Assembly: GCA_964016885.1 (NCBI GenBank)
Contig: OZ024742.1
Location: 184,140,001 to 184,204,000, forward strand
Direction of reading: 5' to 3'
Origin: Eledone cirrhosa
Taxonomy: Eukaryota
Length of the DNA: 64,000 bases
The notes under the pieces are model-generated. The model had not been told where the DNA came from and did not search any database. It saw nothing but the letters and a program-made list of their open reading frames with translations. How positions within the stretch are numbered: the stretch's first letter is position 1; the number at the start of each line of letters is the position of its first letter. Below, one piece after another: positions 1 through 64,000 of this stretch. A program made the translations under genes and the position numbers.

Positions 1-73
1 TATTTTTTCTTCTTCCTCTTCTTCACCTTTGTCTGCTTCCATCATAACTTGAACAATATTTGCCTTAACCTCT
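1..73 (-). mobile_element. Fragment of hATm-like transposase (second copy of the 2342-4018 family), cut by a CT-rich repeat
   Basis: Nearly identical to ~2470-2535. The minus strand reads EVKANIVQVMMEADK, in frame where the other copy has a short deletion. Confidence 0.75.
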
Positions 74-620
74 CCTTGCTCTCCCTTTTTCATTGCTCTC
101 TTTTATCTTTGCTCTCCTTGCTCTCCTTTTCTCATTGTTCTCCTTGCTCTCCTTTTCTCCCTGCTCTCTTTTTATCCTTGTTCTCCTTGCTCTCCTTTTC
201 TCGTCGCTCTCCTTGCTCCCCTTTCTCCCCTTGCTCTCCTTGCTCTCCTTGCCCTCATTTTCTAATTGCTCTCCTTTTTCTCATTGCTCTCCTTGCTCTC
301 CTTTTCTCCTTCTCCTTTTCTCCTTGCTATCCTTTTCTCATTGTTCTACTTGCTCTCCTTTTCTCCTTCCTCTCCTTGTTCTCCTTGTTCTCCTTTTCTC
401 CTTCCTCTCCTTTTCTCATTGCTCTCCTTGCTCTCCTATTCTCCTTGCTCTTCTTGCTCGCCTTGCTCTCCTTTTCTCGTTGCTCTCATTGTTCTCCTTT
501 CACTCTTTTTCTCCTTCCTCTCCTTGCTCTCTTTTTATCCTTGCCCTCCTTTTCTCATTGCTCTACCTGCTCTCCTTTTCTCCTTTTCTCCTTTTCTCCT
601 TTTCTCCTTGCTCTCTCTTT
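74..620. repeat. Pyrimidine-rich degenerate tandem repeat (ctccttgct / ctccttttct units)
   Basis: Units are directly visible. The overlapping L/S/F/P ORFs are repeat translations. Confidence 0.95.
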
Positions 621-722
621 CTCGTATCTATATACTTGTTTAGATACAAATATAATGAGAAAAGGGAGCAAGGAGAAATATGAAAGCAAGGATAGTAAGG
701 AGAGTATATATATATACATATC

Positions 723-770
<48 letters not shown>

Positions 771-773
<3 letters not shown>

Positions 774-1270
774 CTTATTCCTTTAGCGTTCGACCGCCCC
801 CCTCCCCCCACACTTATCCCCCACTAACACCACTAACACACCCCTCCTTTTCACCGCCCACCCCACACTAACAATACTAACACCTCCACTCCACCCCTCA
901 TCTGACCACCCTTCCCCAACTAACATACTAACATCCCTTCCCTCCCCTCTTCTCCTCCTCCCCCTCCTTATCACATGCACACACGCACCCACTTACACCA
1001 CCCACCCCCACGCAACTAACATCACTAACACCCTCCAACCCCACGCACACGTACCCCCACACCCTCGTACACCACCAACTCTACACACCCTACCCCCACT
1101 AACCCCCACTCACACCTGCATTCCACCCCTCCCCACCTCCCGTATATTAACACCCACTAACACCTCTTCACCAAACTACACACACACCAGTACACCACAC
1201 TCCCTCCATAGAACCACACACACTCTTCTCTCCCCGCTCCACACTCACTCATCCCACTAACACCCCACTA

Positions 1271-1305
<35 letters not shown>

Positions 1306-2257
1306 CCTCACTCCAACTCTCACACCTACCCATCCTCGCCTCCCTACCATTCCGCCGACTGCTGCTATGCCCTTCCGACCACTGTCTCAGCACCAACTGA
1401 CCACAGCACTTCCACTGCTGACCACTTCCTGTTGCGCGCGCACCCCACATCTCTCCTCTTCCGACCACCGCTTCTTGGATTACCCACACGCGTTTTGACT
1501 TCTCACCAAAATCTCCATACATCCGTGTAACTTACCACTTTTCAACCACCCTCTTACACCACCACCTATATAACTCACCCACACACACACACTCCAAAAC
1601 AAATTTTTTTATCCACACGCCACCCACACCCACAACACGCTTAAACCACACACACGTGCTTCCCACCACATATTTACACCCTCAGCCCCCTGATTCCTCT
1701 CCCCCCACCCCCCTATCCACACACGCACAGACCCTCCGACCCACAAAAACACCCCCCACACACACCTTCCTGAACATGCAACCCCGTTCTTCCCCCAACC
1801 CTCACTTTCACATACACACACACACACACGCACACCTAACCACACACACCACCTTCAGCCCTCCCCACTCGGACACCCCGTCTCCCTCTCCCCACTCCAC
1901 CCGCCACCACCTCTACTCACCCCACACCCTTCCACCACCTGTTTACCCCCCTTTTAATTTCAGTTTATTTTGATCATGCCTTTATTTTTAAATTTTCTCA
2001 TTCCTTGTATTTTGATCATGCTTTATTTTTATTTATTATTTATTATATTTTTGTCTTTATTTGTCAATTTTTCATTCGCACCGTTTCCTTTCGCTATATG
2101 TCTCTCCACCACTCCCCTACACACCTTTTGAACTCTCACCTGAAGAAGGGCTTATGCCCGAAACGTCGTCCCCCACCTACCCCCCACTCTCCTGAGCGTG
2201 AATTTAATAAACATTTGTCGTACTGCCTCTCTGTTCTGTCCCTGTTCAATTTTTCAT
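771..2257 (+). mobile_element. Penelope-like / retrozyme-like segment with long C/A-rich low-complexity tract and 3' hammerhead motif, between (TA)n runs
   Basis: Flanked by (TA)n at 733-770 and 2258-2282. Hammerhead core at 2140-2167, then AATAAA at ~2205. The family assignment is inference. Confidence 0.45.
2138..2169 (+). ncRNA. Minimal hammerhead ribozyme motif
   Basis: CUGAAGA-A-GGGC[UUAU]GCCC-GAAA-C-GUC: both conserved core boxes, perfect 4-bp stem II, palindromic ACGU stem III and GUC cleavage triplet. Stem I is only ~2 bp locally. Confidence 0.65.
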
Positions 2258-2341
2258 TATATATATATATATATATATATATTACTCAATACCGAGTACT
2301 CATTCCTCTCAGTTGTCAACCACATACGGATATATGTATAT

Positions 2342-4018
2342 TAGGGTGGCCCTTAGCAATAGGTAATTTTCCGACAGTACCATTTTCCGATTTTTTACCA
2401 GGAGTTACAAAAGACGAAAACTCGATGTTTGTAAAAGTTATTTTGGTGCAGAATGTACCTCTTCAATTGATTTTTTTTCTTCTTCCTCTTCTTCACATTT
2501 GTCTGCTTCCAGCATAACTTGAGCAAGTAACCTCTGTTGGGACATTGTCATCAAATATGGATAGAGCCACAGTTTCGGGGGCTAAGTACCAGAGATAGTT
2601 GGAAATCTTTTTCGCAGCAGCCTTACTGATTTCTGAATCAATATCCTGATAATTTATCAGTTGACACGTCAATAGGAAATCATGATAAGGTGTTTTAATT
2701 ACTTCTGGTGACAGAAACCAGACTCAAATGTACACTTGAGCAAGAAAAATACATATTCTTCTTAAAGAGTTCTGAAATTGATCTTGAAATGGGTATATCT
2801 TGAATGCATAAATGCTTTTGATATCCACCTGGTGTACGAAGTGATATCCCGTTCTTTGGAATGCCTCCAGTTATGTAAACCTTCTTTTGAAAAACGCCAT
2901 GTCTGGACCAGAAGTTGCACCCATCAGTAAGTCGGAACAGCTCCTCAAAACTCGTCCATCATTTCCACAAAAAGTTCTCTTTTTTGTTTTTCCTTGCCTG
3001 CAGTTCTAGTCAATTTTTTCTGTAAACCTTTCCATTCATCATAGAGTTTGAGTACCTTATCAACGCAGTGATCAGTTCTTCTGGTAGGAATTCGTGCTTT
3101 TTTTCCAAAAGTTGGAAACTTCTTGAATCACTAACGCTGTACTTTCCTTCGTTGTAAGATTTACAACTCTTACATCGTAGAAAAAAGGCTTAAAACTTGC
3201 CGATTCGAGGGTAGTTTGGCTCTCACGATTTGATTGGAAATGGAGCCAACAAGAGTCATATGAAAATCTTTTCTTAACTTGTGTGATGAGCTACCTGAAG
3301 AAGATGATGCCATTTCACAGGTCTAGGAAGAACACGTCATATAAGCCACTTCACAGCTGCACAAACAGTTCTGAAAGAAAAAAGGAAGAATTAGTCATCA
3401 AAGGCATCATATTTGGTCACAAAATAAGTATACAAAACACATAACATTATAAAAACGGAGAGGTTATAAACATGGTTTTACAACTTTGTCGGGGCTACCA
3501 ACACAACAGGGGCAGATCTATATCATAATTGTTTCTACTTTAGGCACAAGGCCAGCAATTACCCAGTGCTTTTACTGGTACTTTATTTTATCGACCCCGT
3601 AAGGATGAAAGGCAAAGTCAACCTCGGCGGGATTTGAACTCAGATCGTAAAGGGACGTAACTATGCTGGAAAGCATGGCGTCCGACTCTCTACCGATACT
3701 GCCAATCCACCTTTTCGCAGATCTATATCATAATTGTTTCTACTTTAGGCACAAGGCCAGCAATTACCCAGTACATATCTATATCATAATGCCCGAACGA
3801 GTGCTTACAAGTTAATTAACTTATTACAAATAAATTAACTTATATTTACAAATAAATTAACTTATATTTACAAACGCAGACAAGTCATATTAGTTCACTG
3901 TTTATCACTAACGTATATTTCTTAATATTTTATTTCTCTACACTACCATTAGGTGCAGTATAATCCCAAGGGGGTGGGAGCTAAACTTTTAGAAAGTTGA
4001 AAAATAAGAGCTTCCCTA
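2342..4018 (-). mobile_element. hATm-like DNA transposon, internally deleted and degenerate
   Basis: TIRs TAGGGTGGCCCTTA / TAAGAGCTTCCCTA. 8-bp near-TSD atgtatat/atgtgtat. Minus-strand transposase remnants MASSSS...KARIPTRRTDHCVDKVLKLYDEWKGLQK and NYLWYLAPETVALSIFDD. Confidence 0.8.
3530..3776 (-). mobile_element. tRNA-derived SINE (full, 3530-3716) plus 5'-truncated copy (3735-3776) at the same target
   Basis: B-box GAGTTCAAATCC, central gcctttcatccttacggggtcgataaaataaagtaccag domain. Target (gcag)atctatatcataat occurs three times. Confidence 0.9.
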
Positions 4019-6487
4019 ATGTGTATATGCTTTGTATCTGTACAAGTGTATATGCAGTTATTACATATTGAGGTTTTGGAATGTTTTACATATTTTTACT
4101 GTTCCATTCATGGATTGTACTTGTAATTTCCTATCTAGTAGTGTTCTTTCTGGTTCTGTGAAGCCCAGGTTTTCAAGATTTGTATTGAGGCAGTTACTAA
4201 CATATCCCAGTGCCCCAGTAATCACAGGTATCAATCTGAAGGTATAGTCAGGGTGGAGTATCTGCAGATTTCCCATTAGTTCTGCATATATATTCTCCTT
4301 TTCGCTAATCCCACTACTGTGCATGTCTTCTTTTCCCTGTCCCATATCATTATATCTAGTCTGTTATACCTGCCTTTTATTTGGGGTTTTTACTGGAACA
4401 TTCCACCAGTACACTTTAATATTATGTATATGTATGTCTTCCATATTGCTGTAGCTTTTAATGTGTTTATTGTCGGGGCTATCTTTTCTACGGATTGCAT
4501 TGTACAGTGTTTTGGCCACTACATCATGCCTCATAGGTAGATAGTACCGCGATGACATCTTTGGACAGCTGCTTATGACATGGGTGACATCTTCGATGTT
4601 AATTCTGCTGAATCTGCACATGTTGTCAGATCTAGGTATTATGCCTGCATTCCTATCTCTTTTATGAATCAGGTATTTCGTGTTAATCTCCTGTTTTGGG
4701 ATTGCAAAAGCGTATCCTTCAAAGTGAGAGCCAATATAGCGGTTGCTGATCCAAGATAGACTACTTTGCTTATCTATATTACTCTCACTCTGGAGCTTCC
4801 TGGCAACATATCCATGCATGATCTTTTGCTGATTCACTGCGGTACTGCTGGGCAATTTCCCTGGGTGTGAGTTTTTGATTATCTTGCAGGGAATATCTTT
4901 CAAGTAGTTCCTTCCCAACTCTCATAATTGTGTCTGTCTCATGCAGATAGACTTGCTCGATAGAAGGGCTCCTACGCTTGGATGTTCGTAAATGTTGTCG
5001 GAGGGACATGATGCGACACTCAAATGCTGTCTGGACTGCTGTTAGGTCTCTGCCTCCCTGCTAACGTTTCAAGTAGAGGCGGTCTATATCACTGTGGAAG
5101 TTTCCGATGTTGTTTACAATTTTTCGAGTTTTAACATCAATTGCTCGGATGTCGTCTATCGTTCAATCGAGTGTTCCAAACGTTGTTGTTAGGACAGGCA
5201 CAGTAAACACATTGTGAGCCACTGTTTTATTGTGCGCAACTAGTTCCGATGACCATATTTTTTTTAATTGGCTGTAATATTCCCTGGTTACGCGTTCCTT
5301 ATTACAAATACCATTATAGGATATATTCTCATCTTTCCCCAGATATCTGTAGCAGTCCTCGTCAAATATCGACGAAACGGTTAGGCCATTGATAAAAATG
5401 TTGCTAGATTGGGTTGTAGTTTTTCCCCGCTTCACAGTCATATTTGGCCAAACTCAGTTCCTATATCCTTTGAGAATGTTATAACCGGAAGATTTTTCTT
5501 CATCCTATTTATGTTCTTGGCATAGAGTTTCAGGTCATCCACAAAGAAATTATGGATGAAGTTCGTATTTCTGTCCTCCTGTGAGCCAATGATGTATATT
5601 TCACATTTCTTGAGCAGAAAGGACAAGGAGTTTAATGACAAGATAAATAGTAGCACACAGAGACTGTCTCCTTGAAATATACCCCTGTGATATTCTATTT
5701 TATCAGTGAAAATAGAGTCCTCCTCTGTTTTTAACTTTAGGATAGTAGCCCAAGAAGAAGACAGCTTCTCTATGGCTCTGATAATAATGTCTGGAATTTA
5801 ACAAGTCGGAGGGCCTCTATCATCCGAAAGTAGGGAACAGAATCAAAAGCTTTCCTGTAGTCCAGCCAGACTGTAGCCATATTCCTCCTAAGTTGTTGTA
5901 CCACCGACATCGCAGTTTTGTTGGTTAGGAGTTGTTCAGCACACCTACAAACACCTTTCTTTCCAGTTGCTTGTTCATCTGTGATGATGTTATTATTTTC
6001 ACAGTGATCTTGGAGAAATAGGTTCAGGCAGGCTGTATATATCTTATACATCAGGTTCTGGCATGCAATGGGTCGGTAGTTCTTTGCCAAGTGGGTATCT
6101 TTGTTCTTTGGAACCAGTAATGTTTGTGCTAATGTTAACCATTCTGGTAGATGTGTATCTCCCTTGAGAGCTTGTTGGTAGAGGTCGATAAGATACATCC
6201 GATAGAATATCAGTTTTTTGTACCAGTAGCCGACAATCAAATGTCTTCCTGGTGTTTTCTTATCTTGGAGTTTTCCTATCACAGTCTCAAGGGTATCCTC
6301 ATTTATTTCGTATCATTTTGTTGTAGTGTAGGAGCAATAGTTCTTTTGGATTTCTTTTAGCCACACTGCATCTTGGTTGAAATTCTTCTTTTCACCCCAT
6401 ATTTTTCTCCAGAGGGAAGCTATGTCTTTCTGGGATGGGGCCTCAGTGATATCTATTACTTTGTCCTTCATATCTCTATAGAGATAT
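4019..6487 (-). mobile_element. Dong/R4-clade non-LTR retrotransposon, family C, 5'-truncated pseudogenised copy (RT, zinc knuckle, RLE)
   Basis: NYRPIACQNLMYK, WLDYRKAFDSV, GIFQGDSL, FFVDDLKLY, HVISSC, MRHDVVAK, GTVKICKTF. Many frameshifts. Confidence 0.9.
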
Positions 6488-6635
6488 CATGATGTTATTA
6501 TTTTCACAGTGATCTTGAATAAAAAGGTTTAGGCAGGATCTATACATCTTATACATCAGGTTTTGGCATGCAATGGGTCGGTAGCTTTTTGCCAAGTGGG
6601 TGCCTTTGTTCTTAGGGACCAGTATTGTTTGTGCT
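6488..6635 (-). mobile_element. Extra RT-region fragment of a Dong-C sister copy fused to the 5' end of the 4019-6487 copy
   Basis: Homologous but not identical to ~5983-6130 (AQTILVPKNKGTHLAKSYRPIACQNLMYK). Abuts (TATG)n. Confidence 0.8.
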
Positions 6636-6648
6636 GTATGTGTGTGTG

Positions 6649-6680
<32 letters not shown>

Positions 6681-6685
6681 TGTAT

Positions 6686-7090
6686 TATGCCAAAGGGCAG
6701 CGGAACTCAGGAGAGTCAACGGCCATCCAATAATGTTTTTTTTTATTTTTGGGGTGAGAGATTCCTCGTCTTCATTCAGGCATCTCTCTATGAGAAGGTC
6801 ACTCATATAAATCTTGCGACTTCGTTTGCATCTAATAATGTAGACCAGTTCTTTTGGGGCAAATGCATTCGATGTTCAGAGAGTGGGAGTAGCCCCGTAC
6901 AAAGCCTTTGCTCACTTAAAAAAATCTTCAAGCACAGGCATCGCTTGATATGTGACATTTATTGCGATGCATGGCATTGCTGGCCATAGGCAAGTCGCTA
7001 ACAGGACTAAAAAGCCACATCCGTGATACTCATGCTTAAGTATCAAGCGATGGCATTACACGAAATCGAGTTGCAACCATCATCATCATG
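6686..7090 (+). mobile_element. Diverged sister family of the 610-bp non-coding (TATG)n-associated retroposon, 5'-truncated, with (CAT)n tail
   Basis: Shares ordered blocks with 7184-7790: gagtcaaYggccatcca, gagaagg, gagagtggga, gcctttgctcact, gcacaggcat, ggactaaaa, cgagttg. Flanked by (TATG)n. Confidence 0.7.
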
Positions 7091-7093
7091 TAC

Positions 7094-7124
<31 letters not shown>

Positions 7125-7183
7125 TGTATGTATGTATGTATGTATGTATGTATGTATGTATGTACGTATGTACATGTGTATGT

Positions 7184-7790
7184 CAGGTCACCACTTGGTG
7201 CTACTGGTAACATGTATCCCAGTACAACCTGTCTCATGGTCGGGTCGTTGGCGACTAAACTGGCAACCCCACTAAGGTTTCTTGGTGAGGAGGGTGACTT
7301 TGGACATCCTGCAGGACTAAAAACAAAACCTGTCAAAGGGCAAAGGAGCTCTTAAGAGTCAATGGCCATCCAAAATCACCGGGAGAGATGACCCCTTAGC
7401 CTTTGTCAAGGCAGAATTCTAGGAGAAGGAAAACTCTGATATAACACCTGCAACCCTGATGGTATCCAATGATGTTGACTTGTTCTTCTTTTTGGTAAAT
7501 ATCATCTTGGTTAAGAGAGTGGGACTGGCTTTGTGCAGTGCCTTTGCTCACTATAAAAGCTTCACGGCACAGGCATTGCTTTGTATCTGGAGATCTCTCT
7601 GCACTTGTCATTACATGGTACCATGGGCCCAGCACTATGTGTCAATAATTGTCACAAGTGTAGTGTTTGTACCAGAGTTTTCAAGTTGCTGGCTGGACTA
7701 AAAAGTCACACTCGTTCAGCGTATCGGTAGGGGTTCTCCTACATGGTTATAAAGTAGTGGCCGTACTCGAAAACGAGTTGGCAGCCACCA
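7184..7790 (+). mobile_element. ~607-bp non-autonomous retroposon ('element B'), full length, in (TATG)n
   Basis: 13-bp TSD tacatgtgtatgt (7171-7183, 7791-7803). Three further near-identical copies. Contains ctaggagaaggaaaactctga, a motif I recall from RTE-type 5' UTRs. 3' terminal hairpin. Confidence 0.85.
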
Positions 7791-8099
7791 TACATGTGTA
7801 TGTATGTGTGCGTGTGTGCGTTTAATTTTCTCTGTAATTTCCTTGGTGTTTAAGTGTTTACTATTTAATACTAATGATGTGTACTTTTCTTCAAAATTCT
7901 GTTCTTTGATATTGTATGTATGTATAGGCCCATAACACCTGCTGAAGTCGTAGAGGCGCCGTCATGACATACGGCGTGTCTTGGATACTTTTAACTTGGC
8001 GGAACCCATCTTCTCTCCAGGTCGGAACACAGCCGATTTCTTCCAGGGGATGAGAGAGAGTGTGAAAGGGAGGAAGTAAGATGTAGATATAGAGGAAGA

Positions 8100-8225
8100 A
8101 TCGAGTCCTGTACTGGACTGGTACTTTTTTTATCGATCTAGAAAGGATAAAAAGCAAAGTTGAGACCCGGAATGAATTCCGCAAAGTATTCTATCTGATA
8201 TTCAAAGGACTCTGCCAATACACCA
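8100..8225 (-). mobile_element. Diverged tRNA-SINE
   Basis: ctggtacttt...tcga...ggataaaaagcaaagt...gccaatacacc aligns with the other SINE copies. Confidence 0.6.
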
Positions 8226-9224
8226 CACATTTCTTTGTATACAGCGAGATTAAGATTTGAACCGCAAAGAAATATCGCAAACCATCTCGTATGCGATACC
8301 TTGAGCTATTTCTTCCAGCTCTTTATAAGTGTCTTCGCTGATTCATTAACGATAAGCTAAAGACAGAAGTCCAGGCCACTAGAAATAAGACTTATGCCAT
8401 ATTTAACCAGAAAAACTAACAAGTACAGAATGTTGGTAAGTTTCAATGAGGTGAGACAAAGATAACTGAACAACGTTAAAGCAGAATATATTTGACAATA
8501 AGAAACCTAGGGCCCATGGTGACAGTCAAGAAAGAAAAAATCAGATAACGTTATTCTAGGATTTGTGGCAAATTAAAACATTAGCTTTCTAAATTTCTAC
8601 CTAAGCATGCGCAGTGAATTTAAGTTGAAGATAATTGGAACATATCGTTCATCATTTTTAATGTAATACCATATCTACTAAAAATAACTATATGCTAATT
8701 ATGCAGCTTCATGCAACTCAGACATTTAAATTCTGGTGTAATTGCCTCGGGGAGATTTAAAATAGTTGTTGAAATATCTTAAGAAATTATAAAACGTTAA
8801 TAGAAAATCGTTTTGAAGCAATTCTTTTTATTATTATCAAATGGCTACATCTTACACACGATTTAGTTAAATAAAATCCAACTATGAAACCTATATTTCA
8901 GCAAAATTTTGCTTTCTTTGAGAATTGAATGAATGAATTGAATGAAGTCAATTTTTTATACTTGTTTAGCTATGGTTTTATTATGTCAATTATATTTTAC
9001 AATCAGAAGTTATATAACAGTGGAAACATTAAAAAAAAGACAAAAACAAAATTGAATAATGAAAAAACAAGGAGGAAATGGTAAAGAAGGGCAGATCTGG
9101 CTGTATAGGAATGTAGAGGAAAGGACTATAAATGCTATAAATGTGAAGAAAAGGAGGAAAAGAGCAAAGTTAGGCAGAAGGAAAAAGAGAGGGACGGGGA
9201 GAGGGTGACAGACTCTGTGTCTAG

Positions 9225-9700
9225 GTCGGGGTGGTGCTTCGGCTGCACACTGCAAAGGTATTTTTGCGAACGATGGCCAGCGACACCCGCTGCAACAGCC
9301 ACCCCCACCACTCGGGGCTCCTTCCTCAGATGGGCTGCTGACATTCCGGTTTTACGGAAGAGCTCGGCTGTACGGTGTACGAAGAGACCTGGGGTCTCGA
9401 CGGTGACTGGTGCAAAGAGGAAACGGCCGGACAAGCTCCGGTATTTGCTTGTATCCTGTCCTCTGCATTGCGGGTCGCGGCCCCGAGGTTTGTGGCCGAA
9501 TCGACTATGCTAGATGCAGAGAACGTGTCATAACATGTTGCGTCCCAGATGAGGGATTTACCTCTTTGAATAGATCTGGGCGCTTGCTGTCACCACGGTC
9601 GAGGCCTCCAGTTGTAATGAGAAGCTGGCTGAATCCAGGCTCCTTCTCAATATGTCATTGAGATGGTGTTGGTCCAAGCCAGACACGATCCACCTGAAGA
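9225..9700 (-). mobile_element. CRE-clade non-LTR retrotransposon remnant (restriction-like endonuclease domain)
   Basis: Frameshifted translation HHLNDILRRSL...LE/GLDRGDSKRPD/GKSLIWDATCYDTF...KYRSL...FAPVTVETPG...LQRVSLAIVRKN matches the CRE RLE pattern. Confidence 0.8.
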
Positions 9701-10602
9701 AAAATCTGCACTTGATGTCGTTGCAGTTACTTTGGACAATTGTATACTGGGTAACAGAGAGGCCTTCACCAGTCCAATTGGCCAGCGTCTGCTACAGTTC
9801 TAGGGTCACACCTATGACCTTACTATCATGAGTCCAACACCCTAACTACCAGGTCGTATGTCTTTGTGTAGTGTAAAAGTAGTACAGTCCAATAATTTGA
9901 ATATTTCCAATGTGTCCCTACGTCATCCTTTCATGTTGCATCGTATTCCAATATATCCGTAATCCGTCCAGCCTATCACTTTAGTACATTAGAACGTCCC
10001 CAGAACACATCCCTGTATGTGATATATATCTCTTTACACAAATAGATCTTATCACACCGGCAGACATTAGAGAAAACGTTTCATCTTTATTCAAGAAATT
10101 TCCTCTCCTCTTGGCATCAGTGAACAATTTTCATTTTCTTTATTCTTTCTCCTTAGATAACCTCCTCTCCATCTCAGTCGCTTAACACCTGTGAAATCGG
10201 TATAATTTCAGGACTTCGTCCAAGATGTGGAAGCATGGAGAGACGGTCGTAAAACGACCAATTTAACTCTTAACAAAACTGGGTTTTTTTTTTTATTGTG
10301 GTCGAATTTACAGTTCTAGACAGATAGATTCCTTCTCCAGCAGTCTGGCTTCTCGTTTGGATGTAATTGGTATAAAAACAACGATCATGAACATTCTCAA
10401 ACACCAATTTAAATACGTTTATGACGTCTCGTAGTCTATTGTAAGCGGAAATAAAGATTAGACAATCACTGCTTACCTCAGACTTTAGTGTCTTTACGTC
10501 TATGTATTAAGATTGTTTGATGTTGTCCCCTCGTAAGACCTTCCACTGGTGGCACCACAGTAAATTAGAAAGGTTGTCTGCATCATGATATTTTTGTCGT
10601 AG

Positions 10603-10960
10603 GTGTTGCGGTTGGTGGTAGTGGTGGTGGTGGTGGCGGCGGCGGCGGCGGCGGTGGTGGTGGTGGCGGCGGCGGCAGCGACAGTTGTCGTTTCTGTTAT
10701 TGCTATTTTAGTTGTTTATGGTGGTGGAGGTGGTGTCGTTTCTTTTGTTGCTATTTTTGTTGTTTATGGTGGTGGTGGTGGTGGTGGTGGTGGTGGTGGT
10801 GGTGGTGTCGTTTCTGGTGTTGCTATTTTAGTTGTTTATGGTGGTGGTGGTGATGTCGTTTCTGGTGTTGCTATTTTAGTTGTTTATGGTGGTGGTGGTG
10901 GTGGTGTCGTTTCTGTTGTTGCTATTTTTATCTTGTTTCTTGTCGTTGCTGTTGGTGGTA
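10603..10960. repeat. (GGT/GGC)n-based compound minisatellite
   Basis: Unit ggtggt...gtcgtttctggtgttgctattttagttgtttat recurs about five times. Confidence 0.9.
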
Positions 10961-11171
10961 ACTTTATAGTTATTTTCATCTCAATATTGCTGCTGCTGCT
11001 GTTTTAAATGATGAGGGCTATGAAGATCGGAATAATAGAGGAGGAGGCAGAAGAGGAGAAACGGTGAAGAGGATGTCAACGATTTTGTATTTTGCTGAAC
11101 TTGTTTATATTGATTTTATTGCAAATTTTTTTCACCTTTACCATTTTATTTTGTTTTGTTTTTGTTTCCAG

Positions 11172-11173
<2 letters not shown>

Positions 11174-11247
<74 letters not shown>
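11174..11247. repeat. (CT)n microsatellite
   Basis: Directly visible. Confidence 0.98.
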
Positions 11248-11250
<3 letters not shown>

Positions 11251-11907
11251 GATGGACACCAATTTTATCAGCAATTTACTCCATTTCGGCACGTTTTATT
11301 ACTTCATTAAATTGTATTTCACTAACTTTTATAATTTATTTATTTTATATATCTATTTATTTGTAAATATATATTTACTTGTTTATCTGTGTATTTATTT
11401 ATTGAGTTGATTCAATTCTAGGAAGAGAGCGAACTAACTCTATTACTGCGATGTCTAAATAAAACTTTACCATTAAATTTATATAATAAACAGTTTTGAA
11501 ATAAAATCTGAAAAGCCAACACAGACACCGTGTATTTATCAATCGCTTCGTTTCACACAACCCAGATACGTCCAAAACATACATATATATATACAAACAT
11601 ATGCACACATATATACGTCCTTCCAACACACACACACACAAACATATATACACATTCGTTCCTTCTAATATATACCTACGTAAGTCCCTTACTCTACGAA
11701 CACACACACACACACACGTCCTTTCAATACATTCACACGCATGTTCCTACCTACATACACATACAACTTTTCTAACACACGCGTACAAATGTCTCTTCCA
11801 ATACACACACATGCATTCCCTCCAATACAAAACGGACTCAATACAAAACACATACTCCTTGCACACATATACATATGTTCCTTCCAGCACTCATACGCAC
11901 GCATCAA

Positions 11908-11994
11908 TCATACATACATACATACATACATACATACATACATACATACATACATACATACATACATACATACATACATACATACATACATACA
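11908..11994. repeat. (TACA)n microsatellite (target of Dong family A)
   Basis: Directly visible. Confidence 0.98.
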
Positions 11995-14089
11995 GGTGCC
12001 TTAACCTGTTCTTACAGGTGCCTTAACCTGTTCTTACAGGATCACTGTGCTACCAACAACATCATAACACCTGAGCAAGCTGGTGGAAAGAGGGAGGTGT
12101 GGGGTTGCATAGATCACCTACTAACTAACAAAATGATTCAGGAAAAAACAACAAAGAATCGCAGAAATATGACTGTGGTGTGGCTGGACTATCAAAAAGC
12201 ATTTGATAGTGTACCTCATGGGTGGATTATTAAGGCTATACAGTTAGCTAAAGTCCCACAACCATTGGTAGCTGCTGTTGAACGCCTGACCAAGAACTGG
12301 TACACCAATTTGATCCTTAGAGGTGAGAAGGAGAAAGTTAAGACTGATAAGATACATTACCAGAAGGGCATCTTTCAGGGTGATAGCTTGTCAGTGCTAC
12401 TCTTCGTTCTCACACTGAATCCACTATCTTACCTACTCAGGAAACAGGGTGGACAAAGAAGTGGGCCCAGAAGTATCTCCCATCTTTTCTTTGTTAATGA
12501 CCTGAAGTTGTATGGGCCAAATATCAATGACATCAAGAAACAATTGAACCTCATTACACAATTTTCAACTGACATCAAAATGAAATTTGGTGAGTCCAAG
12601 TGTGCATATTTGGCAATAAAACGTGGAAGAGCTGTGCCCTCCTCTAGAAATCTAGAGATGAACGGCCTGACAATACAACTTCTGCAGTCGGGTGACAACT
12701 ACAGATATTTTGGACAGGATGAGAATGTCAGATATGATGGACCCATAAATAAGGAGAGAACCAGAACTGAATACCTCAGAAGAGTAAAGAAAATATGGTC
12801 ATCAGAACTGTCAGCATACAACAAATACATTGCCCACAATACTTATGCTGTGCCAATTCTAACGCCAACATTTGGCCTGCTGAACTGGTCATTGCAAGAA
12901 CTAAGTGAGATGGATGTTAGAACTCGAAAACTTCTCAGTGTTACTGCGAACTTTAACATCAATGGTGATGTGGATAGGTTATACTTCTCACGCAAGGAAG
13001 GTGGCCGGGGTCTAAAATCAATATTAACAACATATGAGACCCGGATAGTAACACTGAAGCAACACCTTCAACAGAGGAAAAAAGTTGGCAACCATCTTGC
13101 CCAGGTTTATGAGCATGAAAAAAAAAATATCATTAGAATAGCGACTGATCTGGAGGAGAGATATGGAATAAAGCATGATATAAATCTCTCACCCAGAGAA
13201 ATCGGAAGATCCTATTCAATGTTCAAACAAGAAAAAAATTGACCAATTTATAGAAAAAGTTGTGCATGGATACTTGAGGCGTAAAACACTGACCATAGAG
13301 GGGATAAACCACTCAAAAAGCCTGGCATGGAGTTCCGACAAGTTTATGACATCACACCTTGAGGGATATCTATATGCAATACAGGAACAAGAACTCCCTA
13401 CCAAATATCTGCTGCACAAAAGAGGCGGGCCAGCAGCTGACAATAAATGTAGGCTATGTAAAACAAAGATCGAGGATGTAAGCCACATTGTTGCCAGCTG
13501 CGAAAGAATGTCATCTCGCTACTACCTCCCCATGAGACACGATGGGATAGCTAGAACCATCTGGAACGCACTTCGGAAAACAAAATTAACAACAAACGAG
13601 GAAGAATATATTGAGACAGATGGCACTAAGGAATACTGGTGGAACCTGAAAATAAAAACTGCCACCAAATTAAAGCACAACCGGCCTGATATTGTTGTTT
13701 GGGACCACACATTGAAAACGTGTTCTGTTGTGGAGATCAGCTGCCCACTTGATGTAAACGTTGTCAGAAAAATACAGGAGAAGGAGGACATCTACGGACC
13801 ATTGATGAGGAGTTTACAAATCCAGTATCCAAGATACACCTTTAGCTTCATACCCATCATTATTGGAGCTACGGGTTATATACCAACCCACTTGACTGAA
13901 CTTGGATTTGCGGACAAAAAGCGCAGCTCCCTAATTCATAGTCTACAAATGGCTGCGATAGCTGGCACCTTCAAAATTTGCAAAACATTCTTGCGATTCA
14001 AGGGATGACAATTTCTTTTCATTTACAACCTTGCCACCAGGAAGGTGGCCGGTCAAAAAAATATACTCGAAATTAAGAGAAAGAGATAA
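11991..14089 (+). mobile_element. Dong/R4-clade retrotransposon family A, 5'-truncated, nearly intact RT-CCHC-RLE ORF
   Basis: WLDYQKAFDSVPH, GIFQGDSLS, LFFVNDLKLY (catalytic D>N), EGGRGL, CRLC...HIVASC, RHD, NRPDIV, EISCP. One frameshift in the A-run at ~13232-13238. Stop at 14008, short 3' UTR ending gagataa|(CATA)n. Confidence 0.93.
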
Positions 14090-14176
14090 CATACATACAT
14101 ACATACATACATACATACATACATACATACATACATACATACATACATACATACATACATACATTACATACATACA

Positions 14177-14693
14177 TGGTGGCTGCCAACTCGTTTTCGA
14201 GTACGGCCACTACTTTATATACATGTAGGAGAACCCCTACTGATGCGCTGAACGAGTGTGACTTTTTAGTCCAACCAGCGACTTGAAAACTCTGGTACAA
14301 ACAGTACACTTGTGACAATTGCTGACACATAGTGCTGGGCCCATTGTACCCTGTGACGACAAGTGCAGAGAGATCTCTAAATATAAAGCAATGCCTGTGC
14401 CGTGAAGCTTTTATAGTGAACAAAGGCACTGCACAAAGCCAGTCCCACTCTCTTAACCAAGATGATATTTACCAAAAAGAAGAACAAGTCAACATCATTG
14501 GATACCATCAGGGTTGCAGGTGTTATATCAGAGTTTTCCTTCTCCTAGAATTCTGCCTTGACAAATCATCTTTCCCGGTGATTTTGGATGGCCATTGACT
14601 CTTAAGAGCTCCTTTGCCCTTTGACAGGTTTTGTTTTTAGTCCTGCAGGATTCCAAAGTCACCCTCCTCACCAAGAAACCTTGGTGGGGTTGC
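14177..14693 (-). mobile_element. Element B copy, 5'-truncated
   Basis: Reverse complement of 7184-7790 lacking the first ~80 nt. (TACA)n-type repeat on both sides. Confidence 0.9.
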
Positions 14694-15068
14694 ACATACA
14701 TACATACCTACATATATACATACATACCTACATATATACATATATACCTACATACACACATACATACCTACATATATACATACATACACACATACATACC
14801 TACATATATACATACATACACACATACATATCTACATATATACATACATACACACATACATACCTACATACACACATACCTACATACCTACATACACACA
14901 TACATACCTACATATATACATACATACACACATACCTACATATATACATACATACACACATACATACCTACATATATACATACATACCTACACATACCTA
15001 CATACATACATACACATAACTACATACACACCTACATATATACATACCTACACACATACATACATACA
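14694..15068. repeat. Degenerate (TACA/TACC/CACA) compound repeat
   Basis: catacatacctacatatata-type higher-order units. Confidence 0.9.
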
Positions 15069-15334
15069 CAGACAAAAAGGTGCAAACTGTTTAAATTCCA
15101 GTTCACCCACACCACCTCAACCCACTCCCATCACCCCCATTCCAGACCTCCAATAACATTTCAGTATTTCATATTCAAGAAAATGTCAAAAAGACGTCCA
15201 AAAGTGACAATAGAGTATGAGACCGAGCTGGAGCAACCTTCCCCTCCAAAGAGAAGTTGACATACATACATACATACATACATACATACATACATACATA
15301 CATACATACATACATACATACATACATACATACA

Positions 15335-15944
15335 TGGTGGCTGCCAACTCGTTTTCGAGTACGGCCACTACTTTATATCCATGTAGGAGAACCCCTACCG
15401 ATGCACTGAACGAGTGTGACTTTTTAGTCCAGCCAGCGACTTGAAAACTCTGGTACAAACACTACACTTGTGACAATCATTGACACATAGTGCTGGGCCC
15501 ATGGTACCATGTGACGACAAGTGCAGAGAGATCTCCAGATATAAAGCAATGCCTGTGCCGTGAAGCTTTTATAGTGAGCAAAGGCACTGCACAAAGCCAG
15601 TCCCACTCTCTTAACCAAGATGATATTTACCCAAAAGAAGAACAAGTCAACATCATTGGATACCATCAGAGTTGCAGGTGTTATATCAGAGTTTTCCTTC
15701 TCCTAGAATTCTGCCTTGACAAAGGCTAAGGGGTCATCTCTCCCGGTGATTTTGGATGGCTATTGACTCTTAAGAGCTCCTTTGCCCTTTGACAGGTTTT
15801 GTTTTTAGTCCTGCAGGATGTCCAAAGTCGTCACCCTCCTCACCAAGAAACCTTGGTGGGGTTGCCAGTTTAGTCGCCAACGACCCGACCATGAGACAGG
15901 TTGTACTGAGATACATGTTACTAGTAGCAGCAACTGGTGACCTG
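15335..15944 (-). mobile_element. Element B copy, full length
   Basis: Reverse complement of 7184-7790. (TACA)n on both sides. Confidence 0.9.
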
Positions 15945-16242
15945 ACATAATACATACATACATACATACATACATACATACATACATACATACATAATAC
16001 ATACATACATACATAATACATACATACATGCATACATACATACATACATACATACATACATACATACATAATACCTACATACATACATACATAATACATA
16101 CATACATACATACATACATAATACCTACATACATACATATATACATAATACATACATACATACATACATACATAATATCTACATACATACATACATACAT
16201 ACATAATACATACATACATACATACATACATACATACATACA

Positions 16243-16272
<30 letters not shown>

Positions 16273-16273
<1 letters not shown>

Positions 16274-16828
16274 TATGATATGGGAACAGGGAGAAGAAAA
16301 CATGCACAGTAGTGGAAATTAGCTGCCCAGCAGATGCCAATATAATATCAAAGATTAGTGAAAAGGAGAATATTTATGCAGAACTGATGAGAAATCTGCA
16401 GATACTCCACCCTGATTACACCTTCAGATTTATGCCTATGATTATTGGGGCACTGGGATATGTTAGTAACTGCCTCAATACAAATCTTGAGAAGCTAGGC
16501 TTCACAGGAACAGAAAGAACACAACTAGTTAGGAAACTACAAGTACAATCCATTAATGGAACAGTAAAAATATGTAAAACATTCCAAAAATGTTGCATCT
16601 AATAACTGCATATACACATGTACAGATACAAAAAGTTTACACATGCACACATACAACTCAAAACATACACATCCACACATACAATAACATCCATATCTAC
16701 ACATGCATTTCATACATAATCTACCTAGTTGATGTTGTGTAAATTCCAATGAGAGAGTATTGTGTCTATGTTAGAAACCGACTCTCTCTCTATTGGTAAA
16801 ACTTTGTGAAATTATAAATTCAGAAGAA
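16273..16828 (+). mobile_element. Dong family C 3' end (RLE C-terminus plus 3' UTR)
   Basis: EISCPADANIISKISEKENIY...GTVKICKTFQ. Ends agaagaa|(CATA)n. Confidence 0.9.
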
Positions 16829-16894
16829 CATACATACATACATACATACATACATACATACATACATACATACATACATACATACATACATACA

Positions 16895-17161
16895 TCGAGG
16901 ATGTAAGCCACATTGTTGCCAGCTGCGAAAGAATGTCATCTCGCTACTACCTCCCCATGAGACACGATGGGATAGCTAGAACCATCTGGAACGCACTTCG
17001 GAAAACAAAATTAACAACAAACGAGGAAGAATATATTGAGACAGATGGCACTAAGGAATACTTGCGATTCAAGGGATGACAATTTCTTTTCTTTTACAAC
17101 ATTGCCACCAGGAAGGTGGCCAGTCAAAAAAAATATACTCGAAATTAAGAGAAAGAGATAA
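16895..17161 (+). mobile_element. Dong family A derivative, 5'-truncated and internally deleted
   Basis: Matches ~13469-13637 joined directly to ~13990-14089. (TACA)n on both sides. Confidence 0.9.
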
Positions 17162-17239
17162 CATACATACATACATACATACATACATACATACATACAT
17201 ACATACATACATACATACATACATACATACATACATACA

Positions 17240-18769
17240 TACAGATACCTAGGGATATATGAGAATATATCCTATGATGGTATCTGTAAAAAGGAACACG
17301 TAACCAGGGAATATTACACCAGATTAAGAAAAAATGGTCATCTAAAATATCTGCGCACAATAAAACAGTGGTTCACAATGTGTTTTTGCTTTGCCTGTCC
17401 TAACAGCAACGTTTGGAATATTCGAGTGGACAACAGACGAAATCCGAACAATTGATGTTAGAGCCCGAAAAATCCTAAACAACACTGGAAACTTCCACAT
17501 CAACAGTGACATAGACCGCCTCTACTTGAAACGTAAGCAGGGAGGCAGAGGCCTAACATCAGTCCAGACAGCATTTGAATGTCGCATCATGTCCCTCCGA
17601 CAACATTTACGAACCCCGAAGAGTAGGAGCCCATCTATCGAGCAAGTCTATCTGCATGAGGCAGATAAGATCATGAGTGTTGGGAAGGAACTACTTGAAA
17701 GATATTCCCTGCATGATAATCAAAAACTCACACCCAGGGAAATTGCCCAGCAGTACCGCAGTGAATCTATGTATGAAAAATTGCATGCTTATCAACAAAA
17801 TATCATGCATGGATATGTTGCCAGAGTGAGAGTAATATAGATAAACAAAGTAGTCTATCTTGGACCAACAACCACTATATTGGCTTCCACTTTGAAGGAT
17901 ACGCTTTTGCAATCCAAGAACAGGAGATTAACACGAAATACCTGATTCATAAAAAAGATAGGGATGCAGGCAAAATACCTAGATCTGACAACATGTGCAG
18001 ATTCAGCAGAATTAACATCGAAGATGTCACCCATGTCATAAGCAGCTGTCCAAAGATGTCATCACGGTACTATCTACCTATGAGGCATGATGTAGTGGCC
18101 AAAACACTGTACAATGCAATCCGTAGAAAAGATAGCCCCGACAATAAACACATTAAAAGCTACAGCAATGTGGAAGACATACATATACATAATATTAAAG
18201 AGTACTGGTGGAATGTTCCAGTAAAAACCCCAATAAAAGGCAGGTATAACAGACTAGATATAATGATATAGGACAGGGAAAAGAAGGCATGCACAGTAGT
18301 GGAAGTTAGCTGCCCAGCAGATGCCAATATAATATTGAAGATTAGCAAAAAAGAGAATATCTATGCAGAACTAATGGGAAATCTGCAGATACTCCACCCT
18401 GACTATACCTTCAGATTGATACCTGTGATTACTGGGGCACCGGGATATGTTAGTAACTGCCTCAATACAAATCTTGAAAACCTGGGCTTCACAGAACCAG
18501 AAAGAACTCGACTAGTTAGGAAATTACAAGTACAATCCATTAATGGAACAGTAAAAATATGTAAAACATTCCAAAACTTCAGCATGTAATAACTGCATAT
18601 ACACATATACAAATACAAAACATATGCACATGCACAATATAACTCAAAACATACACATACACACATTCAATAACATCCATACCCGCAAATACATGCAGAC
18701 ATGCAGGCATGTCTACCTAGTTGATGTCTAAATTCCAATGAAAGAGTCTTGTGTCTATTTTAGAAACTC

Positions 18770-18800
<31 letters not shown>

Positions 18801-18840
18801 ATTGGTAAAAAAAAATTATAAAATTATAAAACCAGAAGAA
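17240..18840 (+). mobile_element. Dong family C, 5'-truncated (RT thumb, zinc knuckle, RLE, 3' UTR)
   Basis: KQGGRGL, HVISSC, MRHD, EVSCP, KICKTF. Ends agaagaa|catacat. Inverted homologue of 4019-5350. Confidence 0.9.
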
Positions 18841-18870
18841 CATACATCTATACAGCGAGATTTGAACGAT

Positions 18871-19421
18871 TGTTCCGTAATTGGCGAAATAAATCATACG
18901 ACCACATACGCTGACGGATGGCCTCATAGATAAGCAATTTCCCTTGTACTTTACTTCCCAGTGTATTTTACTTCCTTTGTTTTGCGGTCTCATGTCACCA
19001 AATTGCCTGAAGAATACCGTTTTCTAAGAGCCATCTGCTTATTGTCAACGACAACAAAATTCTCATAGTCTGCTCTCGGCTGTCCAACAACCAGTTTGGT
19101 TCAGTTGACGACATAGATCAGAACAACGTAGTTTGCCAACAGTCACACTCCAACCCACTGGGTTCAGCCCTTTCGGCCAGCGAGACAAGTCAGTCATACT
19201 CCTGTTCGATTCCAACAAAAGTTAGTTCCATACAACTGTTCAGTCGATTACTACGCCATCCACGCCAAACCAATCACACAAACATTACACACAAAATCAC
19301 TGTGACCCTTTGTTTTTCCTATTATCATAATAACATCGACATAAGTTATTTCTTAATAAAAATTATTAAAGTAGCAGCGTTTGTTGTTGTTCATTGAGTA
19401 TCGGTAATTTCACTTTTAACA
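18871..19421 (+). other. Unassigned insert, possible solo LTR
   Basis: TG...CA boundaries can be drawn and there is an internal AATAAA (~19355). No TSD found. Confidence 0.25.
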
Positions 19422-19683
19422 TTCAGCTTTCAACAACTGATTATGGCAACCACACATCTCGATTCACTGAGACACACAAGCAATTGATTTGCCCATAAGT
19501 CATAGACTTTCACACAGTGCTTTATATGGGAAATAGTAACTCATGAAATCGCCCATCAAGCCAACAGCTACAACTACAATTTCTGCTACATACAATGAAC
19601 AACTGACCAACCAAATCACTACTACAATCTACACATCTGGTCACAACAAACATTCATCTTAACAGCCGCAATACATACATACA

Positions 19684-20963
19684 ATAGAAACGATGCTTGG
19701 TGACAGTACAACCAGAACTCTTCAATATAAGCTGATCACCCTCAAACAAGAAGTGAGAGCAGTCAGCAAGAAACGCTGATACCTGAAGAAGGTAGATGAA
19801 AGAAAAGTACTTAATAAAAGATTCAAACGAAACCAAACATCAGTCTATAGAGAAGGACAAAGTAATAAATGTCACTGAGGCCCCATCCCAAAAAGACATA
19901 GATTCCTTCTGGAGAAAAATATGGGGTGAAAAGATGCAGTGTGGCTAAAAGAAATCCAAAAGAAATATTGCTCATACACTACAACAAAAACATGCAAAAT
20001 AAATAAGGATACCTTTGAGACTGTGATAGGAAAACTCCAAGATAAGAAAACACCAGGAAGAGACTTGATTGTCGGCTACTGGTACAAAAAACTGATATTC
20101 TATCAGATTTATCTTATCGACCTCTACCAACAAGCTCTCAAGGGAGATACACATCTACCAGAATGGTTGACATTAGGACAAACAATACTGGTTCCGAAGA
20201 ACAAAGACACCCACTTAGCAAAAAACTACCGATCCATTGCATGCCAGAACCTGATGTATAAGATGTATACAGCCTGCCTGAACCTATTTCTCTAAGATCA
20301 CTGTGAAAACATCATCACAGATGTACAAGCAGCTGGAAAGAAAGGTGGGGGGGGGGGGTGAACAACTCCTAACCAATAAAACTGCGATGTCAGAGGTACG
20401 ACAACTTAGGAGGAATATGGCTACAGTCTGACTGGACTACAGGAAAGCATTTGATTCTGTTCCCCATTCTTGGATGATAGAGGCCCAGGCATTATTATCA
20501 GAGCCATAGAGAAGCTGTCTTCTTCTTGGGCTACTATCCTAAAGTTAAAAACAGAGAAGGAGGACTCTATTTTCATTGATAAAATAGAATATCACTGGGG
20601 TATATTTCAGGGAGACAGTCTCTGTGTGCTACTATTTATCTTGTCATTAAACTCCTTGTCCTTTCTGCTCAAGAAATGTGAAGGATACATCATTGGTTCA
20701 CAGGAGGACAGAAATACGAACTTAATTCATAATTTTTTTGTGGATGACCTGAAACTCTATGCCAAGAACATAAATGGGATGGAGGAAAATCTACACATCC
20801 ACACATACAATAACATCCATACTTGCATACACATGCATGCAGTCATGCATACATATCTACCTAGTTGATGTTGTATAAATTCCAATGAGAGAGTCTTGTA
20901 TCTATGTTAGAAACCGATTCTCTCTCTATTGGTAAAAATGTATTAAATTATAAAGCCAAAAGA
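19684..20963 (+). mobile_element. Dong family C, RT N-terminal half joined directly to the 3' UTR
   Basis: PSQKDIDSFWRKIWG, TPGRDLIVGYWYKK, GIFQGDSL, FFVDDLKLY, then a jump at ~20790 to the 3' UTR. Begins after atacatacat and ends aagaa|(CATA)n. Confidence 0.88.
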
Positions 20964-21321
20964 ACATACATACATACATAAATAATACATACATATACAT
21001 ATATACCTACATACATACATACATAAATAATACATACATATACATATATACCTACATACATTTATACATCCTTTCCAACACATATGAATGTTGTTTACTT
21101 TCTTAAAGCCATCAAATAAATCAAGTTATCTACTTTTACAACTGAAATCAAACATTTAATTTCCCTCAATTAATGTGTCATTGATCAGAGGCTTGTACAA
21201 ACATAAATAAATAAATCAGTAAACAGATTATAAAATAAATAGAAACCTGTATAAGCAAGTTGTATTTTATTGTACTATTTTATGTATTTTCTTTAATAAA
21301 AGGCAAAAGATTTATCTACTT

Positions 21322-21822
21322 AGTGGATTGGAAGACTCCTCAGAGCAGAGATTCTCAAACTTTTGGGGCCACTGTTCCCTTATGGCCACGTAATACCACC
21401 AGCACACTCACCCCTATTTCCAGAGAGACCTGCCTATATGCAAATTATAAATATATAATAAATAAAATCGTTAATTTATATATAATATAATATATACTAT
21501 GTATAAATAAATATTATACAGCTTCTCCATTCCTCCCAACGACCCCTTTTTCTCTAGCGCAGCCCTTGAACTTTCTCAATGCCCTCGGAGGGGGGGGGGT
21601 AGCACCCACTTTGAGAACCTCTGCCTTAGAGTGTCAGAAAAAGGATTTACTGTGTTTAGTTAAGGTTCTTCATGTTCCAAGTTCAAATCCTGTTATGGTC
21701 AACTTTGTTTTTCATCATCCAGAGATCGATCAAATAAAGTACCAGTAAAATACTGGTGTCGATATAATTGACTTTCCGTTTTCTCAAATTGGTGGTCTTG
21801 TGCCAAAATTGTAAATCATTAT
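21322..21822 (+). mobile_element. Old tRNA-SINE interrupted by a hAT MITE
   Basis: Head gtggattgg before the MITE. B-box gttcaaatcc and central domain after it. Confidence 0.7.
21346..21623. mobile_element. hAT-type MITE
   Basis: TIRs cagagattctcaaa / tttgagaacctctg. 8-bp TSD cctcagag/ccttagag. Confidence 0.85.
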
Positions 21823-21826
21823 TTCA

Positions 21827-22016
21827 TGGTGAATTGGCAGTATCGGTTGAGGGTCGGACGCCATGCTTTGACGCATAGAGTTACGGCCCTTGCCATTCTG
21901 AGTTCAAATTCCGCCGAGGTTAACTTTGCCTTTCATCCTTACGGGGTCGATAAAATAAAGTACCAGTAGTACACTGGGAAATTGCTGGCCTTGTGCCAAA
22001 AGTAGAAACAATTATT
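21827..22016 (+). mobile_element. tRNA-SINE, full length
   Basis: A/B boxes and central domain. Flanking direct repeat attatttcatg. Confidence 0.9.
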
Positions 22017-22217
22017 TCATGTATTTACATTTCTGATACAAATGTCAGGTTTGGACTCAAAAGTTCAATGAACCAAATCAAGTAGGCTCATCATTCCCTC
22101 CCCTCACCTAGGGGGGGGCTTGATATCAACCACTTTAGTGTAAAGTATTTAATCCATCACTCTGCCCAAACCCTCACCACTCAACCACTTTTAATATGAA
22201 AGGCAGTTATTAATACA

Positions 22218-22388
22218 TAATTATTTCTATTTTGGGCACAGGGCCAGCAATTACCCAGTGTATTACTGGTACTTTATTTTATCGACCCCGTAAGGATGAA
22301 AAGCAAAGTTAACCTCGGCGGGATTTGAACTCAGATAAAGGGACGTAACTCTGTGCTGCAAAGCATGGCGTCCGACTCTCTACCGATA
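22218..22388 (-). mobile_element. tRNA-SINE
   Basis: Reverse complement of 21827-22016. Confidence 0.88.
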
Positions 22389-22537
22389 CATAATATAACT
22401 AGGTCAGTTGTACAGCATAAAGTATTTACTTTATACATTTTTGGATTCAAAACCTGCTAAGGTCAGTTTTATTTTCCATCCCTCATTCTTAATCTTGATA
22501 TCAACAATAGTAATACACCACATGTGCTTGTATGTAT

Positions 22538-22568
<31 letters not shown>

Positions 22569-22569
22569 A

Positions 22570-23232
22570 GAATGAAAAATGGCGTGCTGCGTTGTTGCGA
22601 ATATGAACATAAGAATAAAAATAGACCGAGAAACAAGAATGTCCGTCATCAGTAGCCTGCTGATTATCATTGGTATTTCTTCGCATTAAAGACTAGATAC
22701 CTAAAATCAGTGCGAGCGATAACTAAATTAAGTTATCGGGACAGAGGAAAACAGAGGAAAGGAAACAAACAACATGGTAGTAATGCAACGTAAAGAGAAG
22801 AAAAGAGAGACAAGTCAATGGATCTTGTGGCCTTAAGTCCGACAAATCAAATGACGAGAAGAAATAGACGCGTCCGAGCCACGAGAAAAGTGAGAGAGGA
22901 AAGAATATTTCACGCAGGTCAGACGGGAGGAAGTGAGAGGGGAGGAGTAGCAGAGAGTGAGTGAGTGAAAGTGTGAAGAAGGGGACAGCCGAGAGTGAGT
23001 GACCAGCAGCGGGAGTGGAGGGAAGCAAGAGGTGAAGGAGAGAGAAGGGGGAGAGAGAAAGAGGATAGCAGTAAGGTGACAGAAAAAATACGAACCACAG
23101 CGAAGGGAAAAAATATATGTGAATGAAAAATGGCGTGCTGCGTTGTTGTGAATATGAACATATGAATAAAAATAGACCGAGAAACTAGAATGTCCGTCAT
23201 CAGTAGCCTGCTGATTATCATTGGTATTTTTT

Positions 23233-23237
<5 letters not shown>
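22570..23237 (-). mobile_element. Terminally redundant non-coding element (117-bp direct repeats, period 551 bp) inside (TA)n
   Basis: 22570-22686 and 23121-23237 are near-identical. (TA)n on both sides. CTGATGA on the minus strand in each repeat. Confidence 0.65.
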
Positions 23238-23302
<65 letters not shown>

Positions 23303-23839
23303 TCTGTAATTCTCTAAAATTTACATACAAACATTCACAAAATGCATTTCCTATCTCAGTCATGTTACAATAAGAAGTTCATTTTTCAATCACAAATAGT
23401 TATTTCTCCAAAGTTACTCATACATTTAATTCTGTATGTCATTTGTACATATAGCTAGCCAAACGAAGAGTTGGGTGGCCCTTTCAATTGTGTCAAGGGT
23501 ATGACAACTTCCCAAATGTTGATGATCTACACAATAAAAGCACCCAGTATATGCTATAAAATGGTAGATGTTAGGAAAGGCATCCAGCAATAGAAAGCTT
23601 TTCAAACTTAAGGTTTGGAGGACTCTCCAGTTATGTCAAAGACATGACAAACTGACTAGTGCTGGTGCCATGATAAAATGCACTTAGTAGAATGCATAGC
23701 TATATGTAAGCGAGATGCAAATCTGTAGTCTGTCTGGGAAGTCAGTAGCCCCACTTCAGTACAGATTCAATCAGTGAAGGCCTATCCAACTCTTGTTAGC
23801 AGAGAACGTGGATTTTAAATGAGGATGATGATGATGATA

Positions 23840-26800
23840 ATCATCATCATCATCTTCGATTAACGTCCATCTTCCACGCTAACATGGGTTAGACGGGAGT
23901 TGTCCCACTTGAGGCAAGGTTGGTCGGGTGACCGTTTCTCGCTCATATAGGACTATCTGGCAGGTTTTATACGGCTGGATGCCCTTCCTAACACGAACCA
24001 TATTTATAGTGTGGAACTGGGAACTTTTTACCGTGTTACCTACACGACCACATTACAGCGTGGACTGTGTGTTTTTTTGTCGTGACACCTACACAATCTC
24101 CATCTCATTATCTCATTTATTTGGACTGGATGTTGTGGTACCAACTTTATAGAGAGGGGGGTGTTGGGGGAGGGGGCGATAGGGGAGGGGTAGTGGATTG
24201 GGGTGTATATTTGGTTAAGAGGTGCCTACTGACTGTAGGTTTCGCTTTGTACATAGGCAAGGCGGGTCTTCTGTATTACTGCGTAGCGCCAAAGATCTCG
24301 GTCCAATGACATTGTCTTAGAGAGGTGCAAGTGTGTAAGGTCGGAATTTATCAGATCGTCCTAGGTTTTTCTGGGTCTACCTACTCTGTAACTACCATCA
24401 ATTTTTATCGCCCTGACCTTTTTTATACAGCTGTCGTCTTTCATGCGCATCACGTGGCCATACCAACGTAGTTTTCTCTCAAGTAAACAGCATCTGATCC
24501 CTCTTACTCCTAATTTCTCACTTAGATCATTTATGCTTTGCCATTCACGTATATTACTATTACACATCCAACGGAGCATGCATGCTTCGTTCCTTTCCAG
24601 TCTACGCAGGTCCTCTGCACGTAATGCCCATGTCTCACTGCCATGTAGCATTGCTGTTCGTATACAGGCATCTTACAATCTGCCTTTCATTTTTTAGAGA
24701 GTAACCTTTTGTGGCCAACAGCGGTATAAGCTCTCTGAACTTTTTCCATCCCGTTCTGACTCTGGCTACTGTACTTTCAGAACACCCTCCACCACTGCTG
24801 ATTTCGTCACCCAGGTAACTGAAGGTGTCCACTATTTCTATAGAACCATCTGGGCAATAGAAGGAGCTAGTATCCTGTGGACACTTGCTAATTATTGCAC
24901 CTGAGCATCGGCCACATATAAAGTCTACGTTCTTAGATAGTTTACCTGTGATCCCACTACATCTTTTATATACCCATACTTTGCATTTGGGACATAAAAT
25001 TGAATTTCTGCCTACTCCTTTCCTACACACTGAGCATGGCCATTTCCCTGGGGGCCCTATTTTCCTTATTTTCCCTATTTTCCTTTCTACAAACTAGAAC
25101 TTTAGTCTTAGACAAGTTAACTTTAAGGCCTCTTGATTCTAGGCCATGCTTCCATGTTTGGAATTTCTTCTCTAGTTCAGCCATCGATTCAGCTATGAGA
25201 GTTAGATCATCTGCGTATAGGAGTTCCCATGGGCAGCCGGTCTTGAACTCCTCTGTTATAGCCTGAAGGGCAATAATAAATAGAATGGGCTAAGGACAGG
25301 GCCTTGATGAACACCAACTTTTACACTAAATTCTTCACAATATTTGTTGTTAATTCTAACCTTGCTGACTGTTTCTTTATACATAGCTTGTATAGCTCTC
25401 ACAAGCCATTCATCTACACCTAGTTTTCTAAGAGCCCACCAGATAATGGAGCAGGGGACTCTGTCAAAGGCTTTCTCCAGGTCTACAAAAGCTAAGTATA
25501 GGGGTTTACTTTTAGCTAGGTACTTCTCCTGTAGTTGTCGTACAAGGAAAAGAGCGTCTGTGGTACTTTTACCTGACACAAACCCAAACTACATTTCATC
25601 TAGATCAATTCGCTCTCTGATTAGTTGCGCTATAACTCTTTCTGTGACCTTCGTGACCTGGTCAACTAACTTAATGCCTATATAGTTACCCCTATCTAGA
25701 GCATCCCCTTTACCCTTGTAGCAGTTAATGATGATGATGCTACGCCAGTCTTTTGGTATGACCCCATTCTGTATTACTTGGTTAACTGTATGGGTGACCA
25801 TAGTATGTCCCACCATTCCAGATGCCTTCAACATCTCAGCAACTATCTCCGAAGGCCCAGCTGCCTTGCCTGTCTTCATATCTTTGATTCCCTTACTTAT
25901 TATACTACCTTTAACTTGCAGCGCTGGTCCTTCTATTGGATCGATTTGGGGCAGACTATCTTTTTCCCATTTATTCTCCTCATTTAATAGTCTCTCGTAG
26001 TGACACTTCCAGGCTATCTTCTTATCAGTATCAGTGATGGCAAGTGCACCGTTATCATTACGGACACACTTCTCCCCGACAATATCACGGTTTTCCTTGA
26101 CACATTGTCTAGCAATCCTGAACACCTCACGTTTTGGTCCTCATGTTATAGAACATGCTTGAACTTTCTATCCTCTGCTTCCCTTTTTGCAAGGTACACT
26201 TGTCTCCTAGCTTCTTTCCTGGCCACTTGATAGTGCTCTCTACTTCCCCCATCCTGCCATACTTTCCAAGCCTGCTTTTTGGCCTTGATTGTCTCCTCCA
26301 CCTTACTGTTCCACCACCAAGTTACTTTCCTCCTGCCAATAGGTCTGCTCCAGCCACAGATTTCATCCGTTGCTTTCAGCAGGTTCACTTTCAAGAATTG
26401 CCACTGTTCCTCTATATTGCACGTCTCTAATTGCTCTTCCTTATTGTCAAAGGCATTAAGTAATAAGCTTTTAAATTTGTCACTGGCTATGGGGTCCTTC
26501 AATTTCCATATTCTTCTCCTCAAGATAGGCCTCCTCTGTCGTCGAGTACGTCTATTCCTGACTATGGGGTCACTAACTACTAGGCTATGTTGGGAGGTGC
26601 ATTCTTCACGGGGGAAGGATTTAGTGTTTACAACAGACACTTTGTCCCGTCTTCTAGTAAGGATATAATCTATCTGACTGGTGTGTTCCCATGATCTATA
26701 GGTGATCAAGTGGTTTTCTCGTTTTTTGAAGTTTGTGTTACAGATAGTTGGGTTATTAGCGTCACAGAATTCCAGGATTCTGAAGCCCTCCTCATTTCTA

Positions 26801-27500
26801 TTTCCAACCCCATAGCCTCCATGGATTCCATCATAGCCATCACTATGTTGTCCAACGTGACCGTTTAGATCGCCAGCAATAATTAAGTAGTTGCTGTCGG
26901 TTATTTGGGAGGTAGTGTGCATTAGCATCTCATAGAACCTGTCCTTTATAACGTCAGGTAGACCAGATTGGGGTGCATAAGCAGATATTATTGTCACAGT
27001 AGTTCTATTTAGAACTAGTCTTATTTTAATTATTCTGTCATTCACTCTATTTACGTCAATTACCTTATCGACCCATTTTTCAGCTAACATAATTCCTACA
27101 CCACCCTGTCCGTTGTCATTTCCCACCCAGAAAAGTTTATAGCAACGTTTTTTACCCATGATGAATCTGGCAGACCCCCCCCCCCCCCCCCACAATCTCC
27201 ACCTAGTCTCTTGAATACAACAAACATCAACTTCTTTACGTTCAAGCATCTCTACAACCTCATTTGAGCGACCTTTCAATGTGCCTACGTTCATGGTACC
27301 AACTCTGAAGTTGGGAGGGTGGGATGGATGGGTTGGAGGAGCAGGGAGGGGTGTGGGAGACGGAATTATGTTAGTCATCCGTGTCTGAAATAAAGAGGGG
27401 TCCTTGTATTATCGTCCTGCAGCGGGAGGTGAATTTATCTTTATCTGTGACATTGTCATTGTGTGCTTAGACTTTCCAAATTCCGCAGTCCACCCATCAA
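23840..27500 (-). mobile_element. RTE-clade LINE, near full length (APE endonuclease plus RT), disrupted by frameshifts and stops
   Basis: GTMNVGTL, CIQETRW, SAYAPQ, GDLNGHVG, SQIDYIL; FVDLEKAFDRV, VGVHQG, LLYADDL, WYGHVMRM; (GAT)n tail at ~23840. 5' boundary approximate. Confidence 0.93.
26146..27378 (-). pseudogene. Apurinic-like endonuclease portion of the RTE ORF
   Basis: 410-aa open frame with all APE motifs. Ends prematurely before the RT. Confidence 0.85.
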
Positions 27501-27639
27501 ACAGGTCTAAACTTAAGCAGTAGTAACCGAGGTGGTAGCTTTGCTATACTGATTTGTTAGAGAACTTACTATAAGCCGCTGAGTTATGATTGGACCATAT
27601 AGCAATGGTGGTGTTAATGCTGGTGGGAGGGCGGGAAAT

Positions 27640-28785
27640 GGGTAACTTTAGGAGAAGATTAGTTTTTAGGAAGGGTCCAACAGAATGAGATATATTATTA
27701 AAATCATGTAAAATATTAATTGAAAATCCAAGAGAAAAAAGGAGAACTTGAATTCTAGACTGGCATAAAGTTTAAAACTCTGCTTATTGAATCGACTACG
27801 GGTAAAAGGAAAGACAAGTATTTTGCTTACATTCTCAAAATTGACAGATCGTCCGTAAGATAGATTAGATAGATAGATTTTGTCCTTGGGAAGCCAGCAA
27901 GGTTTATTTTATACTTACGATCAGGCAGGGGGGGGGGGTATGAGAGAAGGAGCAAAGTGTTTACAAAGTTAGCGAGCGAGATGCAGGGAGGTTCTAGAAT
28001 AATTAATTAATAATAATAATAATTGTTTCTACTTTAGGCACAAGGCCAGCAATTACCCAGTTCATTACTGGTACTTTATTTTATCGACCCCGTAAGGATG
28101 AAAGGCAAAGTCAACCTCGGCGGGATTTGAACTCAGATCGTAAAGGGACGTAACTATGCTGGAAAGCATGGCGTCCGACCCTCCACTGATACTGCCAATC
28201 CATAATAATAATAATTGTTTCTACTTTAGGCACAAGGCCAGCAACTACCCAGTACATTACTGGTACTTTATTTTATCGACCCCGTAAGGATGAAAGGCAA
28301 AGTTAACCTCGGCGGGATTTGAACTCAGACTGTAAAGGGACGTAACTATGCTAGAAAGCATGGCGTCCAACCCTCTACCGATACTGCCAATTCACAATAA
28401 TACTAGAAGGTTAGTTTCGGGGAAGGATCCAACAGAATGAGACATATTATTAAAAATATGTAAAATATTAATTGAAAATCCGAGAGAAAAACGGAGAATT
28501 TGAATTCTAGACAGGCATAAATAGAAGTTTAAAACAATGCTTATTGAGTCAACTTTATGGGTAACTTTAGGAGAAGGTTAGTTTTTAGGAAGGGTCCAAC
28601 AGAATGAGACATATTATTAAAAACATGTAAAATATTAATTGAAAATCCAAGAGAAAAACGGAGAATTTGAATTCTAGACTGGCATAAATAGAAGTTTAAA
28701 ACTCTGCTTATTGAGTCAACTACGGGTAAAAGGAAAGACAAGTGTTTTACTTACATTCAAAAAATCGACAGATCGTCCGATAGAT
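27640..28785. repeat. Three copies of a ~150-230-bp AT-rich unit upstream of the RTE (27640-27865, 28405-28557, 28558-28785)
   Basis: ggaaggRtccaacagaatgagaYatattattaaaa...gaattctagac occurs three times. Confidence 0.85.
28022..28395 (-). mobile_element. Two head-to-tail tRNA-SINEs with (AAT)n tails
   Basis: 28022-28202 and 28214-28395 are near-identical to 3530-3716. Confidence 0.92.
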
Positions 28786-29015
28786 AATGATTTATGTAAT
28801 TATATTCTAGAAATAAATTATTAAAATATTATTCTTATTTTTAATCACTTCCACAAGCTGGTAATCAACATAATTTTTCTGATGCAAATCATTAATTTAT
28901 CAAAATGGTTATTTCCCAGTTTATGATTGTTCATAAATCTGGCAATCCTGATATATATGGTATACTATTCCTAGACTCCAAAAATGAAATACATTCAATA
29001 CTATTATCATCATTA

Positions 29016-29206
29016 GGGCGGTGGATTGGCAGAATCGGTAGAGTGTCAGACGCCATGCTTTCCAGCATAGTTACGTCCTTTTACGATCTGAGTTCAAATC
29101 CCGCCGAGGTTGACTTTGCCTTTCATCCTTACGGGGTCGATAAAATAAAGTACCAGTAATGCACTGGGTAATTGCTGGCCTTGTGCCTAAAGTAGAAACA
29201 ATTATT
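29016..29206 (+). mobile_element. tRNA-SINE, full length
   Basis: ggcggtggattggcagaatcggtagag...gagttcaaatcc...gtagaaacaattatt. Confidence 0.92.
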
Positions 29207-30426
29207 GATAGCACTGGTCCACTAATAATTATTATTCTTAGCAATCAACAAGATCCCGGGTCATTCACTTACCAAGCAGGGTGGAACTCATCAAATCAAC
29301 CAAGGAAACAATGTTTCCATTGACCTTTGCATTGCTGATACTATCTACCGGTTACAACTCCTGGCAGAAGGAGCTACATAAAATAAAGTGTCTTATTCAA
29401 GGACATAACACATTGCCTGGTCCAGGAATTGAACTCTCAACCTCATGATTATGAATCGATTTCCTTAACTACTAAACCACATGCCTTCACAATTATTATA
29501 ATCTTCTATTGCAATTCCAGTCACATCAAAAATGATTTATATGACTATTAAATCAGAACTAGTAGTTAACTGATACTTTATATTTTTAACTACCCCTGGT
29601 GGGATGAAAAGCAAACTTTGATCTTGATGGGATTTGACCTCAGAGGAAAAAGGATTGTAACTAAATAGTGCAGCTATTTTGTCAGACACTCTTCTAATTA
29701 TAGAAATCCCTTCCACTTGATCAATAAAAAGTAATAATATAACACAGTAGTGGGTTTAATCGACTTCATTGCCTCCCTTACTTCATTGCCTCCTTCTTCT
29801 AGTCATAGGAAACCAATGTTTATGTTTTAAAAACTAAATAAATATATAAATTAAAATAAATATATAAATTATCATTATTGTTGTCGCCGTTGTTGTTGTT
29901 GTTGTTGTTGTTGAATAAATAAATAAATAAAACATTATTGATAATTTGAAAATTTTTATGCGATAATCGAAATCCTATTTGATAGATTGCCAACAACAGC
30001 AATAATAATCCTCTCTTTCAATTCAGTTTATCTTTCGCCAAGAGTCAGCAAGATAACAATGAATAGAAATTAAATTTAAATTCAATAATTTCTAAAGAAA
30101 TTTTCTTCCAAAATTAGGTTATCATATTCAATAACTTTATTTAGATATTAATACAGTGGATGTTTTTGTTTGTTATTGTTGCTGTTGTTGTTGTTATTTT
30201 GAGGGGGTAGAGTTGTTATTGTCTGTTTTTATTAGCTTTTCATTTGAAGAATATTTGTGTTAAATTTAACTTTGTTGTGACTCAAACAAGATCTACTGGA
30301 AATTTAAGATGCCAGTCATCATATAGAAATATATTTTTACACCATTTATTGGTCAAACTGAATGGCTTTGGCAGCAAGCGTTTAATAAATAAAAAAATTC
30401 ATATTCAGATGTATTATGTATTTATA

Positions 30427-30770
30427 GTGAAGGCGCATGGCTTAGTGGTTAGAGTATTAGGCTTGCAATCGGGAGGTTGTGAGTTTGATTCTTGGACTGG
30501 GTGGTACGTTGTGTCCTTGGGCAAGACACTTTATTTCATGTTACTCCAGTTTACTCAGCTCTAGAAATGAGTTTCGACATCACAGATGTCAAGATGTATC
30601 GGCCATAGCATTTCCCTTGGACAACATCGGTGACATGGAGAGGGGAGGCTGGTATGCATGGGCAACTGCTGGTCTTCCAGAAACAATCTTGCCCAGACTT
30701 GTGCCTCGGAGGGGAATGTTCTAGGTGCAAATCCCATGGTCATTCGTAACTGAAGGGGCTCTTTACCCTT
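30427..30770 (+). mobile_element. Second tRNA-SINE family (gtgtccttgggcaagacactt central domain)
   Basis: A-box tggcttagtgg and degenerate B-box. Related copies at ~29290-29490(-), 32541-32740(+), 45520-45850(-), 47203-47340(+). Confidence 0.8.
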
Positions 30771-31139
30771 TCCCTATGTATTTATAAACATGAAGAGAAA
30801 AAAAGAAAGGGAAAGGAGAAAGAAAGAGTAAATAATGAATGGGGAGAAATGGGGAAGAAAGGAGCAGACTTCACACCCTAAGCTGGATGGTAAATGTATA
30901 CAAGGGGACCAATCTGAAACTTCAAAATCACTAACCACTTTTCTACTTAGAAAATAACATTTACACTCTACCCACCAGTATTGAGTGCTCAATCAATTAA
31001 TGCTTGAATGTTTTAAGTACCATGATTCAATAAATAAACAATCTAATATATATGTATATATATTTAATTGGCAGTAGCACTAAGAAAACATTTAAGTATA
31101 ATAGAGGTGTATATGAAAACATATATAAACATATATTAT

Positions 31140-31400
31140 ACGTTCTCCAAATTGAGAGATCACAGCTCCAATAGTATGGGCATGTAGTTAGAATGTCACA
31201 GGAAAGAATTGCTGGACAGATTTTGCAAGCAAAACCAACAGGCAGGAGACCCAGAGCAAAATGGTTGGATAACATCCATGAGCTTGGCTGGTCTCGCTTG
31301 GGGATCTAGCTGGATCAGTTGGAGATGGTTGCTTCTGACAGGACCCAGTGGAGAGAGTTTGAAGACTATGCCCCCACAACCCTCTCAGGAATAAGTGGGC
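31140..31400 (+). mobile_element. 3' end fragment of a second RTE family
   Basis: Homologous to 43995-44230; YGHVVRM...AKPTGRRPR. Confidence 0.7.
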
Positions 31401-31608
31401 AAAGAAAAAAAAGAGAAGATTATACGTTTATATACAATAAACATATCAAAGAAAAATATTTTTTCTCTATTTTCCTCTGTGAATATATCACAGAGTTGAC
31501 AGTATGTTTTGAGAATGTGAAACAGCGCTGTTTCAACATTTGGTAATCTTTCATCAGTGAAACTCATTCAACCCTTACTGGCATGAAATACATGAAATAG
31601 ACTAGAAT

Positions 31609-32430
31609 CATCATCATCATCAACGTTTAACGTCCGTGTTCCACGCTTGCATGGGTTTGGACGGGGGTTTTCCCACTTGAGGCAAGAGTGATTGTCTTGC
31701 TCGCATAGGACTGTCTGGCAGGTTTTCTACAGTTGGATGCCCTTCCTAACACCAACCACATTTACAGTGTGGGTCTGGGAGGTTTTTACCGTGTTGCCTA
31801 CACGGCCACATTACAGCGTGGACTGTGTGTTTTTTTGTCGTGACACCTACACGATCTCATTTGTTTCGGCCTGGATGGTGTGGCACCAACATAACTTTAC
31901 ATAGAAGGGGGGGGTGGATGGGGTGGGGGGGGTGGGACGGGGTGTATTTTGTTAGAGATGCCTACTGACTGTAGTAGGTTTTACTTTGTATTTAGGTAAG
32001 GCGGGTCTTCTCTATTACTGAGTACCGCCAAAGGTCTCGGTCCAGTGACATTGTCTTGGAGAGGTGTAAGTGTGTGAGGTCGGAGTTTATCAGCTCGTCC
32101 CAGGTTTTTCTGGGTCTGCCTACTCCGTGGCTACCGTCTATCTTTATTGCCCTGCACTTTGTTATACAGCTATCGTCTTTCATGCGCATCACGTGACCAT
32201 ACCAACGTAGCCTTCTCTCGAGTAAACAACATCTGATCCCTCTTATTTCTAATTTTTTCCTTAGTTCGTTTATGCTTTGTCGTTCACGTATATTACTATT
32301 ACACATCCAGCGGAGCATGCAAGCTTCGTTCCTCTCTAGTCTGCGTATATCCTCTGCACACAATGCCCAGGTCTCACTGCCATGCAACATTGCTGTCCGT
32401 ATGCAGGCATCATACAACCTGCCTTTCATT
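31609..32430 (-). mobile_element. RTE LINE, 5'-truncated copy of the 23840-27500 family
   Basis: MKGRLYDACIRTAMLHGSETW...WYGHVMRM...GRPRKTW. (GAT)n tail. Confidence 0.92.
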
Positions 32431-33884
32431 TTATATAGAATTTTGCTGGTGAGTCTCATTTGCATATAGCAAATAAAAACATCAGTTGAAAATGCTAATT
32501 TGCATATTGTGCAAATGAGCATATTTACTGGTTTATTTGTGAAGGTGTGTGGCTTAGTGATTAGGGTGTTCAGCTTATAACTGTAAGGTCATGAGTTCAA
32601 TTCCCAGACAAGGCAGTGAGTTGTGTCCTTCAGCTTGATGGTTTATTTCATGTTGTTCCTGTCCACTCATCTGGCAAAAATGAGCTGTACCTGCAATTCA
32701 AGGGGTTAGCCATGTCATACATTGTGTCACACTGAATCTCAGATTACCAAATCAAATACCACAAGGCAAATTCTCCTACATTCTAACTACTCAGCCAATT
32801 CACAGTCCATATATGGGGATTAGTATATCTTACTTGAAACAGTAAGGAAAAAGAAACACCAGTATTTTGGTCATGTCATCAGGGCCCAAAATTTGACTAC
32901 CCACATTCTTGAGGGACAAATACAAGGGAAAAGGCCAGGAGACAGCAGAAAAGGAGATAGACAGATGATATTAAGGAATGGACAGGAAGGAGTTTGGTGG
33001 AATGTACAGTAATGGCAAGAGATAAGTCCATGACCTTCGACCCTCAGATATGAGGATGGGATGAGGCTATAGGCTATATTATGCCACCATGAGATCATCA
33101 ACTGAGAGAGTCTCCACTTAGCTAATCGAACTGTTAGAAATAGCAGCCAAATATATTCAAATTACATCCCTACTGCTTTAACTCTTTACATCTTGTAATG
33201 ATTTAGCAGAGAATGCCAAAAAACAAGTTTGCTAATTCAAATGTTTATAGTATCTTTACTAATAGCTCTCTATTTTCATTGTGAAAATGTTCAGTATTAG
33301 AGTAAAGATTTTAAATTTTTAAATTTGATATGGTCATAATGCTGTTTTGTACTTTTCAAGAATATTTTGCTAATGTGGTTTCATGTGGTACAGGTCATTA
33401 AGAGTTAAAATGGAAAAGGCACATTAGATAACTTAGCTCTAAAATGTCGAGATGGTCAAGGTTGGAATACCCTTGACCATCATCATCACTGTTTAATGTC
33501 CATCTTCCACGCTAGCATGGGTTAGACGGTTTTGTTCAATTTGATGCGGGAATGGTCGGGAAACCATGTCTGGCTCACACAGAAGCATCTCTGGCAGAAT
33601 TTTTTACAGCTGGATGCCCTTCCTAACACCAACCACATTTACAATGTGGACTAGGAGCCTTTTCACTGTGTCACTACCTTACAGTGTGGACTGGGAGCCT
33701 CCTCCCCGTGTCTCCTACATGGCCACCTTACAGTGTTGACTGTTGTGTCATTGACACAGTAGCCTGGAACGATAGAGGGAAGGTTAGGTAGGGTGTGGCA
33801 GTGAGGTGTACATTGAGTTAAGAGGTGCTTACTGACTGTAGGTTTGTATGCAATGGCCATATGTCTACTAAATCAAAACTGACC

Positions 33885-34824
33885 TTGCTGCTGGTATTGG
33901 TGGTGGTGGTGGTGGTGCTGCTGCTGCTGGTATTGGTGGTGGTGATAGTAGTAGTGGTGGTGGTGCTGCTGCTGCTGGTATTGGTGGTGGTGATAGTAGT
34001 AGTGGTGGTGTTGCTGCTGCTGTTGCTGGTATTGGTGGTGGTGGTGATGGTGGTGGTGGTGGTGGTGGTGGTGGTGGTGCTGCTGCTGCTGCTGCTGGTA
34101 TTGGTGGTGGTGATAGTAGTAGTGGTGGTGTTGCTGCTGCTGTTGCTGGTATTGGTGGTGGTGGTGGTGGTGGTGGGTGCTGATGCTGATGCTGCTGCTG
34201 GTATTGGTGGTGGTGTTGCTGCTGCTGGTATTGGAGGTGGTGCTGCTGCTGCTGGTATTGGTGGTGGTGATAGTAGTAGTGGTGGTGTTGTTGCTGCTGT
34301 TGTTGGTATTGGTGGTGGTGGTGGTGGTGGTGGGTGCTGATGCTGATGCTGCTGCTGGTATTGGTGGTGGTGGTGATAGTAGTAGTGGTGGTGTTGCTGC
34401 TGCTGTTGTTGGTATTGGTGGTGGTGGTGATGGTGGTGCTGCTGCTGCTGCTGCTGCTGGTATTGGTGGTGGTGGTGATAGTAGTAGTGGTGGTGCTGCT
34501 GCTGCTGTTGCTGGTATTGGTGGTGGTGGTGATGGTGGTGCTGCTGCTGCTGCTGCTGCTGGTATTGGTGGTGGTGGTGATAGTAGTAGTGGTGGTGCTG
34601 CTGCTGCTGTTGCTGGTATTGGTGGTGGTGATAGTAGTAGTGGTGGTGTTGCTGCTGCTGTTGTTGGTATTGGTGGTGGTGGTGATGGTGGTGCTGCTGC
34701 TGCTGGTATTGGTGGTGGTGATAGTAGTAGTGGTGGGTGCTGCTGCTGTTGCTGGTAGTGGTGGTGGTGATAGTAGTAGTGGTGGTGTTGCTGCTGCTGT
34801 TGTTGGTATTGGTGGTGGTGGTGA

Positions 34825-34855
<31 letters not shown>

Positions 34856-34935
34856 ATTGGTGGTGGTGATAGTAGTAGTGGTGGTGCTGCTGCTGCTGTT
34901 GTTGGTATTGGTGGTGGTGGTGGTGGTGGTGGTGG

Positions 34936-34966
<31 letters not shown>

Positions 34967-35290
34967 ATTGGTGGTGGTGGTGATAGTAGTAGTGGTGGTG
35001 CTGCTGCTGCTGTTGTTGGTATTGGTGGTGATGGTGGTGGTGGTGGTGGGTGCTGATGATGCTGCTGCTGCTGCTGGTATTGGTGGTGGTAGTAGTAGTG
35101 GTGGTGCTGCTGCTGCTGTTGCTGGTATTGGTGGTGGTGATAGTAGTAGTGGTGGTGTTGCTGCTGCTGTTGCTGGCATTGGTGGTGGTGATGGTGGTGC
35201 TGATGCTGATGCTGCTGCTGGTATTGGTGGTGGTGATGGTGGTGATAGTAGTAGTGGTGGTGTTGCTGCTGCTGTTGCTGGTATTGGTGG
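33885..35290. repeat. Compound trinucleotide satellite (GGT/GCT/AGT/GAT blocks, ~36-45-bp higher-order unit)
   Basis: gctgctgttgctggtattggtggtggtgatagtagtagtggtggtg recurs many times. Confidence 0.95.
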
Positions 35291-35716
35291 TTTTTGCATG
35301 TCTACCACCACCACCACCACCACCTGGTGGTGGTAGCAGCCATGCCAAAATTTCTGTTTGTTTGTTTTTAAATCCCATATAAGAAGTGTTTATGAAAAGG
35401 TGATAGTAAGAGTGAGTGTCATGAGAGTTGATAAGTAACTTGATGAATCATGTGACAACAAAGCAGTCTATAGAAAACCTTCAATTCAAGATATAAAAGA
35501 TAGATGGCCCTGATGTCTATAGTTATTTTAGTGCAAAGTAAACCACAAAATGTATAGAAAATCTAATGTAATTTCAGTGGAGTAATGTATGTGTGTATAT
35601 ATACATATAGTAGGGTGGTATGTATATAAATATATATATTAGTAAATTGTTGACTGGAACACATATACACCTGTTGCAGTCAGCAATTTACTAATGTATA
35701 CTAATGTATACATACA

Positions 35717-36313
35717 TGGTGGCTGCCAACTCGTTTTCGAGTATGGCCACTACTTTATATCCATGTAGGAGAACTCCTACCGATGCGCTGAACGAGTGTG
35801 ACTTTTTAGTCCAGCCAGCGACTTGAAAACTCTGGTACAAACACTACACTTGTGGCAATTATTGACACATAGTGCTGGGCCCATTGTACCCTGTGATAAC
35901 AAGTGCAGAGAGATCTCCAGATATAAAACAATGCCTGTGCCGTGAAGCTTTTATAGTGGGCAAAGGCACTGCACGAAGCCAGTCCCACTCTCTTAACCAA
36001 GAAGATATTTACCAAAAAGAAGAACAAGTCAACATCATTGGATACCATCAGAGTTGCAGGTATTATATCAGAGTTTTCCTTCTCCTAGAATTCTGCCTTG
36101 ACAAAGGCTAAGGGGTCATCTCTCCCGGTGATTTTGGATTGCCATTGACTCTTAAGAACTCCTTTGCCCTTTGACAGGTTTTGTTTTTAGTCCTGCAGGA
36201 TGTCCAAAGTCACCCTCCTCACCAAGAAACCTTGGTGGGGTTGCCAGTTTAGTCGCCAACGACCCGACCATGAGACAGGTTGTACTGGGATACATGTTAC
36301 CAGTAGCACCAAC
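35717..36313 (-). mobile_element. Element B copy, slightly 5'-truncated
   Basis: Reverse complement of 7184-7790. tacataca on the left and (CATA)n-type repeat on the right. Confidence 0.9.
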
Positions 36314-36899
36314 ATACATATATACATATATACATACATACATACATACATATATATATATACATACTTACATACACACATACATGCATGGAAAATGGAT
36401 GTTAAACGATGATGATATATGTTTATAAGGTGGTGAATAAGAAGAGTCGTTAGAACATTGGATAGAGTGTGTTATGGTATTCATTCTGGCTCTCTGCTCT
36501 ATAAGTCCAAATCCTGCTGAGGTCAACTTTGTCTCTCATTCTTTTGGGTTTGATAAAGAAAATACCAGTCTAGTACTGGGGTCGATTCTTCCTCTATATC
36601 TCTTTCTCACTTCCTCTCTCTCTCACTTTCTATATTTTTTTGAAAGAAATCTGCTGTATTCAGGCATGGAGAGGGATGGGCTCTGCCAGGCTTAAAAAAT
36701 GCCCAAGAAACACTGTATGTCACAACAGCACCCCTATAACTCTATTAGGAGTTACAGGACGATACCATCATCATCATCGTTGTCGTTTAACGTCTATCTT
36801 CCACGCTAGCATGGGTTTAGACGGGAGTTGTCCCACGTGATGCGAGATTGGCCCTATATATACTTATAAAAAGGAAGTTTGTTTGTTTGTCGCCATCTA

Positions 36900-37735
36900 A
36901 AAGAGGGTTGTTTCTCCCATGGTCAATTGTATGTAGGTTATTCCAGACTAGGAAGACCACACAAACTCTTCATATATGCTCCAAAGAAAAATGTTAAAAA
37001 CATTGTCTATAGTGAAGTTGTGTAAATGTTTTATAATTTTCATAGAAGTGAGACCAACTGAACTTATGGATGTTTCCCGATCAACTTGCTCATGCTGTAC
37101 CTCTGGGTCTCCTGTCAGTTGGTTTTGCTCATAAAATATGACCTTTAATTCTTTCCTTAGTCATTCTAACCATATGTCCGAAGTATAAGAGCTGTGATAT
37201 CTCAATTTCCTGGACTGACTCCCTAATCTCCAAGCTACACACTCTATCAAGTAATGTTACTCCAAAGACCCTTCAAAGGAACCCCATTTTGGTCACTTGT
37301 ATTTGCAATCATAATCTTTCGGTCAAGATTCATGTCATAGGTAAGCGTTAGCATGAATACCAAATTGAAATAATGAGTTTGGATTTTATACCTTCCTCTC
37401 TTCTCATATTACTGAGATTACTCTCTGTTGACATTCTGATTGTGGGTGTGTATATATGTGTGACTTTGAGTTCTATGATTTGAAAGCAGTTTAGTAGTCT
37501 ATTCAAATTAGACAGCAACTTTCTTGTATAAAAGTGAGGATGGCATTGTTCCAGCCCTGGGAATTTCATATAATTTGGCATATTTGTGAAGAGATCAGTG
37601 ATTTGCCTACAAACTGGGTCCTCACTTTCTTTGAAGAACTCAATAAGTACTTCATCTTCCCTTGATGATTTTCTGATGTTCATATCTTTCAATTCATTCC
37701 CGATTTCACACTTTCCATATCTACCAAATTGGTCC
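36900..37735 (-). mobile_element. Old RTE-like RT remnant
   Basis: MKDMNIRKSSREDEVLIEFFK...ITDLF; further downstream LYFGHMVRM-like and G/PRGT remnants. Confidence 0.55.
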
Positions 37736-37739
37736 TTTC

Positions 37740-40700
37740 AGTGCCTGGCTTGTGTGTCTGCCTCTACCATTGCTGTTGAACAACATCAACAAAAACCGAC
37801 GATCGTGTCTTCCTCTACCATTGTTCCTGAACAACGGCAAAAACCAATGACCGTAGCTTCCGATACTACTCCTGTTGAAGGACTTCATGAAGAAGATCAA
37901 CAACAACAAAAATCGACCGTCAATACAGAGTTTGTGGAAATACGGCAAATAATTTCCGCTTTAAGCCAAGAAATAGCAGGAATCAAATCAAGCATTCATG
38001 TAGAACCTCACAATGAGGGATCTTACTGGAGTGCCTTGTTAAAAAATCTCCACGTACCTCTTGCCGAATCTAGACGCATTGAGAATGCCACTGAATCTGT
38101 AAACCACGAAGTGATTGCCATTGGTGTACCAGAAGACATGGTTGATCTTCAGACATTTGCTGCCAGTTCATCCAAAGACTTGGGCTGTGCTCCCCCGAAA
38201 GGTGCTCTCCACCTTGGCCGACCAGGTCCGAAACCCAGGCTAATTAGACTGTCTTTTTCGAACTCAACTGAGGCACGTTCATATCTTTTAGCCTCTGATA
38301 AAGCTAGGTGTGAAAGCCAGATTGCCTTCCAAACACGCCCTGGTCTTCCACCTGATGTACGCACAACACTGCATGCTACAGCTTCCTTAAATTGCAATTC
38401 AGCACAACATGAAAGCTTCAGCTGATGTGATGATGGGCAGATATGGAAGTTTATTAAGGCTGGTGAAACATAGAAAAGAGATACCAGCTGGTCTGAAAAC
38501 ACTCTACCCACAACAACTGGCAATAAAAAAACTGAGAAAACTCTGGGAAACTAAATCAGAACAACCTGCCATCCCCTGCACATAATCATAGACTGAAATC
38601 AAGGTACAAATTGTTGTCCTTAAATGCATGTAGTCTATGCAATAAGATACATCTTTTTGACTCCTACGTCAAAAGTATCAACTCTGACTTCATTACAGTC
38701 ACGGAAACATGGGCACATTCCTTACACTGTGATGGGGTTTTCAGCATAACTGGCTACAACTTGTTTTGTAAAGACCGCATTAATCATTGTGGTGGTGGTG
38801 TAATGGTCTACATTCGTTCAAACTTTTCAGCAATTCCTTGTGTTGATTTGAACCAATCGCAGCAAGAAGTATTTTTCTGCGATATACGTATGACCATGTC
38901 AACACTGCTACTTGGGGTCATTTACTGTTCCCCCAAATTACCATCAGGACACTCAACTTTGTGATATCCTCAGAGCTGCTGCCAGGAAAACAGCCACTTA
39001 TGTCTTTATTGCAGGGGATTGACTGGGAAACCATTCATTGGCCGCAAAGTGCAACTGATTTCCTTGAGCTAGTGCTGGACTCGAACTGGTCCCAAGTAGT
39101 CACCTCCCCAACAAGAGGGAACAACACTTTGGATCTACTCTTCACCACTACTCCTGAAATGGTTATTAGTGTTACTTACTACTGAGAAACCTTTAGGTGA
39201 CTCTGATCATGCTATGATCATTGCCAATCTGTCCCTCATGGGCAGTAACAAAAACTACAGCCATCTCCAAACTGCTCACTTTGACTGGAACTGTTACTGC
39301 ACCGAGTTGCAATGTCCAAACTGGCTTGAATTTTACGACTCTGGAGATGTCAACACTGTACTCCAGAACATCCTGAACTCAATATGGACAGCATGTGCAG
39401 CATCGGTGCCACGTAAGCAGAAAAAACATCCCAAAAGTGCAATTTGGGAGACTGCAGCAGTCTGTCTTGCCAGGAAAGAACATCATAATGCTGAACGTGA
39501 GTACAAACTCCATAAATCAGATATCAATAGGAAAAAGCGAAATAAATCATCCAACCATCTCAAGCAGGTGAGAAAAAAGGCAGTGCTTGAGTTTGAACAG
39601 TGCATAGCAACCAAACCTGAAAGTAAGGTGTTCTGGAAGTACATACACTCAAAGCAGAGGCCTCACTCTCCAGTTGGTCCTCTTCGCAATCCCTACACAA
39701 GCCAGATTACTGACGACCCCAAGGAATGCGCAGAACTCATTGCTGAATGCTATGCAGGCATTTTCACTATTGAAGACCAGAGTGTACTATCTCCACCACC
39801 TCTGACATCGGATTCTATTACAACTATGGAATCTACACCTGCAATGCTGCAACATCACCTTAAAAATAAACGCAACCATGCCTCTCCTGGTCTTGATGGT
39901 GTTACGTACCTGCTTCTCAAACGTGGTGGGTACTTCCTTATGCACCAGCTATCATGTTTCTTTCAGTTCTATCTGAACAACGGTGCTACCCCAGAGCAGT
40001 GGAAAACTGCCAGTGTCATTCCTCTGTTCAAAAAGGGTAACCGCATATCACCTGTCAACTATCGTCCAGTCAGTCTTAATAGCTGCATTGCTAAACTGAT
40101 GGAATCCAGTGTTAGAGAAACACTTTGGAACTTCTGGAACTGTCACAGTCTTATCCGACCCTCGCAATTTGGATTTATCCCCAACTCCAGCTGCTGTGAT
40201 CAACTTATCGAGTTTCTTGAAGACATCACCCGGATCACTGATGGCGGCTCATGGGTGCTACACAAAAGACTTATGGCAAAACTCTCTGCAATGGGTGTGA
40301 AGGATGATCTGTTTAACTGGTTGAAGTCCTTCATTCTCAGTCGAAGAGTCACGGTTCTAGGACAGCATTCCTCATCTAATGAGATGTCATCTTGTGTACC
40401 ACAGGATCTGTACTTGGCCCCCTTTTATTTGTGGCATATATTAATGACATAGATGCCAACTTAAAGAATGCCACAGTACTGAAATATGCAGATGACATCA
40501 AGCTGTACCTTGAGATAAAAAGGACAGATCCTGAAAACTATAGATCTTTCCAGCTATCTGACCTGGACACAATGCAACAATGGATCACGGACTGGCAACT
40601 CAAGTTGGCTGTGGACAAGTGTACCATCATGCATTTTGGGAGTAAAAACTCAGCGTCCACATACTCCCTCCACAACTCTAATATCAAGAAGTCTTCTTGT

Positions 40701-41433
40701 GAAAGTGATCTGGGCATTACTGTCAGCAGCGATTTGCGTTGGATGAAGCACGTCTTTAAAATTGTCAAGAAGGCCGATGGTGTCTTAGCAAGACCTTTGT
40801 CAGCCGCTCTCCAGCTATCTATTTAAAGCTGTATATAGCTATGGTGCAGCCACACTTAGAATTTGCATCACCAGTCTGGAACCCCAATCTTGCTCAGAAC
40901 ATTGACTGCCTGGAAACTGTTCAGAGACGTGCAACCAAGCGAATACCCTCCACCAGGCATCTACCATACTCTGAACACCTTGCTTCCTTGGGCATGGATA
41001 CATTAAAGCTGTCTGGCAACTGACTTGGTAAACACCCACAAAATTACTAACCGTCTTGCCGTCAACAACCCTGAGCACCTTTTTGATTTCCATGTGTCTA
41101 ACACACGTGGGCATGCCTACAAAGTCAGAAAACAGCACAGCTCCCATGACTTTCAGAAACATTTTTTCTCGTTCAGAGTTGCTGAAGCATGGAACAAACT
41201 ACCTGCATCAGTTGTTAGTTGTCGAAACACTGCATCCTTTAAAACCTCCATACTTCCTGAGATTCGCCAAGGCTACACCTGATGTCCCCCTCCATACAAA
41301 CGCACACATGTATTTCATAACTCGTACACTGTTCATTTTCCTGACATTTGTACATTATTCTATGTACTATACATGCACCTTTGATGAGTTGTAGTGTACC
41401 TGAACACTGTACATAATAATTTCATTCATTTCA
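37740..41433 (+). mobile_element. CR1-clade LINE, near full length (ORF1 plus APE-RT ORF2), degenerate
   Basis: ORF1 IGVPED...LGRPGPKPRLIRLSF; LNACSL, VTETW, PTRGNNTLDL, SDH, NYRPVSL, QFGF, YADDIK, HLEFASPVWNP, TRGH...FFSFRVAEAWNKLP. Tail ataatttcattcatttcat. Confidence 0.92.
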
Positions 41434-41492
41434 TAAACTACAGTAACCCTTTCACAACCATACTTCTTATGAAATACAATTTATCTCAATTA

Positions 41493-41661
41493 CCATATTA
41501 CCCGGCATCGAAGATGCTACTTTTTTCCTAAAATAAGTCTCAAAAATCTACCATGCGTCCTGGAGGCTGAAGGTTGATTATTTTTTCCTTTTCAAATTTT
41601 TGGTTGTCAAAATTAGGGTGTGTCCTTGAGAATGAAGCGTCTTCAGTGCCGGAAAATACGG
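41493..41661. mobile_element. Tc1/mariner-superfamily (Tc2/pogo-like) MITE
   Basis: TIRs ta|ccatattacccggca ... tgccggaaaatacgg|ta. Confidence 0.75.
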
Positions 41662-41944
41662 TAATTAATGAAGAATGTTGAAGGGGTTTACTAAAATTAT
41701 TAATTATTTCACAGAAGACCTGCCATCCCATGTGCACAGGATGAAGCATACATCTTGTATGCACTACCTTCCCCTCTCCCTTCCATAGACCTCCATGTCC
41801 TAACACCCCTCCCTTCGTCTACGTCTCTCACCCTCATGCACCTCCCTTATACTAACACTCCACCCCTCACACACAACACTAGATCTATTTCCCCAATCCT
41901 CATACACCTCCCCAACACCCAAGCCTACACTATAAAGTGATCAT

Positions 41945-42475
41945 GATGGTAACACAAAAAAAAAGCACCCAGCCCACACTGTAGTGATCGTGTAGGTAAC
42001 ATGACAAAAAGCTCCCAGCCCACACTGTAAAGTGGTCATGTAGGTGTCATAACAAAAAGCGTCCAGTCCACACTCTAAAATGAGACAACAAAAAGTGCCC
42101 AGCCCACAATGTAGAGTGATTGTGTAGGTGCCACAACAAAAAGTGCCCAGCCCACAGTGTAAAATGATTGTGTAGGTGCCACAACAAAAAGTGCCCAGCC
42201 CACAATGTAAAATGATTGTGTACGTGACACAACAAAAAGCGCCCAGTCCACGCTGAAAAGTGGTTGTGTAGGTGACATGACAAAAGGCACCCAACACACA
42301 CTGTAAATGTGGTTGGTGTTAGGAAGAGCATCCAGCTGTAGAAACGAAGCCAAAACCAGTTCTGTATGAGCAAGACATCGTCATCTGACCTGGCTTATTT
42401 CACAACAGGACAACTTGTCTAACCCATGCTAGCATGGAAAAATGAACGTTAAACAGTGATGATGTTGATGATGAT
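41945..42475 (+). mobile_element. RTE-tail SINE with internal ~48-bp tandem array (~8 units)
   Basis: aaaaagYRcccagcccacaNtgtaaaRtgRttgtgtaggtg units, then ggttggtgttaggaagagcatccagctgtag and a (GAT)n tail. Related copies at 33478-33760, 42794-42990, 47390-47520, 63680-63900. Confidence 0.8.
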
Positions 42476-43499
42476 TACTATGATAGTAACTTAACAGATT
42501 GTTCTTATATAAATATATGTTGGAAGATTTTGATTTAAATAGGAATCCTTTAAAATGGGTGATTTATTTCATAGGACCTAGGCTGCCTTTAGCTGGGGTG
42601 ATATCAAAATTGTTAATTCCTGTAACCCCTAAATATTTCTTGCTCGAGTATAAATCTTAATAAAATTCTCCTACACTATCACTGATCTCTTCTTTATCAT
42701 TTCTCACTTGTCTATTATTAGACTTCAGAACAATAAATTGTGATATCTCTATAACAAGAGTTCTTTCTTATAGTTTCAGGTTAAGCAATGTTTTCATCAT
42801 CATCATTGTTTAATGTCCATTTTCCATGCTAGCATGGGTTTGACGGGTCATCCCATTTGAGATAAGTTGAGTTAGGTGACCACGTCTTACTCATCATATA
42901 GGACTGTTTCTGGCTAGGTTTCTACAGCTGGATGCCCTTCCTAACACCAACCACATTTACAGTGTGTGCTGGGTACTTTTTGTGAGTGGACTGCAGACGC
43001 CCTTTGTATGGATGTGTATGTGTTTTTACAATTCAACAAAATTTGATTGACTAAATCAATTTAAGATGGTAACCCATAATAGCTACAGTCAAATGAACAA
43101 AACTAATGTAAGTCTAAAGGAATAAAAGAATATAAAAAAAAAAAATCCACTTTCTTAAGGTTGTACCATAGAAAGGAGATATTTTGACATAACCATTGAT
43201 AAAGTGTTTGGAATATTGTGAAAACAAAGACAATGCAGTGAAAAAAATGTATAATCATTCTTGGAATATTGAAAAGAATCTTTACAAAAACTGCAACATT
43301 AAAAGACATATAGGTCCTTCAGTTATTGACATCATTAACATTGAATACTCTTTGGTCTCGACTAATCAAGAAAACCACACTGTTCATCAGCTAGCTTGGA
43401 CTTAACAATCTCCCTACACCCCTTTGCCAGACACTTAGCATAGATTTTACCGTGGAAGCTTAACAAGGAGATCCCTCTATAATTGAAGTAATCTCTCTT

Positions 43500-44230
43500 G
43501 TAGAATCAGTCGACTGGAATTTGCAGATAACATGGTATTACTTAACACTTGATAGGTTTGATGTTGAGTGCTGCATGGCTGGAATGAAAATCATTGCTGC
43601 AAAAACTGAGACACTCGTCCTCTCAAAGAAGCCTGGACAGTGCACTCTGCATGAGAATAGAGTTCCACTGAAGCAGGTGGAGAAGGTCAAGTATCTCGGA
43701 GCCATGTTCATGAGTGATGGAAGGCAGGGGATTAAATTAAGTACAAGAATTGCAGGAACTGATGCAGTCATGTGCCAGCTTCAGCATCTGGTAATCAGAA
43801 GGGAGGTAGGTGTAAAAGCCAAACTCACTATCTTCAATTCAGTACTCGTAACAACCACCCTTACATATGGTCACGAATGAATACGATCTCGAATACAGGT
43901 GACCAAAATGGAGTTCCTCCCAAGGGTCTTTGGGGTAATGTTTCTTGATAGTGTGTGTAACTCGGTCAGAGTCGTTCCAGGTAAATCCAGCACTTCTCCG
44001 AATTGAGATAGCACAACGCCAATACTATCGGCATATGGTTAGAATGGTTCAGGAAAGTATCGCTTGACATATTTTATGGACAAAATCAACTCGCAGGAGA
44101 CCCCAAGAAAGATGGCTGGATAACATCCATTAGCTCGGCTGGTCTCGCTTGAGGATCCAGCCGGATAAGCTGGAAACGGCTGCTTCTGACAGGGCCCGTT
44201 GGAAAGAGTGCTTTAAAATTCTGCCCCATG
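43500..44230 (+). mobile_element. RTE-clade RT C-terminal fragment (second family)
   Basis: FADNMVLL...GMKIIAAKTE...QVEKVKYLG...LTYGHE. Confidence 0.8.
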
Positions 44231-46299
44231 ACAAAAAGGAAAAGAAAGAAAAAAGAAAATTAATATCAAGGGAGACAACCTAGAAAAATTACCGATTCCC
44301 CCATCTATTATTTGAGACCTGTAAATAAATTGTCAAGCAAAAATTACTAAGGGGCATAACTTGTCAGCTAAAAATTACTAAGGGACATAACTTCTGAAAG
44401 TGCAAGATATATTTTCTTTTATAAAATGGATTTAAAAACAAAAAAATTCTCCACAAGTTCGTCTGTTGATCGAACAACTTAAACATTTATCTTGTAAACT
44501 GACTGAGGTCCATTGCACTAGATGTGGAATCTTAATGTTCATGAAGAACACAAACATAGATTTGATGGGGAAGAGATTAGTTGATTATATCGACTGAAAA
44601 TGTAAAAGGTTGTAATTAAATATCAAAATCATTTTGTCCAACCGCTACCGATTCTGCCAATTTACCGTCTGCACAACAAAATACAATTGAACTCCGAAAA
44701 AAACTGAGTATAACAGGAATCGGTTGTAATGTGTGAGAGACTAAACTGTTTGGCGATATGCCATAATGCAAAAAAAGTATCCACCAGTATAAGCACTATG
44801 ACACAAAGTAAACGTGGTGTGTATGACAATCAAAATTGGATACAAGAGGGTTGGAGAGAATTTTCCACTCTAGCCCGTGACAAACTCTCTAGTACTGGTG
44901 CTACAATAAAATGTATCCAGTACTTCCTGTAAAGTGTTATTGTTGGTACTACGGTAAAATCCACTCAATAGTAGAGCTGGTGTCACGAAAAGCACATTCA
45001 TGTTGGTGTCACGAAAAACGCACCCAGCAAATCCTCTAAGGTGGATGGCATGAGGAAAAGTATCCAGTCATAGAAACCAAGCTGAATATGGAACATAATA
45101 AGCAAGATTGGTTGCTCGGAACCGTTTCGTCTCTGACTTGACATGAACAACCAGTGCCAGTATTGAAAAGATATCATCATCGCCATCCCTGTTTTACGTC
45201 CATTCTTCCACGCTAACATAAGTACAAAAAGGGAGGCGACTACACTGTAAGGACATCATGTGTATGACAGGTAAGTAAAGAAGTGCAGGTGGAAGGACCC
45301 TGCAACTATAACAGAACTGCAAACAGATACAAATACCCCCACGTAAGCATGGAAATACAATAAAGTGACGTCTATATATTATTTAGATGCAAGCAAGAAT
45401 TTGTGGTTAAAGAAATTGCTTTGTAAATGAGGTTTGGAGTTTGATCCCATTACGCAGCACCTTGGTAGTGTCATCTAAACTATTTTGTCAGTAAAATTTG
45501 GTAGATATAAACCTCGCCACATTGTAGGCCCCCCTTCGGTGACAAATGACCATGGTTTTTCACGTAGTAAGTTCCCCTCCAAGGCACAAGCCTGGATAAG
45601 ATGTTTGTTGAAGACCAGCAGTCAGCCATGCATGCCATTCTCCCCTCCCCACACCACCAATGTTGTCCAAGGGAAAAGCAATGGCCGATACAGCTTGGCT
45701 CCAGTAATGTCACAACTTATTTCTACAGCTGATTGAACTGGAGCAACGTGAAATAAAGTGTTTTAATCAAGAACACAATGCACCACCCAGTCCGGGATTC
45801 GAACTCACAACCTTACGATTGTGAGAATGATGCTCTAACCACTAAGCCACATACACACAACCATTACCAGTATTGTATGAAACTAAAGTATTGTACAGAA
45901 TACCTAGGTATCTAATCTTAGTCATTGTATTAGGGCTTCCCAGACCTTGAGCTGTGTAAGTTTCAGCCAGCAGCAGTTGATCGGCTGTAGTTCAGGCACT
46001 TGTCCAGCTAATTCCTGCGTGTCTAAGATCTTCCTGGAATGTTGAACGCCAATATTCTTGGGCCAGCCCCTTCTCTGGCATCCATAACATTACAGTTCTT
46101 GCATGCTGAATAGTTAACAGGTATAATAAAATGTGCCCTGCCAAGTAAACCCATTGCAGTCCTAATGTTTTGTAACAGCTGGAACCTGCTTCTCAAATAA
46201 ATTTCAAGACAAGATATAAAATATTTGCACACATTTTTGAGGTATTTTGTAGATTACCAGTTTTAGGTACCATGTGGAATGATCAAACTTGTCACTAAT

Positions 46300-47140
46300 C
46301 AGTGCCTGCCAACATAACCTTAAACTACAAGCAATCAAAATGAAGAAAGTAGTAAGCAATAAGTTCCTTTCAGCTTGGTATGGTACTATAGTTTGGATTG
46401 CCATTCCTGGGCATAAGGTGTGTCAATGTTCAACCAGGATGAGTTAAACCAGCTACATCCAATGAATCCATAATATTGCAAACAGGCTGCCCATGTACAA
46501 CAATCAGATATCTAGCACAGAAATTATCAACTAATTACGAGTCCAACAGTGGTCACCATATATGCAAGGACCAGATATTGGCCAAAGATCTGGCTCGTTT
46601 GTACCAATCCACACTTCTGTCCAAATTACAACATTGCAAACAGAGGTCACCCATGCATGGCAACAGACATCCAATATGGATATTGTCAGCCAGTTATGAT
46701 TCCAGCAGCAGACACCATATATGTGAGGACCAGTTATTAGCTCAAGATCCAACTTCATCATGCCAGTCCATGTTTTCAATTATCCACCTCACCACCCTGG
46801 AAGGGACTCTGGCTGACTGCATAATGGAGGAGTTCACCTCATGGGCAGTGGACTATGCGACTAAACTAAGTGAAGCACTGAGTAGAAGTTGATGAATGGA
46901 ATCAAACCAGCAATGACAAGGAATTTTGGAGTTTGACACAAAATCAAATACATGAATATGGAAGATTTAGTGAAGGCAAAAGTGGACAAATACTTTGTAT
47001 AAATCCATCACTCTCACTGGCCATGATAAAGGTCAACGAGAACTTCAAAATATTTTGGTTGTCATAATGGATACCAAGAATGATTTTTATCAATTAGGTA
47101 TGACAGCAGTGGAGTTAAACCAACTTTATACCAACTAAGT
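46300..47140 (+). pseudogene. Decayed coding-like region with a ~159-bp internal duplication, origin unknown
   Basis: Two diverged units (~46472-46592 and ~46630-46750). One frame reads Q/P-rich peptide with stops that align to CGA/CAA/CAG in the sister unit. Confidence 0.35.
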
Positions 47141-47969
47141 CATTTGTGTGCGCGAGACACCTGTCTCTCTATATATATATATATATCTATATCCACACAA
47201 GGAGGCACATGGCTTAGTGGTTAGAGCATTGGCCTTGCAATCGAAAAGTTGTGAGTTCAATTCTCAGACCGGGTGATGTGTTGTTTCCTTGAGCAAGACA
47301 CTTTATTTCACATTGCTCCAGTTTACTCAGCTGTAGAAATGAGATGATAGGGACTGGGGTCCCTATCATTCCACTGCAAAGTGGTCGTGGAGGTGCCACG
47401 GCAAAAAAAAAAAAAAAAAAGCACCCAGCACTCACTGTAAATGAGGTTGGTGTTAGGAAGGGCATCCAGCTGTAGAAATCAAGCCAGAATCAGTTCCCAT
47501 CCCACCCTTGCAAGCAGGAAAAAAGTATAATGAAATGAAAAAAAAAAAAAAAAAAATATACACACATACAAATCTAATCGAGGTCTGCTGCAACATAATC
47601 TACAGGAACTGGGTAATGTATTTAGCATGTGTCTATCTAGTTTAGAATAGGTACACTATATCCCTGTATATCTTGTTTTAGATAGTATCTAAAATATATT
47701 GGGATTAAGAAATATTTTTCTTTCCACTTCTCTCCTTCCTTACCTAATTATGTTAATATTTACACCTGTCTGCATTGTAACAGCTTCCAAAATATACCTA
47801 CTTTTCATATTCCACAATACTTTAAATAAATAACACACATTGGTGCATCATCGTTTTTGTATCCATTTTTCCATGCTAACATGGATTTGGAATAAGTAAA
47901 TATCCCAACATGGTGGAAAGGATTGTCAGCACAGGCATCCAACTGTGAAACTTGCCTTAAAAAAAAAAA

Positions 47970-48003
<34 letters not shown>

Positions 48004-48528
48004 ACACCCATGACGAGTATGATGCCTGTCATAGGGCTTATGAGGCTAACTCCTGCTTTAGCAAGAACAGTAGCCATATGCATGATTGCTTGCAGGTTAA
48101 ACAAGAGTCAAACTAAATATATTCTTTGCATTAAAAAAAAAAAAAAAAAACTATGCCATTCAAAATGTTGCTAAGGCAATAAATAGAAAACTTAAATGAT
48201 GCAATGTTTATCAGAATATGTTTTATTTAGTTTAGGTTTCAATAGCAGTTAATAAAATGTTTTCATCCCTGTTGTCTAATATATTGGCTATTACACGGGT
48301 TTAGCTGTCACAGATTACAAGACATTAATAAAGTTTGCAGTAACCAACCTCACATTTACCAAGAAATATATAAATAAATAAATGGACATTCTATACACAG
48401 TATCTGTGTACAATCATTTTATATCCACTTTCTATGCTGGCATAAGTTTGGTGGGTTGTCACAGCTAGAGACTGGGTAGATTGGAGAATTCCATCTTGCT
48501 CATATGTTCCATTTACAAGTACAGCCTA

Positions 48529-52737
<4,209 letters not shown>

Positions 52738-53904
52738 CACACCATATTTAAAAAAAGAATTCTAAATTACCAAAATATATCCATTATTTTAATAAATAAA
52801 TTTTCAATCCACATGGCACTTTTAACATTGATAAGATAGATACTTCAACATTTAGCTGATTTTGTTTAAAACTAAATTCCTGTGTTGGGGGTTCCACTAA
52901 TACAAAATAACATTTAATAATAAAGTGTAGCTGAATTACAATTATTCAGGAACTTGCCTATGTGTCAAATATTTGTAGGAATTTAATAATATAACTTTGA
53001 TTAGTTAGCTGATATTTAGAACATTAAGAAAAATTGCTATAATATAATTATGATAAAAGGTTTTAAGATAAGGATAATATTTTTCAATGAGCAGTTTTAT
53101 ATCCTAAATTCAGACCAGTTTCAGGCAGTTTGGTATCAAAAGACTTAGCCTACTATGTCTTGCTACTGTTACAGTTAACACCTCTGTAGTTTTAGCCAGC
53201 CTCAAACCAGTTTGCATCATATAGGAGGTTTTTTGAGTAATACAATGATAGATTCCTTACTTGAAGTAAAAAAATATATATTCACAAATAACCTAAAACA
53301 AACTGTTGCCATATGATTTATTTAATTAGAGCTATTTCAATCACAGAATTATCAGAGTCATATTATATATATACATATATATGACTGAAAATGCTAATTC
53401 AAACATTAAAGTTTCATGTTTGTTCAGGTGACCATACTATGGATTCAGCACAATCTTGAAATTTAGCCACTGTCGTGGATGTCAAGAAGAGAAAAGAGTT
53501 ATAGATTTTATTTCTTAAATTTTTTACAGTATTGTTTTTATCAATCTTTCATAATTGACAGCATGCAATGAATATTTGGCTTCTTGTATAACCTTAACTG
53601 TCGACTGCAATGGAAATGAAAACATTCCATTTCATCCAGTATGTAATTGGAAACGTTAATAATTGTGACAGCCTCTGTTGGTCATATTCTCATTTGTTGA
53701 TGAAACAACAGTGAAATTGCTGTGGTTGAGTTGAGGAGCTGCAGCAGTTACCGACAATAGAACATGGCAAGACTGAGCAATTTACCAACAATGTTTATAA
53801 CAAATATCAAAGTTAATCCCCAGCTTCTAAGTGGAAGTTAGAAACAGCACAGAATATTGGATGGATTTTATGACAGAATGAGAAATTGTCAAAATTGTCA
53901 ATGT

Positions 53905-53936
53905 CTAGTAGACCTTATGAAAATAAGGAGTTAAAA
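53905..53936 (-). CDS. Putative terminal coding exon of an unidentified host gene: (I)LTPYFHKVY*
   Basis: Long poly-T tract then ttgcatttcag acceptor at 53937-53938. Phase 1 matches the upstream exon. TAG at 53905-53907. Minus-strand AATAAA downstream at ~53507-53512 and ~53317-53322. Confidence 0.6.
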
Positions 53937-54416
53937 CTGAAATGCAAAAAAAGTCACAAAAAAAAAAAAAAAAATAAAAAAAAAAAATAAAAACTTTTAT
54001 AAGTAAATGATTTTCTAAAGAGAAGGTAGAAAATATTGCCAACCTCTGAGGTACTATGAAACTGCTTAAAGTTATAAACAACCATGGACTAGTGAGCTGG
54101 ACACTAAGTTTATAAACTACCATTTATGAGGGTAAAATTGGTATTGAATATATTTAATGCAACCTTTATTGTAAAGTGGCTGTATTAAACACATAATATT
54201 GTTAACTATCAGCACCAAGAGAGACAGCCAAGGAAGATTCCATTTCTTCTCTTCAAAAATGGAAAGCAACTTTTAGATAAATTTGCAAATAATTTTCATC
54301 AGTGTAAAAAATACAGAAAAATATTATCACCCAGCAATTCAGTTGATCAATGTGTATACTAAACTTGCAGAAAAACAAATTAGGCATCTACTGGGGTTAT
54401 TCTAAGACATACTATC

Positions 54417-54458
54417 ATCATCATTTTTATGTCCGCTTTTCCCTGCTTGCAAGGGTGG
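54417..54458 (-). mobile_element. 42-bp 3'-tail-only RTE/SINE insertion
   Basis: 11-bp TSD gacatactatc (54406-54416, 54459-54469). Similar stubs at ~61594-61633 and ~60415-60452. Confidence 0.8.
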
Positions 54459-54541
54459 GACATACTATCTATATCTATATATAGATATATATAGATATAT
54501 ATAGATATATATTAGATATATATAGATATATATAGATATAT

Positions 54542-54572
<31 letters not shown>

Positions 54573-55020
54573 TATTAAAAAAAAAATTAAAAAAATACAA
54601 CAGATTCATATAAATTAATCTATATTTTTCAAATAGTTTAGAACCAGAAGGAAAAATAATGTAAAAATTTAAAAACTAATACCTCAAGTCTGGGATACTT
54701 ATAAAGTTATTTAATAACAATTGATGGGGGTGTATTTGTTTTTTTTATATATCCTATGACAAAGCAGGGAAATTGCTCAAAATTTTAAGGAAATAATGTA
54801 ACATTGTCTTAGTCACAATATGGAGCATTCAAATTAATAGAGATTGGGTCATTACATTTGAAGAGGGGAAAATATGTAATGAAGTGCATAGCAGTTCAAG
54901 TAGTTTGTTAGTTGATTTAATAGCTTTGGAGCAGTTTCAATATATATATGTAACTTATTCAAAGTAAGATTTGAATAGTTTATTTTTATTTCTTGACTTG
55001 AGTATAAATCATTCACATAC

Positions 55021-55201
55021 TGCCTGACTGATTTGGATTTAAATTCAAATCAAGTTTTCGTTGGATGTTATCAAAACTATCTTGCCCCATATAGTCAATC
55101 TCGCCATGCTCCCATGCCATACGTTTTTCAAATTCATCCATTACAGCTTTCTGTCCTTGGCTAGTTGAATCTAAGCCGATGATTGGACCAGTAAGAGGAA
55201 C
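55021..55201 (-). CDS. Internal coding exon of an unidentified host gene (60 codons + 1 nt): VPLTGPIIGLDSTSQGQKAVMDEFEKRMAWEHGEIDYMGQDSFDNIQRKLDLNLNPNQSG
   Basis: Acceptor catttctag, donor gtatgt, open frame, raised GC, protein-like composition, not a transposon motif. Confidence 0.85.
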
Positions 55202-57270
55202 CTAGAAATGGAAAATTTATATAAATAAACAAAAAGAAAATTTGAGAAAATATCGAGACAATGTGTGCATATTGAAAAACTTAGGAAAATATACTTAGGA
55301 AAAAAGAGCAGAAAAAAATTAAAAAGTGTAAAACATTGAAATTAGGATTTAATTCTATAAACAATATTTTATTTCTGTAATACACTGAATCATTTTGTTG
55401 AAAAATTCAAATTATTAATTACATGAAATTAAAGTATTCTACTAAATTTAATTTACACACTAATGAAGGAGTTAGATATTTGTGAAGAAGAATCCAATAG
55501 TTGAATTCAGACTTACCCTACTAGAAAGAGGTGGAGGAGAAGGAGAAGTAGGAAGAAAAGAGAGGGAGGCAGTGGAAAAATAAAAATCCTTGATAGCATT
55601 GCAAAAAAGAAAGAAATTGCTATATCAATCACAAGAGAATATTTGTGCATCAGAACTACTTTTAGAAAATTCTGCCAGAGTAATGAATGCATTGAAATAG
55701 TCAAAAATTTGATGTATGAAAAAATAAAAATGTATAGTTAATATTGTATTGAAAACATACGCAATGTAAAAGAAAACGGTTTATGCTTTTATCATATTTC
55801 AATATTGTTGTCAGACTAGCTCCATTGTCTGATAGGTGGAAGACAGCAATCTGTTAAAGTACTGGACACTCTCCAATAGACAGCAGTGGGAACATCTGAC
55901 GACCTGGAGCCTTGAACCTACTTATTGCAATTGGGATAGAGATGGCCATCTGCAAGAACAAGCCCCACTAATTTGACTGGCTCTTCCAGCACATTGTTTT
56001 TCCTATCCTTCAGGGTAACACATTCGACATCCAACAAAACAAGATGCAAAAATCAACAATTGGGGTTATATTGATTTCTGTGAGCTTTTTCAAAATTATT
56101 CAAGCAAAAAATTCTTTGTATATAAATGTTTTTCATGTGAATATTTTTCTAAAGATACCAGTTTGTTACCATCTATCAATTTTTCTCAAAGGAGTTTTAA
56201 GGCCAAATATTGGTAAAAGTGTAAACTTTTACTTTTCTGTTTTTCACTCCTTGATATATCCAGGTTGCATTGTAATTGATTTCTAAAACATTTTAACTAT
56301 ATACCTGACAATGCTTCATTTACATTGTACTACTCTAACAAAATGTACACATGTTAGAATCTTCAAAAATATTGAGCATAATTAACTATGTCATAACTAG
56401 AATAGATATAAAAGCTTTGGAACATTAAATGAAATGCAAATATATATTCTAAAAACATTTTAAAATAATTTTTTATAAATAGAATATAAAAACAATGGTA
56501 CTTATTAATCAAGACTGTGTGGTTAGACAGCTAAAGTAGCCAAAGTCACTAGTTGTCAAATACATACATATATAGTCTAGTTGACAACTAGAGATTATAT
56601 TTGTGTATTTGACAAATATATATACACACAAAGACTAGTTGTCAAATATATATATAAAGTCTAATTGTCTAATACATACATATAAAGTCTGTCAAATACA
56701 TATAAAGTCTATTTGTCTATCTTTCTCCATACTAGTATCAGCAAAGCTGTCCTAATAACTACAGAACAGTTTTCTTTGTGACATACATGGGTATGTATCT
56801 TGCCTATCAGTTGAAATCATTTCAACTTGCCAGCTCAGTTGTGTATTTTCCCTTTAATAGACTGAAATATACTGTATTCCCCAGAGTCGAAGACACTGCT
56901 ATGCCATGAACACACTATTTGGGATTGATAAGTTTTGGATAGAAAAAAGGGGTTTAACATCATGACTAATAATCTTCAGACTCCAAGTTGCAGAATAAAT
57001 TTCCAAGACTTATTTTGGAAAATAATAAACAGTCTTCTATGCCATGAAATACAGTAATTTAGGCATACAAATTTATGAATTGAAAACAATATTTATTTTA
57101 AAGACATCTATAGCAAAGATTGTGAACTATTTATACCAAAACTTTCCTTTAATCCAATCTTTGAAATCAAAATTTAGACAGGCTGTTCATAAATAGAAGG
57201 AAAATTGTCATAATAGGCAGGTGATGGTACTACACAGATCTATTATCTATAATTCAAGGGTGAGCTCACT

Positions 57271-57431
57271 TTAACTCTTTCGTTACCATATTTTTAATGC
57301 CAATGATTTTGAATTAATTTTGAAAAAAAAAAATCAAGAATTTGAAGGGATTTAATAATATAAGCACTTTAAACAGTTTTGTATTATAGAATCAGGGGCA
57401 GTTTTAGGCAGTTTGGTATCAAAAGAGTTAA
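57271..57431. mobile_element. TTAA-flanked (piggyBac-type) MITE
   Basis: ttaa|ctctttcgttacca ... tggtatcaaaagag|ttaa. Relatives at 58243-58446, 58443-58660 and 33178-33408. Confidence 0.75.
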
Positions 57432-57661
57432 ATTCCAATGCCTTTAAAGTCAAATTTCACACTTCATCATCTTGTAAAAATAACACTATAATATAGCGAC
57501 ATGGCTTGTGCAGGGTTGCGAGATTGAACTACAACTAGTACATTATGGTAGCAGACATTTCAGAATTCCACAACTACTATGTATTTGTTGTTTTTTTTTT
57601 ACTACATTGAAATTTTAGTTTTTAAAAAGGTAAGACCGAATCTTATTGAATAACATTAAAT

Positions 57662-57842
57662 TGGTGGATTGGCAGTATTGGTAGAGGGTCTGACGCCATG
57701 ATTTGCAGCAAATCATTTGAGTTCAAATCCCGCCGAGGTTAACTTTGCCTTTCATCCTTACGGGGGGGGGGGGTCGATAAAATAAAGTACCAGTAATGCA
57801 CTGGGTAATTGCTGGCCTTGTGCCAAAAGTAGAAAATTAAAT
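57662..57842 (+). mobile_element. tRNA-SINE with expanded G-run
   Basis: Matches 29016-29206, with the G4 run expanded to G12. Confidence 0.9.
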
Positions 57843-60800
57843 TATCAACTACATAAATTAGAACAGGTAATTTATATTTAAATTTACTACCAGAAATATT
57901 TACAGCAACTTTCAAACAATCTATCTGCTACTTGCTAGAAATATTGCACTATTTTTTTAAAGAAATTGCTCTGGCAACCCTATGGTGATGAGTTCAATCT
58001 CAAGCTACTACCTCATTCTTGAGTTGATCTTGATAACAAAAGCAGAAATATTTCAATAAGCAACTGATGAATGAGATCTCAACAAGAAAAATGAATAAAA
58101 TGTAAAATGAAGTTTATGCAAATAGTTTTAAATTGTTTTGGTTTACAAATTCGAAAGTGATACCTTTTCACTAAAGTTAATGTAAAAAGATATACCAAAA
58201 ATAAAATACAGATATTGTTTACAAATACTAGATTTCAAATATTTAACCCACTTGCATCACTAATAAAAATAATTTTGAGTAATTTTGTAAAATTAAATAT
58301 TTTCATTAAGTTAGTGTTTGAAGAATAATATAAAAAAGATGTTCTCACATAAAATTGTGATATGGCTTTAAGTTAAATATAACTTTAAAATGACAGGTTT
58401 TGACTAAGAACCTGAAGCAGTCTTGGTTTGGTATCAAAAAGGTTAAACCTTTCATTTCCATATTTGTAAGGAAAGACACTGCCTATAATTTTTCAAATCA
58501 TTTTGAAAATGATCCAGAATATAATGCCCATTCTCATTAAACTTGAATCATAACTTAAGATTCTTACATAAAATTATGATGGCAAACTGCCTGAAACTGC
58601 CCCTGGTTTTGTACAATTAAACCAGAGACAATATCAGGCAGTTTGGTATCAAAAGGGTAAATATCCTATTTACTAAACTTCAAAAAAGTAAAAACTGAAT
58701 TTTAAAACATCTTTGTTTTAAGAAACAGTACAAAAATTTTTGCATCAAACTCCTTTTTTCTTTAGATTGAAAAATCAAGAACTAAAATAAATATAAAAAA
58801 ATAACCACTAAGAAGAGTGACAAAAGGAAGACAAATAGATGGTGCTTAATATACCCTTGTTACAATTGTTTTTGTTTTGTAGTGTTTTAACTATTTTATC
58901 TACAACCTTTAATTTAATGGATCATTAAAACAGGCATTTTAGATACTAAAAATTCAATCTAGGAATATAACTTCAGAGATTCTCAAGCTAAAGAGAAACT
59001 ACAATATGCTAAGTTCTTTCCTTTTGCTGACTTAAATTTCAGTTCCCATCACACACAAACTGAAACCACCGACATTATGTATATCCAAAATATTACAGAT
59101 CAGAAGTCCAATATCAGTCAAAATTTTATTTTCTAACCAGATTGAGATTTAAATTAATTATGAACCCACTTAATTATGCCGTCTTACCTTTTTTTTTTTT
59201 TTAGCTGTTTAGTCATGAAAGAACAGTATCTACAACCCTTTTCAGGGTCTTTAAGACTATTTAGAGGAAGGGAGGAAGGTATTCTCAAACTAGAGATCTG
59301 GCCTGAACAAAGAACTCTGCTAAAAGCTTCTAAAGGCCAAGTGGTGGTGTTAAACTGGGCAACAAGTTAAATTTACCACACAAATATTGTTTAATCAAAC
59401 ATTAAACCACACTAAGCAACTGAGATGTACTATTTCTATACAGATATGTATTTATTGTACAAGATTTAACTGTAGGCCAAATTAAGCAAGCAATCTGACT
59501 AGAGCATTGAATCAACTTGGATTTATCCTGAAACCATGTATATCCATCAGTTCACCAAGAAATACTTAACACATGTCTCAATAAGCCCACCAAATATGAT
59601 AGTCTCAGTGAACAGATTCTAATTTGCATTTTTTTAGTGCTTATGCTTACTTAATTAGATATTAAATAGTGCACTCAACAGCTAAGATATGATAAATCCA
59701 TATCTGACCATATTTTGCCAGCCTGCTTTGAAATTACTTCTGATAGGAGGCCTTGTGGGTGATTTTATGATAGGATCTCTATCATATGGATATACAATAT
59801 TTAATTGAAGGTTTTATTATTTGATTTAATACCAAACTGTAAGTTACAGTTTTGATAATTCAACATTAATTTCTTTGGCCACTTTCATTACATATTCATC
59901 TAGTATTGGCTAGATGATAAAATCAGTAAAGGGTTGCATAAAAATACCATACATTACCTCCCTTTAAGTTCTGAACTTCAATCCTGCTCCACTTAAGCTA
60001 GCTTTTCAAGTACTAAGGCCAATGCAAGCAACTAATATATACTACCAAATGATGCACAGTATAATGTTAAGTTTTTACAGTTGGATCTCATGTAGCAAAA
60101 TTTGAGACAATTATCTTCCAAATCCCATACAAATAAAATATAACATTCAAATGAATGTGCTTATGGAATATTCAAAAACTTGCACATTAATTTCAGTGTT
60201 CCACTTGTTTGGAACATCTTCAAAACCAACAAACCTATATCATTCCTCTCTTTGTTTTTGCTCATTGTCTTTCTCTTGCTTTTAAATATTTGTACTTAAT
60301 TGGCCTTTATTAGACTGTAGCTATACCTCAAAGGTCCTGCCTAGTCACACAACCACTTACATGTTAATTCACAAGCTGAATGTTCAGTTGAAACCTAAGG
60401 AGTATCCATCAATACATCATTTAACACCCATGTTCCCTGCTAGCAAGGGTAGAAGTTATAGACCGTGTTAATATTTAATCAGAGCTACCGACCTCCATCT
60501 CCCATTCCTGCACTCTACAGAGCTTACCCAGTGTATTTTAACATGGCACCAGCAATAGATAGGTCGTCATGTCTTTAAAAACAGCTGAAGAGTTCATACA
60601 ATCTTTTATTTGGCAGGTTTTCTACGGGTAAATACTCTTCCTATCATCAATTACTTTAGAGTGTACTAGATGTGTTGATTGTGTAGATCACCACTGGAAA
60701 GGTTATTGTACCCTTGACAACTGGAGAGTCCTCTCAAACTTTTTCCCATGCTAACTAAACTAATAAAATTTATATATTAGAAAAATATAAATTTTTACTA

Positions 60801-60989
60801 AAACATTGTAATCTTATCAATATTTATGTAATTCAGATGAAAAGTATTGAAATTTCATAACAAAAACATTTGTAACAAACCAATATTTATTAGAATGAAA
60901 GCAGATGAAATTAGCAGTGATACAATGAACAAAATTTTAAAAAAGAAGCTTTAGGCATAAGTGAATAAAGAAGCAAGCAAAACAATGAT

Positions 60990-61148
60990 TAGATATATAT
61001 TGATATATATATATATTGATAGATAGATATATATATATATATATATTGATAGATAGATATATATATATATATATATTGATAGATAGATATATATATATAT
61101 ATATATATATTGATAGATAGATATATATATATATATATATATATTGAT

Positions 61149-61188
<40 letters not shown>

Positions 61189-61516
61189 ATAGATATATAT
61201 ATATATATATATATATATTGATAGATATATATATATATATATATATATATTGATAGATATATATATATATATATATATATATTGATAGATAGATAGATAT
61301 ATATATATATATATTGATAGATATATATATATATATATATTGATAGATATATATATATATATATATATTGATAGATATATATATATATATATATATTGAT
61401 AGATATATATATATATATATATTGATAGATATATATATATATATATATTGATAGATATATATATATATATATATTGATAGATATATATATATATATATAT
61501 ATTGATAGATATATAT

Positions 61517-61551
<35 letters not shown>

Positions 61552-61578
61552 TAGATAGATATAGATATATATATATAA
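60990..61578. repeat. (TA)n-TTGATAGA compound minisatellite
   Basis: attgataga(ta)n units of ~28-32 bp. Confidence 0.95.
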
Positions 61579-61703
61579 CACCTCTCTATCTATATCATCA
61601 TACGTCCACTTTTCCCTGCTTGCAAGGGTGGGACTATATATATATTGATATAGATATATATATATATAGATATATCAAGATATATATATATATATAGATA
61701 TAT

Positions 61704-61753
<50 letters not shown>

Positions 61754-61985
61754 AGAGAGAGAGAGATTATATATATAGAGAGAGAGAGCGCGCGAGAGAT
61801 TATATATATATATATAGAGAGAGAGAGCGAGAGAGAGATTACATATTTATATATATAGAGATATATATATATATAAAAACTATAAACATTGGTATATATA
61901 AAGAGAAATTACAAATATACATTGATGTAGATAAATATATAGAGACTATATATATATATAATATATACATATATATATATATATA

Positions 61986-63206
61986 TTGGGTCATTAAGTA
62001 CGAAATACTTGATTTCCTTAAGCACTAAATTTGAGAGTCGCTATTGTTTTATTGTGCAGGTTCATCAGTTTTTCAAATGCACATTTTGGTTTGTGATTGT
62101 CATTTGAATTGTTTGTTTCAGATCAATTTTTGTGAACCCACTGATATGTAAAAAAATTTGTGTTGTTTTTATTAATGAGTTTTGTCGTGGAACCAATGCA
62201 TGACAGGCAACTCAAAACATCAACAAGGTATTTGGCAAGGAAGCAGCTCATAAACACACAATGTCGATGGTTTGAGAAATTCCGTTCTGGCAACTTTAAT
62301 CTTGAAAATAAGCCACATGGGAGACCTGTGACTAAGGTAGGTAATGAGCTAAAAACTGTAGTGGAAGCAGATACATCTCAAACTACGCATTAATTAGCAG
62401 CAAGGTTTAACGTTACTATTCCAATATTGGTCCATTTGAAACAAATCAACATGGTAAAAAAGCTGGACCAATGGGTTCCACATGAATTAAACAAGTGTCA
62501 AAAGAGAACACATCTCTAAGCATGCTGTTCTTTGCTATCACAACAAAGGTGAATCATGATTGCATCGTATTGTTAAATGTGATGAAAAATGGATTCTTTT
62601 CAACAATTACAAGCATTCAGCATGATGCCTGGATAAAGATGAAGTGCCAAAACACAGACCAAAACAGAATATTCACCTTAAAAAGCTGATGTCTGTTTGG
62701 TGGTCCAGCGCTGGCATCATTCACTACATCGTTATGAGACCTGGCCAATCGATTACAGTGAATGTATACTGCAACCAATTGGATGAAATGATGAGTGAGC
62801 ATGCAATTAAACAGCCAAGATTGGTCAATAGAGACAGGCCAATCCTCTTGCAAGACAACTTGACCACATGTTGCACAAACAATGCTGCTCAAACTACAGG
62901 AGCTGGTCTTAGAAACTGTCACCCACCATACACACCAGACCCTGCACCAACTGACTATCATGTCTTCCAGGCATTTGATCACTTCTTGCAAGGAAATACA
63001 TTCAATTCTCAAAAAGCTGTGAAAACAGCCTTTCACGATTTCATGGCCTCTTGTCCTCCAGGCTTCTTTGCTGCTGACATAAACAAGTTACCATTAAGAT
63101 GGCAAAAGTATGTTGACAGTTTAGACACTTTCATTAAATGCACTGCTTTTTTTTTAGATATAATAAACTAAACTTTGAATCTGCAATCAGAGATTTCATA
63201 CTTAAT

Positions 63207-63208
<2 letters not shown>
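61986..63208 (+). mobile_element. mariner transposon, near full length, pseudogenised
   Basis: TIR cores tcattaagtacgaaat / atttcatacttaatga in (TA)n. Motifs RWFEKFRSGNFNLE, WVPHEL, CDEKWI, LLQDN, HPPYTPDPAPTDYHVF. Confidence 0.93.
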
Positions 63209-63242
<34 letters not shown>

Positions 63243-64000
63243 TTGAGAGAGAGAGATTTTATATATATAGATACATAAGTAGATAGATACTTATTGGATA
63301 GATATCATTTAATAAATGTTTTCCTTGCTAGCAAGATTTGCATGATCTTCAGACAGACAGAATCAGTACTCAAGCAAGCAGGACAGTTGACCTCACAGAT
63401 TGGCCAAGAGTCCACATTTCACTTACATGCAGTCCCATGCTATACTAAGTGCATTTTATTATGCTACTAGAGAGGTTGTCATGTCTTTGACACAACTTAA
63501 GGATCCTCCAAACACTGTTTGACAAGTTTTCTATGGCTGGATGCTCTTCTTATCACCAACCATTTTACAGCATGTACCGAGTGTGTTTATTGTGTAGATC
63601 ACCAACACTAAGGAGATTGTTATGTCCTTGACACAACTGAAGGGTCTTCCCAAACATTTCAAGATAGGTAGGTGTGTAAGCATGTTGTTTAACGTCCATT
63701 TTCCACGCTAGCATGGGTTAGACTGGTTTTCCTCATTAGAAGCAAGTTGGGTCGAGTGACCGTGTCTTGCTCACACAGAACTGCTTCTGGCTAGATTTCT
63801 CCAGCTGAATGCCCTTCCTAATGCCAACCACATACAGTGTGTGTTGGGTGCTTTTTGTCATGACTCTTACATGGCCACTTTACAGTGTGGGCTGGATATA
63901 GACATATATAGATTTGTGGGAAAAGCAAATTTGATCAAATCAAACCAAGTACTTGATTGGTATTTTATATTGTTTAGATATACAAGTGTGTGTATATGTG

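What the first reader, a model, noticed from the sequence alone, without database searches (positions are those of the whole stretch)
4019..21060. Two Dong/R4 retrotransposon families nested in (TACA)n microsatellites
Seen: at least seven Dong pieces from two distinct families (A: 11991-14089, 16895-17161; C: 4019-6487, 6488-6635, 16273-16828, 17240-18840, 19684-20963). Every preserved 3' end reads ...AA|CATACAT, insertions start next to TACA repeat, and all copies share one orientation relative to the repeat strand. Established: Dong/R4-clade elements carry a C-terminal CCHC plus restriction-like endonuclease and are sequence-specific (rDNA, (TAA)n). Inference: these endonucleases recognise (TACA)n, a specificity I do not recall being described, and build kb-scale arrays by repeated insertion.
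Basis: partly seen in the sequence, partly recalled or inferred. Interest (0 to 1): 0.72.

Follow-up and report, generated by a model that had tools for sequence, protein, structure and literature searches.

The report
Dong-type retrotransposons targeting ACAT microsatellites
Two families of Dong-type jumping genes, plus short hitch-hiker elements, sit inside (ACAT)n repeats in one fixed direction all over this octopus-like genome, so they likely aim at that repeat, a target known for another retrotransposon group but not found described for this one.

Summary
Window 4019-21060 contains two pieces of family A and five of family C at the stated places. All are joined by (ACAT)n and read ACAT on their sense strand.

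Across the genome, the 5' ends of copies cut short at many different points abut (ACAT)n:
- family A: 18 of 20 copies
- family C: 15 of 20 and 21-24 of 29 copies
- random positions: about 2%

The antisense repeat follows 0 of 93 element 3' ends. (ACAT)n is therefore the insertion target, not only a tail.

One natural A copy has an intact 1173-aa ORF. It carries a predicted Myb/SANT-like three-helix N-terminus, an RT, a CCHC motif and an endonuclease domain that folds like R2's. It has no zinc fingers. A aligns end to end with a (TAA)n-flanked Dong-like family in the same genome, but A and C fall in a separate, well-supported branch.

(ACAY)n is a published target of Waldo (R1 clade). For Dong/R4 I found only (TAA)n and rDNA in print. 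I could not check Repbase or Dfam. Which protein part reads the repeat is untested.

Earlier notes of this scan made the same claim on other windows of this genome.

Verdict: a new variant of a known kind.

The parts
4019..6482 (-). Family C copy, cut short at both ends (reference positions 1373-3864), 84% identical to the reference copy
6489..6635 (-). Small family C fragment (ref 1718-1864). Its 5' side abuts (TACA)n on the minus strand
6635..6689 (.). (TGTA)n, which reads (TACA)n on the strand of the neighbouring elements
6690..7094 (-). S3-type short non-coding element. Its 5' end reads GATGGTTGCAACTCGATTTCG... directly after (ACAT)n
7095..7183 (.). (TATG)n, which reads (CATA)n on the minus strand, between S and S3
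7182..7789 (-). Full-length S element (1-611, 97%)
11909..11994 (.). Pure (CATA)21 with non-repetitive sequence upstream. This is the 5' flank of the A copy
11991..14089 (+). Family A copy, 5'-truncated (ref 2136-4231, 97%), with a 22-bp tandem duplication at 11991-12040. It encodes the RT C-terminal part (P0002) and CCHC + endonuclease (P0001), with one frameshift near 13184-13242
14089..14177 (.). (ACAT)22 between the A 3' end and the S 5' end
14178..14693 (+). S element, positions 1-530 (3' part missing), followed by degenerate (ACAT)n at 14694-15068
15260..15335 (.). (ACAT)19
15336..15946 (+). Full-length S element (GGTGGCTGCC...GGTGACCTG), used as the S reference
15945..16272 (.). (ACAT) array of about 84 units
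16270..16827 (+). Family C 3' fragment (ref 3504-4046), ending ...CAGAAGA|ACAT
16828..16895 (.). (ACAT)17
16888..17160 (+). Family A fragment (ref 3584-3758 joined to 4120-4231, an internal deletion)
17161..17243 (.). (ACAT)20
17240..18853 (+). Family C copy, 5'-truncated (ref 2482-4046). Only two ACAT units follow its 3' end
19683..20962 (+). Family C copy (ref 1212-2350 joined to 3880-4046, an internal deletion), preceded by ATACATACATACA at 19671-19683
20964..21069 (.). Degenerate (ACAT)n after the last C copy
35718..36313 (+). It has (ACAT)2.5 upstream and mixed ACAT/AT repeat downstream

Best explanation
Families A and C are non-LTR retrotransposons with Dong/R4 architecture (predicted Myb-like N-terminus, RT, CCHC, restriction-like endonuclease) whose copies lie inside (ACAT)n arrays in one orientation, and they likely integrate there by target-primed reverse transcription after recognising the repeat.

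Shown:
- the architecture;
- (ACAT)n on both flanks, whatever the 5' truncation point;
- the fixed strand;
- copy numbers in the hundreds (A) to thousands (C, S);
- one natural A copy with an intact ORF.

Inferred:
- the protein binds (ACAT)n duplex, probably through the N-terminal Myb-like domain working with the CCHC/endonuclease part;
- the endonuclease nicks the (ATGT)n strand;
- the freed 3' end primes cDNA synthesis at the RNA 3' end, perhaps helped by pairing with a few ACAU units;
- incomplete copying produces the 5' truncations.

Each insertion splits an array into two halves, and both remain targets. Every new copy also carries repeat at its 3' side. Elements of different ages therefore likely pile up into trains many kilobases long, like the one in this window. 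The short S-type elements would use the same or a similar enzyme; their partner is unknown.
For: 3' flanks (sequences).
- A: 30 of 30 ends are followed by at least one sense ACAT unit, 23 of 30 by two or more.
- C: 26 of 28, and 21 of 28.
- S: 35 of 35, and 14 of 35.
- The antisense repeat follows 0 of 93 ends.

5' flanks.
- A: 18 of 20 genome copies abut (ACAT)n, at reference positions from 1 to 3407. Five of them are full-length (corrected).
- C, 3'-anchored set: 15 of 20.
- C, 5'-anchored set: 21 of 29 by the script's criterion. Three more are seen.
- C, copies starting at reference position 1: 13 of 13 are preceded by (ACAT)n plus 0-10 extra bases.
- Background is 2.06%. Binomial tails are 8e-29, 7e-22 and 4e-36, the last computed with 24 of 29.

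Upstream of A's 5' arrays, by my reading of the sequences printed (the script's own labels were cruder): 7 of 16 are unique or other DNA, 8 are S or S-like 3' ends, and 1 is a C 3' end.

Protein.
- Intact 1173-aa ORF, P0003.
- Pfam RVT_1 and zf-RVT.
- Invariant CCHC, P-D and K in 39 relatives.
- The C-terminal model (pLDDT 93) matches the R2Tg and R2Bm endonuclease regions at Z 21.8 and 19.5 (rmsd 2.9 and 3.2 A; 225 and 226 residues aligned). The next match scores Z 8.1.
- There is no C2H2 motif, and only 4 Cys in the first 470 residues.
- The N-terminal model is a three-helix bundle whose best matches are mostly Myb/SANT DNA-binding domains (top Z 6.1).

Relatives.
- A is 29% identical end to end to family T of the same genome. 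T is flanked by (TAA)n in 30 of 30 loci.
- T is 34% identical end to end to a Bombyx protein.

Independent sequencing runs show word depth rising about 65-fold from the 5' to the 3' end of A. They also show loose ends reading CATACATAC before many internal positions.
Against: - No empty (pre-insertion) allele was seen. One search gave no joint that skips the element, so insertion into a pre-existing array is inferred from flanks, not observed.
- Within a microsatellite neither the nick sites nor a target-site duplication can be read.
- Two of 20 A copies and 5 of 29 to 5 of 20 C copies showed no (ACAT)n at the 5' point I located. Some of these are alignment breaks that I did not resolve.
- About half of the upstream arrays are tails of other elements, so much of the 'target' is made by the elements themselves.
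- S and some A copies sit in (AT)n or mixed repeats, so specificity is not strict.
- No tree with named Dong/R4 references was made.
- The Myb-like fold matches are weak (Z no higher than 6.1), and Pfam found no Myb domain.
Confidence: 0.85

Rival explanations
1. The targeting is real, but it would come mainly from RNA-DNA pairing. The element RNA ends in a few ACAU units. A nuclease with only loose AT-rich preference nicks many places, and only nicks inside (ATGT)n can prime efficiently. The protein would then not read the repeat.
For: Every 3' end is followed by at least one ACAT unit, even where the rest of the flank is (AT)n or another AT-rich repeat (S: 35 of 35 with one unit or more but only 14 of 35 with two or more; rows L083, L091, L097, L102). 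Three unrelated 3' ends (A, C, S) share nothing but the ACAT junction.
Against: The same genome holds a related family that is just as strictly tied to (TAA)n (30 of 30). A, C and that family share a homologous N-terminal DNA-binding-type domain. That pattern fits protein-encoded specificity that changed between lineages. Neither model was tested directly.
Confidence: 0.2
2. (ACAT)n is only an element-encoded 3' tail. The repeat seen upstream of copies is the tail of a neighbour, and trains arise by chance or by the reverse transcriptase jumping between RNAs, so no target is chosen.
For: By my reading, 9 of 16 arrays upstream of A belong to an S, S-like or C 3' end. In the random sample, 7 of 22 (ACAT)n arrays abut an S, S2 or C end.
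Against: By the same reading, 7 of 16 arrays upstream of A are bounded by unique or other DNA, for example L035 and L047, and window 11909. Copies cut at positions 1 to 3407 all abut the repeat. Landing next to another element's tail in 75-90% of cases, against a 2% background, is itself targeting. A and S are younger than C, so they arrived separately.
Confidence: 0.05
3. Passive build-up: the elements insert anywhere but survive, or are duplicated, mainly in microsatellite-rich regions of low recombination.
For: This has been proposed for Waldo-A and Waldo-B near CA repeats in Drosophila (PMC3812793, passage read).
Against: The junctions are exact to the base and always on one strand of the repeat (0 of 93 antisense). 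Loci are spread over many chromosomes. Passive survival does not predict strand polarity.
Confidence: 0.03

Closest known systems
Dong (Bombyx mori), DongAg, DongBg and ostracod Dong; R4 clade
   Same: One ORF with RT, then CCHC, then a restriction-like endonuclease. No N-terminal zinc fingers; a Myb/SANT-like N-terminus. Insertion into a microsatellite in a fixed direction, with 5'-truncated copies (PMC3812793, PMC7998251, passages read). A (TAA)n-flanked relative lives in the same genome.
   Different: The target is the tetranucleotide (ACAT)n, with some AT-rich variants, instead of (TAA)n. A and C fall on the other side of a 99/99-supported split from the (TAA)n family and the insect sequences in the endonuclease-domain tree. 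I detected no 5' HDV-like ribozyme, which is published for Dong and R4. My methods also failed on the (TAA)n family, so this says little (PMC3774820).
Waldo (WaldoAg1, WaldoAg2, WaldoFs1; R1 clade)
   Same: It targets (ACAY)n microsatellites, which include (ACAT)n (PMC3812793, passage read).
   Different: Waldo carries an N-terminal APE-type endonuclease. A and C carry a C-terminal restriction-like endonuclease and gave no APE domain hit in Pfam. The shared target would be convergence.
R2 (R2Bm, R2Tg)
   Same: The closest solved structures. RT matches at E = 1e-26 to 4e-14, and the endonuclease region at Z 21.8 and 19.5. The likely mechanism, target-primed reverse transcription, is taken from R2.
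   Different: R2 has N-terminal zinc fingers and inserts in 28S rDNA. A has neither. Sequence similarity is confined to the RT core, and the endonuclease part was not found by sequence alone.
Other microsatellite-specific non-LTR families: Togen (TG)n near NeSL, some HERO families, Kibi (TC)n, Koshi (TTC)n, Mino (AC)n
   Same: The same life style: a microsatellite serves as a safe landing site (PMC4640811, PMC3812793, passages read).
   Different: Different clades and different repeat motifs. None of the passages I read names ACAT for an element with a restriction-like endonuclease.

Membership tests
[quoted passage not shown] | Single ORF with RT followed by CCHC and a PD-(D/E)XK restriction-like endonuclease at the C-terminus | tested here: met
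   P0003 is 1173 aa with RVT_1 at 488-730 and zf-RVT at 938-1003. CCHC lies at 984-1001 and RPD at 1062. C, C, H, C, P-D and K are invariant in 39 sequences. The fold matches the R2 endonuclease region at Z 21.8 and 19.5.
[quoted passage not shown] | No N-terminal zinc fingers | tested here: met
   No C2H2 pattern; only 4 Cys in the first 470 residues.
[quoted passage not shown] | Diverged Myb/SANT-like domain near the N-terminus (PMC7998251) | tested here: inconclusive
   The model of residues 6-125 has three helices with pLDDT of 95 or more in the core. The best matches are Zeste, TRF1, DMAP1, c-Myb and other Myb/SANT domains, but Z is no higher than 6.1. Pfam gave no Myb hit.
[quoted passage not shown] | Groups with named Dong/R4 sequences in an RT phylogeny | tested here: inconclusive
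   No named Dong or R4 sequence could be brought in. Indirect evidence: A is 29% identical end to end to the (TAA)n-flanked family T, and T is 34% identical to a Bombyx protein of unknown name. The endonuclease-domain tree has no outgroup.
[quoted passage not shown] | Insertion into one repeated target in a fixed direction | tested here: met
[quoted passage not shown] | HDV-like self-cleaving ribozyme at the exact 5' end (PMC3774820) | tested here: inconclusive
   No Rfam match at the 5' ends of A, C or S. My own descriptor scan gave 0 hits. Rfam also found nothing at the 5' end of the (TAA)n family, to which I did not apply the descriptor, so the methods may be blind to such ribozymes.
Waldo / R1 clade | N-terminal APE-type endonuclease | tested here: not met
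   Pfam listed only RVT_1, zf-RVT and one weak unrelated hit. The nuclease is C-terminal and restriction-like.
R2 clade | N-terminal zinc finger(s) and insertion in 28S rDNA | tested here: not met
   No zinc-finger pattern. The flanks are microsatellite, not rDNA.

The most novel reading that the evidence does not exclude
A and C mark an old branch of Dong-like elements (43% identical to each other) that moved from (TAA)n to (ACAT)n. Together with thousands of short S-type riders they make, spread and re-use their own landing repeat, so most long (ACAT)n arrays of this genome would be their product. Intact ORFs exist for both an ACAT-type element (L032) and a TAA-type element (L215) in one genome. 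This pair would allow the residues that read a microsatellite to be mapped, and perhaps re-aimed, for site-directed insertion tools of the R2 kind.
Probability: 0.45. Interest if true: 0.6.

Novelty: new variant of a known kind. Interest (0 to 1): 0.5.

Why it matters
Site-specific retrotransposons with a restriction-like endonuclease are the model for how a mobile element picks a harmless landing site. R2-type proteins are now being developed for targeted gene insertion.

This genome holds two related lineages with intact ORFs and different microsatellite targets, (TAA)n and (ACAT)n. That is a ready-made comparison for finding the specificity determinants.

The finding also bears on the repeat landscape of octopus-type genomes. 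Dong-R4 elements are reported among the most active LINEs in Octopus vulgaris, with no mention of a target in the passages I read (PMC13282606). In my small random sample, 3 of the 4 (ACAT)n arrays of 9 or more units touched one of these elements. Microsatellite content and element content are therefore coupled.

For a specialist this is an expected kind of variation, not a surprise.

Tried and rejected
**5' ribozyme.** Rfam found no ribozyme in L040/L041 or in short 5' stretches of S, A, C or T. My rough HDV-type descriptor gave 0 hits in A, C and S. Because Rfam also found nothing in the (TAA)n family, this says little.

**S partner.** S shares no nucleotide similarity with A or C beyond chance. 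Folding the last ~100 nt of A, C, S, S3 and T showed hairpins in each but no shared shape (z from -1.25 to -2.93). The partner stays unknown.

**Endonuclease by sequence.** phmmer of the window's own C-terminal part against solved structures gave only spurious hits. The fold search settled the question.

**Myb domain by Pfam.** No Myb hit for three N-termini at E up to 10.

**Empty site.**
- The sequencing-run search found only low-share holders (0.23-0.28) and RAD-seq runs.
- Laying four runs on the intact A locus gave no joint that skips the element. These runs are short contigs and reduced-representation reads, so this is no evidence against polymorphism.

**Automated 5' boundaries.**
- The coverage walk misplaced several ends.
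- I replaced it by mapping to natural reference copies and re-inspected four A copies.
- Five C copies of 20 (L115, L119, L123, L126, L130) and five of 29 (L132, L135, L144, L154, L159) stayed without a clear (ACAT)n. I did not resolve them.

**Literature.**
- Searches found no paper that names an ACAT-type target for an R4/Dong element.
- Kojima and Fujiwara 2003 and 2004, Repbase and Dfam are not in the library and were not seen.

**Earlier notes.** A look-up by the S sequence found nothing.

Full report
**What is in the window**

Tandem Repeats Finder lists a chain of (ACAT)n arrays between 6.6 and 21.1 kb. Self-comparison shows that the sequence between them is repeated within the window.

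I mapped the window onto natural reference copies taken from elsewhere in the same genome.
- Family A lies at 12017-14097 and at 16888-17169. The second piece has an internal deletion.
- Family C lies at 4019-6482 and 6489-6635 (both minus strand), 16270-16826, 17240-18853, and 19683-20962. The last has an internal deletion.
- Every piece reads ACAT, never ATGT, on its own sense strand next to its ends.

- S is about 611 bp and has no nucleotide similarity to A or C. It runs GGTGGCTGCC...GGTGACCTG. Copies lie at 7182-7789 (minus), 14178-14693 and 15336-15946, and again at 35718-36313.
- A shorter relative (S3 type) lies at about 6690-7094 (minus).

**Tail or target?**

The window is G000:C3:184140001-184204000 of a 3.0-Gb assembly.
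- The last 689 bp of A found 363 candidates; the 40 scored were 94-100% identical.
- A 701-bp piece of C found 6226 candidates.
- S found 3885 candidates.

The 3' flanks are uniform (sequences):

| Family | Ends examined | At least one sense ACAT unit | Two or more units |
|---|---|---|---|
| A | 30 | 30 | 23 |
| C | 28 | 26 | 21 |
| S | 35 | 35 | 14 |

The antisense repeat follows 0 of these 93 ends. A 3' repeat alone could still be an element-encoded tail, so the 5' side decides.

For A, I fetched 20 copies with 6.5 kb of upstream sequence.
- 18 of 20 abut (ACAT)n exactly where homology to a full-length copy stops.
- That point lies anywhere from reference position 1 to 3407.
- Five of the 18 are full-length.
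- The exceptions are L044 and L046 (corrected for L038 and L045).

For C:
- 15 of 20 copies anchored at the 3' end abut the repeat.
- 21 of 29 copies anchored further 5' abut it by the script's criterion.
- Three more (L133, L134, L149) show it at the end located.
- 13 of 13 copies that start at reference position 1 are preceded by (ACAT)n plus 0-10 extra bases.
- I did not resolve the remaining C copies. Some are plainly internal rearrangements.

For S:
- 29 of 29 copies start at the same base and end with ...GGTGACCTG.
- All 29 upstream flanks end in AT.
- The flanks are (ACAT)n, (AT)n or mixtures, and in two cases another AT-rich repeat.

As background I took twenty 10-kb stretches at arbitrary round coordinates.
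- (ACAT)>=3 covers 0.22% of their bases.
- 2.06% of strand-aware positions have two or more units within the 40 nt upstream.
- The binomial tails for the three 5' counts are 8e-29, 7e-22 and 4e-36. The last was computed with 24 of 29.

A repeat that sits upstream of copies cut at any internal point cannot be encoded by the element. It is the insertion site.

**Is the upstream repeat just a neighbour's tail?**

I read the sequences printed; the script's own labels were cruder. Among the 16 A copies with a 5' array:
- the array is bounded upstream by an S or S-like 3' end in 8;
- by a C 3' end in 1;
- by unique or other DNA in 7.

In the random sample, 7 of 22 arrays touch an S, S2 or C end. Three of the four arrays of 9 or more units do so.

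So the elements land both in free arrays and, often, in the tails of earlier elements. That is how trains such as this window's arise.

Identity to the reference copies fits repeated arrival:
- C: median 88.9% (n=20) and 91.1% (n=29)
- A: median 97.4% (n=20)
- S: median 97.5% (n=29)

In the window, old C pieces are interleaved with younger A and S.

Contigs and reads of other runs laid on a full-length A copy add two points.
- Summed word depth climbs from about 8,000 at the 5' end to about 540,000 at the 3' end. This is the gradient expected from 5' truncation.
- Loose ends read CATACATAC before many internal positions.
- No joint skips the element, so I have no empty allele. Direct proof of insertion into a pre-existing array is still missing.

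**What the elements are**

One A copy (locus L032) has an uninterrupted ORF of 1173 codons, P0003.
- Pfam finds RVT_1 (488-730) and zf-RVT (938-1003), and no APE nuclease.
- The best solved relatives by sequence are R2 proteins, over the RT only (E = 1e-26 to 4e-14).
- CCHC lies at 984-1001 and RPD at 1062.
- In an alignment with 38 relatives, the four CCHC ligands, P-D and a downstream K are invariant.

The model of the last 283 residues has pLDDT 93. It aligns with the C-terminal region of R2Tg at Z 21.8 (rmsd 2.9 A, 225 residues) and of R2Bm at Z 19.5 (rmsd 3.2 A, 226 residues). The next row scores Z 8.1, and it and the rows below it are mostly other PD-(D/E)XK nucleases.

At the N-terminus:
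- There is no zinc-finger pattern.
- Residues 6-125 are predicted as a three-helix bundle with pLDDT of 95 or more in the core.
- The best structural matches are mostly Myb/SANT DNA-binding domains: Zeste, TRF1, DMAP1, c-Myb. The scores are low, with top Z 6.1, and Pfam sees no Myb domain.
- This is the layout reported for R4/Dong elements: RT plus restriction-like endonuclease, a diverged Myb-like N-terminus, and no zinc fingers (PMC7998251, passages read).

C is collinear with A over 1155 residues at 42.9% identity, but all C copies I examined have broken frames.

**Relation to canonical Dong-like elements**

I searched the genome with the endonuclease part of a Bombyx homologue.
- It gave 42,309 candidates. 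All 150 scored belong to one family, T.
- (TAA)n follows T about 150 nt after the match in 30 of 30 loci.
- A full-length T copy is flanked by (TAA)n on both sides and carries an intact 1216-aa ORF, P0124.
- A and T align end to end at 29% identity. T and the Bombyx protein align end to end at 34%.
- In the endonuclease domain, A is about 50% identical to C, 28% to T, and 30-34% to a second family, T2, found beside T.

I built a maximum-likelihood tree of that domain (44 rows, midpoint drawing only, no outgroup).
- A 99/99-supported branch separates two groups. One holds T, T2, the Bombyx sequence and the other named arthropod (mostly insect) sequences. The other holds A, a close A2 variant, C and unnamed relatives.
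- A and C lie inside a 100/99 subclade.
- This fits one old change of target in the ancestor of A and C. The targets of the unnamed relatives are unknown, and no named Dong or R4 reference was available.
- Clade membership is therefore likely, not shown.

The best named relative of A is a hypothetical protein of Argonauta hians (67% identity over 57% of the query). This fits the octopus-like nature of the genome.

**How it most likely works**

By analogy with R2, whose structures are the closest solved ones, the sequence of events would be as follows.
1. The protein binds the repeat.
2. The endonuclease nicks the (ATGT)n strand.
3. The 3' hydroxyl primes reverse transcription of the element RNA from its 3' end.
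4. Early termination gives 5'-truncated copies.

All four steps are inferred.

Which part of the protein reads the repeat is open. The N-terminal Myb-like domain is the published suspect for this group (PMC7998251).

A serious alternative is that pairing between a short ACAU tail and the nicked (ATGT)n strand supplies much of the selectivity. Every 3' end keeps at least one ACAT unit, even in (AT)n flanks.

The strict (TAA)n habit of the related family T in the same nucleus argues that the proteins differ in what they recognise.

R4 and Dong are reported to begin with an HDV-like ribozyme that cuts at the exact 5' junction (PMC3774820, passages read). I found none in A, C or S with Rfam or with a rough descriptor of my own. 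Rfam found none in T either, so the search is uninformative.

**Comparison with what is known, and novelty**

The passages I read give the following targets:
- Dong, DongAg and DongBg: (TAA)n.
- Three Waldo elements of the R1 clade: ACAY microsatellites (PMC3812793).
- Other clades with a restriction-like endonuclease: targets such as (TG)n (PMC4640811).

Two papers on cephalopod repeats report abundant and recently active Dong-R4 LINEs. One counts 5 families and 1129 recent insertions in Octopus vulgaris. In the passages I read, neither mentions a target (PMC13282606, PMC8967140).

Six full-text searches found no paper that links an R4/Dong element to an ACAT-type repeat. Kojima and Fujiwara 2003 and 2004, Repbase and Dfam were not available, and the target may be noted there.

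Two earlier notes of this scan, on other windows of this genome, reached the same reading (e1-9521993, e1-9524059). They are not independent evidence, and I re-tested the claim here. Other notes pointed to (TAA)n-type Dong elements in this genome. I confirmed that with family T.

**Verdict**

The targeting of (ACAT)n and related AT-rich repeats by two Dong-type families is well supported. The motif itself is already known as a target of an unrelated clade. The recognition mechanism is untested.

This is a new variant of a known kind. It is useful mainly because the same genome offers intact ACAT-type and TAA-type relatives for comparison.

Noticed in passing
window 7182-7789 (-), 14178-14693, 15336-15946, 35718-36313; loci L082-L110: S is a non-coding element of about 611 bp with at least 3885 candidate copies. 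The best 40 are 97-98% identical. All 29 copies examined share the same first and last base. They sit in (ACAT)n, (AT)n or mixed repeats. S has no sequence in common with A or C, and its autonomous partner is unknown.
   Followed up: partly
window 6690-7094 (-); loci L006, L019, L020, L029, L058, L066, L069, L070, L184: At least five further short families start directly after (ACAT)n with the same 5' module: G(A/G)TGGC, six bases, a small hairpin, TAY, then GCCAYY. The outer stem shows an A-T to G-C exchange between families, which hints at a conserved RNA structure. No known ribozyme family matched.
   Followed up: partly
L215 254-4707 (G000:C1:411430178-411435435); loci L185-L214: T is a very abundant Dong-like family. 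The genome has 42,309 endonuclease-domain candidates, and all 150 scored belong to T. (TAA)n follows the 3' end in 30 of 30 loci. Several copies have intact 1216-aa ORFs. A second family, T2, lies beside it.
   Followed up: partly
L041 (oriented) 638-2975; L142; L151-L158: S copies occur in tandem, separated by short (ACAT)n. A shorter form ending at about position 420 (...CTCTCCCGG) recurs at two loci, directly upstream of full-length A or C. This looks like a subfamily or a preferred break point.
   Followed up: no
window 3521-3776, 21828-22389, 28016-28395, 29020-29210, 57663-57835: Another dispersed repeat of about 190-255 bp occurs five or more times in the window at 82-96% identity, in both orientations. 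It is unrelated to the ACAT elements.
   Followed up: no
window 70-623 and 10603-10928: A 9-bp tandem repeat (CTCTCCTTG, about 60 copies) and a GGT/GGC-rich minisatellite with 48-120-bp periods.
   Followed up: no
L040 (oriented) about 2140-2210 and 7270-7370: The S-plus-A pair at this locus lies between two arms of an inverted repeat of about 70 bp. This suggests the (ACAT)n target sat inside a foldback-type element.
   Followed up: no

What the first reader, a model, noticed from the sequence alone, without database searches (positions are those of the whole stretch)
7184..7790. Non-coding ~610-bp retroposon sharing the (TACA)n niche but always antiparallel to Dong
Seen: four near-identical copies (7184-7790+, 14177-14693-, 15335-15944-, 35717-36313-), all in TACA/TATG repeat, one with a 13-bp TSD. 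All keep the ...gcagccacca(t) end with a terminal hairpin (gtggc...ctcg aaaa cgag...gccac), while two are truncated at the other end. That polarity suggests TPRT, with the (TATG)n strand as sense, opposite to Dong. No tRNA head and no credible ORF. It carries ctaggagaaggaaaactctga, which I recall from RTE-type 5' UTRs. Inference: a bipartite non-autonomous element that primes on, and may extend, (TATG)n, creating new Dong targets. That would make the microsatellite a shared, self-reinforcing platform for two unrelated retro-machineries.
Basis: partly seen in the sequence, partly recalled or inferred. Interest (0 to 1): 0.78.

Follow-up and report, generated by a model that had tools for sequence, protein, structure and literature searches.

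The report
Orphaned RTE-derived mini-retrotransposon in microsatellites
This 610-base repeat is a gutted copy of an RTE-type retrotransposon, present about 20,000 times in TA and TATG microsatellites, and because every copy found of its full-length parent is broken while it still has identical young copies, it is likely being moved by a related, intact retrotransposon.

Summary
The four copies are real (94-97% alike) and belong to a family of at least 19,500-24,900 copies. The element is an internal-deletion derivative of a ~4.05-kb single-ORF LINE of RTE architecture ("RTE-A"): the first ~435 bases are the parent's 5' UTR, the last ~180 its ORF C-terminus (a C2H2 finger) plus 3' UTR, joined at a 2-3-base microhomology. 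This is a known class (bipartite non-autonomous RTE). It is unrelated to Dong. Strand polarity is strict (3' flank on the TATG strand 9,077 times, on the TACA strand 7), which explains 15 of 15 antiparallel neighbours of Dong; but (TA)n is used about as often (8,135), 119 of 134 sampled copies have no Dong within 600 bp, and no added (TATG)n tail was seen, only ~12-bp target duplications. So the 'self-reinforcing platform' is not supported. The notable point: no RTE-A copy with an intact frame was found, yet a young subfamily has 57 exact-match copies, and a sister family (RTE-B, 54-65% protein identity, similar 3' hairpin, same targets) has many intact near-identical copies. Cross-mobilisation by RTE-B is likely but untested.

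The parts
7179..7791 (+). Copy c1, full length; member of the youngest subfamily (8 diagnostic changes against both the family majority and the parent)
   Evidence: 13 genomic copies 100% identical including itself; 57 exact matches to a 73-base stretch with three diagnostic changes
7179..7612 (+). 5' part = 5' UTR of the parent LINE RTE-A, from its first base
   Evidence: 93-97% identity to query bases 1-437 in 6 of 7 parent loci, 174-437 in the seventh
7419..7439 (+).
   Evidence: that it is typical of RTE 5' UTRs elsewhere is recalled, not tested
7610..7612 (+). Deletion junction, 2-3-base microhomology; ~3,450 bases of the parent are missing here
   Evidence: joint 1114>4567 on L127 in all 4 runs laid; 19,528 exact junction matches
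7610..7730 (+). In-frame remnant of the parent ORF C-terminus: third C2H2 zinc finger and stop codon
   Evidence: Pfam zf-C2H2 E 3.5e-5, just under the curated cut-off, on the c4 peptide
7731..7791 (+). Parent 3' UTR with terminal stem-loop (7757-7788) and terminal AT; 28 of 33 terminal bases shared with RTE-B
7171..7183 (.). Upstream copy of the 13-bp target duplication of c1 (last 5 bases overlap the element head)
   Evidence: sequence
7791..7803 (.). Downstream copy of the 13-bp target duplication of c1
   Evidence: sequence
14176..14693 (-). Copy c2, 5'-truncated by ~85 bases with a 10-base internal deletion; tail to tail with Dong across an 89-bp (ACAT)n array
15334..15949 (-). Copy c3, full length, inside (ACAT)n
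35716..36313 (-). Copy c4, 5'-truncated by ~16 bases, in a mixed TA/ACAT array; no Dong nearby
11995..14088 (+). 5'-truncated Dong/R4-type LINE (RT, CCHC finger, PD-(D/E)xK-like motif) ending in (ACAT)n; neighbour, not a relative
6688..7090 (+). Older, diverged relative of the same build (5' UTR piece, finger remnant, hairpin-like end, (CAT)n tail)
   Evidence: 70-83% in three pieces; peptide

Best explanation
It is a non-autonomous retrotransposon made by one internal deletion of a ~4-kb RTE-type LINE (5' UTR joined to the ORF end and 3' UTR), and its youngest copies are likely inserted by the proteins of an intact sister RTE family, since no intact parent copy was found. Shown: the two-part origin, single junction, ~20,000 copies, 5' truncation, ~12-bp target duplications, insertion in (TA)n and (TATG)n with strict strand polarity, broken parent copies, intact sister with the same targets. 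Inferred: transcription from the inherited 5' UTR; binding of the 3' stem-loop by an RTE endonuclease/reverse transcriptase; a nick at AT|A on the strand that becomes primer, whose 3' AT pairs with the RNA's terminal AU; target-primed reverse transcription. In a (TATG)n/(CATA)n duplex only the CATA strand offers AT|A, which would fix the orientation; Dong's 3' ends abut ACAT, so it would prime from the other strand, and the two come out antiparallel without interacting.
For: Origin: a gap pattern tying the element's 5' part to an endonuclease start found 10 loci, 7 of which continue into a LINE ORF; 4 of the 7 carry both halves ~3.45 kb apart at 93-97% identity; the same joint appears in 4 of 4 runs. 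Polarity: 9,077 / 8,135 / 7 for TATG-strand, (TA)n, TACA-strand flanks. Truncation: 16 of the first 30 copies on contig 1 are 5'-truncated. Duplications: 17 of 51 full-length copies have a readable duplicated word, 16 of them 10-18 bp, mode 12. Parent broken: endonuclease query gives 15 RTE-A copies, longest open frame 863 aa; C-terminal query gives 150 scored copies, longest 721 aa; ~1,150 aa would be needed. Ages: RTE-A copies 94.6% (endonuclease DNA, n=15) and 96.6% (C-terminus, best 30, closest pair 98.7%) alike; 19 intact RTE-B ORFs 99.6%; c1 subfamily 99.7-100% with 30 distinct flanks in 32. RTE-B ends in the same kind of hairpin with a G-C to A-T swap in the outer stem and is followed by ATGT or ATAT (9 and 9 of 18).
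Against: Trans-mobilisation is not shown: no assay, no RNA run on record. Only one haploid assembly was searched and only the best 150 candidates were scored, so an intact RTE-A may lie in a gap, on the other haplotype or in other individuals. RTE-A and RTE-B proteins are only 54-65% identical and RTE-B has a different 5' head. The RTE-B and c1-subfamily samples were picked as best hits, which inflates their identity. The hairpin is not more stable than shuffles. c1 itself has ATAC after its end, an exception to the AT|A pairing model. Clade name rests on architecture, not on a tree with named RTEs.
Confidence: 0.62

Rival explanations
1. Same bipartite element, but still moved by its own parent: one or a few intact RTE-A masters exist outside this assembly and serve the derivative far better than themselves.
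For: The ends are 93-97% identical to RTE-A against 69-85% to RTE-B. Most element copies (mean pairwise 96.4%) are as old as the parent copies, so the bulk was probably made by RTE-A. Only one haplotype was searched.
Against: No RTE-A frame above 863 aa in two searches; no pair of RTE-A copies closer than 98.7% among the best 30, while the c1 subfamily has identical copies. Target mix differs between parent (23 ATG: 9 ATA) and young subfamily (10: 21), p 0.002 uncorrected, though this may be an age effect.
Confidence: 0.27
2. One reading: the element adds (TATG)n when it inserts, creating new Dong targets, so the two machineries reinforce a shared platform.
For: Strict polarity; 15 of 15 element copies and 8 of 8 parent ends near Dong are antiparallel; each insertion duplicates ~12 bp of repeat; RTEs are reported to generate microsatellites (PMC2887409, abstract); 7 of 33 parent ends carry an extra ACC triplet, so some slippage occurs at the 3' end.
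Against: No repeat tail between the terminal AT and the duplication in readable cases (L011, L036, c1); 8,135 copies end in (TA)n; 119 of 134 sampled copies have no Dong within 600 bp; RTE-B ends show the same antiparallel layout (3 of 3), so it is a property of the RTE lineage's strand choice.
Confidence: 0.08
3. The identical young copies arose by segmental duplication or gene conversion, and the family is dead like its parent.
For: Some identical copies lie on small unplaced contigs; microsatellite-rich DNA recombines readily (general knowledge).
Against: 30 distinct flanks in 32 young copies, own target duplications and varied 5' truncations (10 of 42 copies at least 99% alike start later than base 1) on many contigs.
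Confidence: 0.03

Closest known systems
Bipartite non-autonomous RTE LINEs (Bov-A, RTESINE1/2, WALLSI3, MAR4_MD; Kojima 2018, PMC5786205, passages read)
   Same: 5' end plus 3' end of an RTE, made by internal deletion, no small-RNA head, no protein; RTE is one of four clades reported to make such elements.
   Different: Here the 3' part keeps 120 bases of ORF (a C2H2 finger); insertion is nearly confined to (TA)n/(TATG)n with strict strand choice; the parent is present only as broken copies while the derivative has identical young copies. No sequence comparison with the named elements was possible.
RTE-2_OV of Octopus vulgaris (Petrosino 2022, PMC9115989, section 6 and passages read)
   Same: Single ORF with endonuclease, RT and C2H2 finger (1,109 aa there, ~1,180 aa in RTE-B); microsatellite starting at the ORF end and filling the 3' UTR, as in RTE-B.
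Microsatellite-targeting LINEs: Dong (TAA), Waldo (ACAY), Kibi, Koshi, Mino (review PMC3812793, passages read)
   Same: Near-exclusive insertion into simple repeats.
   Different: The review lists no RTE (0 occurrences of the word); the target here is TA/TATG and is shared with a Dong-type element on the opposite strand.
RTE-related SINE insertion signature (Nishiyama and Ohshima 2018, PMC6007223, abstract and section 18 read)
   Same: First base of the duplication matches the RNA's 3' end; 1-2-base microhomology proposed to aid priming.
   Different: Their signature is a T stretch one helical turn upstream; here the target is an alternating TA-type repeat and the element has no repeated tail of its own.

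Membership tests
Bipartite non-autonomous RTE LINE | 5' part is the 5' end of an autonomous LINE | tested here: met
   bases 1-437 match RTE-A from its first base at 93-97%
Bipartite non-autonomous RTE LINE | 3' part is the 3' end of the same LINE, the middle deleted | tested here: met
   bases 435-615 at 95.6-97.2% in 4 of 7 loci; ~3,450 bases skipped
Bipartite non-autonomous RTE LINE | No endonuclease or RT coding capacity | tested here: met
   six-frame translation; only a 57-codon frame with the finger remnant
Bipartite non-autonomous RTE LINE | Marks of target-primed reverse transcription (5' truncation, target duplication) | tested here: met
   16 of 30 truncated; duplications of mode 12 bp
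Bipartite non-autonomous RTE LINE | Parent has RTE architecture: one ORF, APE endonuclease then RT, short UTRs, no ORF1 | tested here: met
   RTE-B ORF has PF03372, PF00078 and C-terminal fingers; RTE-A pieces align with it at 54-57%
Bipartite non-autonomous RTE LINE | Parent RT falls in the RTE clade on a tree with named references | not tested
   no named RTE among the 120 homologs listed; clade name rests on architecture and recalled motifs
Bipartite non-autonomous RTE LINE | Mobilised in trans by an autonomous RTE | not testable with these tools
   needs a retrotransposition assay; indirect support
RTE/Ingi/R2 elements with a 5' ribozyme | Self-cleaving HDV-like ribozyme at the 5' end | tested here: inconclusive
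   no Rfam match; home-made HDV descriptor 0 hits in 4 sequences, 3 of 100 shuffles hit; the descriptor was not validated on a known ribozyme
tRNA-derived SINE (including Ceph-SINEs) | Small-RNA-derived polymerase III head | tested here: not met
   no tRNA, no Rfam RNA; the whole 5' part is LINE UTR
Dong/R4 derivative or UTR | Sequence shared with Dong ends, same sense | tested here: not met
   BLAST of the element on the window hits no Dong; orientation opposite in 15 of 15

The most novel reading that the evidence does not exclude
An orphaned bipartite LINE: its parent RTE is extinct, and it keeps spreading by borrowing a sister RTE whose protein is only ~55-65% identical, recognised through a ~33-base 3' hairpin. 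The pair belongs to an RTE lineage that targets (TA)n/(TATG)n with ~1,300:1 strand polarity and divides the two strands of one microsatellite with Dong.
Probability: 0.55. Interest if true: 0.5.

Novelty: new member of a known kind. Interest (0 to 1): 0.35.

Why it matters
The class is known, so the structure itself is ordinary. What is of use: a natural test of how little an RTE protein needs to recognise an RNA in trans (parent dead, sister alive, 28 of 33 terminal bases shared), a microsatellite-targeting RTE lineage with a very sharp strand rule that gives a testable nick-site model, and a family of ~20,000 copies (on the order of 10 Mb) whose young members should be polymorphic markers. 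RTE-B is an abundant intact single-ORF element that inserts into low-risk repeats and could be assayed directly.

Tried and rejected
Rfam at gathering threshold on the window: 0 matches; at E up to 10 on the element: 5 weak matches, all far below gathering scores. ARAGORN: 0 genes. HDV-like descriptor: none. Folding of the 5' 117 and 3' 111 bases: z -1.74 and -1.58, not significant. Protein search with the 57-aa remnant among longer proteins: nothing. Exact pattern for the parent side of the junction gave only 4 matches, an undercount because copies differ; the protein search replaced it. Sequencing runs: no RNA holder listed, so nothing on expression or strand. Contig depths (about 170-300 in the parent's interior against about a million on the two halves) agree with a rare parent but are not copy numbers. 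Empty versus filled allele at c1 could not be examined. Target mix as a fingerprint of the driving enzyme: parent vs young subfamily differ (p 0.002, one of five tests) but RTE-B differs from neither (p 0.14, 0.24) and older B-type ends are also ATG-rich (12 of 14), so it may reflect age; the grouping had a coding error and only its Dong table is used. Earlier findings of the scan: none. Five literature searches found no description of this family; Repbase/Dfam and supplements were not searchable or not read, so it may already be catalogued.

Full report
Observation. The four copies are at the stated coordinates and are 94.3-96.9% identical to the first. All keep the 3' end; two are shortened at the 5' end. 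The 13-bp duplication at c1 is present, though its last five bases are also the element's own first five (TATGT, 7179-7183). The window lies in a 3.0-Gb assembly. The 26-base 3' end has 24,906 exact matches, the reversed control none. The host was not identified; active RTE and Dong-R4 families are reported from octopus genomes (PMC13282606, first third of the text and passages read), which this window resembles by my recall only.

What it is. Translation showed an in-frame C2H2 finger near the 3' end (Pfam zf-C2H2 E 3.5e-5), which suggested the end of a LINE ORF. A pattern that ties a motif of the element's 5' part to an endonuclease start within 400 bases gave 10 loci; three were ordinary element copies and were not followed, seven leave the element's sequence at one point and run into an ORF. 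In six of the seven the element's bases 1-437 match at 93-97% from the first base (the seventh from base 174), and in four the bases 435-615 reappear about 3.45 kb later at 95.6-97.2%. The element is thus the 5' UTR of a ~4.05-kb LINE (RTE-A) fused, at a 2-3-base microhomology (window 7610-7612), to the last 40 codons and the 61-base 3' UTR. The same joint shows in all four runs laid on a parent copy, and the junction has 19,528 exact matches. No Dong sequence is involved, and there is no tRNA or Rfam RNA.

The sister family. Beside one sampled copy lay a related LINE, RTE-B. Its ORF of ~1,180 aa has an APE endonuclease, an RT and three C-terminal fingers. Most of the 150 copies scored with its endonuclease have open frames near 1,200 aa, and 19 of 20 fetched intact copies are 99.6% identical on average (one dropped because the anchor motifs were not found). 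RTE-B shares with the element 69% over ~230 bases of 5' UTR, the last finger, and 28 of 33 terminal bases; both ends can fold into a CTCG-loop-CGAG hairpin whose outer stem swaps a G-C for an A-T pair. RTE-B has another 5' head. RTE-A and RTE-B proteins are 54-65% identical. The architecture matches RTE-2_OV as described (PMC9115989, section 6), but no tree with named RTEs was made; the 120 homologs listed carry no clade name.

Parent dead, derivative young. An RTE-A endonuclease query gave 15 copies at 81-100% before the list dropped to RTE-B at 65%; the longest open frame was 863 aa. A C-terminal query gave 150 scored RTE-A copies, longest frame 721 aa. RTE-A copies are 94.6% alike in the endonuclease (n=15) and 96.6% in the C-terminus (best 30; closest pair 98.7%). 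Twenty unselected element copies are 96.4% alike, so most of the family is about as old as the parent and was probably made by it. But c1 differs from both the family majority and the parent at 8 places and defines a subfamily with 13 fully identical copies, 57 exact matches to a diagnostic 73-base stretch, 30 distinct flanks in 32 and varied 5' truncations. These insertions are as young as the RTE-B burst and younger than any RTE-A pair seen. I infer that RTE-B now moves the element. Limits: one haploid assembly, best 150 candidates scored, best-hit bias in the RTE-B and c1 samples, no RNA data, no assay.

Targets and polarity. Genome-wide the 3' end is followed by the TATG strand 9,077 times, by (TA)n 8,135 times and by the TACA strand 7 times. 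Of the first 30 copies on contig 1, 19 continue ATA and 11 ATG, and 16 are 5'-truncated. Among 51 full-length copies 17 have a readable duplicated word, 16 of them 10-18 bp with mode 12; 27 are pure repeat and 7 show none. In the clearest cases (L011, L036, c1) the duplication starts at the terminal A or T with no repeat in between, so the element has no microsatellite tail of its own; 7 of 33 parent ends and 1 of 65 older element ends carry one extra ACC. Parent and RTE-B ends use the same targets. Mechanism, inferred: a nick at AT|A on the primer strand and a two-base pairing with the RNA's terminal AU, in line with the 1-2-base microhomologies discussed for RTE retroposons (PMC6007223, section 18). 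Only the CATA strand of a tetranucleotide array offers AT|A, which would give the polarity. c1, followed by ATAC, is an exception.

Relation to Dong. Using four Dong stretches of the window as probes, 15 of 15 element copies and 8 of 8 parent ends with a Dong within 600 bp are antiparallel; 119 element copies and 25 parent ends have none (the set includes loci chosen for other reasons). All 12 Dong 3' ends printed are followed by ACAT. RTE-B ends are antiparallel too (3 of 3). The rule is therefore real but needs no interplay: each lineage has a fixed strand on an asymmetric repeat. Each insertion adds about 12 bp of repeat by duplication; more than that was not seen, and empty alleles could not be examined.

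Comparison and novelty. Bipartite non-autonomous RTEs made by internal deletion are an established class (PMC5786205, passages read), and all structural tests for it are met. RTEs are known to sit with microsatellites (PMC2887409, abstract); the review of microsatellite-targeting LINEs that I read in passages lists Dong, Waldo, Mino, Kibi and Koshi but no RTE (PMC3812793). Five searches found no account of this family; repeat databases and supplements were not seen. Verdict: new member of a known kind. Confidence 0.95 in the bipartite RTE origin, about 0.62 in the full account with cross-mobilisation by RTE-B, under 0.1 in the self-reinforcing platform. Interest 0.35.

Noticed in passing
L096-L115 (for example L097:909-5338; G000:C2:72861200-72868200): RTE-B: a very abundant intact RTE-type LINE (well over 100 copies with ~1,200-aa frames among 150 scored), three C-terminal C2H2 fingers, both UTRs built largely of microsatellites and poly(T); 5' inversions in L097 and L110.
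   Followed up: partly
L002:2124-2650; L061 (reverse strand, about 3400-4100 from its end); L035:1323-1400: At least two more bipartite derivatives of the same lineage: one with the element's 5' head but an RTE-B-like middle and 3' end, one with RTE-B 5' UTR joined to all three fingers. Suggests repeated deletions near the same UTR point and a 5' head switch in RTE-B.
   Followed up: partly
window 6688-7090: Older relative of the element with a (CAT)n tail, directly upstream of c1.
   Followed up: partly
window 16896-17160: Short Dong piece: 175 bases of the ORF end joined straight to the 3' end (97-99% to 13463-13637 and 13987-14088), inside (ACAT)n; an internal deletion in a Dong copy.
   Followed up: no
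window 4019-6635 (-), 16267-16828, 17244-18840, 19600-20965 (+): A second, older Dong-type family nested in the same arrays; both Dong families end in ACAT rather than the TAA target described for other Dongs.
   Followed up: partly
window 23839-27408 (-) and 31606-32588 (-): Another APE-type LINE with a PHD finger (Pfam E 6e-5) between RT-region frames and a (GAT)n tail; its 3' end is shared by many short repeats in the window (33478, 36767, 42214-42477, 42794, 63686).
   Followed up: no
window 37574-41400 (+): Broken two-ORF LINE of CR1/L2 look (RT at 39100-40449).
   Followed up: no
window 3521-3776, 21680-22389, 28010-28402, 29020-29210, 57662-57835: A ~190-base SINE-like repeat in several copies, one pair in tandem.
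   Followed up: no
window 48534-52737; 33898-35291; 62629-63171: A 4.2-kb TA-rich array, a 1.4-kb (TGG)n-type array, and a mariner-type transposase fragment (PF01359, E 4e-16).
   Followed up: no
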